NCBI GenBank assembly: GCA_963713825.1
Contig: CAVQNG010000025.1
Location: 64,001-128,000 of the forward strand
DNA length: 64,000 bases
Origin: an uncultured Acidobacteriota bacterium
GTDB taxonomy: Bacteria; Acidobacteriota; Thermoanaerobaculia; Multivoradales; JAHEKO01
Direction: 5' to 3'
Part shown: positions 1-64,000 of the stretch, piece by piece
How positions within the stretch are numbered: position 1 is the stretch's first letter
How the letters are laid out: the number at the start of each line of letters is the position of its first letter
The notes under the pieces: generated by a model
What the model was told of the DNA's origin: nothing
Database searches by the model: none
The model's input: only the letters and a program-made list of their open reading frames with translations
Translations under genes and position numbers: made by a program

Positions 1-2
1 GC

Positions 3-422
3 CCCCGGCGGGGGGAGGTATTCGTCACCTCCAACTTCGCCAAGCAGATTGCTTCCATCGAGGCCGGCCTGCAAGAGCCGGTGATCCGAGTCGGCAATCT
101 GGATGCCCAGCGTGACTTCACGGATGTGCGAGACATGGTAAGGGCCTATTGGCTGGCAGTGACCAAGGCCAAGCCTGGCGAGGTCTACAACGTGGCGAGT
201 GGCAAGGCCGTCACGATAGGTGAGCTGTTGGATCAACTCCTGGCCTTGTCCGAAACGAAGGTCGAGGTACAGGTTGATCCAGAGCGTCTGCGCCCTTCTG
301 ATGTGGAGATTCTCCTGGGCGATTTCTCGAAGTTCAAAGCCGACACCGGCTGGGAGCCGTTGATTCCCCTCGAGCAAACCCTGAGGGACACCCTCGACTT
401 CTGGCGCCAGAAACTCTCCTAG
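3..422 (+). CDS. gmd: GDP-mannose 4,6-dehydratase-like SDR, C-terminal part (5' truncated by window edge)
   Basis: Frame is open from the window start: PRRGEVFVTSNFAKQIA...GNLDAQRDFTDVRD...YNVASG...RPSDV, typical of the GMD-type SDR C-terminus. Confidence 0.75.
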   Translation, partial: PRRGEVFVTSNFAKQIASIEAGLQEPVIRVGNLDAQRDFTDVRDMVRAYWLAVTKAKPGEVYNVASGKAVTIGELLDQLLALSETKVEVQVDPERLRPSDVEILLGDFSKFKADTGWEPLIPLEQTLRDTLDFWRQKLS

Positions 423-452
423 AGAGGCAGTCGGCTCGCTGTCCTAAACGTC

Positions 453-1364
453 ATGGACGTTCTCATCACCGGTGTCGCCGGGTTCGTCGGTTCACACCTC
501 AGTCGAGACCTAGTGGCTCGAGGGCACCGAGTCACCGGTACGTTCATCGGCCCGAGGCCACAACTGCCCGGAGTCGAGTTGATCGAGGCGGATCTCATGG
601 ATCCTCGGAAGCTGGCGGCGGTCGTCGAGTCGGCGGACCCCGACGGTATCGTCCACCTGGCAGGGCTCAGCCACGTTGGTGAGTCGTGGCGCAGACCGGA
701 TCTCTACTTTCAGGTCAACGTGCTCGGCAGCGAGAATCTGCTGAACGCCGCCCGTGGGGTGAGAGTCGTTCTGGCATCGAGTGCCGAGGTCTATGGGCTG
801 GTGCCCGAAGAGGATCAGCCGCTGACCGAGGACCGCACCCTGGCGCCGACCAGTCCCTATGGGATGAGCAAGGCGGCAATGGAGAGGTTCGCCGCTTATC
901 ACGATGCCACGATCGTCAGGTCGTTCAATATCTGCGGGCCTGGTCAGGCGACGAACTTTGCTTTGCCTACCTTTGCCCAGCAACTGAGGGCGATAGCCGG
1001 GGACCAGCAGAGCCCGGTGATCCAGGCGGGCAATCTCTCGGCACGGCGGGATTTCATTCATATCGACGATGCGGTCGCCGGCTACAGCGCAGTGCTCGAG
1101 CAGGGACAGCCCGGGGGGGTCTACAACCTGGGGAGTGGACAGGCTCACAGCATCCAGGCCGCTCTCGAGGAGCTCATCCGGATTTCGGGGGTCTCGCCAG
1201 AGGTCGAAGTGGACCCGGAACGTGTCCGGAAGGTGGATGTTCCGCTGCTCGTTGCCTCGACCGAACCCCTACAAGCTCTCGGCTGGGCGGCCGAGAAGAC
1301 TCTTTCAGAAGCCCTGCAGGATCTCTGGGAACAGACGGTCGAGCCGGGGATTCGGGAGTCCTAG
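453..1364 (+). CDS. NAD-dependent epimerase/dehydratase, GDP-4-keto-6-deoxymannose reductase (Rmd)-like
   Basis: GVAGFVG Rossmann motif, SSAEVYG, YGMSK (YxxxK), GNLSARRDF; tandem with the gmd-like gene. Confidence 0.75.
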   Translation: MDVLITGVAGFVGSHLSRDLVARGHRVTGTFIGPRPQLPGVELIEADLMDPRKLAAVVESADPDGIVHLAGLSHVGESWRRPDLYFQVNVLGSENLLNAARGVRVVLASSAEVYGLVPEEDQPLTEDRTLAPTSPYGMSKAAMERFAAYHDATIVRSFNICGPGQATNFALPTFAQQLRAIAGDQQSPVIQAGNLSARRDFIHIDDAVAGYSAVLEQGQPGGVYNLGSGQAHSIQAALEELIRISGVSPEVEVDPERVRKVDVPLLVASTEPLQALGWAAEKTLSEALQDLWEQTVEPGIRES

Positions 1365-1376
1365 GGCGCCGCTCTC

Positions 1377-2717
1377 GTGGCCAGCCTCTCAGCTCGGGAA
1401 CTTCTCCGTCAGACAGTCCATATCGGTGCCGGCTTTCTGGCGCTGACCCTGCGGTGGGTCGATCCGCTGCAGCTGTCTTGGGCAGCTGCTGCTGGGCTCG
1501 CTTTCAACACCTTGATCCTGCCCCACCTCGGTGGGCTGGGCTTGTGGAGAGGAGAGGAGGGGCGGAATGGGAGAGCTCCCGGGATCGTCCTCTATCCGCT
1601 CAGTGTTCTGATGCTCCTGTTGATCTTCAGACGGCAGCCGGAGGTTGCGGCAGCGGGATGGGGACTGCTCGCCTTCGGAGACGGCGCGGCGTCCCTGGCC
1701 GGCCTGGCCTGGGGAGACCGAAAGCTGCCTTGGAATCCAGCCAAGACCTGGGTGGGCCTGACGGCCTTCTGGCTGTTGGGAGGCGGCGCCGTCGCAGCGC
1801 TGATTCAGTGGGTGGCACCAGGCGACTACGAACCGCTCTTTGTTTGGGGCGTCAGCCTCGGGGTGACCCTCGTTGCGGCGCTTCTCGAGTCGATGCCGAC
1901 GAGACTCGATGACAACCTGGCGGTACCGTTGATCGGTGCACTGCTGCTGTCTTGCAGCCTGCGGACTGAAGGGTACTGGTCGCTGTTGGCCAGCCCGATC
2001 TGGTTGATGCGACTGGTCACGGCCCTGGCAGCGAACGCAGTTCTGGCCGCAGCCGCCTATCGGTGGAAGGCGCTCGACCGGAGCGGCTGGATCGCCGCCA
2101 CGATCGTCGGCAGTGCAGTGCTGGGTTTCCTGGGTTGGAGGGGCTACCTCCTTCTCATGTTGTTCTTCTTGCTCGGGACCCTTGCGACTCGGCTCGGCTA
2201 CAAGAGCAAAGCGCACTTGGGTGTGGCCCAGGAGCGCTCGGGTCGGAGAAACGCCTGGAACGTCCTGGCGAACGGTTCAGTAGCGGCCATCTGTGCAGTG
2301 TTCTCGGTTGTCACGCCCTTGCCTCAGTTGTTCTACCTGGCCTTTGCGGGTGCCATCGCGTCGGCCGCTGCCGATACTCTGGAGAGTGAAATCGGTCAGC
2401 TTCGCGCTGGCCCGACGTTTCTCATCACGAGCTTCAAACCCGTCCGGGTCGGGACCGATGGCGGCGTCTCCGCTGTCGGCACCACAGCGGGAGCTTTGGG
2501 GTCTCTGATGGTGGCCTTCACTGGAGGGATTGTCGGGCTGTACCCGGCGAGATCTGTCCTCATCGTTGCCGTGGCGGGTTTTACCGCTACCCTGCTCGAA
2601 AGTGCTGTCGGTGCGAGCCTCGAGCGGCGGGGGCTGGTCGGAAACCATGCGGTCAACCTGTTCAATACCTTGACGGGGGCACTACTGGCCGTGGGAGGGA
2701 CGCGACTGCTGAGCTGA
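1377..2717 (+). CDS. Membrane fusion protein: phytol/dolichol kinase-like domain plus DUF92 (TMEM19/VTE6-like) domain
   Basis: N-half RQTVH, GDGAASLAG, KTWVG, DDNLAVP (CTP-dependent polyprenol kinase motifs); C-half NVLANG, ADTLESEIG, GTDGGVS (DUF92). Confidence 0.75.
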   Translation: MASLSARELLRQTVHIGAGFLALTLRWVDPLQLSWAAAAGLAFNTLILPHLGGLGLWRGEEGRNGRAPGIVLYPLSVLMLLLIFRRQPEVAAAGWGLLAFGDGAASLAGLAWGDRKLPWNPAKTWVGLTAFWLLGGGAVAALIQWVAPGDYEPLFVWGVSLGVTLVAALLESMPTRLDDNLAVPLIGALLLSCSLRTEGYWSLLASPIWLMRLVTALAANAVLAAAAYRWKALDRSGWIAATIVGSAVLGFLGWRGYLLLMLFFLLGTLATRLGYKSKAHLGVAQERSGRRNAWNVLANGSVAAICAVFSVVTPLPQLFYLAFAGAIASAAADTLESEIGQLRAGPTFLITSFKPVRVGTDGGVSAVGTTAGALGSLMVAFTGGIVGLYPARSVLIVAVAGFTATLLESAVGASLERRGLVGNHAVNLFNTLTGALLAVGGTRLLS

Positions 2718-2790
2718 GAGATCGCTTCGCATTGGTCCGGGACAGGGTGCTGCACTATGATGGCTGAGACCGTCCCCGGGGGTTGGCCGA

Positions 2791-3315
2791 ATGACCGCAT
2801 CTGACAGAGAACTTGAGAAAGTCGAAACGGCTGACGTCGAGGTCCTCTCGAGCGGCCTGCTGAGCTCCTACGATCGGCTTCGTCTGCGCCTCGTGTCGGC
2901 CCTGGAGCGCAAAGGACGGCTGGGTAGGGCGGTGTCCGAACCGTTGATGCTGGCACCCGATCTTCTGGTGCTACTCGTCCGGCTTTGCTTGGACCGCGAC
3001 GTGTCTCCTGCCTCGCGACAGCTCATCGTCGGTGCCCTGGCCTACTTCCTGACTCCGGTCGACCTCTTGCCAGAGGCGTTTCTGGGGGTCGGAGGGATCT
3101 TGGATGATGTCGTCTTGGTCAGTTTGGTCCTGAGCCACAGTCTCGATGCGGAGCTGGAACCGCTAGCGGTCAAGCACTGGAGCGGTAGTCAGGAACTTCG
3201 AGTTGTCCTGGCAGATGCTTCGGCGGCGGGGGCGGCGCTGCTCGGGTTCAACGTTTACGAGCGATTGAAGAGACTGCTAGCCAGGCGTGGCATTCAAGTA
3301 GCCGACGATCGCTAG
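2791..3315 (+). CDS. DUF1232 (YkvA-like) family protein
   Basis: ALAYFLTPVDLLPE...GILDD motif. Confidence 0.8.
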   Translation: MTASDRELEKVETADVEVLSSGLLSSYDRLRLRLVSALERKGRLGRAVSEPLMLAPDLLVLLVRLCLDRDVSPASRQLIVGALAYFLTPVDLLPEAFLGVGGILDDVVLVSLVLSHSLDAELEPLAVKHWSGSQELRVVLADASAAGAALLGFNVYERLKRLLARRGIQVADDR

Positions 3316-3863
3316 CTGGATCGTCGCTCCTTCAGTTGTTTGAAGAGCTGCTCGATCAACGGAAATCCTCCGTCCGGGAAGTTCTCGGAGTTGTCCCAGA
3401 ATCGCGCCAGTCCACGACTCCCCTGACTCTCGTAGAGATACACCTTCAGCATCATCTGGAGTTTGTCGCAGGACTTGACCAGCCGGGCCTCGAGAGTCTC
3501 GGCGTTTCGATACTCTTCCCACAGGGCCCTCATTCTGGGCGTCAGCGGTGCGAGGATCTCCTCGATCGCGGCGGCCTCGGCAGCTGGCTTGGCACCCTCG
3601 GGTAGATACCGAGAGGCGGTGCGGGGGAAGTCGCCGATTCTGAGCTCGGCGAGATCGTGGACCATGGCGATCTCGAGAGCTCGCAGTCGGTCGAGGTCGG
3701 GAATGTGATCGCCGAGGACCCAAACCAGGAAGGCGACATGCAGGGTGTGCTCACTGACGCTCTCCGGGTCGGAGACGCCGCTCAGGAGATACCCTATTCT
3801 CGGGATTCGGTCCAGGTTCTGGACTTCCAGGAGAAGGTCGAGCAATTCGCCGTTGGGTCGCAT
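3312..3863 (-). CDS. HD-domain phosphohydrolase (YfbR/HDDC2-like 5'-deoxynucleotidase)
   Basis: PRIGY, ESVSEH, VHDLAE..IGD, DKL motifs. Confidence 0.85.
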   Translation of the reverse strand: MRPNGELLDLLLEVQNLDRIPRIGYLLSGVSDPESVSEHTLHVAFLVWVLGDHIPDLDRLRALEIAMVHDLAELRIGDFPRTASRYLPEGAKPAAEAAAIEEILAPLTPRMRALWEEYRNAETLEARLVKSCDKLQMMLKVYLYESQGSRGLARFWDNSENFPDGGFPLIEQLFKQLKERRSS

Positions 3864-3992
3864 GGGCGAAGCAGCTTACTACAGGTGTGACTTGGTACAG
3901 GAGTATGGGTGCGGACTCCGGGTGACGGTAAGATTGGTTGACAATCGACAGGTGGTCGAATCTCAACTTCAACCACAGCGAGGAACTCGAGA

Positions 3993-4532
3993 ATGGCAGA
4001 GAATCGAGTACCGAGACCGCAGGCTGGCGAGCACGATGCCTACTTTTCAACCTATATCGACCGGGTCGTCGAGGGCGACCTCATGGTTGATCTGAAGCGC
4101 CAGGCCCAAGAGCTCGCCGAGCTTTGTGGTGGTCTGTCCGATGCTGAAGGTGAGTATCGGTACGGGCCCGACAAGTGGAGCATCAAGGAGGTGCTGGGAC
4201 ACCTTGTCGACACGGAGAGAGTCTTCGCTTTCCGTGCACTCTGGTTCGCGCGCGGCGGACCGACCGATCTGCCAGGATTCGACCAGGATGAGTTCGTGCG
4301 TCTGGCCGAATTCGATCGACGTACGGTAGAAAGCCTGGTGGCCGAGTTCGTTGACTTGCGGCAGTCCACCGTCGATCTTCTGTCGAGCTTTCGGGAAGCT
4401 GAGTGGGCCCAATCGGGGATCTCGAGTGGGCTACCTCTCTCGGTGCGGGCGATCGGCTACATCCTGGTGGGCCACGTGATTCATCATCAGGGAATCCTGC
4501 AGGAACGATACTTGAATCGACTCGAAGGCTGA
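3993..4532 (+). CDS. DinB/YfiT family protein
   Basis: KWSIKEVLGHLVDTE and GHVIHH metal-binding His pattern. Confidence 0.85.
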   Translation: MAENRVPRPQAGEHDAYFSTYIDRVVEGDLMVDLKRQAQELAELCGGLSDAEGEYRYGPDKWSIKEVLGHLVDTERVFAFRALWFARGGPTDLPGFDQDEFVRLAEFDRRTVESLVAEFVDLRQSTVDLLSSFREAEWAQSGISSGLPLSVRAIGYILVGHVIHHQGILQERYLNRLEG

Positions 4533-4566
4533 CGAGAAGGGCGAGGAAAGGCGGCAGGGAATAGAG

Positions 4567-4947
4567 TTGTCGGAGGAAGAGTCCATGGAAGAGATGACAC
4601 CTGCAAAGGTGAAACCACTTGTGAAGTTGGCTGAACTGCAGCGACTCGATATCCGAGTCGGAACGATCTTGCGAGTCGAGGAGATCGAGGGCTCGGTCTC
4701 CCTGATGAAGCTCACCGTCAGCTTCGGTGACCACGAGCGTTCGATTCTGGCCGGCATCAAACAGGAGCGTCCTGACGCGAGCGAGCTGGTCGGCCGGCAA
4801 TCGCTCTTTGTCGTCAATCTGGAGCCCAGGAAGATGATGGGAGAGTTGTCGGAAGGCATGTTGTTCGACATCGGCTACGAGGACGGTGTTCGCCCGGCGC
4901 TGGCCGTGCCAGAACGAACGGTTCCCAACGGAGCCCGAGCGGGTTGA
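4567..4947 (+). CDS. tRNA-binding OB-fold protein (CsaA/Trbp111-like)
   Basis: [25 protein letters not shown]; start codon uncertain. Confidence 0.8.
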
Positions 4948-4957
4948 AGGAGGCGGT

Positions 4958-5506
4958 ATGAAGCGTTGTCCATACTGTGCCGAAGAGATCCAAGACGTGG
5001 CCGTGAAGTGCCGCTACTGCGGGGAGTTCCTGACCGAAGAGTCGGCGGGCCAGCGGTTCTCGATGCGAAACACGGTACCTGCCGGCTACTGGGGATACGA
5101 ATACCGCTCGCAGGCCGAGCTCCTCGGCGTGCCGTGGATTCATATCGCCCAGGGCGTCGACCCGACGACCGGTAGGCCTCGTATCGCGAGGGGAGTTTTC
5201 GCCATGGGAAACATCGCTCTGGGAGCGGTTGCTATTGGCGGCATTTCCATTGGCGGCCTGACCTTTGGTGGGGTGAGTCTCGGACTCGTGGCCCTGGGTG
5301 GTGTCGCGATAGGTGGTGTGGCCCTCGGCGGGATGGCCCTGGGCGTTTCTCTTGCAGTTGGCGGCATGGCTCTGTCGACCAAGTATGCCATCGGAGGCAT
5401 AGCCGTGGCTCCCCATACCATCGATGGCCGTGGAGCCGATCCAGAAGTCGTCGAGTGGCTCCGGGGCTGGTGGGCGAAGATCCTCTCGCCCTTTGAGGGT
5501 GGCTAG
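4958..5506 (+). CDS. Zinc-ribbon protein with glycine-rich hydrophobic repeat region
   Basis: CPYC-x13-CRYC at the N-terminus; AGGAGG RBS before ATG 4958; repeated GGxAx/GxxAL units. Confidence 0.7.
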
Positions 5507-5545
5507 CGTCGTTACTTCCGGCCGGGTAGCCGGGATGATCAGGAG

Positions 5546-5983
5546 GTGAGCATGAAGCCGAGCAAGTCCAGATTGGTGATCACCGTTGCTCTGATCCTCG
5601 TTGTGTGTGGTTGCGTCGGGCTGAAGGCTGACGACGAGAGGGTCCAGGCAGGCGTGGAAGCTGCGGAGGCCTGGCTGCAGCTGGTGGACCAGGGTGGGTA
5701 CGACAAAAGCTGGGAGGAGACAGCCGCCTATTTCCGGGCGGCGGTGGGGCGGGAGCAATGGCAGCAAACGATGACTGCAGCTCGACAGCCACTGGGAGAA
5801 GTCGAATCCAGGGAGTTGCTGGAGGCCAAGTACAGGTCCCAACTGGCTGGAGCGCCTGACGGAGACTATGTGGTCATCCGATTCAAGACCTCCTTCTCCA
5901 ACAAGGCCGAATCGGTGGAGACCATCACTCCCATGCTCGACCCCGATGGTCGATGGCGAGTCTCGGGCTACTACATCAAGTAG
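5546..5983 (+). CDS. DUF4019 family exported protein
   Basis: Signal-like N-terminus; WLQLVD.G.Y..SW, RQPLG, GAPDGDY, F.TSF, WRVSGY pattern. Confidence 0.75.
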   Translation: MSMKPSKSRLVITVALILVVCGCVGLKADDERVQAGVEAAEAWLQLVDQGGYDKSWEETAAYFRAAVGREQWQQTMTAARQPLGEVESRELLEAKYRSQLAGAPDGDYVVIRFKTSFSNKAESVETITPMLDPDGRWRVSGYYIK

Positions 5984-6624
5984 CTCGACGGCTGTGCGGG
6001 TGAATGCGTTGCATCCCAAAGTTGGCTCGCGCCTCTGTAGCTGAGGAGAACCCCGAGCAACAGCAAGAGTAGCCCGCAGAGTCTCAGGACTCTAGGGAAC
6101 CAGACTCCGTGAAGGGCCTGACCGCCCCGGGCGGCCAGCCAAGCCAGGGTTATCTTGCTGGCGACGATGAAGGCGTAAAAGCCCGTCAGGTAGCCGACAG
6201 CACCCATCGGGTCCTGGTGCCATCCCGAGACCAACGTCGGTGCACCGACGCCGATCCAGAACACCCAGGGATGGGGATTGAGGAAGTTGACCACAGCACC
6301 CTGCCAGAGGTCCTTGATAGCCGTCGGGACGATCTCGCCAGACAGCGGTGAGGGAGCTTCCTGTCGGACACTCTGTATTCCCAGGTAGGTGACGTACGAG
6401 CCGCCGAGGAGCGTCAGTCCGCCGAGAAACGACTCCGGCAGATCTTTGAGAAGGAGCAGGGCCAGAATGACGATCGGTACGTCGGTCAGAAGTGGCGCTA
6501 TGGCGATGCGCAGGCCCGACCGAAATCCCCTCTCGATAGAGACCGCTACGAGCAGGGTCAGTAGTGGCCCGGGGCTCAAGCCGGCCGCCAGCCCCAGTCC
6601 GGCTCCGAGGAGGGTCAGCTCCAT
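5971..6624 (-). CDS. LysE/RhtB family translocator
   Basis: LSPGP, G.YV.YLG and NFLNPH motifs; start placed at MELTLLG (ATG 6624). Confidence 0.85.
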   Translation of the reverse strand: MELTLLGAGLGLAAGLSPGPLLTLLVAVSIERGFRSGLRIAIAPLLTDVPIVILALLLLKDLPESFLGGLTLLGGSYVTYLGIQSVRQEAPSPLSGEIVPTAIKDLWQGAVVNFLNPHPWVFWIGVGAPTLVSGWHQDPMGAVGYLTGFYAFIVASKITLAWLAARGGQALHGVWFPRVLRLCGLLLLLLGVLLSYRGASQLWDATHSPAQPSSYLM

Positions 6625-6667
6625 AGCGGGTCGGTTCCAGGCATGACCAGCGAATTTGCCTTGAAGG

Positions 6668-7399
6668 TCAGTCGAGGGTCCTGTCGTCCCCAGGGCCGTC
6701 GACTTCCCCCTCGAGAGCCATTTCGGCGGCACGCCGGGCGTGGATCTCAGTGGTATCGAAGAGCGGCACCGGAGAATCCTCGGGTTGTACCAGGAGAGAG
6801 ATCTCGGTGCAACCGAGAATGATGCCTTCGGCACCCGAAGCGGCCAGGCGATGGAGAATCTTCCGAAACTCCTGCCGGGAGCTCTGCAGGATCTGGCCGC
6901 GGCACAACTCGTCGTAGATCACGCGGTGGACGAGATTTCGGTCCGCTTCGACCGGGATAACCACGTGCAAGCCATAGCGATCCTCGAGGCGGCGACGATA
7001 GAAGTCCTCTTCCATGGTGAAGCGAGTCCCCAGCAGACCTACGGCGCTCGAGCCCCGATACCGAACGCTCTCACCGGTGGCATCGGCGATGTGCAAGAAC
7101 GGGATGGAGATCGCAGTCTCGATCTCGGAGGAGACCTTGTGCATGGTATTGGTGCAGAGCACGAGCAAGTCTGCTCCGGCGTTCTGCAAGCGAAGTGCTG
7201 CGCGGGCGAGAATCTCGGCCGCCTCGGACCACCGCCCGGCCATTTGCAGCGCTTCGATCTCGTGAAAGTCCACGCTGTAGAGCAGGATTTTGGCGGAATG
7301 CAGACCCCCGAGGTGCTCGTTGACGGTGCTGTTGATGACCCTGTAGTAGGGAACGGTGGACTCCCAACTCATGCCACCGAGCAGTCCCACTGTTTTCAT
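6668..7399 (-). CDS. Aspartate/glutamate racemase family protein (YgeA-like)
   Basis: GLLGGMSWEST, CTNTMH, ILGCTEI catalytic Cys pair. Confidence 0.92.
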   Translation of the reverse strand: MKTVGLLGGMSWESTVPYYRVINSTVNEHLGGLHSAKILLYSVDFHEIEALQMAGRWSEAAEILARAALRLQNAGADLLVLCTNTMHKVSSEIETAISIPFLHIADATGESVRYRGSSAVGLLGTRFTMEEDFYRRRLEDRYGLHVVIPVEADRNLVHRVIYDELCRGQILQSSRQEFRKILHRLAASGAEGIILGCTEISLLVQPEDSPVPLFDTTEIHARRAAEMALEGEVDGPGDDRTLD

Positions 7400-7514
7400 C
7401 GTCGCTGTCCTTCCTGGAGGTAAGGAGCCCCCGGCAACACCTTCACCTCGATCGATCTTACCTGAGTCGCCGCGGCTGATTCGGCACGTGGCGCAGGTCT
7501 CCGACAGAGATAAT

Positions 7515-7540
7515 GATGGCCGCTCGAGAGAGCGGCCATC
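7515..7540 (-). terminator. Hairpin at the end of the ACIII-caa3 operon, probable terminator
   Basis: Perfect 11-bp stem GATGGCCGCTC-gaga-GAGCGGCCATC about 30 nt past the ctaF stop; only a weak U-tract on the minus strand. Confidence 0.55.
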
Positions 7541-7568
7541 GGGGATGTGTTGCTGCTGTGTCGAGCGC

Positions 7569-7874
7569 TCAGCCGACAGGACCCTGGAGCATGATCATCC
7601 CCCGGGTCAGGTAGTCGCTCATGGTGAATCCGATGAGAAAGAGAAGCCAGAGGAATCCGGCCAACACGACGACCTTGGTCAACCGACTACTTTGGCGGAC
7701 ATGCATAAAGAAAAGGATCACGAGGCATGCCTTGGTGACTGCAATGCCCATCGCTACGATGTCGTTCAGGGGACCCAAGTGCATAAATGCCACTGCGACG
7801 GTGATGGCAGTGAGCACCATGAGCGCCATGAAGATGACCAGGTAGGTGCGAACCGGTGTGATGTGCTCCGACAT
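7569..7874 (-). CDS. ctaF: Cytochrome c oxidase subunit IV (caa3)
   Basis: Three TM helices, KACLVILFFMH motif; start at MSEHITPV. Confidence 0.88.
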   Translation of the reverse strand: MSEHITPVRTYLVIFMALMVLTAITVAVAFMHLGPLNDIVAMGIAVTKACLVILFFMHVRQSSRLTKVVVLAGFLWLLFLIGFTMSDYLTRGMIMLQGPVG

Positions 7875-7888
7875 GTTACAGCCCCTTC

Positions 7889-8551
7889 TCAGACCTGGAT
7901 ATTTCGGCCCAGCAGATAAAGGAGGGGAAAGAGGAAGATCCACACGATATCCACGAAATGCCAATAGAGACCGATGCCCTCGACCAGATTGTGGTTCTCC
8001 GGCGAGAAGGCCCCCCTCCAAGCCAGGACCGCGACCACCAGCAGGATTCCCATGCCGATCACCATGTGGAGGGCATGTAGGCCGGTCATTAAAAAGTAGA
8101 GATTGAAGAACATCTCCACGCCGGGCGCCTCCGGGCCGTCCCAGTGGAAGTTGGGTCCCGGTACGAGGTGGTGCTCGAACTTGGCGCTGTATTCGACAAC
8201 CTTGATCCCCAGAAAGACGCCTCCGAGCGCGATCGTCGCCAAAAGGAAGACGACGATGGCCTTGCGACGCCCAGTCTGGGCCGCCCACACGGCCAGGGCC
8301 ATAGTCAAGCTGCTGCCGATGAGAACGGCAGTGTTGATCGCCCCAAGGCCAATGTCCAGCTCATGACTGCCCAGAGCGAATGCTGCGCCCTGACTCGATC
8401 GATAGACGATGTAGGCTGTAAAAACGCCACCGAAGAACATGATCTCCGTGACGAGAAAGACCCACATGCCGAGGAAGGAGGCCTCGCGCTGCTGATCGAA
8501 GCTGTCGAAATGATGCTGCAGGCCCCAGGCGTGACTCGATTCACCCTGCAT
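7889..8551 (-). CDS. ctaE: Cytochrome c oxidase subunit III
   Basis: WVFLVTEIMFFG, TGLHALHM, YWHFVDIVW. Confidence 0.95.
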   Translation of the reverse strand: MQGESSHAWGLQHHFDSFDQQREASFLGMWVFLVTEIMFFGGVFTAYIVYRSSQGAAFALGSHELDIGLGAINTAVLIGSSLTMALAVWAAQTGRRKAIVVFLLATIALGGVFLGIKVVEYSAKFEHHLVPGPNFHWDGPEAPGVEMFFNLYFLMTGLHALHMVIGMGILLVVAVLAWRGAFSPENHNLVEGIGLYWHFVDIVWIFLFPLLYLLGRNIQV

Positions 8552-8590
8552 AGATCGCGTCCTCTCCACGTTGTGTCTGCTGGTGCTCCA

Positions 8591-10216
8591 CTAAGCCACC
8601 CTCTTGTCGCGCATGGCGAGGTAGTCGTAGGCCTCTGTGGTAACCACAGGTGGCTCGTCGAAATTGTAGGTCGGTGGTGGAGATGAAGTCTCCCACTCGA
8701 GCCCGTAGGCCCCCCACGGGTTGTCCGTTGCGCGCTCGCCGTACCGCATGGACCAGATGAAATAGATCAGAGGCAGCAGGTAGCCCAAGCCGAGGATTGT
8801 CGCCCCGGCCGACGACAGAACATTGAGAATCTGAAACTCTTCCGGATAGGCGTGGTATCGGCGTGGCATGCCCAGATAGCCGAGCACGAATTGGGGAAAG
8901 AAAGTGAGATTGAAGCCTACGAAGATCAGTCCGGCCGAGATTTTCGACCAGAAGACCGAATACAAGCGGCCCGTGATCTTGGGCCACCAGTAGTGCATTC
9001 CTCCGAGGTAGGCCATGATGGCTCCACCGACCATGATGTAGTGGAAGTGGGCGACGATGAAGTAGGTGTCGTGAACATGCATGTCGAGGCCCAGGGTCGC
9101 CAGCATGACCCCAGTCAGGCCGCCAACCACGAACAGGCCGATGAATCCGAGGGCGTAGATCATCGGGGTTTGCCACGAGATGGACCCCTGGTAGAGCGTC
9201 GCCGTCCAGTTGAAGGTCTTTACTGCCGATGGTACTGCAACGAGCATGGAGAGTACGGAAAAGATCAGGCCGGCATAGAGCGATTGGCTCGAGATGAACA
9301 TGTGGTGGCCCCAGACCAGGAAGCCGAGCACCGCAATCGCCAGGCTCGAGAAGGCCACGAACTTGTACCCGAAAATCCTCTTGCGCGAGAACGCGGCAAT
9401 GATCTCGCTGATAACACCCATGGCGGGCAGGATCATGATGTAGACCGCCGGGTGGGAGTAGAACCAGAAGAGGTGCTGGAACAGGACCGGATCTCCTCCA
9501 AGCGCCGGATCGAAGATCCCGATGTTGAGAAGTCGTTCGGCGGCAACCAGCACGATGGCGATAGCCACGACAGGGGTGCCCAGAATCTGGACGAGGCTGG
9601 TTCCGTACATCGACCAGACAAACAAAGGCAAGCGGAACCAAGTCAGCCCCGGGGCTCTCATGCGATGAATAGTGACGACGAAATTGAGGCCGGTCATGAT
9701 GGAGGAGAAACCGGCCACAAACACGCCGAGTGCCGTGAGGATCACTTCGCTGTCGGCGAAAACGCTGCTATAGGGCGTGTAGAAGGTCCAGCCCGTGTCC
9801 GTTCCGCCTCTCAGCAGTGCCGCTACCATCAAGGTTGCGCCGACGTTGTAGACGTACCAGCTGCCGAGATTCAACTTCGGGAAGGCCAGGTCCTTGGCGC
9901 CGATCATCAGGGGTATGAGGAAGTTTCCCAACACCGCCGGGATGGCCGGAATCAAGAAGAGAAACACCATCAGGACTCCGTGGGCCGTGAAGAGCCTGTT
10001 GTAGGTGTCGGGCTCCACCATGTCGCCGAGCGGTGTCGCCAGCTCGAGGCGAAGGAAGGCTGCCATGATCCCACCGAGCATGAAGAAGAAGGTGACAGAG
10101 ACCAGGTAGAGGATGGCGATCCTCTTGTGATCCTTCGTGAGCAGCCACGACTTGATGCCGTATTCGGCATTCAGGTAGTTCTTGCGGCGAGCCGGCGTGG
10201 TAACAGTCTCACTCAT
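8591..10216 (-). CDS. ctaD: Cytochrome c oxidase subunit I, A2-type
   Basis: WFYSHPAVY (YS motif of A2 type), WGHHMF, HFHY, K-channel AVPSAVK; start 10216 or 10225. Confidence 0.97.
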
Positions 10217-10221
10217 AGTGA

Positions 10222-11199
10222 TCAACCTTCATCGGGCAGCGCCGGCAGCGTTGCCTCTTCCTCAGTCGCATCGGATGCGAGGGATTTAATGTAGCCAATA
10301 AGCTGAATGACTTCATCTTCGGTTATCTGACCCTGGTAGGTCGGCATCAGCGGCTTGTAGCCCTTCACCAACTTGGCGGCCGGGTTCATAATCGATTCGC
10401 GGATGTAGTTTTCGTCCACAACCTGGACGCTGCCGTCCGCCAGCTCTACCGGTTCGCCGAAGGCTCCGTGCAGAATGGGAGCCAGGGTTGCCGAGTCCGA
10501 CCGGTGGCACGTGTTGCACGCCTTGACTTGGAAAAGCTCTTCCCCCGAGGCGACGACCGACGGCCCGGACTCGCGTCCCGCCAGCCACAGCTCGTAATCG
10601 GCGGGCTCCATGATGATGATGCTGCCTCGCATCATCGAATGCTCGGCACCACAGTACTCGGCGCAGAAAATGTGGAAAGTCCCGGTCTTGTTCGCTTCGA
10701 ACCAGACCGTGGTGTAGCGGCCGGGCAACACGTCGGCCTTGACACGGAATGCCGGCACGAAGAAGGAGTGAATGACATCTTCTGAAGTCATCGTCAATCG
10801 GATCGGCTGACCGAGAGGCACATGAAAGTCGTTGATCTCGCGATTGCCCTGGGGATGCTGGAACTTCCACATCCATTGCTTGGCCGTGACGAAGTACTCC
10901 ACCGCGTTGCCGGGAGGACGGAAAGCCTCGACGAAGACCTTGGCTCCCCATGCGAACATACCCAGCAAGATGATCAGTGGAATCACCGACCAGGTGACCT
11001 CCATCCACAGGCCCGCTTTCTCGGGTCTGCCGATCTCCTCGGGGCTTCGCCTCCGAAATCGGATGGCGAAGTAGATCACCAACCCTGCTACGAGAAGTCC
11101 GAAAAACGTAGAAATCCCCAGGAAGGTAAAGTAGAGTGCGTCCACTTTGCTCGCCAGGGTCGAGGCTTGTTCGGGGAATAGCGGGAAGTTCTTCCACAT
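10222..11199 (-). CDS. ctaC: Cytochrome c oxidase subunit II with fused cytochrome c (caa3)
   Basis: [18 protein letters not shown] CuA site, C-terminal CNTCH...MP. Confidence 0.95.
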
Positions 11200-11204
11200 C
11201 GTCT

Positions 11205-12026
11205 CTATGCCTTCGCTGTTTGCAGATGTCGTCGCTCTCGGCGCCACTGCCGGAAAAGCAGGAGGCCGAGGAGCACGATCGTGACAGCGGCTGCCAGGCG
11301 CAGGATGTTCATCGCCACGGCACTGTACTTTCCGGTCGTGGGATCATAGTGAAAACAGTAGAGAAGAACCTGATCCACCATCGATCCGATCTGGCTGTCC
11401 GCCGCTTCGATGAGTCCGAGGCGGATGTCGCGGGGTGCGTATTCCACGCCGTAGTAGTAGCGTGCGACCCGTCCTTCCGGGGTCAGGGCCACAATGCCTG
11501 CGGCGTGGGCGAACTGATCCTCTTCTGGTAGGTAAACGTATCGGAATCCTACGCTTCGGGTCAGCGCCTGGATCGCCGCTTCGTTACCCGTCAGAAAGTG
11601 CCAGCCAGTTTCGGAGTCTGGCCTGTTGTAACGCTCGAGGTATGTCTGCTTGGTCGATCGGGCCAACTCGGCGGTTTCACTTGGGTCGAAACTGACGACC
11701 AGGACTTCGAACTCGGTCCCAGGAGTGAACTTCAGCGCTCGCAGGCTCGTGATCATGCCGTTGAGCACCATCGAACAGAGCATCGGGCACTCGTAGTAGA
11801 CCAGGGCCAGCACAACCGGTCGTTGGCCGAAGTACTGGTCGAGGGCGACCGACTTTCCAGTCTCATCGGTGAACTCTAGATCCAGGGGAATCTGCTCTCC
11901 GAGGCGCTGATCGAATCCGACGTCGGCCAAGGGGCCTGGTAGGCCGTCTTGTGCATGGCTGCCGATTGCCGCACTCAAGAGGGCTGCAACCGCAACTGCG
12001 GCACTGAGAATGGGGCTACTGCGCAC
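11205..12026 (-). CDS. SCO1/SenC family copper chaperone
   Basis: CPMLC motif, WHFLTG, conserved His (FAHA), signal peptide and C-terminal TM. Confidence 0.9.
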   Translation of the reverse strand: MRSSPILSAAVAVAALLSAAIGSHAQDGLPGPLADVGFDQRLGEQIPLDLEFTDETGKSVALDQYFGQRPVVLALVYYECPMLCSMVLNGMITSLRALKFTPGTEFEVLVVSFDPSETAELARSTKQTYLERYNRPDSETGWHFLTGNEAAIQALTRSVGFRYVYLPEEDQFAHAAGIVALTPEGRVARYYYGVEYAPRDIRLGLIEAADSQIGSMVDQVLLYCFHYDPTTGKYSAVAMNILRLAAAVTIVLLGLLLFRQWRRERRHLQTAKA

Positions 12027-12027
12027 C

Positions 12028-12462
12028 TCAGATTCCTGTCGAGTCTGCCTCGGTGGTTTCGGCGAGTGGCGTCGGAGTGGGTAGGCCTTGCTCGACCAGC
12101 ATCTCCATGGCGCGCTCGATCGGTACTCGCGTCAGGCCAATGGTCTGGTTTACCCAGCCGTAGGACGTCAGAATCTTCTCCTCATCGGCGCGGAGATCGA
12201 GCAGTTGCTGTCTCGGGTCCACTTGTAGATTGGGGGCCGGCGGCCGGTGTTCCATTCGCGCCTCCGGCAGGGCCGGTGGGGGTGGATCCGCAGCCACCAG
12301 CTTGTCCTTGATTCCGAAGCCGAGGAACCACATCGCGACCGCGGCGATCGCCAGGATCAGCAGCAGCCCCAACGTCGACCAGACGAGAAAGCGGATGTTC
12401 AGTTCGCCGTCGAGCGTCGGCTCTCCCTTCGAGCTCGGTTCGGGTTGCTGTGCTTCAGTCAT
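12028..12462 (-). CDS. Small single-pass membrane protein of the ACIII operon (ActG-like position)
   Basis: One TM, Pro-rich linker, YGWV...RVPIERAM; translationally coupled to actF. Confidence 0.65.
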   Translation of the reverse strand: MTEAQQPEPSSKGEPTLDGELNIRFLVWSTLGLLLILAIAAVAMWFLGFGIKDKLVAADPPPPALPEARMEHRPPAPNLQVDPRQQLLDLRADEEKILTSYGWVNQTIGLTRVPIERAMEMLVEQGLPTPTPLAETTEADSTGI

Positions 12463-13648
12463 CGGCCAGCGCCTCCTCGAGGTAGGGGTCGTTGATCGGC
12501 AGGATGGGGCGCCGTCTCAGCTCACCGATGAAGACGGCGAACCAGACACCACCGATACCCAGAACCGTCGCCAAGTCGAGCCAGTGAAAGGACAGACCCT
12601 CGTGTCCAAAGGAGGGCGCTGCCATCCAGTAGAGGTCGACGAAACGCATGACCAGCACCAGCACCGCGACCCTCGCCAGCCGCTTGGCATCACGCTTCAG
12701 ATCTCGCGAGAGCAGGAGAACGAACGGCAGTAGGAAATGGAAGAGAGCCAGCAGGATTGAAATGTACTTCCAGACTCCGTGGCTCCTCTCCAGATACCAG
12801 CCCACCTCTTCCGGCAGGTTCGCTGACCAGATGATGAGCAGTTGAGAGAGCGCGATGTAGGCCCAGAGCATGACGAAAGCCAACATCAACTTGCCGTAGT
12901 CGTGGAAGTGGAGCGGTTTGAACGCAGTATTCAAGGGCTCGCGCTGCGACAGGTAGACCGCCATCACGATGAGAAATGCGAGCGCCGACAAGCCCTGGCC
13001 GACAATGAAATAGACACCGAAAATGCTCGAGTACCAGTGCGGGTCCAGCGACATGAGCCAGTCGACGGAAGCGAAGGTGGCGAGCACGCAGTAGATGGCC
13101 AGCCCTGGCGCCGCCACGATCTTCATTCGTTGGAACAGCCTCAGATCGCCGGTGCGGTCCTGCTGCAGAGAGAGCCAGCTCAAGGCAAAGGCGAACAAGG
13201 CCCAGATGGCGAGGTACCCGAAGCCGCGCAAGGTGAATCCGGTTGGGTTCAGGTAGGCAGCTTTCTGTTGAATCAACTCGTCTGTGGCGGCCTCGGGTCG
13301 AGCCCAAGGAAAGATGGCCTGCATTCCGAAGACGATCGGCAGGAACAGAATCGCCAGAGCGGGGAGCGTGCGGGTCGCGGCCTCGAGCGTCCGCCGCGCC
13401 ATCAATCCCCAGCCCCCCCGTGTCAGGTGGTGCAGCATCAGGATGGCTAGAGAGCCCAGTGCTATCCCCAGCCAGAAGAGCCAAGCAATCAAATAGGACT
13501 GGAAGAACTGGCTGGAGCTCACAGCCCATCCGCCAAGGCTGGCAGCAGCTCCGACGGCACCGAAGATCCACCCACGACGTTGCAGCCGTTCGAGGTCCTT
13601 CGGCGGCTCGAACGAGACAGCGGTCGAGTTGCTGTGGGAAGCGTTCAT
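12455..13648 (-). CDS. actF: Alternative complex III membrane subunit F
   Basis: About 10 TMs, DWLMSLDPHWYSSIFG, HDYGKL, IWSANLPEE; start at MNASHS. Confidence 0.9.
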   Translation of the reverse strand: MNASHSNSTAVSFEPPKDLERLQRRGWIFGAVGAAASLGGWAVSSSQFFQSYLIAWLFWLGIALGSLAILMLHHLTRGGWGLMARRTLEAATRTLPALAILFLPIVFGMQAIFPWARPEAATDELIQQKAAYLNPTGFTLRGFGYLAIWALFAFALSWLSLQQDRTGDLRLFQRMKIVAAPGLAIYCVLATFASVDWLMSLDPHWYSSIFGVYFIVGQGLSALAFLIVMAVYLSQREPLNTAFKPLHFHDYGKLMLAFVMLWAYIALSQLLIIWSANLPEEVGWYLERSHGVWKYISILLALFHFLLPFVLLLSRDLKRDAKRLARVAVLVLVMRFVDLYWMAAPSFGHEGLSFHWLDLATVLGIGGVWFAVFIGELRRRPILPINDPYLEEALADD

Positions 13649-14265
13649 TCCTCGTCGGCCCTCGAATGTGCGTCTGCGTCGCTGGCTGGTGAAACGTCCA
13701 ATTGTTGCTGCTCGTCGGCCGAGAGTCTGTCGACCGGAATGTTCTGACTGAGCTGCAAGGCGTTGATGTAAGCGGCGATAGCCCAACGGTCTCGTACCGG
13801 GACCTGCGACGCGTAGCTCGACATCTGACCAAAGCCGTTGGACATGACATCGAAGTAGTAGCCGACAGGACTCTCTCGGAGCCGTTGATCGTGGAAGGAG
13901 GTCGGCTGCTTGAAGCCACGCCGGACGATCATCCCCAGCCCGTCTCCGGTCTGGCCGTGGCAGGGAGAGCAGAAGGCGTCGAAGCGACCGCGGCCGCGGT
14001 CGAGCAGCTCGCGATCCAGCTCCATCGGTAGCTCGGTCAGGAACTCGTCGTTCATCGTGCGGCCGGTGTAGAAAGGAGTCTTCTCTGGCGGCATCTCGCG
14101 GGCGATTGTTCCCTCAACCAGCGGACGGGAGGCCATGCCGTTGTCGAAGAACGAGCTTTCTTCGAGTGGCTCGTATTTCGCTGAATCGTGCATATCCTGT
14201 CGGCAGGCTCCGCTCGTCAGAGCTACTGCCATCACGATCAGGGTCACAGTCCAATTAGCTCGCAA
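13645..14265 (-). CDS. actE: Alternative complex III monoheme cytochrome c lipoprotein E
   Basis: Lipobox SGAC-RQDM, single CSPCH, Met ligand (GQMS); TTG start at 14265 with AGGAGG RBS. Confidence 0.88.
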   Translation of the reverse strand: MRANWTVTLIVMAVALTSGACRQDMHDSAKYEPLEESSFFDNGMASRPLVEGTIAREMPPEKTPFYTGRTMNDEFLTELPMELDRELLDRGRGRFDAFCSPCHGQTGDGLGMIVRRGFKQPTSFHDQRLRESPVGYYFDVMSNGFGQMSSYASQVPVRDRWAIAAYINALQLSQNIPVDRLSADEQQQLDVSPASDADAHSRADEE

Positions 14266-14803
14266 CTTCCGATACCTCCTGAGGTGCGAGTCGATGCAGG
14301 AACTCTTCCGTTGCCTGGCGGTCGAACTGCGGATCCCAGCGGGCGATAGCCAGGAAGTACCGGTCTCGTGATGCCAGAGCAAAGCGTTCGACGTTGAACA
14401 CCGGGTGGTAGGGCATAGGCAGCCTGTTGAGGGCGAACATGCCAAGAACCGCAGCTCCGGCCGCGAACAGGATGGTGGTCTCGAAGGTGACAGGAATGAA
14501 GGCGATCCAACTGTTGAGCGGCCTGCCACCGACGTTCATCGGGTAGTTGATCACCGACACCCAGTACTGCATGAAGAAGCCGAAGAAGGCACCGCAGGTT
14601 CCAGCGATCAGTACGATGAGCGGTAGCCAGGACCGATGGTGCCCGAGCTCCTCCCAGACCTCCTCGATCGGATAGGGCGTGTAGGCCTCGAGGTGGGTAT
14701 ATCCAGCTCCTCGAGCTTCGCGGATCGCATGGAGCAGCTCTTTGGAGGAGCGGAACTCGGCCATCAAGGCGAAGGGCCTCTTGGTGGTGGGCGGTGTGCT
14801 CAC
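14255..14803 (-). CDS. actD: Alternative complex III subunit D (DUF3341)
   Basis: [21 protein letters not shown]; two TMs. Confidence 0.9.
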
Positions 14804-16200
14804 TCCGAAGCCTCCTCAGTCGTTTCTGTGGCCTGCTTGGGCACAATAGTCCGCATCTCGAAGATCGAGATCATCGGTAGGAACCGAATGAATAGGAAGA
14901 GCAGTGCCAGGAACAGACCGATGGTGCCCACGAACGTCGCCCAGTCCCACGCCGTGCCCGAGTACATGCCCCAGGACGAGGGCAAGAAATCCCGGTGCAG
15001 ACTGGTGACGACGATGACGAAGCGCTCCAGCCACATGCCGACATTGACGAACATGGCGACCAGGAAGAGCAGCGCTGGAGAGGTGCGCACGCGGCGAAAC
15101 CACAGCAATTGTGGCGCCAGGACGTTGCAGAGCAGCAGGGCGAACCACTGCTTCTGGTACGGACCCTGAATGCGATTCAGGATCATGAACTGCTCGTACC
15201 AGTTGCCGCTGTACCAGGCCATGAAGATCTCGACCATGTATCCGTAGGCCACGATCATGCCCGTGGCCAGTAGGATCTTGCCCATATTCTGCAAGTGGCG
15301 CGTCGTGATGAAGTCCTTCAGTCCGAAGACCGCTCGCAAGGGCACGGCCAACGTAATGACCATGGCAAAGCCGGCGAAGATGGCTCCGGCTACAAAGTAG
15401 GGGGGAAAGATCGTGGCGTGCCAGCCGGGTAGCTGCCCGACCGCGAAGTCGAAGCTCACGACCGTGTGGACCGAGACCACCAGCGGCGTGGCCAGACCGG
15501 CCAGCAGCAGATAGGCCGTCTCGTAGTTGTGCCAGTGAGTCGCCGATCCCCGCCAACCCATGGAGAGAAAACCATAGGCGATCTTGGCGAACTGACCTTG
15601 GGCACGGTCTCGCAAGGTCGCCATGTCGGGAATCAGCCCCACATACCAGAAAAGCAAGGAGACCGTGGCGTAGGTCGAGACCGCGAAAACGTCCCAGACA
15701 AGTGGGCTGCGGAACTGTGGCCACAGATCCATGGTGTTGGGATACGGCAGCAGCCAATAGGCGAGCCAGGGACGACCAACGTGGATCAAAGGGAAGATTC
15801 CGGCGCAGGCCACCGCGAAGAGCGTCATGGCCTCGGCGAATCGGTTGATCGAGGTTCGCCACTCCTGTCGCACCAGCAGCAGAATGGCCGAGATGAGAGT
15901 GCCGGCGTGCCCAATGCCGATCCACCAGACGAAGTTGATGATCGCGAATCCCCAGCCGACGGGAATGTTCAGGCCCCAGATGCCCGTGCCTTCGAAGAGC
16001 AGCTTCGTCAGCGCTTGCAGGAGAACCAGAACCAGCAGGAAGGAGAAGCCGAATCCTACCCACCACCAGCGGGGCGTCTCATTCAGAACCACGGCCGTGA
16101 TCTGGTCGGTTACCGATCCCGGGGAATGACCCGGCGCCACGACAGGTGGCCCTGACGGCTTGGCCCCCGAGGCCTGAAATCCTTCAGACGCCTTCATCAC
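14800..16200 (-). CDS. actC: Alternative complex III NrfD/PsrC-type quinol-binding subunit C
   Basis: [38 protein letters not shown]. Confidence 0.95.
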
Positions 16201-19200
16201 GTGCCTTCTCCAGGTCGTGGTTCGGATTGCGCAGCTTGGCGAGATAGCTGGTGCGGGGTACCGTTCCCAGCTCGGCGAGAATGCCGTAGTTCAGTGGGCT
16301 GGCCTTCAGCTTGGTGACTTGGGCCTCGGGATCGTTGATGTTCCCGAAGACGATGGCTTCAGCGGGGCAAACCTGCTGGCAGGCGGTCTTGACTTCGCCG
16401 TCGCGGATCTCGCGGTCTTGCTTTTTGGCCTCGATACGACCCTGGTTGATGCGCTGCACGCAGTAGGTGCACTTTTCCATGACGCCGCGGGTCCGCACCG
16501 TGACATCCGGGTTCCGCGACATCTTGAGAACCGGCGTTTCGGTGTCGTTGTATTTGAAGAAATTGAAGCGCCTCACCTTGTAGGGACAGTTGTTGGAGCA
16601 GTACCGCGTGCCGACGCAGCGGTTGTAGACCATGTCGTTGAGGCCTTCGTCGCTGTGCACAGTGGCTTGAACAGGGCAGACGACCTCGCATGGGGCCTTC
16701 TCGCAGTGCATGCACATCACCGGCTGATGGTGGATGTGAGGCTCGTCCAGATCGCCCTCGAAGTACCGATCGATGCGCATCCAGTGCATCTCGCGGCCCA
16801 TGGCCACCATCTCCTTGCCAACGATCGGAATGTTGTTCTCCGCCTGACAGGCGAGCACGCAGGCATTGCAGCCGGTGCAGGCGTTCAAGTCGACGGACAT
16901 GCCCCAAGCGTTGCCGTTGTACTCGAACGGTGGAAACAGGCTCAGGTCCGGAGATGGACTGTGGCCCATATGCTGTGCGAAATCGGGTTCGTGCTCGAAC
17001 AGCTCGAGGGTTCCGACCCGCACCAGGTGGCGCTTCTCTGACTCCCGAGATTCGAGCTCGATATTGCTGTGGAGCTGGGTGCTAGCCAACGGATGGGACC
17101 GATCCGTCTTCTGAATGCGGACCTCGGTTGCCAGCCAGGGAGAGTGACTGTCACGCAGCTGGTACGCGTTGAAACCGGTTCCGGTGCCGACCCTTCCGAC
17201 GCGAGATCGGCCATAGCCCAGATGAAGCGTCAAGCAGCCATCCGGATGCCCTGGCAGAACCCACACCGGAACTTCGAGAGATTGCTCTCCCACGACCAGT
17301 TCGATCAACTGCTCGTTCGCCAGGCCTTCTCGTTGGGCGAGAGCCGGGCCGACCAGAGCGGCGTTGTCCCACGTCAGCTTGGTGATTGGTTTCGGGCACT
17401 CTTGAAGCCAACCGTTGTTGTTGAATGTGCCGTCGTAGGTCGTCGGGTCGGGTCTGAAGATGAGCTCGAGATCCGAGGCCGAAGTACTACTCTGTCCGAG
17501 GTTTTGGCATGCTTTCGCAACAGCATTCTGTGGGACCGTCGCTGAGACCGCTCTGGCTTCCTGGTTTGCTACGAAGCCGTCGTGCAGCCATTTCCTCCAG
17601 GTAGCAGCAAAAGACTCAGTGCCGACCTTCTCTCGCCAGTGGTCCGTCAGAAGATCCAGCCCAGGGCTCTCTCCATCGGCGGTCATCAGGCTCAAGACTT
17701 CGCTGGCGCTCTTGCCGCCGTAGAGGGGTTCGATGAGGGGCTGCGTCAAGCAGATGCTGCCATCGAAGGATCGGCAGTCTCCCCAACTCTCGAGGTAGTG
17801 AGCCTCCGGAATGTGCCAGTGGCAGTATTCGGCTGTTTCGTCCTCGTAGAGGCCCAGATGGACCCGATACCCGACTTCGGTCATGGCCGCCTTGAAGTCG
17901 ATGTCGGCGGGCGTCTCGTAGATTGGGTTGCAGCCGAGAATGAGAAGGAGGTCGACGTCGCCTGCCGCCATGTCCTGCGCCAGTTGGCGCATGGACTGGG
18001 ACTCGTCTTCCGGTCGCTCTTCGATCGGCTCGGCGAGGACTACAGTGCTGCCGAGATTGCCCAGCCATTCGTTCATGGCGTGAGCCAGGGTATGTACCTC
18101 GCTGGAGGCGTAGTCTCCCGGTACGATGGCGCACCGTCCCCGATTGGCCTTCAAATCCTCGGCGACTGCGGCAATCCAGGCCCTTCGATCGGCATCGGTG
18201 GAATCACTGTTGTCCGTGGCGCCTGGGACTCCCAATTTGGCAGCCAGGGTAGCGGCGATGGGTCCGATCTCACTGGCCCGCGTCGGCAGTCGATGGTCAG
18301 CGAGTGTACCGGTGTTCGTCGGGGAGCTCTCGACCATATAAAGGCGGTTCATCGTGCCGTCCTGTACACGACGGCGCCCGGCGAAATCGCGGCAATACCG
18401 GAGGGAGCCCGGACCGCTTGTGAGGAAGTCCGAATCCAGGCTGAGAATCACATCGGCTCGCGAGAAGTCGTAGCGCACCGACAAGGGCTGACCGAAGGCC
18501 GCCTCGGTCCCGAAGCGTTCGGCATCCCGGCTCACAGGAGTGTATTGATGCCATTGGGTCCCCGGGTAGGCCTCTTTGACCCTGGCAATGACCGACGTCA
18601 GTGATGGAGAAGTAAGGGTTCGAGTGAGAATTCGGATGCGTGCTTCGCCTAGAGCTCCAAGCGCCTGGAGCGTGTTCCGAAACTCCTCGGCAAAAATCGG
18701 CCAGGTGCTGATGCGGGTGTTGTGCCTCAAGACCTGTGAGCGCTCGGGATCGTAGAGACCCAGAATCGAGGCCTGCGCGTAGAGATCGCTCGCGCCGCGG
18801 CTGGCCGGATGCTCGGGGTTGCCTTCGACCTTGGTCGGCCGCCCCATGTGGCTCTCGACCAGCAAAGGCCGGGCAAATCCATCCAGCGGCATAGCGGATG
18901 CGAAGTACAGCGGCTTGCCGGGGATCAGGCTCTCGGGCTGCTCGACGTAGGGGACGATTCTCTCCAAGGGCTGCCGGGTACAGGCGGTCAGTCCACCCAG
19001 CGCGAGGGAGGCACCCATCAGGTGCAGAAAGCCCCGACGGCTGACCCCCTGGGGCAGCTCGGCAGCCTGCCGCGGGAACTCTCTGTGCAGCAGCTCTTCG
19101 AACTCTGGCGTTTGAGCCAACTCGTCCAGGCTGCGCCAGAACTCCGGTCCGCTAGCGCTCTCCAGCCGACTCCGCACGTCTTCCAGTTCGAGTGTCTGGC

Positions 19201-19276
19201 GGGGCGGATCGGTGCCAGGAGCTGCGGTTGAAGGCTGAGGCACGTCAGCTTCTCTACGCTGTGCTTTCTCTTGCAT
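16184..19276 (-). CDS. actB: Alternative complex III subunit B (molybdopterin oxidoreductase-like domain plus Fe-S domain)
   Basis: Extended Tat leader (WRSLDEL...REFP...SRRGFL) with lipobox LTAC; [13 protein letters not shown]; Cys clusters [17 protein letters not shown]...[16 protein letters not shown]. Confidence 0.95.
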
Positions 19277-19302
19277 TCTCTATGGTGCCTTCGACTGTAA
19301 GG

Positions 19303-19950
19303 CTATCGGTGACAGACAGAGCAGCTCAAGAGGCTCTGAATGTTGTATTCCTCGACGAGCTGGGCCCCGAGGACCGATTGATTGTCGGCTACCCATTCCA
19401 TGTTGAGGATCTCACTTCTCGGTCGGACAAAATCCTGTGGCGCCCGATGGCAGTCCAGGCACCATTCCATCTGCAGCGAGACGGCTTGCCTCAACAGCGG
19501 CATCTTGTCGACCCGGCCATGGCATGTCACACAGCCCATTCCTTTGGTGACATGGATGCTGTGATTGAAATAGACGAAGTCCGGAAGATCGTTGACCCGG
19601 GCCCATTGGATCGGCTCACCACTGCGAAAACTCTCACGCACCGGCTCGAGCATGGGACTGTCATTCCAGATCAGCTTGTGACAGTTCATGCAGGTGGCCG
19701 TTGGCGGCACGCCCGCAAAGGCCGATTCCTCGACGGAGGTGTGGCAGTACAGGCAACTGATTCCCATCGCTTCGGTGTGATGATCGTGGCTGAAAGGCAC
19801 CGGTTGCGCTCGGGTGATGGTCTGTCTCGTGGCATAGGCTGATCGATTGAGGCTCACCAGGATCCAAACCGACAGAAGCAGAAAGAAGATCGCGCCAAAG
19901 AGAGTCACTTTGGCCAGCGTGTTTGTGCTGGGCTTGAAAATCTGCGACAT
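19303..19950 (-). CDS. actA: Alternative complex III pentaheme cytochrome c subunit A
   Basis: N-terminal TM and five CxxCH (CLYCH, CMNCH, CVTCH, CLDCH, CSVCH); QPVPFSH. Confidence 0.95.
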   Translation of the reverse strand: MSQIFKPSTNTLAKVTLFGAIFFLLLSVWILVSLNRSAYATRQTITRAQPVPFSHDHHTEAMGISCLYCHTSVEESAFAGVPPTATCMNCHKLIWNDSPMLEPVRESFRSGEPIQWARVNDLPDFVYFNHSIHVTKGMGCVTCHGRVDKMPLLRQAVSLQMEWCLDCHRAPQDFVRPRSEILNMEWVADNQSVLGAQLVEEYNIQSLLSCSVCHR

Positions 19951-20046
19951 GCGGGTTCCTCACCAGCTTTCGAGGTTTCCTGCGCTGACCTCACCGAGTG
20001 CGATCATCAGTGAACCGCCCGAAAACGGCCCCCAAGAGATCCTGAA

Positions 20047-20074
20047 AGGATACCCAAGTAGACACCCGTGTCAA
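20047..20074 (-). promoter_or_regulatory. Sigma70-type promoter for the act-cta operon
   Basis: Minus strand TTGACA-16 nt-TATCCT, about 100 nt upstream of actA. Confidence 0.55.
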
Positions 20075-20150
20075 GATCGGGTGGCAGCCAGTCTGAGGAG
20101 CTGCAGGTCTGGGATATGGGGAGTGCGGTCGCTAGGACCGACGCCGGTTT

Positions 20151-20687
20151 CTAGTCCGCTCGGGTCCCGGCGGGGTATTGGACAAAGTAGCCATCCGCCC
20201 AGACGATGTCCTCTTCGTAGGAAGTCGTCACGAAAGGCCCCATGGTGTAGGGGTTGGTCTCGGGGCCCTCCTGGCCGTCGCGGCCCAGGCTGCGGATGCC
20301 GATAACCTGGGCAGAGAGGGTGTCACCCGACCAGGCGTACTCGAGATCGAACCCCCAACCATCGGAGTTTGGCACTTCTCGCGTATAGAACATCGTGCTG
20401 CTGACGTAGAGAGTCGACATGAGCTCGTCGGCAGTGACGATCTGCGATAGCTCAGTGAAGTCGTAGGTCTGTGTCGAGCCGGCGGCCGCGGCCGAAACCT
20501 GGTCCGTGAGCCACGAGAACCATGCCGCCCCGGCATCTCGCATGTCGGCTACGGTCCGCTTCTGCTTCGACTTTTGCAGGGCATCCAAGAGGTTGGGAAT
20601 GAGGATCGCCGCGATGATCCCAATGATGGCGACGACGATTAGAAGCTCGATCAGTGTGAAGCCTCGTGAAGAGTGTCGGTAGCGCAT
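20151..20687 (-). CDS. Type IV pilin / GspG-like prepilin
   Basis: RG|FTLIELLIVVAIIGIIAAILIP prepilin cleavage/methylation motif; DGWG and SLGRDG GspG-like motifs. Confidence 0.9.
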   Translation of the reverse strand: MRYRHSSRGFTLIELLIVVAIIGIIAAILIPNLLDALQKSKQKRTVADMRDAGAAWFSWLTDQVSAAAAGSTQTYDFTELSQIVTADELMSTLYVSSTMFYTREVPNSDGWGFDLEYAWSGDTLSAQVIGIRSLGRDGQEGPETNPYTMGPFVTTSYEEDIVWADGYFVQYPAGTRAD

Positions 20688-20763
20688 AGCTGGTAGCCTC
20701 TAGCGTCAAGCTTCGGTTCGTGGACCCCAGGGGATTGCCGGGTTCTTCTCTTACCGGACTGGT

Positions 20764-20780
20764 TGCAGTCAGCGTGCCAA
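20764..20780 (-). promoter_or_regulatory. Sigma54 (-24/-12) promoter of the pilin gene
   Basis: Minus strand TTGGCACG-CTGA-CTGCA matches TGGCACG-N4-TTGCW with correct GG/GC spacing (one mismatch), about 77 nt upstream of the ATG. Confidence 0.65.
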
Positions 20781-20830
20781 CTTCAGGCCCGGTCGAGCCA
20801 TGAGTTCCTTGCGATTTGTGCTCTCCGGGT

Positions 20831-20845
20831 TGACAATATTTGTCA
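20831..20845. promoter_or_regulatory. Palindromic operator/enhancer candidate
   Basis: TGACAA-tat-TTGTCA perfect dyad, about 50 nt upstream of the sigma54 site in the divergent intergenic region. Confidence 0.45.
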
Positions 20846-20925
20846 CTGAGATGCCGCTGGACGGCAAAGTGGTCACAGGAACCGAGCCTTCGTCAATCGA
20901 GAAGATCGCGGTAAGCTGCCAGAAC

Positions 20926-21795
20926 ATGGAAGAGAAAGAGCCTCTACGAGCGGCCCAGCAAGAACCTGGCGACGGCCCTCTCAGGACGTTTATCGGACTG
21001 TTTCTGGTGCCGCTATTGGTGGTGCTGATCTGCGTCGCCGTCTTCGTTGGTTTCGGTTGGATCGCCTACGATCACAACTCCGCTGAAGACTATTTGAACG
21101 ACCTGAAGTCCGGATGGCGACCACGAAGGGCCCAGGCGGCCTACGAGCTGTCCAAGGTGCTGGTTGCTGACCCCGGCGCGTTGGACGACGTGCCCGGAGC
21201 CAGGGAGGAGATTCGTCGGCTCTTCAGGGAGAGTGACGATCCGGAAATGCGTCGATACCTGGCTCTGATCATGGGCTATACCCAGGATCCAGCGGCCCTG
21301 CCGTTGCTCGAGGAAACTCTGGCGGATCCGGATTCAGAGACCCGAATCTACGCACTCTGGGCTTTGGGTACCCTGGGCGACCCCGGTGCCTTGCCTTTGC
21401 TGGCCAGGTCCCTTCAAGATCCAGATGCGGGCATCCGCAAGACCGCCGCATTCAGTCTGGGAGAGTTGGGTCTGCCTGCCGGTGTCGACTCGTTGGTACC
21501 GGTGCTGCAGGACGAGGTTGCCGATGTCCGATGGAATGCGGCCCTCTCTCTGAGTCGCCTGGGAAGCAGTGCCGGCGTTGCTGTGCTCGAGCAGATGCTG
21601 GACCGCAGCCTGATGGCTCAGGTTCCCGAAATCACTCCGGCTCAGGCAGAAGATGCCATGGTCAGTGCCGTTCAGGCCCTCGGCACGGTTGTCGGCCTAG
21701 AAGCCAGACCCCTGTTCGAGGATTTGGCGGGCAACGATCCGAGTCTCAAAGTGCGACGCGCGGCACACGCTGTGTTGGAATCACTCGAGGGCTAG
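20926..21795 (+). CDS. Membrane-anchored HEAT/PBS-lyase repeat protein
   Basis: N-terminal TM, then repeats DPDSETRIYALWALG, DPDAGIRKTAAFSLG, DEVADVRWNAALSL; start placed at MEEKEP. Confidence 0.8.
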   Translation: MEEKEPLRAAQQEPGDGPLRTFIGLFLVPLLVVLICVAVFVGFGWIAYDHNSAEDYLNDLKSGWRPRRAQAAYELSKVLVADPGALDDVPGAREEIRRLFRESDDPEMRRYLALIMGYTQDPAALPLLEETLADPDSETRIYALWALGTLGDPGALPLLARSLQDPDAGIRKTAAFSLGELGLPAGVDSLVPVLQDEVADVRWNAALSLSRLGSSAGVAVLEQMLDRSLMAQVPEITPAQAEDAMVSAVQALGTVVGLEARPLFEDLAGNDPSLKVRRAAHAVLESLEG

Positions 21796-21847
21796 GCCCG
21801 GATCCGCGAAAGAGCGTTTAGGGACCTCTTTATCGAGGTGGAGGACT

Positions 21848-22537
21848 GTGACACCGCAAGTGCAGGAGCTGTTGCTCGAAGTCGCCCTCTACCGTCGGCT
21901 GTCCGACGAGGATCGCGAGCATCTGGCGACCGCCGCGATGGTCGAGCTGTTCGCCAAGGGGGAAGTCGTCTTCCGCGAGGGAGACCCCGCCCAGGATTTC
22001 TTCACCCTGGCTCGTGGACGAGTCAAGGTTTTCAAGGTCATGCCCAACGGCCGGGTCGTGATCCTCGAGATCCTGGGGCCGAGCGATCCAGTTGGTGCAG
22101 TGGCAGTGTACGAGGAGCTCGCCTACCCAGCGACCGCGGAGGCGATGGAGGAGACCCTCTGCATCAGAATCCCGAAAGAGCCGTTTTTTCAACTGCTCGA
22201 GAGTCGACCCTCTCTCGCCCGAGGGCTTCTGAAGGCCATGACCCACCGCATCGTGGTTCTCGCCAACCGGTTCGTCGATCACACCGTTGGCAAGGTAGAG
22301 ACCCGCTTCGCAAGGTTGTTCCTCAAGCTCGCGGGCGAGATGGGGCGGTCGCGTGACGAGGGAGTCTTCATTCCGATGACCTTGTCGAGGCAGGAGCTGG
22401 CCGACCTGATGGGCACCACGGTCGAGACCGCGATTCGCATCATGAGTCGGTGGGGCAAGGAGGGCGTTGTCGAAACGGACAGGAGTGGCTTCCTGGTGGC
22501 CGATCGGGAGGCGCTGGAGCGGGTGGCCACCGATTGA
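21848..22537 (+). CDS. Crp/Fnr family transcriptional regulator (no FNR Cys cluster; Dnr/HcpR-like)
   Basis: cNMP-fold VFREGD...GRVKV; HTH SRQELADLMGTTVETAIR. Confidence 0.9.
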   Translation: MTPQVQELLLEVALYRRLSDEDREHLATAAMVELFAKGEVVFREGDPAQDFFTLARGRVKVFKVMPNGRVVILEILGPSDPVGAVAVYEELAYPATAEAMEETLCIRIPKEPFFQLLESRPSLARGLLKAMTHRIVVLANRFVDHTVGKVETRFARLFLKLAGEMGRSRDEGVFIPMTLSRQELADLMGTTVETAIRIMSRWGKEGVVETDRSGFLVADREALERVATD

Positions 22538-22626
22538 AGAATCGAAGGTTGCCCGGTATGCGGTGTCAGATAGAGAATCGATGACCATTTCCAGAGACCC
22601 TCTGGATATTTTCGGAGAGCGAGCCT

Positions 22627-23004
22627 ATGAAATGGCAGACCCTGAGAAAGTTCCTTTCTTCCGCGTTGCTGATTGCTGGTCCAGCCTTCCTTCTCGCAGA
22701 CTGTGGTGGATCTAGCGGGACGAGCAGCGCTGATGCTTCCCAAGGCCGGGAGAGCTACATGGCCACCTGCGCGCTTTGCCATGGAGCCGAGGGTGAAGGC
22801 AAATCCAGGCTCGGCAAGGCGCTGCAAGACAACTCCTTTGTAGGGAGCCTCAGCGACGAGGAGTTGGTGGAGTTTCTCAAAGAGGGTCGCCCCTCCTGGG
22901 ACCCGGCGAACGAACGGGGTATCGACATGCCGCCGAAAGGTGGCAACCCCGCCCTGACGGATGAGGATCTGATGGAAATCGTGGCCTACCTGAGGACTCT
23001 CTGA
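22627..23004 (+). CDS. Monoheme class I cytochrome c, probable lipoprotein
   Basis: LADC lipobox-like motif, CALCH, MPPKGG Met ligand. Confidence 0.88.
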   Translation: MKWQTLRKFLSSALLIAGPAFLLADCGGSSGTSSADASQGRESYMATCALCHGAEGEGKSRLGKALQDNSFVGSLSDEELVEFLKEGRPSWDPANERGIDMPPKGGNPALTDEDLMEIVAYLRTL

Positions 23005-23044
23005 GATCTGGTGGGATTCCGTCTCTGCCGAACCCTGAGGTCGA

Positions 23045-23809
23045 ATGGACAGCAACCGGGACAAGTACTCGCGGCTGGAGTATCGTCGCCTCATCGCCTG
23101 GCCGAGTCGGATACGGCGCGAGGCGGATCTGCTCGAGCGCGTCCTGGGCTCGGGTCCTTCCAACCGGGTGCTGGATCTGGGCTGCGGCACCGGGGAGCAC
23201 ACTCGATACCTGGCGCAACAGGGTTACCGGGTTGTCGGTGTCGATGCCTCCGAGTCCCAGATCGCGACGGCGCGCGAGGCGCCTGCGTCCGCCGAGGTCG
23301 ATTGGGTGCACGGAGACCTTCGTGATCTGCAAGGGCTCGTGTTGGGCTCGTTTGGTGGAGCCATCTGCCTCGGCAATACCCTGCCTCACCTGCTGACGCG
23401 CGAGGATCTCGATCAATTCCTGTCGGGCCTTCGCGCCCACCTGGCCGAAGATGCTCCGTTGCTCCTCCAGTTGCTCAACTACGAGAGGATCTTCTGTCGG
23501 CAGGAGAGGACCCTGCCGGTGAGTCTTCGGCCCGACGACTCCGGAGACATCGTTTTCCTACGGCTGATGAACCTCCACTCGGATGGCATGGTCACATTCT
23601 TCCCCTCGACACTGCAGCTGAGACCCGGCCAGGACCCCCCCCTCGAAGTGCGTGCTGCCAAAGAGGTGCGGCTTCGAGGATGGCGTCTGGCAGAGCTCGA
23701 AGTGGCTTTCGAAGCCTGTGGATTCGAGGTGTCAGAGCGCCTTGGTGGCTTCGATGGGAGTGCCTACCTGGCGGTCGATTCGAGGGATCTGATCGTCATT
23801 GCGAGCTGA
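23045..23809 (+). CDS. Class I SAM-dependent methyltransferase
   Basis: VLDLGCGTG, GVDAS, CLGNTLPHL. Confidence 0.88.
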   Translation: MDSNRDKYSRLEYRRLIAWPSRIRREADLLERVLGSGPSNRVLDLGCGTGEHTRYLAQQGYRVVGVDASESQIATAREAPASAEVDWVHGDLRDLQGLVLGSFGGAICLGNTLPHLLTREDLDQFLSGLRAHLAEDAPLLLQLLNYERIFCRQERTLPVSLRPDDSGDIVFLRLMNLHSDGMVTFFPSTLQLRPGQDPPLEVRAAKEVRLRGWRLAELEVAFEACGFEVSERLGGFDGSAYLAVDSRDLIVIAS

Positions 23810-23829
23810 GCCTGGCGTCGCGGTAGGCC

Positions 23830-23863
23830 TTGACACCTCGGCGAGGTTGCACTAAAAAGTGCA
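23830..23863 (+). promoter_or_regulatory. Promoter of the Rieske/cytochrome b operon with overlapping palindrome
   Basis: TTGACA (23830) + 17 nt + TAAAAA; dyad TGCACT-aaaa-AGTGCA (23848-23863) overlaps the -10 region. Confidence 0.45.
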
Positions 23864-23932
23864 CACCAGTTACCGAGCCGAGGACGAGTAGTCGGCGCGA
23901 CTTGCAGGTCGCGAGGCGTCTCCTTCTAGAGG

Positions 23933-24460
23933 ATGGCTGAAGAAACAACCAAGGGAAAGACTGCCGACAAGGTCACTCGCCGAGGCTTTTTTTCCTGGGC
24001 GGCGGTGGCATGGGTTGGCTTTACGGCTGCGATCGGAGGCTGCGCCACCATTCTGAATCGCTTTCTCTTCCCCAATGTGTTGTACGAGCCTCCAACGACC
24101 TTCAGGGTTGGCCAGACAGAGGATTTCAGCCCCGGGGTGGTCGACGAACGCTTCAAGGAGTCGAATGGCGTCTGGATCGTCAACAGCAATGGCAAGCTAT
24201 ACGCGCTGATCGCCATCTGCACCCACCTGGGCTGCCCTCCCAACTGGCTGGAGGCGCAGAACAAGTTCAAGTGCCCGTGTCACGGTAGTGGTTACTACAA
24301 GGATGGGATCAACTTCGAAGGTCCGACGCCCCGACCCCTCGAGCGGGCTAAGATCTTCATCGACCCCGATGATGGACAGGTAGTGGTGGACAAGTCCCAG
24401 AAGTACCAGTGGGAGCTGGGGCAATGGGAGGATCCCGAGTCGTTTGTCGAGATCGCTTGA
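23933..24460 (+). CDS. qcrA: Rieske [2Fe-2S] subunit of a Rieske/cytochrome b complex
   Basis: Tat TRRGFF plus TM; CTHLGC and CPCHGSGY; GPTPRPL. Confidence 0.95.
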
Positions 24461-24488
24461 GGCCTCGCGGCTGACTCGAGAGAAGATC

Positions 24489-25268
24489 ATGTTCAAGAAG
24501 ATCCAGAAGAGCGTCACCCAGTCGCAGGTGTGGAAGTCCATCTTCCGGGTCGGCATTCCCACCGACAATCGGAAGCGGGCGCTCGCAATGCTCGGCAATG
24601 TGGTACTGCACCTCCACCCGATCAAGGTGAAGAAGTCGGGTCTGCGAATGAGCTACACATGGTGCATGGGCGGCACGGCCTTCTTCTTGTTCCTGGTCGA
24701 GACGATCACCGGCCTACTTCTCATGTTCTATTACCGGCCGACAGTCGAGTATGCCTACTTCGACATGGTGGACCTGAGGGAGGCAGCGGCTTTCGGCATC
24801 ATGCGCGAGCTCCATCGTTGGGGTGCCCACGCCATGGTAATCGCGGTCTGGCTCCACATGTTCAGGGTGTTCATGACCGGATCCTACAAACCGCCTCGCG
24901 AGTTCAATTGGAATGTCGGTGTCATTCTCCTCGTGCTCACCCTGCTGCTGTCGTTCACAGGCTATCTCCTGCCTTGGGATCAGCTCGCTATCTGGGCCAT
25001 TACGGTGGGCTCCAACATGGCCCGGGCTACCCCGTTCGTCGGTACGGAGGGCCCGGGCGCAGCGCTATTGCAGCTTGGAGGCACGAAGCTGATTCACGTT
25101 GGCAGCGATGCGCGCTTCGCATTGATCGCCGGGCGCACCATTGGCGGGGGTACCCTCATCCGGTTCTACGTGCTGCACTGCGTCGGCATTCCTTTCGTGG
25201 CCGCCTTCCTGATCGCTGTCCATTTCTGGCGAGTGCGGAAGGACGGCGGCATCTCCGGGCCTGTCTGA
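24489..25268 (+). CDS. qcrB: Cytochrome b6-like N-terminal cytochrome b subunit
   Basis: YTWCMGG, HRWGAH...[16 protein letters not shown]-x14-H (LHC...VHF). Confidence 0.93.
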
Positions 25269-25281
25269 GCCGACGAGCGCT

Positions 25282-26361
25282 ATGGAAGCGATCAAAGATC
25301 TCATCAACTACCTGTCCTACCCGAAGTGGTCGTTCACGCTTTCGTTGGTGGTCTTCTTCGTCCTCCTGCGGTCCAAAAGGCTGTGGACCCGATCGGGTGG
25401 CCTGATGATGCTTCTGGCGAGCATCGTCACCTTCTGCCTCAGTCTGCTCGATCCGAACTTCAGAAGCGTCGTTGCGAAGCCGGACAACGTTCCCATCGTC
25501 ATGATGGTCTTTCTGGTCGGGTTCTTCCTTTGGCTCGCCATGTACAAGGCTGTCCGCAACGACGAGTTGATGGCGCGTGGTGAGCCGACTTTCGAGAAGA
25601 GCGAAGTCGAAGACAAGATCTTCACGTGGCCCGATCTGGTCTTCATCGAGTTCATCTGCATGATTCTGCTGACGGTCGGCCTGGTGATCTGGTCGATCGT
25701 GCTGCAGGCGCCGCTCGAGGAGCCGGCCAACCCCTCGGTGGCGCCGAACCCCTCCAAGGCACCCTGGTATTTCCTCGGTTTGCAGGAGATGCTGGTGTAC
25801 TTCGACCCGTGGATGGCCGGCGTCGTCCTGCCGGGGCTGATCATCGTCGGTTTGATGGCGATTCCCTATATCGATACCAATCCGAAGGGCAATGGTTACT
25901 ACACCTTCAAAGAGCGCAAGACAGAGATCGTCTTGTTTCTCTTCGGTTTCCTCGTGCTTTGGTGCCAGATGATCGTTATCGGCACCTTCCTGCGAGGGCC
26001 GAACTGGAACTTCTTTGGACCCTTCGAGTTCTGGGATGTGGAAAAGATCGAGCCATTGGTCAACGTCGATTTGTCGGAGATCATCTGGATCAAGGTCCTG
26101 GGAGTCGGCCTACCCTCCCATTGGCTGCCCCGCGAGATCTTCGGAATCATCTTGTTGGCTCTCTATATCTTCGTATTGCCGGTCGTACTCGCCAAGACGA
26201 AGGGCTTCAAGCGCTACTACGAAAAGATGGGACCGTCCCGTTTCTATATCGGAGTGAGCCTCTTTCTCGTCATGATGCTCCTGCCCATCAAGATGTACTT
26301 CCGATGGGCACTCAATCTGAAGTACTTCGTTCACATTCAGGAGTTCTTCTTCAACGTCTAG
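25282..26361 (+). CDS. Cytochrome b C-terminal / subunit IV (PetD-like), extended with extra TMs
   Basis: TWPDLV, APLEEPANP..PNPSKAPWYFLG, PYID; extra N- and C-terminal hydrophobic segments. Confidence 0.85.
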   Translation: MEAIKDLINYLSYPKWSFTLSLVVFFVLLRSKRLWTRSGGLMMLLASIVTFCLSLLDPNFRSVVAKPDNVPIVMMVFLVGFFLWLAMYKAVRNDELMARGEPTFEKSEVEDKIFTWPDLVFIEFICMILLTVGLVIWSIVLQAPLEEPANPSVAPNPSKAPWYFLGLQEMLVYFDPWMAGVVLPGLIIVGLMAIPYIDTNPKGNGYYTFKERKTEIVLFLFGFLVLWCQMIVIGTFLRGPNWNFFGPFEFWDVEKIEPLVNVDLSEIIWIKVLGVGLPSHWLPREIFGIILLALYIFVLPVVLAKTKGFKRYYEKMGPSRFYIGVSLFLVMMLLPIKMYFRWALNLKYFVHIQEFFFNV

Positions 26362-26365
26362 GGTT

Positions 26366-29302
26366 ATGACCGGTCGTCCACAGAAGAAGCCTGATCGACA
26401 CTTCGAGTTCAGCCGCCTGAACCTGTGGTTCGGCGTCAGTGCCTTGGCACTGCTCGTCGTAACACTGTGGATGGTGATGGCTGATTACTCCAAGCCCTGG
26501 AAACGGCTGCAAAGTGATTTCAGGGACCGAGAGCGTCGGGCCTTGCTGCAGCAGGCCGAAATTGAAAGGCAACAGATCGACCAGGACGATCTCCTTCAGC
26601 TTCAGCAAGAGATTTCCCAGGAGGAGGAGAGGTTCGAAGCGAGCCGTACCGAGATGCAGGAGTTGGAGCGCACTCTCGGCAAGCTGGGAAAGAAGATCTA
26701 TGCGACAGACTCGGATTCGCGGACCACGAAGTCGCTGCTCGACACAGCTCGCTGGCAGTACGACCGGGCTTTGCAGGAGGGCGACGAGGCTGCGATCGGG
26801 CAGGCCCTCGAAGCGGTGGAGGAGCTCGACGCCCAGTGGCTCGAGGATCGCAAGGCCCTGGAGCTGCTCGCCGAGCAGCGCGACCAGGTTGTCGAGTCCC
26901 TGGACCAGCGCGAAGCGGCCCTGGTGGAGGCAGAGAGCCGGTTGGCTGCGTTGCGCCAGGGGATCGATACCCTCGAGCAGCGAGCGGCGAGTCTCGACAA
27001 GTCGCTTTCCTACCGGTTGCTCAACGCTCCCCTGATGGACTTCATGAACCCCGACTTGAGGATCGAGCAGGTGATGTTGCCGGGGATGTATCACGACATC
27101 AACTTCACCAAGGTGGAGCGCGTCGATCGTTGCGTCACTTGCCACGTGGCGGCCAATCGGGTCGGTTTCGACGGCGAAGACTGGGAGCAGCCTTTCCGCT
27201 CGCACCCGAGGATGGATTTGTTCGTCGGGGCTGGCTCACCACATCCTTACAACCGATTTGGGTGCTCGGGTTGTCATGGCGGTCTCGATCGATCGACCGA
27301 CTTTGCCCGAGTCGGCCACAGCCCCTCCAGCGAAGAAGAACTGACGAGCTGGCAGGAGCATTGGGAATGGGAGCCGCAACCCTATTTGGAGACGCCGATC
27401 TATCCGGCCGAGTATTCCGAGGCCGGCTGTTTCACCTGCCATTCGGCAGAGGTCTGGACACCGGGGGCCGAAGTGCAGGATACGGGGCGCCAACTGGCGA
27501 TGCGGATGGGCTGCTTCGTCTGTCACAAGATCGACTATCCGGCCTTTCAAGACCTTCCCCGGCCTGGACCGAATCTGAGCAAGGTGGCCGGCAAGACCAC
27601 CCCAGCCTGGGCGGTCGAGTGGATCTCGGCACCGCGCGATTTCAGGCCGACGACCTGGATGCCGCACTTCTTCTTGCAGGAGAACACGACCAGCGAGCTC
27701 AATCTCCAGCGTCAGGAGATAGAGATCGTTTCGGCGGTGGCCTACCTGTGGGAGAAGTCTGAATCTCCGGAATATCCACCGCCGCCGCCTGGAGACTCGC
27801 AGGCAGGGCAGGCCCTTTTCGAGTCGGTGGGATGCACCGGCTGCCATCTCATGGATGGCGACGCGAAACGTGACGACTTCTTCCCCCAGATCAATCGCCT
27901 GCACGGGCCGAATCTCATCCGCACGGGCAGCAAGGTCTCGGCAGGCTGGCTCTACGCGTGGATCAGGGATCCCAGGAAATATGCCCCCGACACGCGGATG
28001 CCGGACCTGCGTCTGACCGATCGGGAAGCGGCCGATATCACCGCTTATCTGATGAGCAGCCGGGATCCGGCCTACGAAGACCTGGATCTGCCCGCGGTCG
28101 ATTCCGAGGTGCGTGACGAGATGGTCTTGAAGTATCTCCGCAACAACCAGACCATCGAGCAGAGTCTGGTGACGCTGGAGGAGATGACTTTTCACGACCG
28201 TGATGTCTATCTGGGTTACGAGACGATCCAGAAATACGGCTGCTGGGGCTGCCACGACCTCGCCGGATTCGAGATCGCCAAGCCCATTGGCGTCGAGCTG
28301 ACGGAAGAGGGGTCCAAGCCGCTGCACCAGTTCGACTTCGGCCATGTCCACGACGTGCCTCATACGCGGCACGACTGGATCCGCAGGAAGCTACTGAACC
28401 CCAGAACCTGGGACGAAGGCAAGGAAGCCGTCAAGCACTACGACGAGCTGCTCAAGATGCCGAACTTCGGCATGTCGGAGCGGGAGGCCGACGCCGTCGT
28501 CACCATGGTGCTCGGGTTCACCAGGGAATCCGTCGAGGCGAGCAGCCGAGCTGGGCAGACAACCCGAAGCATCTCGCTAGTCGAAGGAAGAAGGCTGATC
28601 ACCCGGTTCAACTGTCAGGGTTGTCACTTGATCGAAGGTGACGGGCACGCGATCAAGTCCGCCATCGAAGATGTGGGAATGCTGCCACCCAACCTGGCGG
28701 CACAGGGCGCTCGGGTAAAGAGCGACTGGCTCTTCGAGTACCTCCACGATCCGGGTGCAGTCCGCCTGCGCCCGTGGCTGACGGTGAGAATGCCGTCCTT
28801 CGGATTCAGCGATGACGAAGTCAATGCCCTGGTGAGCTACTTTGCGGCGCGCGAAGAACGTCTGGCTTTCCTGTCGGACCCGGCGTTGCCGGAACCGCGT
28901 GAGCTGGCGGTCGGCGATGTGGCCTTCAACATGTTCCAGTGTGCAAAATGTCATCCCGCCGGTCCGCAAGAAGACCTTGGTGCCGGTGTAGGTGCCGGCG
29001 ACCTGGCTCCGTCCCTCTTGTTGGCAAAACGGCGGCTGAGGCACGACTGGGTGCCCCATTGGATCCTGGATCCGCAGGGTTGGATTCCCGGCACCAAGAT
29101 GCCGGCGAACTTCCCCCCCCATCCTGAGGGTGGCTACACTTCGCCCCTGGCGATGGCAATCGATACGCCGATGTTCGAGCAGCAGAAGGAGCGGATGATG
29201 CGTCACTTCGCCTCGGAAGAGGAGCTCAAGACGCATCTGGGCGACGCTGACTATGTGACTCAGGCGCTGCGCGACCACATCTGGTGGAATCTGGAGGAAT
29301 AG
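26366..29302 (+). CDS. Membrane-anchored octaheme c-type cytochrome with coiled-coil stalk
   Basis: TM, long E/Q/R/L-rich helical region, 8 CxxCH (CVTCH, CSGCH, CFTCH, CFVCH, CTGCH, CWGCH, CQGCH, CAKCH). Confidence 0.9.
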   Translation: MTGRPQKKPDRHFEFSRLNLWFGVSALALLVVTLWMVMADYSKPWKRLQSDFRDRERRALLQQAEIERQQIDQDDLLQLQQEISQEEERFEASRTEMQELERTLGKLGKKIYATDSDSRTTKSLLDTARWQYDRALQEGDEAAIGQALEAVEELDAQWLEDRKALELLAEQRDQVVESLDQREAALVEAESRLAALRQGIDTLEQRAASLDKSLSYRLLNAPLMDFMNPDLRIEQVMLPGMYHDINFTKVERVDRCVTCHVAANRVGFDGEDWEQPFRSHPRMDLFVGAGSPHPYNRFGCSGCHGGLDRSTDFARVGHSPSSEEELTSWQEHWEWEPQPYLETPIYPAEYSEAGCFTCHSAEVWTPGAEVQDTGRQLAMRMGCFVCHKIDYPAFQDLPRPGPNLSKVAGKTTPAWAVEWISAPRDFRPTTWMPHFFLQENTTSELNLQRQEIEIVSAVAYLWEKSESPEYPPPPPGDSQAGQALFESVGCTGCHLMDGDAKRDDFFPQINRLHGPNLIRTGSKVSAGWLYAWIRDPRKYAPDTRMPDLRLTDREAADITAYLMSSRDPAYEDLDLPAVDSEVRDEMVLKYLRNNQTIEQSLVTLEEMTFHDRDVYLGYETIQKYGCWGCHDLAGFEIAKPIGVELTEEGSKPLHQFDFGHVHDVPHTRHDWIRRKLLNPRTWDEGKEAVKHYDELLKMPNFGMSEREADAVVTMVLGFTRESVEASSRAGQTTRSISLVEGRRLITRFNCQGCHLIEGDGHAIKSAIEDVGMLPPNLAAQGARVKSDWLFEYLHDPGAVRLRPWLTVRMPSFGFSDDEVNALVSYFAAREERLAFLSDPALPEPRELAVGDVAFNMFQCAKCHPAGPQEDLGAGVGAGDLAPSLLLAKRRLRHDWVPHWILDPQGWIPGTKMPANFPPHPEGGYTSPLAMAIDTPMFEQQKERMMRHFASEEELKTHLGDADYVTQALRDHIWWNLEE

Positions 29303-29436
29303 CAGTTGAATCAGCTGGTAACAGGCGGCACACGCTCTGGGCTCATGGCATAATGCGCGGCTCGCGCCGCTGTGGTGCCAATTCGAAGGGGCGTCCACTC
29401 GAAGTACCGAAACCGATTTGAAGGAGGCTTGAACGT

Positions 29437-30234
29437 ATGAAGAAGATTTCGATTCTGATGGCAATTGCCTTGATTCCTGCCCTGCTGGTAGTGGGCTGTG
29501 GTGGCGGCGAGCAGGCGGCCGCACCCGACAAACAAGCAGAGACCGCACCGGCCGCGGCGCCAGGGCCAGCGGCGACCGGTGGTGGCACGATCGCGGGCAG
29601 TGCGAAGTACGTCAATGGTGATCCGGATGCCGCTATCGCGATGGACGCAGATCCTGTCTGCGCTTCCATGCACCCCGGGGAGGTCCACACGAAGAAGGTC
29701 GTTACGGACGATGCTGGCAATCTGGCCAATGTCTTCGTCTATGTGAAGTCCGGATTGGAGGGTAAGAGCTACCCCACGCCGAGTAGCGCCCACGTTCTCG
29801 ACCAGGTGGGCTGTCAGTACTCGCCGCACGTAAGCGGGGTTCAAGTTGGGCAGAAGCTGGTCATCCGCAATAGCGACCCGACCCTGCACAATGTTCACGC
29901 CCGACCAACCACCAACAAGGAGTTCAACCAGGGGCAGCCGTTCCAGGGCATGGAACTGGAACACACGTTTGATAAGGCAGAAGTAATGGTGCCGTTCAAG
30001 TGCGACGTGCATCCTTGGATGAGCTCGTACATGGCGGTTGTGGATCATCCGTTCTTCGGCATCTCCAGTGAGCAGGGTGGGTTCGAAATCGAGAACCTGC
30101 CTGCCGGTAGCTACGTGCTCGAGGCCTGGCACGAAGAGTTCGGGACTCAGACTGTGGAGGTCACCTTAGTGGACGGTGAGCCAGCCCAGGTGAGCTTCGA
30201 CTTTTCGCCTGGTGCTGTAGCCTCGGCCGGCTGA
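29437..30234 (+). CDS. Lipoprotein with cupredoxin-like and carboxypeptidase-regulatory-like domains
   Basis: LVVGC lipobox, Ala/Pro linker, LHNVH and CDVHPWM, C-terminal LPAGSYVLEAWHE. Confidence 0.75.
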   Translation: MKKISILMAIALIPALLVVGCGGGEQAAAPDKQAETAPAAAPGPAATGGGTIAGSAKYVNGDPDAAIAMDADPVCASMHPGEVHTKKVVTDDAGNLANVFVYVKSGLEGKSYPTPSSAHVLDQVGCQYSPHVSGVQVGQKLVIRNSDPTLHNVHARPTTNKEFNQGQPFQGMELEHTFDKAEVMVPFKCDVHPWMSSYMAVVDHPFFGISSEQGGFEIENLPAGSYVLEAWHEEFGTQTVEVTLVDGEPAQVSFDFSPGAVASAG

Positions 30235-30255
30235 GGCTTCCGTTCGATGTTTGGT

Positions 30256-30290
30256 GGGGCAGGGTCATGACGGCCCTGCCCCTCTTTTCG
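30256..30290 (+). terminator. Rho-independent terminator
   Basis: GGGGCAGGG...CCCTGCCCC stem followed by TCTTTTCGTTTCTT, 22 nt after the stop. Confidence 0.75.
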
Positions 30291-30394
30291 TTTCTTCGTC
30301 AGCGAGCAGAAAATCGGACGGCGCTGCAGGTGGTCGCGATAGACTGACGCCGTTTGAATTGCGATTCACTCTTCTGGGAGGAGATTGACCTACC

Positions 30395-31390
30395 ATGACG
30401 AGCGACACACCGTTCCTGCGCGGCATCCATCGCCTCGCTGTCCTACTGGCCGGGTATGTGGTGTTGCTGATCACCGCTGGCGGCTTGGTGAAGAGTTTGG
30501 AGGCTGGTCTTTCGGTTCCCGATTGGCCGCTCTCGTACGGCATGCTGAATCCACCCCGATGGTGGGAGATCGAGACGGTGCGGGCGGAGCATGGGCACCG
30601 ATTGATCGCCGGCACGGTGCTGCTGCTGACCTTGTGGCTGGTGATCTGGATCGTTCGGCGAGAGCCGCGAAAGTGGGTGAAGGGGGTTGCCTTGACCGCC
30701 TTCGCAGCAGTCTTGGCCCAGGCCGCACTGGGCGGTATCACAGTGCTCTTCTTCCTACCGACTGCGATCTCGGTCAGTCACGCCGGTCTTGCTCAGCTCT
30801 TCCTCTGTCTGTTGGTGGTGCTTGCCGTGGCCACTTCACGCCGCTGGGTCTCCGATCGCGGTCCCACAGATCCGGCCACCAGAGCCGATAGGATCGTCAG
30901 TCTGGCGACGGCTACCTCGGTCGTCATCTATCTGCAGATTCTGCTGGGCGCCGTCATGCGGCATACCGGCGCGGGCCTGGCGATCCCCGACTTTCCGCTC
31001 GCCTTCGGCGGGCTCATTCCCTCCAAGCTCGATTTCGCCATTGGCATCCACTTCGCCCATCGGCTGGGCGCTCTGGCGGCGGCGACACTGATCTTCTGGA
31101 CCCTGGGTCGGACACTGCGATTTGCGAGTCGGGAGCGAGCTCTTGTCATCCCGACCTGTCTGCTGGTCCTCATGGTCCTGGTCCAAGGCACCCTCGGGGG
31201 ATTGGTAGTGCTGACGAGTAGAGCGGTGCTGCCCAATACCCTGCATGTCGGAGGCGGAGCCCTGCTGCTAGCTCTCAGCATGACGCTGACGCTACTGACC
31301 AGACGCCTGGATTGGGTGGCTCGGCAGGAGGGAGTCGTCCCCGAGGTAGAAGCTGTCGGAGTCCATCGGTTGGAGCAGGCCGTATCGTGA
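30395..31390 (+). CDS. ctaA: Heme A synthase (COX15/CtaA)
   Basis: AGLSVPDWP, EHGHR, SHA, AIPDFP, HFAHR, LHV; 8 TMs. Confidence 0.9.
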   Translation: MTSDTPFLRGIHRLAVLLAGYVVLLITAGGLVKSLEAGLSVPDWPLSYGMLNPPRWWEIETVRAEHGHRLIAGTVLLLTLWLVIWIVRREPRKWVKGVALTAFAAVLAQAALGGITVLFFLPTAISVSHAGLAQLFLCLLVVLAVATSRRWVSDRGPTDPATRADRIVSLATATSVVIYLQILLGAVMRHTGAGLAIPDFPLAFGGLIPSKLDFAIGIHFAHRLGALAAATLIFWTLGRTLRFASRERALVIPTCLLVLMVLVQGTLGGLVVLTSRAVLPNTLHVGGGALLLALSMTLTLLTRRLDWVARQEGVVPEVEAVGVHRLEQAVS

Positions 31391-32286
31391 GCAGCCCCGC
31401 TGTGCTCGATTCCAAGTCTGTCTCGCTCGGTGTGCGCCTGGCGGACCTGGTCGAGCTCATGAAGCCTCGGATCACCCTGATGGTGGTCCTGACGACCGGC
31501 ATCGGAGTCTTGCTCAGCTCGGGTGGAAGCGTGGACCTGAGTCTCGCCGCTCATGCCCTGCTCGGGACCGGGTTGGTGGCAGCGGGGTCGGCAGCCCTGA
31601 ATCATGTCCTCGAACGGGACCTGGATGCGCTGATGGAGCGCACCGCTGATCGTCCCCTACCGACGGGCAGAATGGACCCCGATTCAGCCTTGCTCTTCGG
31701 TGTCGGCCTGGCAGTCGCCGGACTTCTCGAGCTGACTCTGACGGTCAACCTTCTGACCGCCCTGCTGGGGGCCGTCGCTCTGGCTGGCTATATTTTCGTC
31801 TACACGCCAATGAAGCGCGTCAGCTCCCTGGCGACGATCGTAGGCGCGATCCCGGGAGCCTTGCCGCCGCTCATGGGCTGGACCGCGGTGAGCGATCGCC
31901 TGGAATTGGGTGGGATCGTGCTCTTCGCGATCCTTTTTCTCTGGCAGTTGCCGCACTTTCTGGCCATTGCCTGGATGTGTCGCGAGGACTACTCGCGGGC
32001 CGGAATCCCCGTCTTGCCGGTCGTGGAGCCCGATGGTCGCAGCACCGCTCGTCAGATGATGCTGTACGGTGCGGCACTTCTTCCCGTGAGTCTGCTGCCG
32101 ACGGTACTGGGATTGACTGGCGGCACCTACTTCATCGGGACGCTGGCTCTGGGATGTTTCTTCCTCGCGGTCTGCGTGTCGTTCGCGCTGTCATTCTCGA
32201 CCGGTGCAGCTCGCAGAGTGCTGCTGGTATCGGTGCTGTATCTTCCGGCTGTACTGGTGGTCATGGTTCTCGACCGGGTCGCCTGA
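31387..32286 (+). CDS. ctaB: Protoheme IX farnesyltransferase (heme O synthase)
   Basis: LMKPRI, ERDLDALMERTADRPLP, YTPMKR, WQLPHF; GTG start overlaps the ctaA stop. Confidence 0.95.
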   Translation: MSSPAVLDSKSVSLGVRLADLVELMKPRITLMVVLTTGIGVLLSSGGSVDLSLAAHALLGTGLVAAGSAALNHVLERDLDALMERTADRPLPTGRMDPDSALLFGVGLAVAGLLELTLTVNLLTALLGAVALAGYIFVYTPMKRVSSLATIVGAIPGALPPLMGWTAVSDRLELGGIVLFAILFLWQLPHFLAIAWMCREDYSRAGIPVLPVVEPDGRSTARQMMLYGAALLPVSLLPTVLGLTGGTYFIGTLALGCFFLAVCVSFALSFSTGAARRVLLVSVLYLPAVLVVMVLDRVA

Positions 32287-32290
32287 TTCC

Positions 32291-33250
32291 ATGTCCCGAG
32301 CGCCCGAATCCGAGCCGACCCGTTTACCAGCGGTCGTGGCTCGGGATTTGAGCTTCTCCTACGGTCAAAGGCTGGCCCTGGACAGGGTCGGATTCGAAGT
32401 CCGGGTCGGTGAGATCTATGGCTTTCTGGGCCCCAATGGGGGTGGGAAAACGACCCTCTTTCGAATTCTGGCCACCTTGCTCGAGCCGGACCAGGGCACG
32501 ATTGCTGTTTTCGGCGACGACATCGCCACGGCGGCGGCGCTCGTTCGTCTCCAGCTCGGAGTGGTATTCCAGTCACCCAGCGTGGATGAGCAGCTAACGG
32601 TTGGCGAGAACCTGATCCACCAGGGTCACCTCTATGGACTCCGTGGCACGAAGCTGAGCGGAAGGATTGCCTCTCTTCTGGAGAGGTTCTCGATCGCCGA
32701 CCGTCGGGACGACAGGGTCAAGGCTCTGTCTGGAGGGCTCCGGCGCAGAGTGGAGATTGCGAAGGCCCTGCTTCACCGCCCGCGGTTACTGTTACTGGAT
32801 GAGCCGAGCACGGGGTTGGATCCAGGGGCCCGCCGGGACGTCTGGGAGGTTCTCGAGGAGCTGCGGTCTTCCCATGAGGTGACCATCATGCTCACCACCC
32901 ACTTCATGGAGGAAGGTGATCGGTGTGATCGCCTGGCTCTCGTCGAGCGAGGAATGTTGGTGGCTGAGGGGACGCCGGAGGGCTTGAAGGGAGAGATCGG
33001 GGGCGAAGTTGTCCTGATCTCGACGGACGATCCCGAGGCTCTCTCGCGGGAGATCCAGGATCACATGAACCTGAAGGCCTCCGTTCAGGGCTCTCGGGTG
33101 CGGCTCGAGGACGATCGCGCCCACAGCTTCATCGCGCAGCTGGTCGAGTCCTTCCCTGATCGAATCGATTCGTTGAGTCTGTCGAAGCCCACTCTCGAGG
33201 ATGTCTTCCTTCATCGGACGGGCCGAGGTCTCTGGGAGGACGCGGAGTGA
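32291..33250 (+). CDS. ABC transporter ATP-binding protein (DrrA/NodI-like)
   Basis: GPNGGGKT, LSGG, LLLDEP, TTH. Confidence 0.93.
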   Translation: MSRAPESEPTRLPAVVARDLSFSYGQRLALDRVGFEVRVGEIYGFLGPNGGGKTTLFRILATLLEPDQGTIAVFGDDIATAAALVRLQLGVVFQSPSVDEQLTVGENLIHQGHLYGLRGTKLSGRIASLLERFSIADRRDDRVKALSGGLRRRVEIAKALLHRPRLLLLDEPSTGLDPGARRDVWEVLEELRSSHEVTIMLTTHFMEEGDRCDRLALVERGMLVAEGTPEGLKGEIGGEVVLISTDDPEALSREIQDHMNLKASVQGSRVRLEDDRAHSFIAQLVESFPDRIDSLSLSKPTLEDVFLHRTGRGLWEDAE

Positions 33251-34029
33251 GCGATATTTTGGCAGCGACGACTCTCTGGCACCGCGAACTCGTGCGGTTT
33301 CACCGTCAGCCGGCTCGCGTGCTGGGCGCGATAGGCATGCCACTGTTGTTCTGGGCACTCATCGGGAGTGGTTTATCCAGCTCGTTCAGGCTCCCCGGCG
33401 GACCGGAGGATCTGGACTACCTGGAGTACTTCTTCCCGGGAACGATCGTGATGCTGGTTCTGTTCGCCGCCATCTTCTCGACGTTCTCGGTGATCGACGA
33501 TCGAAACGAGGGATTCCTTCAGGGGGTTCTGGTGGCGCCCGTGCGGCGCTCGGCGCTGGTTGCGGGAAAGGTCCTAGGAGGGGCAACCCTGGCCTGGATC
33601 CAGGGGATGTTGTTTCTGTTGCTCGCGCCAGTCGCTGGCATCCGTATGACTCTACGCTCGGTGCTCGGGGTTGGGGTCGTGGTGGCGGTAATGGCCATCG
33701 CTCTGACCGCCTTCGGGTTCGCCTTTGCCTGGCGCATGAACTCAACCCAGGGCTTTCATGCCGTGATGAACCTGGTTCTGATGCCCATGTGGTTCCTGTC
33801 TGGCGCCATCTTCCCGTTGTCTGGAGCCCCGACTTGGCTCGAGTGGGTGATGCGCCTCAACCCGCTGACCTACGGCACCGCAGCCTTGCGCCAGGTGCTC
33901 TACGGTGATCTGCTACAAGCTGGGCCGAGCTTGCCATCTATGGGACTCTGTCTAGCTGTCATGCTGGTCTGGGCTGCTGCGGCCCTCGCCGTAGACGTGT
34001 GGTTGGTGAGGAGGACGGGATCGAAATGA
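33247..34029 (+). CDS. ABC-2 type permease
   Basis: Six TMs, FLSGAIFP, NPLTY; coupled to the ATPase gene. Confidence 0.9.
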   Translation: MSDILAATTLWHRELVRFHRQPARVLGAIGMPLLFWALIGSGLSSSFRLPGGPEDLDYLEYFFPGTIVMLVLFAAIFSTFSVIDDRNEGFLQGVLVAPVRRSALVAGKVLGGATLAWIQGMLFLLLAPVAGIRMTLRSVLGVGVVVAVMAIALTAFGFAFAWRMNSTQGFHAVMNLVLMPMWFLSGAIFPLSGAPTWLEWVMRLNPLTYGTAALRQVLYGDLLQAGPSLPSMGLCLAVMLVWAAAALAVDVWLVRRTGSK

Positions 34030-34667
34030 GCCAGACAGAAGGCACCCCCATGCGAAGGACACTGCTCTGGGGCCTCCTTGTTGCCGTGATCCTGGCAGTT
34101 CTCGTCACCACCCTGATGGCTCCCCGGTGGCGAGGCGTCGGTAGTCCCGAGCCGCCTCCCGTCCTCGGCCCGGCACCGGAGTTTCAATTGACCAACCGTG
34201 ACGGCAGAGTCGTCGATAGCTCGGAGCTGCAGGGATCTCCCTGGGTGGCCGATTTCATCTTCACCCGTTGTGCCCTGAGCTGCCCTCGCATGACGGAGCG
34301 CATGCTGAGTCTAGAGACGATGCAGCCGAGCGGCTTGCGAAGGGTTTCATTCAGTGTCGACCCGGACTACGACTCGCCGCAGGTGTTGCAGCTCTACGCC
34401 GACTCTTGGGGCATCGCCGACTCCGATTGGTTGTTTCTGACCGGTGAGAAGGAATCCATCCGCCAACTGGTCACCGCAGGTTTCAAGCTCGGCTTGGACG
34501 ATGAACCACCAGTTGGTGCTGCAAGTCCTGAGGAGCCTATTCTGCACAGTACGCGTTTCGTCCTGGTGGACGGCGCTGGTGCCATCCGTGGGTACTATGA
34601 CGCCTTCCGCCCCGCAGAGCTGAGCCGGTTGGCCCTGGACTACCAGGCAATCGCCGCTGAGTATTGA
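34026..34667 (+). CDS. Second SCO1/SenC family protein
   Basis: FIFTRCALSCP, SVDPDYD, WLFLTG, LHSTRFVLVD. Confidence 0.9.
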   Translation: MSQTEGTPMRRTLLWGLLVAVILAVLVTTLMAPRWRGVGSPEPPPVLGPAPEFQLTNRDGRVVDSSELQGSPWVADFIFTRCALSCPRMTERMLSLETMQPSGLRRVSFSVDPDYDSPQVLQLYADSWGIADSDWLFLTGEKESIRQLVTAGFKLGLDDEPPVGAASPEEPILHSTRFVLVDGAGAIRGYYDAFRPAELSRLALDYQAIAAEY

Positions 34668-34795
34668 GAGCTGAACTCTTGGCCGGAGCGGCAATGAATC
34701 GCGACGATGAGGGACTGTGTTTGGGAGCGTAGTGAGAAATGTCTACGACTCGATCGAGTGGCGGCGGGCAGTCTTGGGTAGTGGAGGTGCGAAGC

Positions 34796-35284
34796 ATGAG
34801 GGTGGGAGCCGTCTTGTCGCTTCTGACGCTGCTCCTGGGCTTCAGCCTGGGTGGGATCTTCGGATTGTTCGAGGACTCTCTCAAAGCGGGGTTCGAGAAG
34901 ACGGCCCTGCAGACCTTGGCTTCCGAGCCCGACCCCGAGGCTGCCGCAGAGAGGCTCTCGGGGCGCTCGTGGAGCTGCATGAAACGATCCCATCTGCATG
35001 CCAACGGCCTGGGTACATCGGCCCTGGTGCTGATGCTTCTGACGACTGGAATGACCAGTGGAGCCGGCCTGAAACGCCTGGCAGGCTACTTGCTGGGCAT
35101 AGGTGCGCTTGGCTATTCCCTCTTCTGGATGCTGGCAGCCTTTCGAGCCCCGGCACTTGGCAGCACGGACCTGGCCAAGGAGTCGCTGAACTGGTTGGCA
35201 ATGCCCACTGCGGCGTGCTGCCTGCTCGGTCTTGTCCTGGTGCTGGTGATGGTGGTGAGAACGCTCTTCAGAGCCGCCGAGTGA
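34796..35284 (+). CDS. Hypothetical membrane protein
   Basis: GGAGG RBS before ATG 34796; about 4 hydrophobic segments; RSHLHANG motif. Confidence 0.6.
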   Translation: MRVGAVLSLLTLLLGFSLGGIFGLFEDSLKAGFEKTALQTLASEPDPEAAAERLSGRSWSCMKRSHLHANGLGTSALVLMLLTTGMTSGAGLKRLAGYLLGIGALGYSLFWMLAAFRAPALGSTDLAKESLNWLAMPTAACCLLGLVLVLVMVVRTLFRAAE

Positions 35285-35315
35285 GGTGGCAGGCCGGCTT
35301 CAGCCCGGTAGGCCT

Positions 35316-37616
35316 CTAGTTGACATAGCCGAGGGCCTCCAATTGCTCCTCGATCTCGGCGTCCAGTTCCTCGATTTTTTCGGGGGCCGAGTCTCCCAGT
35401 AGCAACTCCTGGTTGAAGATCGCCTGACGCTGCACTGCCTGGCGCAGGTACAGCGCGCGCATTGGAAGCTCACCTGAAAGGTCCGTGTTCTCACCAGGAT
35501 CGCTGTCGATCTGGAAGAGACGGCTCTTACCTTTGAGGGGATCGAAGAGGATCTTCCACCCTCCTGTCTGGAGCATTTGTAGAGGTCGTGGCGGCTTCTG
35601 GTAGCTGTCCACTCGTCGCGTCGTCGCCCACAGTGGCCCGTGGCGGTCGGCCGACTCGAAGACGACAGGAAGGAGGCTGCGGCCCTGGTAGCCAGCTTGC
35701 TGGGTTGGAACGGCCAGACCATCGACCAGCGTGGGCAGGACGTCGACGAGACTGATCGGCTGGTCCACCTGTGCCATGAAACCGCGGGCCTCCCGAGGCC
35801 ACTTGATGACCAAGGGAACATGCAGGAACTCTCGGAAGAGCATTCGAGAGTGGAGGAACCGGTCGTGCTCCAGGAAGGCCTCACCATGATCGGACAGCAG
35901 AATCACCAGGGTGTCCTCGTAGCGATCCGCAGCGTCGAGTATCGATAGCAAGGCGCCGACCTGGGAATCGGCGAAAGCGACATTCTCGTCATATCGATCC
36001 CGAATGAACCGTCGGTCCTCCTCGGATAGCACCTCGAGATTTCGCCGCTGCGGGAACTCGCCGAGAAAGTTCGCCTGCGGAACAACAGTGCCCGTATACC
36101 AGGAGCTGTAGAGACCTCGGTAGGGCAGAGGTGGTGTATAGGGGGCGTGTGGCGGGATCAGATGTACGAATGCGAATGTCGGCTGCTTCTCAGAGAGTAA
36201 CTCCTGTCGGGATGGAAGAGCCCCATAGTCCCGGAACTCGGAGCGATAGAACTCCTGAAAGCCCCGTTTCAAGTCTCGCTGGTAGTCATAGAAAGGGTGT
36301 TGAGTCCAGAGCACGGTGCGGTATCCGACTCGAGACAGCAGCTCGGCCATGGTGTTGACTTTGGAAGGCAGAGGACTTCCCCAAGGCCCAACCCGCAGCG
36401 TATCGGGATAGAGCCCGGTAAAGACCGACGGAATCGATTGTCCGGTCCAGGATGAAGCGGCCATCGCCTCTTGGAAGACTGTGCCTTCTGCAGCGAGCCG
36501 TGCAGTGTTCGGAGTCGGACGCTCGCCACCGAAGGGGGAGAAGGCGTCGGCTCGTGCCGCGTCGAGTAGGACGATGAGTACATCCGGGCGACCCAATCGG
36601 CCCGACGATGGCGCCGGAAGGCTCCGAATCAGATCGATGTCAGCTGGTCGGGGCTGTCCAGGCTGGCCTTCCACGACAGCCCAGCTCCAAGAGACCACAG
36701 CGTTGCCGGGTCCTCCAACGCCGAGTCGCAACTGAACCGGCTGACCTTGCCACCGCCCGAGGTCGACGGCGAAGTCATGTTCGCCGGAAGAATCCGTGAC
36801 CCGTTCTTGCGCCAGATGGTGCTCTTCGAGCCCTTGATCCACGAGCTTCGCGTAGACCAGGACAGGTTCGACGTCTGCCCCTGGAGGACGAAGAACCTTG
36901 AAACGAGCCCTGAGGCGAGGCCGCTCGGGCAGCTCGGTAACGACTTCGAGCCAACCCGGAGATGGAATCTGGAAGGTGTCTCGACCCGATGCCTCCTCAG
37001 CGTCGTTGGCGAGCTGGATGCTGCTTGGTCGCTGCGGCCACACTCCTCGTTCGTTGGCAGCAACCAGGCGGAGGCGGCGCATTTTTGGTCTGAGCCTGTG
37101 GCGCAACTTCTGGAACTTCGGGGGGTGCGGAATCCGGAATTCCAATCGGTTGCGTCCTTCGCGGATCACACCGCTGGGAATCTCTACTCGATGTCGCTCC
37201 CACTGCCGGGTCAGGGGCAGATCGACGAGAGCTCGATCGTTCAAGGTCAATACCAAAGGAGTCTTCTTGAGTCGCCCTTTGCCGACGACCGAGACTTCGA
37301 TTTCGAATGCCACCGTGTCGCCGTCGGCTGAGAAGAAGAAGAGCCGAGCGGTCGGTACCTCCATCTCGAAGGCCGCTCGATCCGGGTCGTTGGCGTGCAC
37401 GTGGCGCCACCCGTAGCCCAGGTTGTCCAGGCCGGATTGTCGTGGGGCGGAGATCAGATCGGTAGAGAAATTACCCGATTGGTGCCAAATCTCGTCAGCG
37501 AAATCCAGCCAGACCCTGTCCGGTGTTGGTGGTCGGTCACGACAGCCGGCCAGGGTCAGCGCCAGGCAGACGAGGCAGATCCCAAAACGTGCTTGCCTTT
37601 GAGCGAGTGGAAACAT
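35316..37616 (-). CDS. Sulfatase-like (alkaline phosphatase superfamily) lipoprotein
   Basis: LAGC lipobox; LLDAARAD, PHAPY, YDENV..D, SDHGEAF..H, HVPL; tail QLEALGY. Confidence 0.8.
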   Translation of the reverse strand: MFPLAQRQARFGICLVCLALTLAGCRDRPPTPDRVWLDFADEIWHQSGNFSTDLISAPRQSGLDNLGYGWRHVHANDPDRAAFEMEVPTARLFFFSADGDTVAFEIEVSVVGKGRLKKTPLVLTLNDRALVDLPLTRQWERHRVEIPSGVIREGRNRLEFRIPHPPKFQKLRHRLRPKMRRLRLVAANERGVWPQRPSSIQLANDAEEASGRDTFQIPSPGWLEVVTELPERPRLRARFKVLRPPGADVEPVLVYAKLVDQGLEEHHLAQERVTDSSGEHDFAVDLGRWQGQPVQLRLGVGGPGNAVVSWSWAVVEGQPGQPRPADIDLIRSLPAPSSGRLGRPDVLIVLLDAARADAFSPFGGERPTPNTARLAAEGTVFQEAMAASSWTGQSIPSVFTGLYPDTLRVGPWGSPLPSKVNTMAELLSRVGYRTVLWTQHPFYDYQRDLKRGFQEFYRSEFRDYGALPSRQELLSEKQPTFAFVHLIPPHAPYTPPLPYRGLYSSWYTGTVVPQANFLGEFPQRRNLEVLSEEDRRFIRDRYDENVAFADSQVGALLSILDAADRYEDTLVILLSDHGEAFLEHDRFLHSRMLFREFLHVPLVIKWPREARGFMAQVDQPISLVDVLPTLVDGLAVPTQQAGYQGRSLLPVVFESADRHGPLWATTRRVDSYQKPPRPLQMLQTGGWKILFDPLKGKSRLFQIDSDPGENTDLSGELPMRALYLRQAVQRQAIFNQELLLGDSAPEKIEELDAEIEEQLEALGYVN

Positions 37617-37766
37617 GGCCTGAGTGGTCGCGTAGGCGAAAGAGGCGCCTGGTTGCGGCAGCCGAGCGGCGCGATGCTAGCACGCGTGCGAAGGTGTTTG
37701 GCGGGTGGTAGCCTCTGGCTCTCCGCCCGCTTCGCAGCGGCGACATGATTTCGATACGGGGACTGA

Positions 37767-38942
37767 TTGATGGCCGACTACTCACTGCGATTCAAGACAC
37801 TCGACACCAACCTGGTCCACGCGGGTCGACCCCATCCCTCCATCGAGGGCGCCGTGGTGACCCCGATTTTCCAATCGGCGAACTATGAGATGGGCGACGA
37901 AGCCACCTACGACGCTGTGCGCTACATTCGGCTGAGTAACTCGCCGAACCATCACGCCCTGCAGGCACGTCTGGCAGTCGCCGAATCAGCCGAGGCTGCA
38001 CTGGTGACAGCCAGTGGAATGGCAGCGATCTCGACTGCGATCTTGTCCCATGTGCAGTCCGGCGAGCACGTCTTGACCCAGCGCACGCTCTACGGCGGGA
38101 CCCAGAGCTTTCTCCATCAAGATGCCTCGAGACTCGGAATCTCTCACACCGCGATCGACATTGCAGACCCGGCAGGTGCTCGCTCTTGGGAACTCGCCCT
38201 GACTTCGCAGACTCGACTGATCTACGTAGAGTCCATATCGAATCCTTTGATGGAAGTCGGCGATCTGGAAGCGGTGGTGGCCTTTGCCCGGGAGCGCGGA
38301 TTGGTCACCGTAATCGACAACACGTTCGCCACGCCCGTCAACTTTCGACCGCTCGAGCTGGGGTTCGATCTGGTGGTCCACAGTGCGACCAAGTACTTGA
38401 ATGGTCACAGTGATCTGGTTGCAGGAGCCGTAATCGGTTCGATGACTGCAGTGGATCGGGTGCGCCACGTGTTGCTCCATCTGGGCGGCTCGCTCGACCC
38501 CAATACGTGTTTTCTTTTGGAGAGAGGTCTGAAGACCCTCGCTTTGCGGGTCCAAAGGCAAAATGAGACGGCTGCGAGGCTAGCGCGGTTTCTCGAACAA
38601 CAGCCGGCAGTGCGTCATGTGAACTACCCCGGTCTGGTGTCGAATCCAGGCCATCGCTACGCTGCCCGGCTCTTTTCGGGTTTCGGTGGGATGCTCTCGA
38701 TCTACCTCCAGGACGCCAGGCTGGCCGAGCGCTTCTTGGAGCGACTGACTCTGCCGATTCACGCTGCAAGCTTGGGAGGTGTCGAGTCCCTGGTAGTTCG
38801 CCCGGCGCGCAGCTCGCACCTCGGTCTCGAGCCGGCAGAGCGAGAGCGATTGGGCATCACCGATGATCTGATCCGGGTCTCGGTAGGTATCGAGGATGCC
38901 GAGGAGTTGATGGCTGACTTCGAGCAGGCGCTGGCCGATTGA
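37767..38942 (+). CDS. Cys/Met metabolism PLP enzyme (cystathionine gamma-synthase/lyase or methionine gamma-lyase family)
   Basis: TPIFQS, SGMAAI, DNTFATP, HSATKYLNGHSD, SLGGVESL, RVSVGIED. Confidence 0.93.
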   Translation: MMADYSLRFKTLDTNLVHAGRPHPSIEGAVVTPIFQSANYEMGDEATYDAVRYIRLSNSPNHHALQARLAVAESAEAALVTASGMAAISTAILSHVQSGEHVLTQRTLYGGTQSFLHQDASRLGISHTAIDIADPAGARSWELALTSQTRLIYVESISNPLMEVGDLEAVVAFARERGLVTVIDNTFATPVNFRPLELGFDLVVHSATKYLNGHSDLVAGAVIGSMTAVDRVRHVLLHLGGSLDPNTCFLLERGLKTLALRVQRQNETAARLARFLEQQPAVRHVNYPGLVSNPGHRYAARLFSGFGGMLSIYLQDARLAERFLERLTLPIHAASLGGVESLVVRPARSSHLGLEPAERERLGITDDLIRVSVGIEDAEELMADFEQALAD

Positions 38943-38981
38943 TGGGCACCGATCCTTCCGACCAAAACTGAGGACGAGCGA

Positions 38982-39554
38982 TTGACGAATCGATGTGATT
39001 GGGCCGGCAGCGATCCTCTGATGATCGAGTATCACGACCATGAGTGGGGTGTACCGGTACATGACGACAGGAAGCACTTCGAGTTCCTGGTCCTGGACGG
39101 TGCCCAAGCAGGGCTCTCCTGGTCCACGGTCCTGAAGAAGAGGGCTCGCTACAGAGAGGTCTTCGACGGATTTCGTCCGGAGATCGTGGCCACCTACGGC
39201 GAAGAGAGGGTCGAGGCGCTGCTGGCTGATCCGGGCATCATTCGCAACAAGCTCAAAGTCAATTCGGCGATTCGAAATGCGCGAGCGTTTCTGAAGATCC
39301 AGGAGGAGTTCGATGGCTTCGACGCCTACATCTGGCGGTTCGTGGGCGGTGAAACTCGAGTCAACAGCTGGGAGCGGATGGATCAGATCCCCGCCAGCAC
39401 CCCACAGTCCGATGCGATGAGCAAAGATCTCAAGCAGCGGGGGTTCAACTTCGTGGGGAGTACCATCTCCTACGCCTATATGCAGGCAGCCGGAATGGTG
39501 AACGATCACGTGGTGAGCTGCTTCAGATATACGGCGCTGACCTCAGAAGGCTGA
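38982..39554 (+). CDS. tag: DNA-3-methyladenine glycosylase I
   Basis: RCDW, YHDHEWG, QAGLSW, IIRNKLK, FVGSTI, NDH..SC. Confidence 0.95.
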   Translation: MTNRCDWAGSDPLMIEYHDHEWGVPVHDDRKHFEFLVLDGAQAGLSWSTVLKKRARYREVFDGFRPEIVATYGEERVEALLADPGIIRNKLKVNSAIRNARAFLKIQEEFDGFDAYIWRFVGGETRVNSWERMDQIPASTPQSDAMSKDLKQRGFNFVGSTISYAYMQAAGMVNDHVVSCFRYTALTSEG

Positions 39555-39593
39555 AGGCCTGGACGAGATGAGGATCTCTCGAAGAGAAGAACC

Positions 39594-40220
39594 TTGACCA
39601 CCGCTGGCTGCATCTACGTCGATATCGACGATTGTCTCGCCCAGACGGCCCGGATGTTTGCAGAAGTCTTCGAGCAAGAGCACGGCAGAAGGGTCGATCT
39701 GGAGGAGATCGAGTCATTCGATCTGGGGGTCTCGCTGGGCCTGACGCCTGAGAGCCTCGACGACTTTATGAAATCTGTGCACCGCCCAGAAGTGCTGGCT
39801 GAGATCGAGCCCATGGAAGGGGCGATCGAAGCCTTGGCAGCATGGGTGGATCGGGGGTACGAGGTGGCGGTGGTGACGGGGCGACCACCAGCGACGGAGG
39901 CGGTCTCACGTCGGTGGCTGACCGAACAACGGGTGCCCCACCACTCCCTGACCTTTCTCGACAAGTACTCCTGGTCGGAAGACCTGTTCAGCGGCTCGCA
40001 GGCAATCAGCATGGATGAGCTTTCCCGCCGCTCCTTCAGCCTGGTCGTCGAGGATTCTGCCGAGGTGGCTCGGCGTCTCGCCGGCGTCCTGGAGGCGCCA
40101 GTGGCCCTGTTCGATCGGCCCTGGAATCGGAGCGCTCCGAAACCCGAAGACGAGTGGAAAGGACGGATATTTCGATGTCGGGATTGGCAGGACATCGGCG
40201 AGCGCTTCTCCCGGCCCTGA
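39594..40220 (+). CDS. HAD-superfamily 5'(3')-nucleotidase-like protein
   Basis: YVDIDD, VTGRP, VED, PWNR motifs. Confidence 0.78.
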   Translation: MTTAGCIYVDIDDCLAQTARMFAEVFEQEHGRRVDLEEIESFDLGVSLGLTPESLDDFMKSVHRPEVLAEIEPMEGAIEALAAWVDRGYEVAVVTGRPPATEAVSRRWLTEQRVPHHSLTFLDKYSWSEDLFSGSQAISMDELSRRSFSLVVEDSAEVARRLAGVLEAPVALFDRPWNRSAPKPEDEWKGRIFRCRDWQDIGERFSRP

Positions 40221-40876
40221 GCATCGGCTCGGTGGTCCTGTTGGCCGCGTCGATGGCACCCGGAGCCAGCTGGGCGGCCGATTCGCCAGAAACTGTCTCC
40301 TTTTCCACGGCGGACGGAGGGGAGATCCATGCTCACCTATACGGCGGGGGAGGGCACGCAGTCGTGCTCGCCCACGGCAAGGTGTTTGACAAGGAGAGCT
40401 GGCAGCCACTGGCGAGCTACTTGAGCGGCAGGGGACTCCAGGTCCTGGCCCTGGACTTCAGGGGTTACGGTGACTCGACTCCGGGTGAAGAGGAGGGGGC
40501 ACTCTGGCTGGACGTGGTGGCGGCGGCGGGTTTTCTTCGCCACCGCGGTGCCCAACGAATCTCGGCACTGGGCGCGAGCATGGGAGGTGGCGCCGTGGCT
40601 CGAGCGAGCGTCGAAGCTCCCACGGGCACCTTCTTCAAAGTGATTCTTCTGGCCGCGGCGCCAATCGCCGCGGCCGATCGAATGAAGGCGAACTCCTTCT
40701 TGTTTGTCGTCAGTCGCGAGGAGCCCCTGTTGCCGCGGGTGAGAGAACAGTTCGAGCAGGCTCCGGAGCCCAAGCGCCTCGAGATCCTCGAAAGCAGTGC
40801 CCACGCCCAGCATGTCTTCCGCACAGACCAGGCCGACGTCCTGACACAACTGATCGTCGACATGTTGGCTGATTGA
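40175..40876 (+). CDS. Exported alpha/beta hydrolase
   Basis: Signal peptide, LAHG, DFRGYG, GASMGG nucleophile elbow, HAQ; start uncertain. Confidence 0.8.
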   Translation: MSGLAGHRRALLPALSIGSVVLLAASMAPGASWAADSPETVSFSTADGGEIHAHLYGGGGHAVVLAHGKVFDKESWQPLASYLSGRGLQVLALDFRGYGDSTPGEEEGALWLDVVAAAGFLRHRGAQRISALGASMGGGAVARASVEAPTGTFFKVILLAAAPIAAADRMKANSFLFVVSREEPLLPRVREQFEQAPEPKRLEILESSAHAQHVFRTDQADVLTQLIVDMLAD

Positions 40877-41149
40877 TTCACCGCACCTTGAGGTAGAACT
40901 CCTGGGTAAGAGTCCAGGATCTCTTGGAGGCCCGTCCGGGGTAGTCCGCAGGTGCTGGGCCCATGCCCATCTGGCCGTTGTCGAGGGGTCCGACGCGGGG
41001 CCCCCAGGGGGCTATCCTCCCTATCCACAGCAACCAACCCCCTGGAGGTCCCCACGCCGAACCCTGGATGTCCCTGGATCACGGGTCCCTCTAGGCCCTT
41101 ACGCCTCTGAGCCCTCATTGCTCCACTGCCTTACTGCCACAGAGGTGCC

Positions 41150-41356
41150 AGAGGTTCGTCCGGGTGGTTCGACAGGGGGTGCCGAGTCGAGCGCGGCGCA
41201 AGGACCACGAACGAGCACGACAGATGAGGCGCGATGACGAGACAAGGTGGCGACCCCCTGAATGTAGGGGAGGGGCTTGCCCCCTCCCGCGGGAGCCCGC
41301 AAGGGGCTCCTACATAGCCGACACCGTCCCGCTGCGAACCACCCGGACGAACCTCT
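41150..41356. mobile_element. MITE-like 207-bp element bounded by 22-bp perfect terminal inverted repeats
   Basis: AGAGGTTCGTCCGGGTGGTTCG (41150-41171) is the exact reverse complement of CGAACCACCCGGACGAACCTCT (41335-41356); non-coding interior; no clear target duplication. Confidence 0.55.
41262..41315. repeat. GTAG-class REP doublet (REPIN-like)
   Basis: GTAG-GGGAGGGG-cttgc-CCCCTCCC on plus and GTA-GGAGCCC-cttgc-GGGCTCC (also beginning GTAG) on minus, inverted; outer ATGTAGG/CCTACAT complementary. Confidence 0.7.
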
Positions 41357-41638
41357 ACGAGAAGAGGGTCATCTGCCCCGGGGTCCAGAGCCTTGGTGCC
41401 CCAAGCCCTCAAAGACCGGCTGACACGAAGTGCTGCCGGCTCAACCCCCAAGCCCCAGAGACCGGCCGGGAGGTACGACCGGGCGCCTCAACCCTGTCTG
41501 CTTGCAGGCAGTGAATGCATTGTCATACACTCCGGCCACCAAAACTCGATCCAGTCCGTTGGGCAGAACCGACGGTTGAGGGCCGAAGGTCGGTGGATGG
41601 GTGTCGTCCGTCGCGGTCAGTCAGACAAGGAGTCGCTG

Positions 41639-43405
41639 ATGAGTGCTAGCGAAGCGCAGGCTGTCGGGGTGGAAGAACCCGGAGCCGAGCACCACGAGCT
41701 GCCGTTCTGGCAGCGCTACATCTTCTCGCAGGACCACAAGGTCATCGGGCTCCAGTACGGGTTCACCGCTCTTTGCTTCTTGCTGTTTGGCTTCAGCCTG
41801 ATGCTGATGATGCGTTGGCAGCTGGCCTATCCAGGTCGGCCTGTGCCGATCATCGGCGGTCTACTCGGCAGCGCCAATGCTCCCGGTGGCATCATGCTGC
41901 CCGAGTTCTACAACCAGCTGGGAGCGATGCACGGCACTGTCATGGTGTTCCTGGCGGTCGTTCCCCTGCTGGTGGGTGCCTACGGCAACTACCTCGTCCC
42001 CCTTCAGATTGGTGCTCCCGACATGGCGTTTCCGAAGCTGAACATGGCCAGCTACTGGTGCTACCTGCCAGGTGGCCTCATCATGCTGGCCAGCTTCTTC
42101 GTACCAGGTGGAGCCGCCAATTCGGGTTGGACCTCGTATCCGCCGCTTTCCAATATCGCCACCTCGGGTCAAACATGGTGGTTGGTGGGGATGATCTTCC
42201 TGATCACCTCGTCGCTGCTGGGCTCGGTGAATTTCATCGTCACCATCTTCCAGTTGCGCGCCGAAGGACTGGACTTCATGCGGCTGCCGATGTTCGTCTG
42301 GTCGCAGCTGGTGACGTCATTTCTGTTGCTGCTGGCCTTTCCACCCTTGGAAGCGGCGGGCATTCTCCAACTGATGGATCGGGTGGCGGGTACCAGCTTC
42401 TTCATGCCCAGCGGTCTGGTCGTCAGTGGTGAGGTCCTGGAGATAGCCGGCGGTGGCAACCCATTGCTGTGGCAGCATCTCTTCTGGTTCCTGGCGCATC
42501 CAGAGGTCTACGTTCTGATTCTGCCGGCAATGGGAATCGTCGCGGAGGTGATAGCCAACAACACCCGCAAACCGCTTTGGGGCTACAAGGCGATGGTCTA
42601 CTCAGCCGTCTTCCTGGGCTTCATGTCGTTCATCGTCTGGGCGCATCACATGTTCCTGACCGGCATGGGTACGGCGATCAGTTCGTTCTTCCAGACCACC
42701 ACCATGATCATCTCCGTTCCGTCGGTGGTCATTCTTTCAGCGCTATTGATCTCCCTCTGGGGCGGTTCCATACGGTTCAACACCCCAATGCTCTTTGCGT
42801 TGGCTTTCCTGCCGATGTTCGGTGTCGGCGGGCTCACCGGCCTCCCTCTCGGGCTGGCTCCGAGCGATATCCACCTGCATGACACCTACTACGTCATTGG
42901 GCATTTTCACTACGTCGTGGCCCCCGGCACGATCTTCGCGATCTTCGCTGGAATCTACTACTGGTTCCCGAAGATCACCGGCAGAATGATGAGTGAGCGC
43001 CTGGGCAAGCTCCACTTCTGGCCATCCCTGATATTCATGAATGGGATCTTCATGCCGATGTTCGTCCAGGGACTGGCCGGAGTGTCCAGGAGACTGTACG
43101 ACGGCGGAGCCCAGTATTCCCACGCCCAGGGCGTGCTGCACTGGAATCTCTTCATGTCGGTGTCGGCGTTCGGTCTTCTCATCGCCCAGATCCCCTTCAT
43201 CATCAACCTCTTCGTGAGCATCAAGAAGGGCGTCAAGGTCGGTTCAAATCCCTGGGACGCCACGACGCTGGAATGGGTCGCCGCGCCTTCGCCGCCTGTC
43301 GCTCATGGCAACTTCCCGGAGCTGCCGGTCGTTACCCGCGGACCCTACGAATACAGCCCACCAGAATCGGACGAGGGCTATCTGCCCCAGAACGCCGTGG
43401 CTTGA
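41639..43405 (+). CDS. ctaD: Second heme-copper oxidase subunit I (A1-like, lacking the K-channel Lys)
   Basis: DHKVIG, PDMAFPKLN, WFLAHPEVY, WAHHMF, HDTYY..HFHY; AAGGAG RBS before ATG 41639. Confidence 0.95.
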   Translation: MSASEAQAVGVEEPGAEHHELPFWQRYIFSQDHKVIGLQYGFTALCFLLFGFSLMLMMRWQLAYPGRPVPIIGGLLGSANAPGGIMLPEFYNQLGAMHGTVMVFLAVVPLLVGAYGNYLVPLQIGAPDMAFPKLNMASYWCYLPGGLIMLASFFVPGGAANSGWTSYPPLSNIATSGQTWWLVGMIFLITSSLLGSVNFIVTIFQLRAEGLDFMRLPMFVWSQLVTSFLLLLAFPPLEAAGILQLMDRVAGTSFFMPSGLVVSGEVLEIAGGGNPLLWQHLFWFLAHPEVYVLILPAMGIVAEVIANNTRKPLWGYKAMVYSAVFLGFMSFIVWAHHMFLTGMGTAISSFFQTTTMIISVPSVVILSALLISLWGGSIRFNTPMLFALAFLPMFGVGGLTGLPLGLAPSDIHLHDTYYVIGHFHYVVAPGTIFAIFAGIYYWFPKITGRMMSERLGKLHFWPSLIFMNGIFMPMFVQGLAGVSRRLYDGGAQYSHAQGVLHWNLFMSVSAFGLLIAQIPFIINLFVSIKKGVKVGSNPWDATTLEWVAAPSPPVAHGNFPELPVVTRGPYEYSPPESDEGYLPQNAVA

Positions 43406-43423
43406 GGAGAACAGAGGAAAGTC

Positions 43424-44014
43424 ATGCAGATCCCCTACACCGTCGAGCAGCGCCCTGATACAGGCCTTTACAACGCCAAGCTGGGCGTGTGGCTCTTCCT
43501 GGCCTCTGAAGTCATGTTGTTTGGGGCTTTGTTCTCGGCCCTCATTCTCCTGCGAACGGGTGCAACCACCTGGCCACATGGCTATGAAGTGCTGAATGTC
43601 CCGTTGGCGACGATGAACACCATGGTGCTCATCACCTCGTCCGTCTCGATGGTCATGTCATGGGCGGCGCTGCGCCTCGGCGACTTCGGCCGATACCGCA
43701 AGTGGATGGGCCTGACTTTTGTGCTCGGACTCGTGTTCATGGTCATCAAGAGCATCGAGTACGCCGCCAAGTTCGAGCACCATCTGTATCCGTCTCACGA
43801 CAATTTCATGGCCACCTATTTCACCCTGACTGGTCTGCATGGTCTGCATGTTCTGGGCGGCATGATCGTTATTGGCTATCTGCTCGGGCCGGGAAGCAAG
43901 ATGTGGAAGTCGGAGCCCGAGCGGTTTACCAATCGAGTCGAGGTGGTCGGGCTGTACTGGCATTTCGTGGATCTGGTCTGGATCTTTCTTTTCCCCACCC
44001 TTTACCTGCTGTAG
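43424..44014 (+). CDS. ctaE: Cytochrome c oxidase subunit III (second copy)
   Basis: WLFLASEVMLFG, TGLHGLHV, YWHFVDLVW. Confidence 0.93.
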   Translation: MQIPYTVEQRPDTGLYNAKLGVWLFLASEVMLFGALFSALILLRTGATTWPHGYEVLNVPLATMNTMVLITSSVSMVMSWAALRLGDFGRYRKWMGLTFVLGLVFMVIKSIEYAAKFEHHLYPSHDNFMATYFTLTGLHGLHVLGGMIVIGYLLGPGSKMWKSEPERFTNRVEVVGLYWHFVDLVWIFLFPTLYLL

Positions 44015-44033
44015 TGGGTAGGAGGAGGCGTCG

Positions 44034-44333
44034 ATGAGTGGACACAGTGTCGAGGAGATCAGAAAGGAAACCAGGGTCTACGTTCTGGTCTTCGTAGCCC
44101 TTGCAGTGTTGACGCTCGTCACGGTGGGCGTCAGCTACCTGCACCTGAGCTTCGGCGCCGCGGTGGCCCTGGCTCTGTTCATTGCTTCGATCAAGGGCAC
44201 CCTCGTGGCCGCCTTCTTCATGCATCTGATCTCGGAGAGGAAGCTAGTCGTCGCGGTGCTGGTTCTGACCGCGATCTTCTTTGTCGCTTTGATGCTTCTG
44301 CCCCTGGGTGGCTACGTCGACAGGCTGCGCTGA
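44034..44333 (+). CDS. ctaF: Cytochrome c oxidase subunit IV (second copy)
   Basis: Three TMs, IKGTLVAAFFMHL. Confidence 0.85.
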   Translation: MSGHSVEEIRKETRVYVLVFVALAVLTLVTVGVSYLHLSFGAAVALALFIASIKGTLVAAFFMHLISERKLVVAVLVLTAIFFVALMLLPLGGYVDRLR

Positions 44334-44335
44334 TC

Positions 44336-44539
44336 ATGTTGTCTCTGCGGAGCTTTCACGTTGTCTTCATCGTGGCCTCGATTCTCCTGTCTCTGGGGGT
44401 CGGAGCTTGGGGCGCACAGCAGTACCTGCAGCGATCGAGCACTCAGGGCTTGGCAATGGCGGTGATCTTCTTCCTGACGGCGATACTGCTGGCGCTGTAT
44501 GCCCTGCGGTACTTCGGCAAACTGAGGAGGCTCGAGTAG
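44336..44539 (+). CDS. Small two-TM membrane protein in the oxidase operon
   Basis: 67 aa, SLRSFHVVFI then two hydrophobic helices; 2-3 nt spacing to neighbours. Confidence 0.65.
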   Translation: MLSLRSFHVVFIVASILLSLGVGAWGAQQYLQRSSTQGLAMAVIFFLTAILLALYALRYFGKLRRLE

Positions 44540-44542
44540 GAA

Positions 44543-44851
44543 ATGCGGCGCACCGATTCGACCTCGACTCGCAAGAACAAGGGATCAGCCGCGGCAAGAT
44601 GGATCGCGGTACCCATGGCTCTACTCGCGGCGCTGGCCTTGTCGCAGTCCGCCGCCGCCTGTGCTGTTTGCTATGGCGCCGAAGATTCGGCCATGACAGC
44701 TGGAGTGAATAACGCGATTCTCCTGCTACTGGGAGTGGTGGCCTTGGTCCAAGGTAGCTTTGCGGCGCTGTTCCTGTCTCTTCGTCAGCGTGCCCGTCGA
44801 GCACGGAGCCAGGCCAAGGGACAGCGACCGTCGATTGGAGGGACCCTCTAG
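44543..44851 (+). CDS. Small exported/membrane protein with CxxC (ACAVCYG)
   Basis: Signal-like segment ending SAAA, then CAVCYG, then one TM; stop abuts the ctaC ATG. Confidence 0.65.
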   Translation: MRRTDSTSTRKNKGSAAARWIAVPMALLAALALSQSAAACAVCYGAEDSAMTAGVNNAILLLLGVVALVQGSFAALFLSLRQRARRARSQAKGQRPSIGGTL

Positions 44852-45652
44852 ATGCACTCGATACTGAGCCGATGGCTTCCCGAGAACGCCGCCGCACACG
44901 GTGCGGAGATCGACCGCATCATGGTCATGGTGCATTGGCTGATGCTCTTACTCTTCGTCGGGTGGAGTCTCTACTTCATCTACGTCCTGTTTCGGTTTCG
45001 GGCCGGTAGAAACCCCAAGGCGAGCTATACCGGGGTCAAGAGCCACTTCTCTTCGTACTTGGAAGGAGGCGTCGTCCTGGCGGAGGCCATCCTTCTGATC
45101 GGCTTCGCCATTCCGGCCTGGGCACGATGGGTAACCCCCCATGCGCCGGAAGCAGATGCCCTGCAGGTCAGGGTTGTTGCTGAGCAATTTGCCTGGAACG
45201 TTCACTACCCGGGTCCCGATGGCGTCTTTGGGAGTGCCGATATCAATCTCATCGATGCGGCCAACCCCTTGGGTTTGGATCGGCAGGATCCCTTTGCCAA
45301 GGACGACGTGACGACGATCAATCAACTCCATTTGCCTGTCAATCGAGCCGTCACGGTTCTGCTGTCCAGCAAGGATGTGATTCACAGTTTCTTCCTCCCG
45401 GTCATGCGGGTCAAACAGGACACGATCCCGGGAATGGAGATACCGGTTCGCTTCGTACCTGTGGCCACGACGCCAGAGGAGGCACAGCTGCCTGGCTGCG
45501 CGGCCAACGTTTCCTGTTGGGAGATCGCTTGTGCTCAGTTGTGTGGTCTCGGCCACTACCGGATGCGAGGTTTCTTCCAGGTGCACTCACAGGCCGACTT
45601 CGACCTTTGGATGGATCAGCAGGTCAAGAAGCTGGCACCGGCCACGAGCTGA
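44852..45652 (+). CDS. ctaC: Cytochrome c oxidase subunit II (second copy, no fused cytochrome c)
   Basis: Two TMs, QFAW, DVIHSF, CAQLCGLGHYRM CuA motif. Confidence 0.92.
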   Translation: MHSILSRWLPENAAAHGAEIDRIMVMVHWLMLLLFVGWSLYFIYVLFRFRAGRNPKASYTGVKSHFSSYLEGGVVLAEAILLIGFAIPAWARWVTPHAPEADALQVRVVAEQFAWNVHYPGPDGVFGSADINLIDAANPLGLDRQDPFAKDDVTTINQLHLPVNRAVTVLLSSKDVIHSFFLPVMRVKQDTIPGMEIPVRFVPVATTPEEAQLPGCAANVSCWEIACAQLCGLGHYRMRGFFQVHSQADFDLWMDQQVKKLAPATS

Positions 45653-45727
45653 TCGGCTTTTCTGCTGACGGCGACCTTCTCGCAGCTGCTGCAGAGCGGG
45701 AGACCTGGGGGCAGGTATGATCGGCGC

Positions 45728-46150
45728 ATGCCTGATCTATCGACGCTGCCCACTGTCAATGCGTTGCTGAATGGTCTGAGCGGCACCTTTCTGGTGGCTG
45801 GCTACTGGCTGATCCGGCAACGCAAGATCGGAGCTCACAAGGCCAGTATGCTGGCTGCCTTCGCCTGCTCCATCCTGTTTCTCGTCAGCTACCTCTTCTA
45901 CCATTCGCAGGTGGGTTCCGTTCGATTCCAGGGAACGGGAATGCTGAGGACGTTCTACCTGGGGGTCCTGTTGACCCATTCGGTGCTGGCGGCTGCCGTA
46001 CCGATCCTGGCGGTGATTACGCTGACTCGGGCGCTACGGGGTCGATTCGACAAGCACGCGGAGATTGCTCGCTGGACGTTGCCGATCTGGCTCTATGTGT
46101 CCGTCACCGGCGTCCTCGTGTACTGGATGCTCTACCACCTGTCGATCTGA
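45728..46150 (+). CDS. DUF420 family membrane protein (YozB/CtaM-like oxidase assembly factor)
   Basis: LPTVNALLN, AHKASM, FLVSY..YH, THSVLA, H..IARWT.PIWLYVSVTG. Confidence 0.85.
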   Translation: MPDLSTLPTVNALLNGLSGTFLVAGYWLIRQRKIGAHKASMLAAFACSILFLVSYLFYHSQVGSVRFQGTGMLRTFYLGVLLTHSVLAAAVPILAVITLTRALRGRFDKHAEIARWTLPIWLYVSVTGVLVYWMLYHLSI

Positions 46151-46157
46151 CGAGATC

Positions 46158-47327
46158 TTACAGGTCCTGCGTGTCTCCAGATTGGAGTCGGAGTGTGAGG
46201 AACCTCGCCAACTCATCGGCAGCCAGTGCATGACCGGCTCGGGTCCAGTGCCGATCGAGTCGAAAGTACAACTCCTCGCCCCGGGACAGACCCGTGACGA
46301 AGGGTGGTCCGAGGTCGAGAGTCGGAATCTCGTGGCGGTCGAGCAATTCCTGGAAGATCCGAGTTGGAGTCGAAGGGTCGTAGTCGGCTGGGTCGACGGC
46401 CAAACTGGTGAGACTCATCTGCCAACGTTCGGGCTCGAGTTGGATCTCGCTCGGGATCAGAACGGCGACGAGCTCGAAACCGAGCTCCTCGGATAGCTCC
46501 GTGAATCTTCCGAGAGCTTCATCCGTGGCGTCGATCGCCGGGCGTAGCTCCTGTTCGGCCGACTTCCTGTAGACGCCGAGCTCCTCCCTGAGCGTCCTGG
46601 TTTTCCATGGCTCTCCCAGACCCAGCTTGTCACGGAGAGGCTGGAAGCCGGGCTGGTCGAGCAAGCTCTTGGCAGCCACAAAAAGATGGGAGTGGCGGTG
46701 CAGCCAAGCTTTGATGCCACCAGCGGACTGGCTGGGGACCAGCAACCCGTCGACGAGCAGAATCTCCTCGCGGTCTGGTGACGCGTCCACCAGATCGTTG
46801 CCCAGGAAGATCGCCAGAACGACGATGTCCGGCTCCAACGCGACACCATGTCGTCGGAGCCAGCTCTCCGCGTCGGGCACACCGAAGGCCGGGGTGCCGG
46901 CGTTCAGACCCTCAGCTGCGGTTCGGTCGTGTCGCGCGAGTCGGGCTGGAAGCAGGGCGGTGAACGTCTCTGTATCCTCGACTCCGACGCCGAAAACGAA
47001 CGAGTCTCCGACGACCAGTACTCTCAGGATCTCGTCGGACGAGGAACCGACCTCAGGGCCTCGAAGCCCGGCCTGGTTGATCCGGATCTCGTTCGAGTAC
47101 TCCGCGCGGTTGTAGATGTTGCCGCGATACCCCGGTGACAGTCGGTAGCGCCCTGGTGGATCGGGAATGTAGAAGCCACCAGGCTCGATGACCAACCTGG
47201 GCTGCGGCCGCGCCAGTCGAACCAGGATCTCGGCGGCAGCCAGGCTCAGAACCAGAGATACGGCAAGCGTGATCGCCGGCACGAGGAGCGTCTTCAGCAG
47301 GCTCTGGCGTCGCGTTGGGAGAGGCAT
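46158..47327 (-). CDS. SGNH/GDSL hydrolase family membrane-anchored protein
   Basis: N-terminal TM, INQAGLRG, VGDSFVFG, GND, DRHW. Confidence 0.85.
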   Translation of the reverse strand: MPLPTRRQSLLKTLLVPAITLAVSLVLSLAAAEILVRLARPQPRLVIEPGGFYIPDPPGRYRLSPGYRGNIYNRAEYSNEIRINQAGLRGPEVGSSSDEILRVLVVGDSFVFGVGVEDTETFTALLPARLARHDRTAAEGLNAGTPAFGVPDAESWLRRHGVALEPDIVVLAIFLGNDLVDASPDREEILLVDGLLVPSQSAGGIKAWLHRHSHLFVAAKSLLDQPGFQPLRDKLGLGEPWKTRTLREELGVYRKSAEQELRPAIDATDEALGRFTELSEELGFELVAVLIPSEIQLEPERWQMSLTSLAVDPADYDPSTPTRIFQELLDRHEIPTLDLGPPFVTGLSRGEELYFRLDRHWTRAGHALAADELARFLTLRLQSGDTQDL

Positions 47328-47366
47328 GGCGTCGAAGCGAGGGGACCGGCCCTATTCGGTCGATGC

Positions 47367-48107
47367 TCAATCGAGATAGCCGAGCGCCCTGAACTCCTCG
47401 ACGAGCTCGGCGTCGATGTCTGAAGCCGTAGTGCTGCCCTGCCGGGCCTTGCCCCACGTCGGAATGGTCTTCAAGGGGTTGGCCGCGCGGAACTCGGGAG
47501 TGAAGAGGCCGACACGCGTCTTGCCGTCGAAGTCCTCCGCGATTGGCAGATTCAAGGAGTACAGCAGAGTTGGTGTGATGTCGAAAGTGTGGACCACTGG
47601 GGTCGAGAACGTCGGATCGATGTCGGGGCCTACGGCGATGAAGATCCCCTTCGTCTTTGCAGAGTGGGTGGCGGTGAGCTCTTCGACAGACTGCATGACC
47701 CCTGGGATCTCTTGGTCGTGGAAGAAGACTTCGCTCGGACGCTTGCGTTTGTGGACGACGACCGTCAGGTCGGCACCTTTCTCCAGCTGATCGCTAGTAG
47801 GCTGCCGAATGCCGAACAGCGGGGCACCGTTCTCGTGCACGACCGATCTCAAGTCTGTCGCCAACTCCTCGCGCAGGGCGTCCGGATCTCCGGGACTGAC
47901 CGGGCCCGCGTCGACAAGCCGGCCGAGGATTCGGTCGAAGGCCTCGTAGGCAGCTGGCACGATCTCCGCCCGCAGCGGATCGTCCGTCGCGGTGAGAGGG
48001 TCACCGGAGTCGCCCCTCTGACCACATCCCAAGGCGAGTCCAGCGCCGGCTACGCCGAGTGGCTGCAGCACCTCACGTCGGCTGATTCCTGGCAGCGGAT
48101 TGGGCAT
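47367..48107 (-). CDS. Tat-lipoprotein carrying only the C-terminal part of a nucleotide pyrophosphatase/phosphodiesterase (possibly an internally deleted remnant)
   Basis: SRREVL...LALGC; YEAFDRILG, H...GIFIAVGP, DITPTLL, DG, RALGY; no N-terminal metal-binding Asp motif or SDHG. Confidence 0.55.
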   Translation of the reverse strand: MPNPLPGISRREVLQPLGVAGAGLALGCGQRGDSGDPLTATDDPLRAEIVPAAYEAFDRILGRLVDAGPVSPGDPDALREELATDLRSVVHENGAPLFGIRQPTSDQLEKGADLTVVVHKRKRPSEVFFHDQEIPGVMQSVEELTATHSAKTKGIFIAVGPDIDPTFSTPVVHTFDITPTLLYSLNLPIAEDFDGKTRVGLFTPEFRAANPLKTIPTWGKARQGSTTASDIDAELVEEFRALGYLD

Positions 48108-48192
48108 TGGATCTAGTCGGGTTCCGTGCTGTGGGCTGGCCGGGCTTGCAGGGCTCGTCAGTATATTCCAAAGGAGTTGCGTGGCGATCCGT

Positions 48193-49230
48193 TCAGTCGA
48201 GATCGAGTGTCGGTTGTGCAAGGTCTGCGTCAGGGTCGGGTTCCTCGGAGCCCTCTTCTGCCACACCTTCCTGCCGAGGGGTGAAACCGGTATAGAGGAA
48301 GCGGCTGAAGCCGGTCAGATACTGAAGCGGTGGATCCTTCTCGCTCGCCTCCCGCAGCTGCGCCAGCTTGGAGTCCAGATCGTCGATGAAATGCAACGCG
48401 ATCGCTTCCGGTGTCATCGGCTGCACAGGAGAGCCGAACTCGAGTCGCCCCTGGTGGGAGAGGACCAGGTGCTCGAGGTGCAGCTGCAGCTCGGTCGGAA
48501 AATCGGCGATCGCCTGACAGCGTTCGCGCAACAGATCACGGCCCATCACCACGTGACCCACCAGACGCCCTTCCAGGGTGTAATCGTTGTTCGGCATCGC
48601 GCCCAATTCGAGGGTCTTGCCCAGGTCGTGAAAGAGCACGCCCAGTAGGACTGCGTCACGATTCAATTCCGGATAGTGACGGCAGACTCCCAATGCCAGC
48701 TCGGCCATGGAGACCACATGCTCGAGAAGGCCACCCCGGAACGCGTGGTGGATCATCTTGGCGGCTGGGTGCTCTCGAAGCTTCTCCCCATGACTCTCCA
48801 ATGTTTCGTTGGCGAGACGCTTCAGAAGCGGGTCTTCGATCTCCTGGGACATGATTTCGGAGAGGCGCTGCTCGAGCTCGTCGATGCTGAGTCGCGTCGA
48901 AGGGATGAGGGTCGATTCGTCGAAGCCATGTTGGCGGTCGTCGCTAGTGGCCTGTCGGCACTCACGCACGTTGAGCTGGAGTTGATCCCGGTAGCTTTGT
49001 ACCGTTCCCTTGTAGGCCACAAAATCGTGCAGCTCGTAGGTGCCGTTCAAAGCGGGGCTGTCGGACCAGGCTTTGCCGGTAATCGAGCTGCTGGCGTCCT
49101 TGAGCACCAGATCGAGGAAGTCGCGACCGTTCTTGTCCTGACGACGTTCCATTTTGGCGAGATAGGCGAATCCGGAGACGCTGTCCCCATCCTCGAAAGT
49201 GCAAATCGGTTCGTTGCTGCGACGTGTCAT
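48193..49230 (-). CDS. yhaM: 3'-5' exoribonuclease YhaM/Cbf1 (OB fold plus HD domain)
   Basis: OB fold, then HPAAKMIHHAFRGGLLEH, HDLGK, GHV, SHQG..EFGSP, DDLDSK. Confidence 0.88.
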   Translation of the reverse strand: MTRRSNEPICTFEDGDSVSGFAYLAKMERRQDKNGRDFLDLVLKDASSSITGKAWSDSPALNGTYELHDFVAYKGTVQSYRDQLQLNVRECRQATSDDRQHGFDESTLIPSTRLSIDELEQRLSEIMSQEIEDPLLKRLANETLESHGEKLREHPAAKMIHHAFRGGLLEHVVSMAELALGVCRHYPELNRDAVLLGVLFHDLGKTLELGAMPNNDYTLEGRLVGHVVMGRDLLRERCQAIADFPTELQLHLEHLVLSHQGRLEFGSPVQPMTPEAIALHFIDDLDSKLAQLREASEKDPPLQYLTGFSRFLYTGFTPRQEGVAEEGSEEPDPDADLAQPTLDLD

Positions 49231-49391
49231 GATCTTCGGGCTCCGGAATCTGCAAGCTTCCACATCGTCGGGTCCGTATGACCCAGAGAAGCGCCTGCGT
49301 GGTGAGGCTATTGTATGGCGCATCATGGCCTGCGGTAGTCTTCGACCTCGGGTACCGGTCAATGGCAGTCTTATTGCAGAGGTTACGCACC

Positions 49392-51917
49392 ATGTTCAGA
49401 CAGTTTGCCTTGATCAGCTTGTCGATTCTCGGCCTGGCGACAGTGGGCCTGGCTCAGGATTGGGATGAAATCGTCCTCTGGCCGGAGCATCAGCGGTCCT
49501 TCCTGCAGGACGTACCGGCGTTGTTGCTCACCGATGAGCAGCGGCAGGTGTACCTCGACGCCTCCTCCGAGGAGCGCGAGTCGATGATCGAGGCCTTCCT
49601 GGCCGATGATCCCGTGCCAGAGACGCCCCAGAATGAGCTCCTGGAAGCGATCAAGGCGCGCTACCGTCTGGTGCACTCGGAGTTTCTCGCACTGGAGGAT
49701 CAGCGGGCCGCCGCTCTGTTTCTGCATGGCAGGCCGAATCAGCGGTTGGCAATCGAGTGCGCGATGGCCTTCAAACCCGTCGAGATCTGGGTCTATGGCG
49801 AAGCGGAAGCCGCTGTCAGCTTGGTCTTCTACGAGACGATTCCCGACGGCCCGTACCGCATCTGGTTACCCGTCGATTCCAAGCGACTGCTCTACAACGA
49901 TGAGATGCAGTACTGGCTGGAGCAATGGGAGGAGCTGGGCGGGAAGAAGATCGCCAAGCGATTCGACCTCCAGATCTGTAAGCAGGCGCGGATCGTGGAT
50001 CAGGCCACAGGGATCGAGGGTCTGCGTGGCTTTCAGCCTGGAAGGCCTCACAAAGACGACATTCTCCGGTACTTCGGGCCGCCTCCAGATATCGCCGAGT
50101 GGGCCCGGCAGGCGGTCGCCAGCGAGAGGACGGAAGCCGTCAAAGAGCTGGAGACTCTCGACCTGGAAGTCTTCTTCCCCGACAAGGTCCGTCAGCGAAC
50201 GGTGGCACGGTTTGTCGTGCCCATCCCTTCGGCAGCCGAGTTGGAGATCGCCGAAGAGGACGAAGAAAAGGGTCTCATCCTCGCTATGGAAGGCGTCATC
50301 GAGCAGGATGGGAAGGTGTTCGACGAGTTCAGGGTGCGGTTCAAGATCGAGCCGCCGGCGGAGGACGTGCCGATTGTTCTGGCGATGGACCAGTTGCTAC
50401 GCCCCAATCGGACTTTTCTCGTTCGATTGCGTGTGCGCGACGAAGTCGGGGGCGCGGAAGCGTACCTGACGAGGGGTTTCGTCGTGCCTGAAGAGCCCCA
50501 ACCCATGGACATCCCACCTGTGCCCGAGGGAACGATCCTCGCCATGGGGCAGGATCTGGCAAAGTCCGAGATCCAGGGCCAGGACAGCCTCCTGCTGGTG
50601 CCGCCGCCAACAGAGGTTGTTCTGGGGCTCTGGAGGGCCGAGGCTCTCGTCACCGGTGGCCGCATTGCCAAGGTGCGGTTTCTGGTCGATGGCAAGCCAC
50701 AAATGACCCGCTCGACCCGTCCGTTTGCGGCTGAGCTTCGATTGGCCAAGTTTCCGGTGGAGCAGGTTGTCAGGGCCGAGGGCATCGATGCGGCCAACGA
50801 GATCGTTGCTACGGACGAAGTCGTGCTCAACCAACCCCGCGGTGCGCTGCGGGTACGAATTATCGATCCAGCCAGAGGAGCCGCCGTTTCCGGCCCGACG
50901 CTCGCCCGGGCCGAGGTGGTAGTGCCAGAAGAGCGCCGGGTCGAGAAGGTGGAGTTCAGGGTCAATGAAGACCTTGTAGCGGAGCTCCAGAATCCCCCTT
51001 GGGAGGCAGAGATCAACGTCCCGCCGGCTGAAGGCATGGCCTATCTGAGCGTGGTGGCGATTCTCGACGATCAGAGCCGCTCGGAGGAGGTGCGGTTCCT
51101 CAATTCTCCCCAGTTCTTGGAGGAGGTCGAGGTCAAGCTGGTCGAGCTCTTCACAACGGTCACGGATCGCAGTGGCAGGCCAGTCAAGGGCCTCACGCAG
51201 GGTGATTTCGTGGTCAAGGAGGATGGGAGGCAGCAGCAGATCACCAAGTTCGAGCTGGTCGAGGATCTGCCCCTGACTCTCGGCTTCGTGATCGACACCT
51301 CGGGCTCGATGACGGAATCCCTGCCGGAAGCCAAGGCAGCAGCCATGGGCTTCCTGGAGAACATCATCACCCTGCGAGACAAGGTCTTCGCGGTCTCCTT
51401 CAGCGACCAGCCCAGATTGCTCATCGCACCCACCGATGACGTCAGTGCTGTTCAGGGCTCTCTCGAAGATCTTCAAGCGGTTGGCTGGACTACGTTGCAC
51501 GACGCGGTGGTCACAGGTCTCTATTACTTCAGGGCGATGCGCGGCCGACGTGCCTTGATTCTGCTTTCGGACGGGGATGACACCGCCAGTGCCATGCCGT
51601 TTCGAGATTCCCTCGAGTTCGCCCGCCGCAGCGGTGTGACCATCTACTCGATTGGCCTCGATGTGGGTGCCCTGGAGAGAGGTGTTCGCAACAAACTGAC
51701 GAACCTGGCCGAAGAATCCGGCGGCCGGGTGTTCTTCATCTCCAAGGCGCAGGAGCTGGCCGACGTCTACCGCGAGATCGAGGAAGAGCTGAGGAGTCAG
51801 TACCTGGTGGCCTATGCGTCGGACAACCCGGAGCCCGATGGCCAGTTTCGCGAGGTCGAGGTCGACGTCAAGAGCGGCAAGTTGAAGGCCAGGACCATCC
51901 GGGGCTACTATCCGTGA
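49392..51917 (+). CDS. Exported VWA-domain protein (acidobacterial type) with GWxTD-like and Ig-like regions
   Basis: Signal peptide; HGRP..EIWVY; C-terminal MIDAS DTSGSM, T.LHDA, LSDGDD, SGGR, ELRSQY; start uncertain. Confidence 0.8.
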   Translation: MFRQFALISLSILGLATVGLAQDWDEIVLWPEHQRSFLQDVPALLLTDEQRQVYLDASSEERESMIEAFLADDPVPETPQNELLEAIKARYRLVHSEFLALEDQRAAALFLHGRPNQRLAIECAMAFKPVEIWVYGEAEAAVSLVFYETIPDGPYRIWLPVDSKRLLYNDEMQYWLEQWEELGGKKIAKRFDLQICKQARIVDQATGIEGLRGFQPGRPHKDDILRYFGPPPDIAEWARQAVASERTEAVKELETLDLEVFFPDKVRQRTVARFVVPIPSAAELEIAEEDEEKGLILAMEGVIEQDGKVFDEFRVRFKIEPPAEDVPIVLAMDQLLRPNRTFLVRLRVRDEVGGAEAYLTRGFVVPEEPQPMDIPPVPEGTILAMGQDLAKSEIQGQDSLLLVPPPTEVVLGLWRAEALVTGGRIAKVRFLVDGKPQMTRSTRPFAAELRLAKFPVEQVVRAEGIDAANEIVATDEVVLNQPRGALRVRIIDPARGAAVSGPTLARAEVVVPEERRVEKVEFRVNEDLVAELQNPPWEAEINVPPAEGMAYLSVVAILDDQSRSEEVRFLNSPQFLEEVEVKLVELFTTVTDRSGRPVKGLTQGDFVVKEDGRQQQITKFELVEDLPLTLGFVIDTSGSMTESLPEAKAAAMGFLENIITLRDKVFAVSFSDQPRLLIAPTDDVSAVQGSLEDLQAVGWTTLHDAVVTGLYYFRAMRGRRALILLSDGDDTASAMPFRDSLEFARRSGVTIYSIGLDVGALERGVRNKLTNLAEESGGRVFFISKAQELADVYREIEEELRSQYLVAYASDNPEPDGQFREVEVDVKSGKLKARTIRGYYP

Positions 51918-51935
51918 TCCGGAGCTAGTCTGGAA

Positions 51936-52673
51936 ATGGTGATCGATCGAGTCATGGAACCAAGTCCATCGGGGAAGGTCTGCCGATGGCGAGCGGCGAA
52001 GAGTCGTGCTCTCCTGGTGGTCTGGATGATGCTAGCGCCGATTCTGTCACTGCCGTTGAGCGCGGCGGAGGCGAATCTGCCCGAGAATTCCGAGGTGCTC
52101 CAGTCGGATCGGGTCGATGGGGTTCACCGGGACCTGGCGACCGAGATTGCTCCGATCGAGCAGGGTGCCATCGTCATTCAGTTGTACTCGGAAAATCCCG
52201 TGCTGGAAGTGGTGAGCCACGAGCTCCTTCTGTGGCCCTTGGAGGGCAACTCCCACGGCGCCAGACTGACGGCCCTGTTCCAGGGTGAAGCAGATGTTCA
52301 GGCGGACCTCGAGGTCGCTGGGCTGCCGGCGCAGATGGCCGACTTCGTCGAGTTGCCGGAGCAGGAGACTTCGATCGAAGGGCGATTCGAGATTGCGCAG
52401 GAGGAGTCGGGTTATCGAGTTGTCGCCGAGGAGCTGCCGCGCTTCATCGAGATCCGGGTCAAGAGCCGGCTTGCGGGGCAGTTGGTCACGCTTTGTCGAG
52501 GTCTGGCGCTATTCGCGCCGGGGAGCGGCGCCGAGTGTGAGGGACTCGATCGGTTGCTCTCCGTGGTGCGCCTGCCCATGCCGGAGGCGGGCGAGACGTA
52601 TTTCATCGAACAGTCGAGATTGACCGACTTCGAGAGAGAGCAGCTCGACAGCTACCTCAGTCGCAGCCGATGA
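51936..52673 (+). CDS. Hypothetical exported protein
   Basis: Signal-like segment ending LSA; codon usage like neighbours; follows the VWA gene. Confidence 0.55.
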   Translation: MVIDRVMEPSPSGKVCRWRAAKSRALLVVWMMLAPILSLPLSAAEANLPENSEVLQSDRVDGVHRDLATEIAPIEQGAIVIQLYSENPVLEVVSHELLLWPLEGNSHGARLTALFQGEADVQADLEVAGLPAQMADFVELPEQETSIEGRFEIAQEESGYRVVAEELPRFIEIRVKSRLAGQLVTLCRGLALFAPGSGAECEGLDRLLSVVRLPMPEAGETYFIEQSRLTDFEREQLDSYLSRSR

Positions 52674-52684
52674 GCTCCAGTCTC

Positions 52685-55600
52685 TCAGGAGAGATCTTGA
52701 TCGAGGGGTAGGCCTGCTCGGGTGGCAGCTTCGAGGATCTCTCGATGCTCGGCAATTTGAAACAGGAAATCATGGCGTAGCTGAGGCTCCAGGTGCGAGG
52801 CCTTGCGAAGAATCTCCCGGTAGGCGGCCTGGAGGTGAGGGAGCGGGTCTGCCGCCGTTTCACCCTGCTCGCGAAGCCAGGTCAGTCCCCGGTACAGGCC
52901 GAATCGAATCTCTTCCAGCAGCTCGGCTCTGGGTAGCTCCTGCAGGTGCTCCAGCAGCTGGTCGGACCATCGGCGGGCATCGTCGATCTCTTCGATGTTG
53001 ACCGCCAGCCGAATCAACATGGCCAGGTCGAAGCCGACTGCCTCGTCGTCTCCCACTTCTCGATGGGCCTTGAGGGCCGCGGCGAGGTGGTCCCGGACCG
53101 ACTCGAATCTGCGTTGCTGCAGCCCGATTCGACCGAGCAACAGCTCGGCGTCCGCCAGCAGGGATTTGCGCGAGATCACGTTCAGTTTGAAGTGGGCTTC
53201 GATGGCCTCTTGGAGTGCCTTTTCGTGCTGACCCAGAAATAGGTGGTTCTCTGCAACGGCGAGTCGCGCGACTGCCTCCCCGGCTACCTCGTCCTTGCCT
53301 TGCCGGAGGGAGAGGGCCCTCTTCAGGGGTCCAGAGGCGGCCGTGTAGTCGCCCAATCGGATGAGTGCCTTGCCGAGCCCCAACAGTGGAAATCCGACAT
53401 CCTCTTCGGCTCCGTGCTCTTCGAGTATCTCCTGCGCCTCGCGGTAGCTTTCGAGGGCCAGCGGATAGTTGCCGAGAGCCAGGTAGACCGCGCCGAGAGC
53501 GGTCAGAGAATTGCCCGAGGCACGCTGGATCCCCTGCTTGCGCCGCTCTGCCAGCGCTTCCTGGTGGAACCTCAAGGCATCTTCGAGTCGGTTCTCCTGG
53601 GCCGCTATGTTGCCGAGGTGGTAGCTGCAGGCGGCACAGAGGGCGGTGGCGCCACGCTGCTCCAGTGTGACACTCAGCTTCTCGAAGAGTTGTTTGGCCT
53701 CTTCGAAGCGCTCCTGATCGAGATGCAGGCGACCAAGCTGAATCAGGAGCAGCGCCTGGCGCCGCTCGTCGGCACCCTGTGCCGCTGACAGCGCCAGACG
53801 AATCGTCGTTTCGGCGTCCTGATAGCGACCAGCTTCTCGATCCATCTCGCCTTTGAGCCCGGCCAGAGCGAGCAGGCGACTCGGATGACCCGAGGCCATC
53901 TCGACCGCTCGAGCCAGCTCGCCTTCGTACTCGTGCAGGCGCCCGTGCTTGCGGGCGAGCGGCAGAAGCCTCCACAGAATCTCGAGCTCGGTATCGGGGC
54001 TGCCGCGGCGCTTTCTGACCGATCGCAGCTCGGCGTCGAGGGTGGCCAGCATCTGGGCCGGAGGAACGCTCGCCGCGTGAGGTGTCTTGAGGGCCTGAAT
54101 CAGTGACTTGAGTCCTTCACCGGTGCCCTGAAGGAGATTGTAGGACTCCCAGTGCGCCTCTCCGCTGCGACTGCCATCGGCCAACACCTTGCCCATGAGC
54201 TGTCGGGCCAGGTCGGTGGTTTCCAGCGCCAGGCTCTGTCGAAGAGCCATGGAGAAGGCTTTGGACGTGAGTTCTACTCCCGGTCCCCAAGCCGTGGTGA
54301 CGGAATGAAGGAGTCCGGCAGCCAGCGGGGAGGATTCCCAGCTCACAGGTGGCGAAGTCCCGAGCTTCGTGGCAGCCGCCTCCAGACTCTCTGGTGGAAC
54401 TGCTCCACCCACTGCCGATAGGAGTTGAAGGGGAAGGAGCGCCTCGAGTCGCGCCGCCTCGGCGACAAGATGGCAGATCAGTCGCGGAGACGGCTGGAAA
54501 TCGGTCGATTCAGCGCCGGCAAAGAAGAAGCTGCCGTAGACCCGTCGCAGGTTCTTTTCTCGGATCAGAGCCGCCATACCTTCTTCCAGAGCAAACGGAT
54601 AGCCCAGGGTCGCTTCCTGCAAGCGTTCTTCGACAGTGGTGGGGAGCGACAGTCCGTCGAACAGACGCTCGGCGAGCACCTCCATCTCGGAGCGATCGAA
54701 GGGATGGAAAGGCAGGGTAGGCAGTTGATGCATGGTCGGTGGCAGAGCCGGGCCACCTCGGCCAACGAGCAGCAGGTGGAATCCGCGGCCGAGCTCGGGG
54801 TGATCCAACAAGTGGCGAACGAAATCGGAATCGTCACCGTCGATCTGTTCCACATCGTCGACGACGATGTAGAGAGGACTCGAGAGACCCTTGGAAATTC
54901 GTGCCAGGATAGCTGGGATCTGTTCTGTCAGCGCCTGCTCGCCGTCGGCGTCATCGGTCGACAGCAGGGCATGAATCTCGTCCTGTAGCTGGACGTCGCG
55001 AATCTTGGGTAGCAGCGGTAGTGCCGAAGAGGGTGAAGGCGGAGCCAACAACTGCTCTGCCATTTGACGCACGAGTGATCGGCCTCGGCGTCGACTGGGC
55101 TGGGCCCGCAGCCACAAGGCCGGGGTTCCCGTGTGCAGCAGAACCTCGAAAACCAGGCGGCTCTTGCCGCACCCCAAAGCTCCTTCGACACGCCATGCCG
55201 GGACTGTCAAGTGGTCCTTGACGGAGTTGAACAGGGCCGTCCGGGGTACCGGTTTGAGTCGGCGGTTGAGCAGTTCGGGATTCCGCCAGGGAGCCGCGAC
55301 GCGCTGTGCGGGGCCCACTTCGAAGACGGGGATGGAACCACCCAGCAGCTCGGCGGTAACAGAGCTCGGCGAAAGCTCTCGAGGTTCCTCGAGCATGCTG
55401 GCAGCCCATCCGGTGACGTGAACTCGCCCCGGTCGAAGATTGCCGGACCAGGCCTCGACATGCTCTCCGACCGGGTCGACCGCTAGCGATGGAATACCCT
55501 GGCGAAACACGACCTCTCCGGGAGAAACGAGTATCCTGAGACCTGCTGCCCCAGCGGGGGTCTGTCTTCTCTGCAGGCTGTCGACTAGCGACATTCCGAG

Positions 55601-55825
55601 GTGGATCGCGGTGTCTACCGGAGCCGGATCGGGTGCTTCTGGAGTGATGACAGCGATACCCGAATCGAGGCGGTGCAGGCCCGGCAAGTGGGGAAGCAGA
55701 TCATCGATCCGGGTCGTTTCAGAGGCTGCCGAAGAACCGCGCTCGGGCCACAATCTGAGCACAGCGCCTGGCAATCGCAGGTCGAAGGGCTGCTTCTTCT
55801 TCTTTCTGGATCGGGCTGCGGTCAT
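52685..55825 (-). CDS. P-loop NTPase (STAND/AAA_16-like) with C-terminal TPR array and degenerate cyclase-like N-terminus
   Basis: Walker A GALGCGKS, Walker B IVVDD, GYPF (GxP), several TPRs (LGAVYLALGNYPLALESYREA). Confidence 0.75.
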   Translation of the reverse strand: MTAARSRKKKKQPFDLRLPGAVLRLWPERGSSAASETTRIDDLLPHLPGLHRLDSGIAVITPEAPDPAPVDTAIHLGMSLVDSLQRRQTPAGAAGLRILVSPGEVVFRQGIPSLAVDPVGEHVEAWSGNLRPGRVHVTGWAASMLEEPRELSPSSVTAELLGGSIPVFEVGPAQRVAAPWRNPELLNRRLKPVPRTALFNSVKDHLTVPAWRVEGALGCGKSRLVFEVLLHTGTPALWLRAQPSRRRGRSLVRQMAEQLLAPPSPSSALPLLPKIRDVQLQDEIHALLSTDDADGEQALTEQIPAILARISKGLSSPLYIVVDDVEQIDGDDSDFVRHLLDHPELGRGFHLLLVGRGGPALPPTMHQLPTLPFHPFDRSEMEVLAERLFDGLSLPTTVEERLQEATLGYPFALEEGMAALIREKNLRRVYGSFFFAGAESTDFQPSPRLICHLVAEAARLEALLPLQLLSAVGGAVPPESLEAAATKLGTSPPVSWESSPLAAGLLHSVTTAWGPGVELTSKAFSMALRQSLALETTDLARQLMGKVLADGSRSGEAHWESYNLLQGTGEGLKSLIQALKTPHAASVPPAQMLATLDAELRSVRKRRGSPDTELEILWRLLPLARKHGRLHEYEGELARAVEMASGHPSRLLALAGLKGEMDREAGRYQDAETTIRLALSAAQGADERRQALLLIQLGRLHLDQERFEEAKQLFEKLSVTLEQRGATALCAACSYHLGNIAAQENRLEDALRFHQEALAERRKQGIQRASGNSLTALGAVYLALGNYPLALESYREAQEILEEHGAEEDVGFPLLGLGKALIRLGDYTAASGPLKRALSLRQGKDEVAGEAVARLAVAENHLFLGQHEKALQEAIEAHFKLNVISRKSLLADAELLLGRIGLQQRRFESVRDHLAAALKAHREVGDDEAVGFDLAMLIRLAVNIEEIDDARRWSDQLLEHLQELPRAELLEEIRFGLYRGLTWLREQGETAADPLPHLQAAYREILRKASHLEPQLRHDFLFQIAEHREILEAATRAGLPLDQDLS

Positions 55826-56048
55826 GGGAGCAAATCCACCAGGCTCTTTGCTGGCAGAGCGGCCGTGAAAGGCTGTAAGCACCCGGTTCGGGCGAGGAGA
55901 ACCTCCCAGAGATAGCTCTGGTATAGTGGGAGGTCGGTCTTTCGGGGCCGATTCGACACGTCTAGCTGACTCTACCGGTGTTCAAGCACTCCTTGAAGAG
56001 GCGGTAAACCAGCACCTGACCGGTGCTCTCGAAGGAGATGAAATCCAA

Positions 56049-56597
56049 ATGACGACTCGCCGACTGATCAACAGTCTGTACTATTTTACGATTGAAGACG
56101 AAAGCATGCTGGCGGAAGCCTTCACGGAGATCGATGATGATGTTTTTGCCATTACCTACAAGGTCACCGGTACCGAGGATGTCTTCGTGACCACCGAAGA
56201 GACCCGCGAGGCGATGGATCGCACCGATGTACCGTACAACCTCCTGGCCGAAGAGGATGCGACTCGCGTGGCGATCTACCATACCCCATTGTCGCGCGAG
56301 GAGTTGGTGGACTACGAAGACGCCCTCAAGGCGCTGGCTCTGGCCTACAGGGCAATTGCCATTGCCTGCGTCGGTGTGAATGGCGAGACGGACCTCGGAT
56401 TCGAGCTCACGGAGAGTGCCAAGCGATACACCTACTTCACAGCGCCTGCCGGGCACACGTTCCTTTGGCGACTCTTCCACGAGCGCCAAGAAGCCGAAGA
56501 GTTCCTCAGCAAGCTCACGCTCGGTGAGAAGGAAGCGGTCGCCTGGGCCCAGACGATTCCTCTCGAGTCCTCGGAAGATCTCGTGAGTTACCACTGA
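56049..56597 (+). CDS. Hypothetical acidic cytoplasmic protein
   Basis: AAGGAG upstream of ATG 56049; coherent 182-aa ORF, no motif recognised. Confidence 0.6.
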   Translation: MTTRRLINSLYYFTIEDESMLAEAFTEIDDDVFAITYKVTGTEDVFVTTEETREAMDRTDVPYNLLAEEDATRVAIYHTPLSREELVDYEDALKALALAYRAIAIACVGVNGETDLGFELTESAKRYTYFTAPAGHTFLWRLFHERQEAEEFLSKLTLGEKEAVAWAQTIPLESSEDLVSYH

Positions 56598-56637
56598 TGA
56601 GGGTGGACCCTGGGTTGCTCGACGGAGAGAGTGCGTC

Positions 56638-58005
56638 CTGAGCCTGCCATTCCAGGAAGAGACCTATGGGGTCTCCCAGCTGTGTACAGACCTGCGGGAC
56701 TTTCTTCGAGAGGCCTTCGCGGAAGTCTGGGTGGCTGGAGAAGTCAATCGGGTGAGGGTCAGCCAGAGAGGGCATCTCTACTTCGAGCTCATCGAAAAGG
56801 GTGACAACGATCAGATCGAGGGCAAGCTGGAGGCTGTCGCTTGGCGCACCGATCACCAGCGCATTCGTCAACAGTTGGCCGCGGCTGGTCTCGAGATCGG
56901 CGAAGGTCAGACCATTCGCTGCCGCGGAGGCGTGGACTTCTATCCGCCTTTTGGTCGATTGCAGCTTGTTGTCAGAGAGGTGGATCCTGTCTTTATGGCT
57001 GGCCTTCTGGCTCGCCTCCGGCAGGAGGTCCTCGACAGCCTGGTCGCACGAGGCCTGATCGAGCGCAATCGCCAGAAGACCCTGTCCGAGCTGCCGCTAC
57101 GCATAGCCTTGATTACTTCCGATGGTAGCGCCGCCTACCACGATTTCCTGAGCTCGCTCGAGGAGAGCGGCTACGGATTCCAGGTGTACTTCATTCATGC
57201 CGCTGTGCAGGGCAAAGAGGCGGAGAGGGAGCTGACTTCGGCTCTCGAAATGCTCTCATCGCTCACCGTTGACTGTGCCGTGCTGATTCGGGGAGGAGGG
57301 TCTCGGGCCGATCTGGCCGTGTTCGATAGCCAGGCGGTTGCCGAAGCGGTGGCTGTGACTCCCGTCCCGGTGCTTACAGGGCTGGGCCACGAAATCGACC
57401 AGGCGGTCGCCGATCTGGTCGCCAACGCGGCCTTCAAGACGCCCACCAAGGTGGCGGAGTTCCTGGTCGAACGGGTGGCTACGGAGGAACGGAGATTGGT
57501 GGAGCTCAGAGCGGCGCTGGTACGGCAGTCGTTGGGGCTGTTGCGACAGGGTCGGGAATCGCTGGGCAGGGCGCAGAGAAGCCTCGGCCTGGTAAGACTC
57601 CGACTGACAAGCGCGACAGTCCGACTGGGTCAACTGTCGGAGGTCCTCCCCCGGGTCGCTCAATGGAGCGTGGAGAAACAGAGTCACAGGCTGGGAGCCC
57701 TGCATCGGCGGCTTGCCGAGGCCGGTCCGCGTCGGCTCGCTCGAGCTCGCCGGGAGTCCGATCGCGTGGTCGAGCGAATGGCCGTGCGGGCCGAGGCCAG
57801 CTGGCGCGAGAAGTGGGCTGTGATCGAGGGCTGGCAACGCCTTTGTCGGCAGCTGTCGCCCGAGCGAACCCTCGAGCGGGGCTTTTCTGTGACCCGCGAC
57901 TCCAAGGGCAAGCTGTTGCGCCGGCCCGCAGACGCGGTCGCAGGTGAGAGAATCACGAGCCAGCTTGCGGGAGGCATGCTCGCAAGCCGAGTGGAGGAAT
58001 CATGA
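56638..58005 (+). CDS. xseA: Exodeoxyribonuclease VII large subunit
   Basis: TYGVSQL...VWVAGEV, GHLYF, VQG, RGGGS..DL..F, GHEID, TPT, LERGFS; probable CTG start at 56638. Confidence 0.92.
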   Translation: MSLPFQEETYGVSQLCTDLRDFLREAFAEVWVAGEVNRVRVSQRGHLYFELIEKGDNDQIEGKLEAVAWRTDHQRIRQQLAAAGLEIGEGQTIRCRGGVDFYPPFGRLQLVVREVDPVFMAGLLARLRQEVLDSLVARGLIERNRQKTLSELPLRIALITSDGSAAYHDFLSSLEESGYGFQVYFIHAAVQGKEAERELTSALEMLSSLTVDCAVLIRGGGSRADLAVFDSQAVAEAVAVTPVPVLTGLGHEIDQAVADLVANAAFKTPTKVAEFLVERVATEERRLVELRAALVRQSLGLLRQGRESLGRAQRSLGLVRLRLTSATVRLGQLSEVLPRVAQWSVEKQSHRLGALHRRLAEAGPRRLARARRESDRVVERMAVRAEASWREKWAVIEGWQRLCRQLSPERTLERGFSVTRDSKGKLLRRPADAVAGERITSQLAGGMLASRVEES

Positions 58006-58250
58006 GCGCGAAGAAGAAGGCCACAGAGGATCTCCGCTTTGGCGAGGCCATCGAGGAGTTGGAGAGTATCCTGAACCAGGTCGAAGCCGAAGAGATCGAT
58101 ATCGACGAATTGGCGGATCAGCTGAAGGTGGCAGCCGAGTTGTTGGAGTTGTGCCGCAGCAAGATTCGTCGTGCCGAGGTCGAGGTAACCCAGATCGTTC
58201 AAGCTCTGGAGGAGGCCGAGACAGAGGCCGAACAGGAGGAGGACTCTTGA
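58002..58250 (+). CDS. xseB: Exodeoxyribonuclease VII small subunit
   Basis: F.EAIEELE.I...E...C...I..AE..V pattern; ATGA overlap with xseA. Confidence 0.92.
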   Translation: MSAKKKATEDLRFGEAIEELESILNQVEAEEIDIDELADQLKVAAELLELCRSKIRRAEVEVTQIVQALEEAETEAEQEEDS

Positions 58251-58272
58251 GGCGCCAGCAGAGGTCCGAGCT

Positions 58273-59130
58273 GTGTTGAATCGACAGACCAGCGGCTCGG
58301 TGGTTTGTCCTTCTTGCGGTCGACTGGTCGGGGTTCAACAGGAGAAGTGCCCGCATTGCGGACGCGGCAATCCTGGTCTGTGGGGCTATACCCGGTTCTT
58401 TCAGAGCCTGGGCGATGACTTTGGCTTCGTCCGCCTGATCATCGGGGCCTGCATCGTGCTGTATGTCCTGACCCTGTTGGTCAATCCGTCGGGGATCGGC
58501 ATGGGGAGTCTGTTTTCGATGCTGTCACCGAGCATGGAGGGGCTTTTCCTCTTCGGCGCCAGCGGCGCAGTGCCGGTCTTCGCCTACGACCGATGGTGGA
58601 CGGTGCTGTCGGCCTCTTGGCTGCATGGTGGCTTGATTCACATCCTGTTCAACATGTTGTGGGTGCGTCAGCTGGCGCCGGCTACCAGCCGGATCTTCGG
58701 CGCCGGGCGAATGGTGATCATCTACCTGGTGGCGGGAGCAGCAGGCTTTGTTCTCAGTAGCTTCGCTGGGGCCTATCTGGGCTTCTTGCCGTCCTTTCTG
58801 AGGGGCGCCAAGTTCACAATCGGCGCCTCGGCAGCCATCTTTGGCCTTCTCGGCGCCCTAGTGCTCTACGGCAGGAGGGGAGGGAGCTCGGCCGTTGGAC
58901 GACAGGCATGGACATGGGCGATCTTCCTGGGTGTCTTTGGATTCATCATGCCGGGGATCGACAACTTCGCCCATCTGGGAGGTTTCTTGGGGGGCTACGC
59001 CGCTGCTCACTGGCTCGATCCCAGGCGTCCGGAGCGCGTCGAGCATCTCATGGCGGCGGTGATCGGCCTGGGTCTGTCCCTACTGGCTGTCCTCTTCTCG
59101 GTCCTGAAAGGCCTGGCGCTTCTCGGTTGA
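58273..59130 (+). CDS. Rhomboid family intramembrane serine protease with N-terminal zinc ribbon
   Basis: CPSC..CPHC; WLHGGLIHILFN, GASAAIFG, AHLGG. Confidence 0.92.
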   Translation: MLNRQTSGSVVCPSCGRLVGVQQEKCPHCGRGNPGLWGYTRFFQSLGDDFGFVRLIIGACIVLYVLTLLVNPSGIGMGSLFSMLSPSMEGLFLFGASGAVPVFAYDRWWTVLSASWLHGGLIHILFNMLWVRQLAPATSRIFGAGRMVIIYLVAGAAGFVLSSFAGAYLGFLPSFLRGAKFTIGASAAIFGLLGALVLYGRRGGSSAVGRQAWTWAIFLGVFGFIMPGIDNFAHLGGFLGGYAAAHWLDPRRPERVEHLMAAVIGLGLSLLAVLFSVLKGLALLG

Positions 59131-59161
59131 AGCTCTCGAGGAAGAGACCCCTTTCGAGGCT

Positions 59162-59611
59162 TTGCCGGTGTCTGAGAAGAGCCAGTTGCGGATCCCGACC
59201 CCTTTACTGGAGCTCCTGGAGAGGGAGGCCCTGGAGGCCTACCCGGAAGAGTGCTGTGGCATTCTCCTGGGTCGCGGGTCTTCGCCGGGAGAGCCGATCG
59301 CTGCAGTCAGCGAGGTGGCCGTAGCCCCGAACAGCGCCGGCGATCGGCGCGAAGAGCGTTATGCGATCGATCCGAAGCTCGTTTTGCAGGTCCAGCAAGA
59401 GGCCAGGGCGCGACAGGTGGAGGTTCTCGGGTACTACCACTCGCATCCCTGCCGGAGTGCGACCCCCAGCCAGTCCGACCTCGAGTCCGCCTGGCCGGAG
59501 GTGCGCTATCTCATCCTGGCGGTAGAAGCGGAGCGAGTGACCGGGGTGAAGTGCTGGCGCTTGAGTGAGGTTGGGGAGACCTTCGAAGAGGTAGACATCG
59601 GGTATTCTTGA
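59162..59611 (+). CDS. JAB/MPN (M67 family) metallopeptidase
   Basis: YPEECCG, YHSHP...PS.SD JAMM motif. Confidence 0.92.
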   Translation: MPVSEKSQLRIPTPLLELLEREALEAYPEECCGILLGRGSSPGEPIAAVSEVAVAPNSAGDRREERYAIDPKLVLQVQQEARARQVEVLGYYHSHPCRSATPSQSDLESAWPEVRYLILAVEAERVTGVKCWRLSEVGETFEEVDIGYS

Positions 59612-59648
59612 TCTCCTGTCGAATCACTGTCAGGAAGCGTGGAGCCAT

Positions 59649-60821
59649 ATGGCGGCGACAATCGGGATCGACTCGAATTCTGGCAACAGGCTGACCGCGC
59701 GGGAGAGCCGCCGATACAGCCGCCATCTCGTCATTCCAGAGGTGGGTATCCAGGGCCAGAACCGGCTGAAGGAGGCCAGGGTCCTGGTCGTTGGAGCGGG
59801 CGGCCTGGGATCGCCTGTATCGATGTACCTGGCCGCGGTCGGAGTCGGAAAGCTGGGGCTGGTGGAGTTCGACGATGTGGACGAGTCGAATCTCCAACGC
59901 CAAGTTCTCTACGGCGAATCCGATATTGGCAAGCCGAAGCTGCAAGTCGCGCTCGGCCGATTGCGGGAGATCAACCCCCTGATCGAGTTGGTGCCGCATG
60001 CCGAGAGGATCGACGCCTCGAATGCCATGGCGCTGCTGGCTGGTTACGACATCGTGGTCGATGGCAGCGACAACTTCCCGACTCGGTATCTTGTCAATGA
60101 CGCCTGTGTTCTGGCAGGAAAGCCCAACGTCTACGGCTCCATCTTCCGGTTCGAAGGTCAGTCGTCGGTCTTCTGGGGGGCTCGCGGTCCTTGCTATCGG
60201 TGCCTGTTTCCTGAGCCACCACCGCCGGGCCTCGTGCCATCGTGTGCTGAGGGAGGCGTCCTGGGAATCCTGCCGGCGATCATTGGCAGCCTGCAGGCCA
60301 ATGAAGTCGTCAAACTGATTCTCGAAGTCGGGGAGCCACTGATCGGTCGCCTGGTTCTCTTCGACGCCTTGCAGACGCGGTTTCGAGAGGTGAAACTGAA
60401 GAAGAACCCCGAGTGTCCTGTCTGCTCGGTGAACCCGACCCTGACAGAGCTCATCGACTACGAGAAGTTCTGTGGTTTGACGCCGGATGAGCCCTTGGCC
60501 GAGTCGGTCAATGTGACCCCTGAAGGACTGAAGGAAAGTTTGGAGGCGGGTCGCGAGCTGCTGTTGCTGGATGTGCGGACGCCGCTCGAGCATCAAACTT
60601 CCCGTCTCGAGAATTCGCTGCTCATGCCGCTGCAGACGCTACCGCGGCGGTTCGAAGAGTTGGACAAGGATGCCGAGATCGTCGTCTATTGTCATCACGG
60701 CCACCGTTCGGCCCACGCCGTGGATTTCCTGAGGCGCATGGGGTTTGCCAACACGTTCAATCTGGTTGGGGGGATCGATGCCTGGAGCAAGCGGATCGAT
60801 CCGTCGGTTCCTCAATACTGA
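59649..60821 (+). CDS. moeB: Molybdopterin-synthase adenylyltransferase MoeB/MoeZ (ThiF plus rhodanese)
   Basis: RYSRH, GAGGLG, SNLQRQ, DNFPTR, CYRC, PSCAEGG, CPVC; rhodanese YCHHGHRS. Confidence 0.93.
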   Translation: MAATIGIDSNSGNRLTARESRRYSRHLVIPEVGIQGQNRLKEARVLVVGAGGLGSPVSMYLAAVGVGKLGLVEFDDVDESNLQRQVLYGESDIGKPKLQVALGRLREINPLIELVPHAERIDASNAMALLAGYDIVVDGSDNFPTRYLVNDACVLAGKPNVYGSIFRFEGQSSVFWGARGPCYRCLFPEPPPPGLVPSCAEGGVLGILPAIIGSLQANEVVKLILEVGEPLIGRLVLFDALQTRFREVKLKKNPECPVCSVNPTLTELIDYEKFCGLTPDEPLAESVNVTPEGLKESLEAGRELLLLDVRTPLEHQTSRLENSLLMPLQTLPRRFEELDKDAEIVVYCHHGHRSAHAVDFLRRMGFANTFNLVGGIDAWSKRIDPSVPQY

Positions 60822-60868
60822 GGGAGCCGGCGATAAGACGAGGTCTGCGTTCCGGAGGAGGAGCACCA

Positions 60869-62398
60869 GTGGATAGGAGAACGTTGGGTTTGTTGTTCGT
60901 GCTCGGGGTGGGGATGTTCGGCCCTGCAGCGGTTTGGGCTGAGGAGGAGATCGAAACCGGTCAGGCTGAAAGGCAGGCCGAGCCGTGGACGGTCCAAGAG
61001 CTGAAGTCGGAGTCCTCGCACAGGGTGACGGTCGGAGGGCGGAACCTGAGCTACAAGGCAACCGCGGGTACCCTGATCCTGAAGGACGAGGACGGCACCC
61101 AGAAGGCTTCCGTCTTCTTCATGGCCTATACCTTGGACGGGGTCAGCGATCCCGGCCAGCGGCCGGTGACCTTTTCGTTCAACGGCGGGCCGGGCTCGTC
61201 TTCGGTCTGGCTCCACCTGGGGCTTCTCGGGCCGCGTCGGGTCCTGATGACCGATGACGGTCACGCCTTGCCGCCACCCTATGAGCTGGTGGACAACGAG
61301 TACTCCCTTCTGGATGTCACCGACCTTGTCTTCATCGACCCGGTCACGACTGGCTACAGCCGAGCCGTCCCCGACGAAGACCCACAGCAGTTTCATGGTG
61401 TCGAGGAAGACGTCGAGGCGGTCGGTGAGTTCATCCGCCTCTATACGAGTCGATTCGAGCGCTGGGCGTCACCGAAGTTCCTGATCGGTGAGAGCTACGG
61501 CACGACCCGTGCTGCCGGGCTGTCGGGATACCTCCAGGGCCGACATGGCATGTACTTGAACGGCATCATGCTGATCTCGTCGATCCTCAACTTCCAGACG
61601 GCCCGTTTCGATGTCGGCAACGACTTGCCCTACATTCTCTTCTTGCCGACCTATACCGCCACGGCCTGGTACCACCAGAAGTTGGACGACGACCTGCAGG
61701 CCGATCTCAGGGCGACGCTGGACGAGGTCGAGGCGTTTGCTCTGGGTGACTATGCTCAGGCGCTGATACGGGGAGACACCCTCGAGGATGGAGATAGAGA
61801 GCTGATCGCGGATCGACTAGCCCGCTATACGGGATTGAGTCGCGAGTATGTGCTGCAGACGAATCTGCGCCTGGGGATTCACCGATTTGTCAAACAGCTG
61901 CGCCGCGACGAGAGACTCACCGTCGGCCGGCTCGACAGTCGTTTCACGGGGATCGACCGGGATGCCGCGGCTGAGAACTACGAGTTCGACCCCAGCTACG
62001 CCGCGATTCAAGGTCCTTACACGGCGACCCTCAATGACTACGTGAGGCGGGAATTGGGATTCGAGATCGATCTGCCGTACGAGATTCTCAGTGGCCGAGT
62101 GCGGCCCTGGAGCTTCGGTGACTACGAGAACCGGTATGTCAACGTGGCGGAGACTCTGCGCACGGCCATGACCAGGAACCCCAGCCTCAAGGTGTTCGTG
62201 GCGAACGGCTACTACGATCTGGCGACACCCTATTTCGCGACGCAATACACATTCGACCACCTGGGACTGGACTCTTCGCTGCGGCACAACATCTCCATGG
62301 GCTACTACGAGTCGGGGCACATGATGTACATCCACATGCCGTCCTTGCGACAGCTGAAACAGGATCTGCACGAATTCGTTTTGTCGGCGCTGCCCTAG
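60869..62398 (+). CDS. Peptidase S10 serine carboxypeptidase, exported
   Basis: NGGPGSSS, FIDPV.TGYS, GESYG, GYYDLATP, GHMMY; GTG start after GGAGGAG. Confidence 0.92.
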   Translation: MDRRTLGLLFVLGVGMFGPAAVWAEEEIETGQAERQAEPWTVQELKSESSHRVTVGGRNLSYKATAGTLILKDEDGTQKASVFFMAYTLDGVSDPGQRPVTFSFNGGPGSSSVWLHLGLLGPRRVLMTDDGHALPPPYELVDNEYSLLDVTDLVFIDPVTTGYSRAVPDEDPQQFHGVEEDVEAVGEFIRLYTSRFERWASPKFLIGESYGTTRAAGLSGYLQGRHGMYLNGIMLISSILNFQTARFDVGNDLPYILFLPTYTATAWYHQKLDDDLQADLRATLDEVEAFALGDYAQALIRGDTLEDGDRELIADRLARYTGLSREYVLQTNLRLGIHRFVKQLRRDERLTVGRLDSRFTGIDRDAAAENYEFDPSYAAIQGPYTATLNDYVRRELGFEIDLPYEILSGRVRPWSFGDYENRYVNVAETLRTAMTRNPSLKVFVANGYYDLATPYFATQYTFDHLGLDSSLRHNISMGYYESGHMMYIHMPSLRQLKQDLHEFVLSALP

Positions 62399-62438
62399 AA
62401 GCAGCCCGGAATCGGCAACCCCCTCTTCGAACCGTCGA

Positions 62439-63845
62439 ATGCGCCGCTTGTTCTCCGCCGATCCGAGACTGGTTCTCCTACTGGCGGTGACGGTGTTCGG
62501 GGCCTTTGCCTGGCTGAGTCGAAACCCCGAGTCGGACTTGGTGCGCCGGGCCGAAGAGTGGCCTCTTGTCGGGACGCTGGCGTCTCGGTTTCGAGCCGCC
62601 TACTCGGCTCCCCTTGGGAACAGGGAGAAGCTCGACGGTGGGCAGCGCTCGGCAGGCGAGATCGATCGGGGGGAGATTCTGGCCGAGGCGGTGGTTTCCG
62701 ACCGGGTGAGTTCCCGTCCGCAAGTGTGGGTGGAGCCTGGTACTCGTGTGCAGGTCTCACCGAATCTCGACAGCGATGTGCTTGCTACCGTCGAGCTTCT
62801 CGGTAACTACTCGGTCAGCGAACGGCGCGGAGACTGGTTCCACATCTATCGATACTCCATGGATCAGGGAGGCCTGGAGGGGTGGATCAGGCTGGAAGGC
62901 TACGAGGATCCATCCAGTGAACGCCTGCAGCAACCAGAGCCCGTTCTACCACTGGCCGCAGTCGAACCGAGCCCGGAGAAGGTGGCGCGAGCTCGGTCCT
63001 TCATGGCGGGCGGGGGAGTCGAGACTCCTTGTGGCCCCTACACCCTCTACACGGATGTCGACGGTGCTTCTGTGTCCGAGTCGTGCTGCCTGATGGCCAG
63101 GAGTCTCGAGGCAACCTACCGAGAGCGATTCGGTCTGACCCCGGTCGGCGAGGCCGCCGAGTCGATTTTCCTGTTTGCGTCGCAAGGCTCGTACGAGGCG
63201 TTCGTCTCCGATGACGAGAGGATTCCGGCCGAAAAGGGTGGGCATGCTGCGCCTGCCCATGGCTACGTGGCCTTGTACTCCGAAGACCTACCGCATGAGG
63301 CAGTAGCGTCGACACTGGCACACGAGCTGACGCACCTGATCAACCGTCGGGCACTGGGACCAGCCTTGCCACCCTGGTTGAGCGAAGGCCTGGCGGACGA
63401 TCTGGCCGAATCGCGAATTGACGACTCGGGTCGATTGGTGCCAGGAGAGCTTGGAGGCTACAGCGTGGTGTCCGGAACCGAGATTCGGCACTTTGGAGGG
63501 CTGGTTTCGGCCAGCCGGTTGATCAAAGCTCTCGATGGGTCTGGACTCCCAGATCTGTCTGATCTGGTGCAAATGGGCACCGAAGAATTCCACGCCGCGC
63601 AGCGGGAATCTCTCCTCTATGCTCTGAGCTCCTTCTGGATTCGATTCCTCTTGAGTGATGCGCCAGGCGCTGACCCGGACGGTTTTCGCGCCTTTCTGGA
63701 GGCGGTTGCTTCTGGTGAGGGTCTCACGCCAGATCTTCTGGCACAGAGTCTGGACGCCGACGAAGTCGAATTGGATGCGAGCTTCAAGACCTGGTTGCGA
63801 TTCCAGGCCGCTCCGCTGCCGCAAGCTAGCGCCTTCGATCGCTAG
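62439..63845 (+). CDS. Membrane-anchored SH3-like plus gluzincin (HExxH) protein
   Basis: TM, SH3b-like RRGDWFHI...GWI, HELTH followed by WLSEGLA. Confidence 0.65.
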   Translation: MRRLFSADPRLVLLLAVTVFGAFAWLSRNPESDLVRRAEEWPLVGTLASRFRAAYSAPLGNREKLDGGQRSAGEIDRGEILAEAVVSDRVSSRPQVWVEPGTRVQVSPNLDSDVLATVELLGNYSVSERRGDWFHIYRYSMDQGGLEGWIRLEGYEDPSSERLQQPEPVLPLAAVEPSPEKVARARSFMAGGGVETPCGPYTLYTDVDGASVSESCCLMARSLEATYRERFGLTPVGEAAESIFLFASQGSYEAFVSDDERIPAEKGGHAAPAHGYVALYSEDLPHEAVASTLAHELTHLINRRALGPALPPWLSEGLADDLAESRIDDSGRLVPGELGGYSVVSGTEIRHFGGLVSASRLIKALDGSGLPDLSDLVQMGTEEFHAAQRESLLYALSSFWIRFLLSDAPGADPDGFRAFLEAVASGEGLTPDLLAQSLDADEVELDASFKTWLRFQAAPLPQASAFDR

Positions 63846-64000
63846 TCATCGGAAGAGGGTGGTCCGAGGGGCTCTTCTTCTCGCCAGGCCGCTTCGCCGT
63901 CGGAGTACCACTCGCGCTTCCAGATGGGAGCTTCGCGCTTGAGGCGTTCGAGGGCTGTGCGGCTGGCCTCGTAGGCCGCCGCGCGGTGAGCGGCTGCGGT
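63842..64000 (-). CDS. moaE: Molybdopterin synthase catalytic subunit, C-terminal part (runs off the window)
   Basis: Not in the ORF track; minus strand translates to AHRAAAYEASRTALERLKREAPIWKREWY, the MoaE HR...LK..PIWK.E signature; TAG at 63842. Confidence 0.85.
   Translation of the reverse strand, partial: TAAAHRAAAYEASRTALERLKREAPIWKREWYSDGEAAWREEEPLGPPSSDD

Follow-up and report, generated by a model that had tools for sequence, protein, structure and literature searches.

Textbooks count the K-channel lysine among the essential residues of mitochondrial-type oxidases, and its loss blocks O2 turnover in model enzymes. The window analyzed here, the whole of a 64,000-nucleotide stretch of DNA from an uncultured Acidobacteriota bacterium, carries an oxidase operon (41639-46150, plus strand) whose subunit I has no such lysine, which raises the question of what this enzyme does and how protons could reach its active site. 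The subunit I gene, coxI (41639-43405, plus strand), translates into 588 aa without an internal stop, matches PF00115 at 466.9 bits and encodes an A1-type heme-copper oxidase subunit I of a lysine-less (K-less) clade. Phmmer aligned it over its full length with R. sphaeroides subunit I (1m56_A; E 1.6e-118, about 400 bits), and ba3 chains matched at E about 1e-5 only, which places it outside the B family. On the equivalog model TIGR02891 (CtaD_CoxA) it scored 592.6 bits, below the curated cut-off of 670.75, and its relatives carry the NCBI record name 'cbb3-type ... subunit I'. As a comparator we used the caa3-type paralogue in the window (8591-10225, minus strand; PF00115 506 bits), which adjoins alternative complex III genes, exceeds the same cut-off with 689 bits and, as an earlier note on this DNA had stated, keeps the lysine in helix VIII.

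The machinery for O2 reduction is intact in the K-less enzyme: the catalytic site, with six His ligands (H98, H287, H336, H337, H422, H424) and the cross-link Tyr291, the D-channel (D128, N117, N135, E289), the Mg site, the Arg pair and the CuA center are all in place. The motifs named in the earlier note were all found, namely PDMAFPKLN at residues 127-135 (42017-42043, plus strand), read in translation as the D-channel entry, LAHPEVY at 285-291, HH at 336/337 and HFH at 422-424. HPEVY (42497-42511, plus strand), which holds the CuB ligand His287, the D-channel Glu289 and Tyr291, is invariant in 86/86 clade sequences. Residues D128, N117 and N135 stand for D132, N121 and N139 of R. sphaeroides; among clade sequences with a letter in the column, the Asp is present in 75/81 and N135 in 78/82. 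An Ala in place of the usual Gly before the CuB His, to which the earlier note had drawn attention, is real but not special, since the clade has A in 67/86 and G in 19/86 sequences and the lysine-containing (K+) relatives have G in 77/97 and S in 20/97. Canonical A1 aa3 oxidases (R. sphaeroides 1M56, P. denitrificans 1AR1/1QLE) thus share with the window's enzyme the metal ligands, cross-link Tyr, D-channel, Glu286, Mg site and Arg pair, and also have in common with its operon a CuA-bearing subunit II and subunits III and IV.

Residues 308-410 of coxI align with 1m56_A without a gap (phmmer), which sets Ile365 on Lys362, as previously claimed, and Ser362 on Thr359. The Ile365 codon (42731-42733, plus strand), read directly in the DNA, is ATT, and two base changes separate it from any Lys codon. 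The position holds I, L or V in 86/86 clade sequences, and I or V in 120/121 of a set formed by the query and its 120 closest homologues (73-99% identical), the remaining one having no match to the search pattern for the Lys position. All 47 loci at least 57% identical to the query are K-less, as are 79/79 further verrucomicrobial loci, whereas 32/33 loci at 51% identity or below have the lysine. Had the isoleucine been a private mutation, a sequencing error or a trace of pseudogene decay, close homologues would have been expected to keep Lys; the K-less state of every clade member examined contradicts this, and together with the open frame, the two-base distance and a dN/dS well below 1 it reduces such an explanation to practically nothing.

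K-less relatives of the query form one group with an SH-aLRT of 100 on two trees, and dN/dS within it is 0.06-0.23 among the 21 pairs listed, which bears out the idea of a natural K-less subfamily that purifying selection maintains. Its members come from Acidobacteriota, Verrucomicrobiota, Planctomycetota, Marinimicrobia and other groups. Judged by identity, no fewer than 67 of the 301 Acidobacteriota genomes sampled contain the clade's enzyme, two unpublished ones (G086 and G189) included, and cultured carriers include Chthoniobacter flavus Ellin428, Methylacidiphilum sp. Yel and the myxobacterium Pyxidicoccus. The earlier description of the lysine as near-invariant was overstated: it is missing from 34/131 non-clade sequences, in a sample biased towards the query's relatives, and the trees imply at least 6-7 changes of its state. 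Candidatus Acidoferrum (L076) lost the lysine independently and branches within K+ relatives at a support of 99-100. That all K-less forms, L076 included, go back to one origin was rejected (p-AU 2e-73, for a group named after the tree was seen), and an AU test did not reject joining the clade with a Myxococcota-type K-less lineage (p 0.515). Regions L086-L093, which lie beside other PF00115 hits, were dropped as convergence cases because at 22-25% identity to the query they are not A family. A genome scan with another K-less representative (P0141) yielded gammaproteobacterial oxidases at 33-39% identity, all of them with Lys, and looking up the clusters of ten representatives produced hardly any names.

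K-less A-family oxidases were catalogued from sequences by Degli Esposti et al. 2021 (PMC8239418, Table_3, Data_Sheet_2). Their 'KC channel' A1 subclade comprises a few taxa (Elusimicrobia, Ca. Calescamantes and Methylacidiphilaceae); the pattern was read as a C-family-like 'KC' channel, and in COX2 only the entrance Glu was scored, with no second buried Glu (PMC8239418). Like the window's enzyme, this subclade belongs to type A1 and has no canonical Lys. The row for Elusimicrobia GWA2_38_7 (Y A I S C E G I S S) equals that of the window (Y A I S A E G M S S) at 8/10 positions. On our tree a copy from Methylacidiphilum sp. Yel, which represents the Methylacidiphilaceae named in that subclade, falls inside the K-less clade; the Methylacidiphilum copy L180 differs from the published row at 4/10 positions, and the genome has two clade-like copies. 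The large bacterial lineage to which the gene belongs had thus probably been catalogued before on sequence grounds. Prior characterization, which the earlier note had named as a ground for refuting its reading, therefore exists in part, as a catalogue of sequences (PMC8239418 Table_3). K-less A2-type oxidases of acidophilic iron oxidizers and Thioclava, as an excerpt of bioRxiv 10.1101/2020.03.01.968255 describes them, have Ile or another hydrophobic residue for Lys and keep the D-channel. Unlike the window's A1 enzyme, they sit on other branches and, according to that excerpt and PMC8239418 Table_3, have lost the entrance Glu of subunit II.

The operon has the clade's own gene order, coxI-coxIII-coxIV-orfX-coxII-DUF420, all on the plus strand. 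A short, five-helix coxIII (43424-44014; 196 aa; PF00510 74.3 bits), which lies beside coxI in related loci too, is followed by coxIV for a caa3-type subunit IV (44034-44333; 99 aa; PF03626 44.6 bits; TIGR02229 46.5 bits, above the cut-off of 37.25). Next come orfX (44543-44851), coxII for a CuA subunit without a cytochrome c domain (44852-45652; 266 aa; PF00116 32.8 bits) and a gene for a DUF420 protein (45728-46150; 140 aa; PF04238 146.9 bits) that also stands 3' of coxII in several related loci. OrfX is a conserved small membrane protein encoded directly 5' of coxII in related loci; alignable in 26 sequences, it combines a lipobox-like L-A-A-C, a C-x-x-C-[FY]-G after it, a single helix and a basic tail, and it gave no Pfam or NCBIfam family match. 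A scan of 40800-46500 for promoters and terminators yielded nothing above shuffled controls. We discarded a supposed cupredoxin gene directly 5' of the operon, where the two ORFs (40465-41118 and 41131-41451, minus strand) are Arg/Pro-rich, match no family and look spurious.

Could the enzyme have another role, such as low-turnover handling of H2O2 or NO, which the earlier note proposed, or sensing? The effect of lysine loss on O2 turnover in model enzymes would suit such a role, as would the canonical caa3 oxidase in the same genome. Against it, the gene shares its operon with those for subunits III and IV and for a CuA subunit II, and the K-less enzyme is the only PF00115 match in 5/5 single-contig genomes, 98-100% complete, in all of which we verified the K-less site, the operon and the E..E pair of subunit II described below. 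Cytochrome bd was not found in two of these five, leaving the K-less enzyme as their only recognizable terminal oxidase. It is also the single PF00115 match in 9/37 other genomes, whose completeness was not reported. NO reductases (cNOR, qNOR, eNOR and others), in the extract of PMC11214002 that deals with them, have no cross-link Tyr, an FeB site with a Glu ligand and no conserved D-channel; coxI has Tyr291, the CuB His triad, Glu289 and the D-channel. Nor does the operon resemble that of a quinol oxidase (bo3 or aa3-600), as the CuA ligands H178, C227, C231, H235 and M238 are present, invariant in 30/30 subunit II sequences, and the CyoA and QoxA models fall far below their cut-offs. Given the intact O2 site and D-channel and the five genomes in which it is the sole heme-copper oxidase, the K-less enzyme is most likely a working respiratory oxidase and not a peroxide or NO enzyme; a non-respiratory function appears highly improbable.

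Three helices of subunit I (VIII, IX and X) and one of subunit II (helix II) enclose the K-channel, according to excerpts of PMC6115622 and PMC9961948. Where the canonical channel has K362, T359 and S299 along with E101 of subunit II, coxI has I365, S362 and A302, so that only the Ser at the T359 position and the entrance Glu of subunit II (E71) remain. A302-E303 (42542-42547, plus strand) occupy the S299-H300 positions in the phmmer alignment to 1m56_A, and residue 302 is A in 67/86 clade sequences versus S in 95/97 K+ sequences. K362 is replaced by I, S299 by A and S365 (or N) by A, and the lower part of the K-channel in subunit I is hydrophobic (I365, A302, A368). New hydroxyls appear as well, absent from the canonical A1 aa3 enzyme. 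Two of them are clade-specific and lie in the helix VIII stretch S359-V-P-S362-V-V-I365-L-S367 (42713-42739, plus strand): residue 359 is Ser in 86/86 clade sequences versus A or G in 97/97 K+ sequences, and residue 367 is S or T in 86/86 versus F in 91/97. The third is S330; it and S322 occur in some Lys-containing relatives as well, as does a 12-residue insert ahead of helix VI that the canonical enzyme does not have. Of the clade-specific positions in subunit I, 23/41 fall within residues 285-431, which hold helices VIII, IX and X. These results show that the K-channel walls are systematically rewritten across the clade. E303, conserved in 85/86 clade sequences, was considered as a clade-specific replacement for the lysine and rejected, Glu being the commonest residue there in K+ relatives too (29/97).

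Subunit II also departs from the canonical A1 aa3 enzyme, with a Gln in the CuA motif and a second buried Glu, and its gene stands in the order I-III-IV-orfX-II. In the CuA motif CAQLCGLGHYRM (45530-45565, plus strand) the usual Mg-ligand Glu is Gln, as in 41/41 clade sequences with a letter there, versus E in 23/31 K+ loci. Glu71 (45062-45064, plus strand) is the K-channel entrance Glu, equivalent to R. sphaeroides E101 by phmmer to 1m56_B and 2yev_B, and its position is E in 36/42 clade sequences. Glu78 in helix 2 (45083-45085, plus strand), our proposed stand-in for the lysine, is E in 41/42 and D in 1/42 clade sequences, and the position is P, T or V in 31/31 K+ loci, with an acid in none. 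It lies seven residues (two turns, on the same face) deeper in helix 2 than E71, is the most conserved position of that helix, points 18 degrees off the conserved face and is kept in the five clade members that have lost E71. After correction of one-column alignment shifts, it is present in 64/64 valid verrucomicrobial subunit II sequences. In 123/123 K-less loci, those whose subunit II was readable, the first acid after the entrance column comes at +1 to +16, and in 0/84 K+ loci does it come before +17.

That K-less oxidases route protons another way, as had been suggested, is plausible, and E78 offers a candidate route. We think it probable that the operon encodes a working aa3-type, O2-reducing cytochrome c oxidase in which the K-route has been rebuilt via E78 of subunit II. 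E78 would lie roughly as deep as the missing lysine and act as a protonatable relay in its place. Protons would pass from the cytoplasmic entrance via E78, then S/T367, S362 and S359, to Tyr291, so that the K-route would be rebuilt, not lost, and the D-channel would work as usual. The evidence for this comes from sequence, and where E78 would lie with respect to I365 is estimated from sequence periodicity and general structural background. Alternatively, the enzyme might reduce O2 with its K-route abolished, all chemical and pumped protons taking the D-channel and E78 serving helix packing or lipid contact. The fully kept D-channel and Glu289 would allow this, and so would the hydrophobic lower K-channel. 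However, packing poorly explains a Glu in 106/107 subunit II sequences (Asp in the other) on the conserved face of a mid-membrane helix, the upper K-path is lined by new hydroxyls, and engineered K362M oxidases are nearly inactive despite an intact D-channel. We consider this alternative unlikely, though it carries some weight, and favor the rebuilt route through E78. A K-type channel without lysine, lined by hydroxyls and with a subunit II Glu at its entrance, is also a feature of B-family oxidases (T. thermophilus ba3), a picture drawn from general background together with an extract of PMC11214002; the B family has neither the D-channel nor Glu286, both of which the window's enzyme keeps.

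An acid in helix 2 of subunit II occurs in two other K-less lineages as well. Subunit II of Candidatus Acidoferrum has a buried Glu at +11, and that of the Myxococcota-type lineage an acid at about +16 and not at +7, from which one mechanism common to K-less lineages does not follow. We raise only tentatively, as possible but short of probable, the generalization that in K-less A-family oxidases the K-channel relay has moved from the helix VIII Lys of subunit I to a buried acid (Glu or Asp) of subunit II helix 2. Only two of the events of lysine loss with a buried acid are robustly independent, and the link between these traits rests on few such events.

For annotation, the clade's genes score under the CtaD equivalog cut-off and go by the public label 'cbb3-type'. 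For bioenergetics, a K-less lineage that is large and constrained, and whose enzyme can be a cell's sole terminal oxidase, offers a natural experiment on the route by which chemical protons reach the active site, and because cultured carriers exist, the idea of a buried subunit II Glu is directly testable. If the relay of K-less oxidases has indeed moved to subunit II, the 'essential lysine' would be one of at least two interchangeable solutions, and the gate for protons in the reductive half-cycle would be a carboxylate of a neighboring subunit.

We paired residues by running phmmer against PDB sequences, in which the product of coxI (41639-43405, + strand; PF00115 at 466.9 bits) aligned with subunit I of R. 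sphaeroides (1m56_A, E 1.6e-118). The start codon of its 588-aa frame is supported by homologues 99% identical that are also 588 aa long. Query residues 308-410 align to 1m56_A without a gap, and within this segment the K-channel lysine K362 corresponds to I365, encoded by ATT at 42731-42733, which bears out the earlier note's reading that isoleucine stands in place of the lysine. In the same pairing T359 corresponds to S362, S299 to A302 and H300 to E303, and G283 to A286, confirming the alanine noted in place of glycine before the CuB histidine. The O2-reductase core is intact, as had been claimed: all redox-centre ligands are kept, together with Tyr291, Glu289, D128, N117, N135, the Mg-site His/Asp and the Arg pair. 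The caa3 paralogue in the window does have Lys at the K362 position, again as first noted.

The lysine is also missing from close relatives. In the set made up of the query and its 120 closest homologues in the database (73-99% identical), the Lys position is I or V in 120 of 121 sequences, and the remaining one was unmatched by the search pattern. Of 80 loci drawn from species-representative genomes, the 47 at ≥57% identity are all K-less, whereas 32 of the 33 at ≤51% identity contain Lys. A scan seeded with one verrucomicrobial member added 79 loci, all K-less (79/79), with cultured carriers that include Chthoniobacter flavus Ellin428, Methylacidiphilum sp. Yel and strain LP2A. On two maximum-likelihood trees (quick searches under LG+G4, no bootstrap; 31 of 72 and 30 of 77 rows, respectively, from the clade), these K-less proteins come together in a single branch (SH-aLRT 100; stem lengths 0.28), placed among Lys-containing groups of Gemmatimonadota, Planctomycetota, Bacteroidota and Acidobacteriota. 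By record title the clade spans Acidobacteriota (Thermoanaerobaculia, Vicinamibacteria), Verrucomicrobiota, Planctomycetota, Marinimicrobia, Hydrogenedentota and Ignavibacteriota, and a few MAG labels, such as Enterobacteriaceae and Bifidobacteriaceae, look mistaken. Nei-Gojobori dN/dS was 0.06-0.23 across the 15 closest clade pairs and 0.10-0.19 in five of the six closest pairs with the window gene, dS being saturated in the sixth. The K-less state is therefore a feature of a clade, not a mutation, and the natural K-less subfamily that the earlier note proposed, to be checked by tree and selection, is supported on both counts. In an Acidobacteriota sample, 67 of 301 genomes had a match at ≥57% identity, assigned by identity alone (65 without the unpublished G086 and G189).

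Two observations concern individual members. In four deeper ones (P0125, P0127, P0131 and L031), the entry Asp of the D-channel is replaced by S, A, R or G and HPEVY is kept, so that both canonical channel entries would be missing. In Methylacidiphilum sp. Yel, the coxI of locus L180 is an orphan among housekeeping genes with no coxII or coxIII within 5 kb, and a second clade-like copy lies elsewhere in the genome.

Comparison of 86 clade with 97 Lys-containing subunit I sequences revealed that the canonical K-channel residues have become non-polar in the clade. Position 365 (K362) is I in 70, L in 10 and V in 6 of 86 clade sequences and K in 97 of 97 others; position 302 (S299) is A in 67/86 versus S in 95/97; and position 368 (S365) is A in 60/86 versus N in 58 and S in 36 of 97. 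New hydroxyls appear in all 86 clade sequences at S359 (A or G in all Lys-containing sequences), S/T367 (F in 91 of 97) and S330 (G in 77 and S in 20 of 97). Residues 285-431, which comprise helices VI-X bounding the K-channel, hold 23 of the 41 clade-specific positions of subunit I.

On sequence grounds, the most striking change between the clade and Lys-containing enzymes lies in subunit II (coxII, 44852-45652, +). Its E71 aligns with R. sphaeroides E101, the entrance Glu, and a second Glu, E78, follows seven residues later. At the E78 column, 41 of 42 clade sequences have E and the other has D, compared with P, T or V in 31/31 Lys-containing loci. E78 is also present in 64/64 valid verrucomicrobial sequences, a count that recognises five one-column alignment shifts and drops one wrong ORF (L196). 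It is the best conserved position of helix 2, is kept by the five clade members that lack E71, and, at 18 degrees from the conservation moment of that helix, shares a face with E71. Two published accounts describe the K-channel as enclosed by helix II of subunit II and helices VIII, IX and X of subunit I (PMC6115622; PMC9961948). Because E78 is conserved, faces the same way as E71 and lies on the helix that those accounts place around the channel, we propose it as a mid-channel relay, which would supply a protonatable group in place of the lysine.

We scanned all loci with both subunits readable for the first Asp or Glu past the entrance column of helix 2. In K-less loci this acid always fell between +1 and +16 (123/123), whereas no Lys-containing locus had one before +17 (0/84). 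It was at +7 in 99 K-less loci and at +1, +6 or +8 in a further seven, which we read as one-column shifts of the +7 site (checked for the five at +1); the others were at +11 (L076), +14 (one locus) and +16 (fifteen). The +16 group is a K-less lineage of Myxococcota/Bacteriovoracaceae type, in which L, V, F or M stands in place of K, the entrance Glu is lost and a longer helix 2 has a conserved buried Asp (V-D-G). Loci of this type are L234-L243, L245-L248, L250, L253, L261 and L262, and carriers include the cultured Pyxidicoccus caerfyrddinensis and Myxococcus sp. L076, from a Candidatus Acidoferrum MAG, has L in place of K, no entrance Glu and a buried Glu at about +11; it is nested within a Lys-containing acidobacterial group with 99-100 support and therefore represents an independent loss of the lysine. 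The Myxococcota-type lineage may be sister to the clade: a union of the two is not rejected by the AU test (p 0.515), the constrained tree being 0.72 log-likelihood units better. With that sister relationship possible and L076 independent, the acid pattern has two robustly independent events behind it, or possibly three, and the link between lysine loss and a buried acid in subunit II is suggestive, not statistical.

More widely, the sample held 34 further K-less sequences outside the clade, and lysine state changed at least seven times on the 72-row tree and at least six times on the 77-row tree, where starred branches force three of the six. A single origin of the K-less forms including L076 was rejected (AU p 2e-73), for a group picked after the tree was known. 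In representatives that include P0167, P0182, P0185, P0192, P0207 and P0216, other residues occupy the Lys position: Gln in 12 of the 150 nearest 50%-cluster representatives, and H, E, M or T in others. Most proteins of the Gln kind, at about 840 aa, resemble I+III fusions.

In the window, coxI is followed on the + strand by a short-form coxIII (43424-44014), a caa3-type coxIV (44034-44333), a conserved 102-aa ORF, orfX (44543-44851), directly upstream of coxII, and a DUF420 gene (45728-46150) downstream of it. The order coxI-coxIII-coxIV-(orfX)-coxII recurs across clade loci, with coxII upstream instead in a minority mostly labelled Planctomycetota, whereas Lys-containing relatives show the common coxII-coxI-coxIII arrangement; the layout is part of the clade's identity. 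Subunit II has every CuA ligand and lacks a cytochrome c domain, which makes the enzyme a cytochrome c oxidase of aa3 type and not a quinol oxidase. In the CuA motif C-S-E-L-C (45530-45565, +), the Glu, which is the Mg/Mn ligand of model enzymes, is Gln in 41/41 clade sequences with a letter there and E in 23/31 Lys-containing loci. OrfX is alignable and conserved across 26 sequences, and begins with a signal-like stretch that closes on a lipobox-like L-A-A-C, after which come an invariant C-x-x-C-[FY]-G, a single helix and a basic tail; it matched no family in Pfam or NCBIfam and may be an additional subunit or may help to handle copper.

The window also holds a canonical caa3 oxidase adjoining alternative complex III genes (8591-19950, -) and genes for heme A synthesis. 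A Rieske/cytochrome b cluster that encodes a 978-aa multihaem cytochrome c, then ctaA, ctaB, an ABC transporter and SCO1, occupies 23933-32286 (+), making three respiratory modules inside 64 kb. The whole genome has only two PF00115 genes, the K-less coxI and the caa3 paralogue, and one weak bd-like match (35 bits).

The earlier note had offered another role for the enzyme, in low turnover or in handling peroxide or NO. This is unsupported: in five single-contig genomes that are 98-100% complete, three of them in the order to which the window belongs and two in a different acidobacterial family, the K-less enzyme is the sole PF00115 match, and all five loci have the K-less site, D-channel motif, same operon and E..E pair of subunit II. 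The two genomes from the other family had no match to PF01654 (cytochrome bd). There was likewise a single PF00115 match in 9 of 37 other clade-carrying genomes, of unreported completeness, and cytochrome bd was absent from all five tested of these nine. Because it is the only PF00115 match in genomes of which some also lack cytochrome bd, the distribution argues strongly that the K-less enzyme sustains aerobic respiration in its carriers, whose O2 respiration we infer. In eight verrucomicrobial genomes (G015, G020, G023, G028, G030, G031, G033 and G034), the gene for the K-less oxidase has a second PF00115 gene 2-8 kb away, which is very divergent (106-256 bits).

NCBI records give many clade proteins the name "cbb3-type cytochrome c oxidase subunit I", yet they are A-family aa3-type enzymes; they fall short of the 670.75-bit cut-off of the NCBIfam CtaD equivalog (592.6 bits for the window protein), which accounts for such names. 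A-family COX1 proteins that lack the lysine of the K-channel are described from acidophilic iron oxidisers, Thioclava and archaea in work by Degli Esposti and co-workers (bioRxiv 10.1101/2020.03.01.968255; PMC8239418). An A1 "KC channel" subclade of Elusimicrobia, Ca. Calescamantes and Methylacidiphilaceae is listed there (PMC8239418, supplementary Table_3 and Data_Sheet_2); the Elusimicrobia row of Table_3 agrees with the window protein at 8 of 10 positions, and a Methylacidiphilum sp. Yel copy sits inside our clade. That study scored COX2 for the entrance Glu only. The full-text literature, with subscription journals outside its coverage, yielded neither a biochemical study of the clade nor any reference to a further buried Glu in subunit II. 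The window gene adds a member to a lineage that sequence work has already catalogued and that has never been studied at the bench. Its interesting part is a mechanistic proposal, that the relay Glu would be donated by subunit II.
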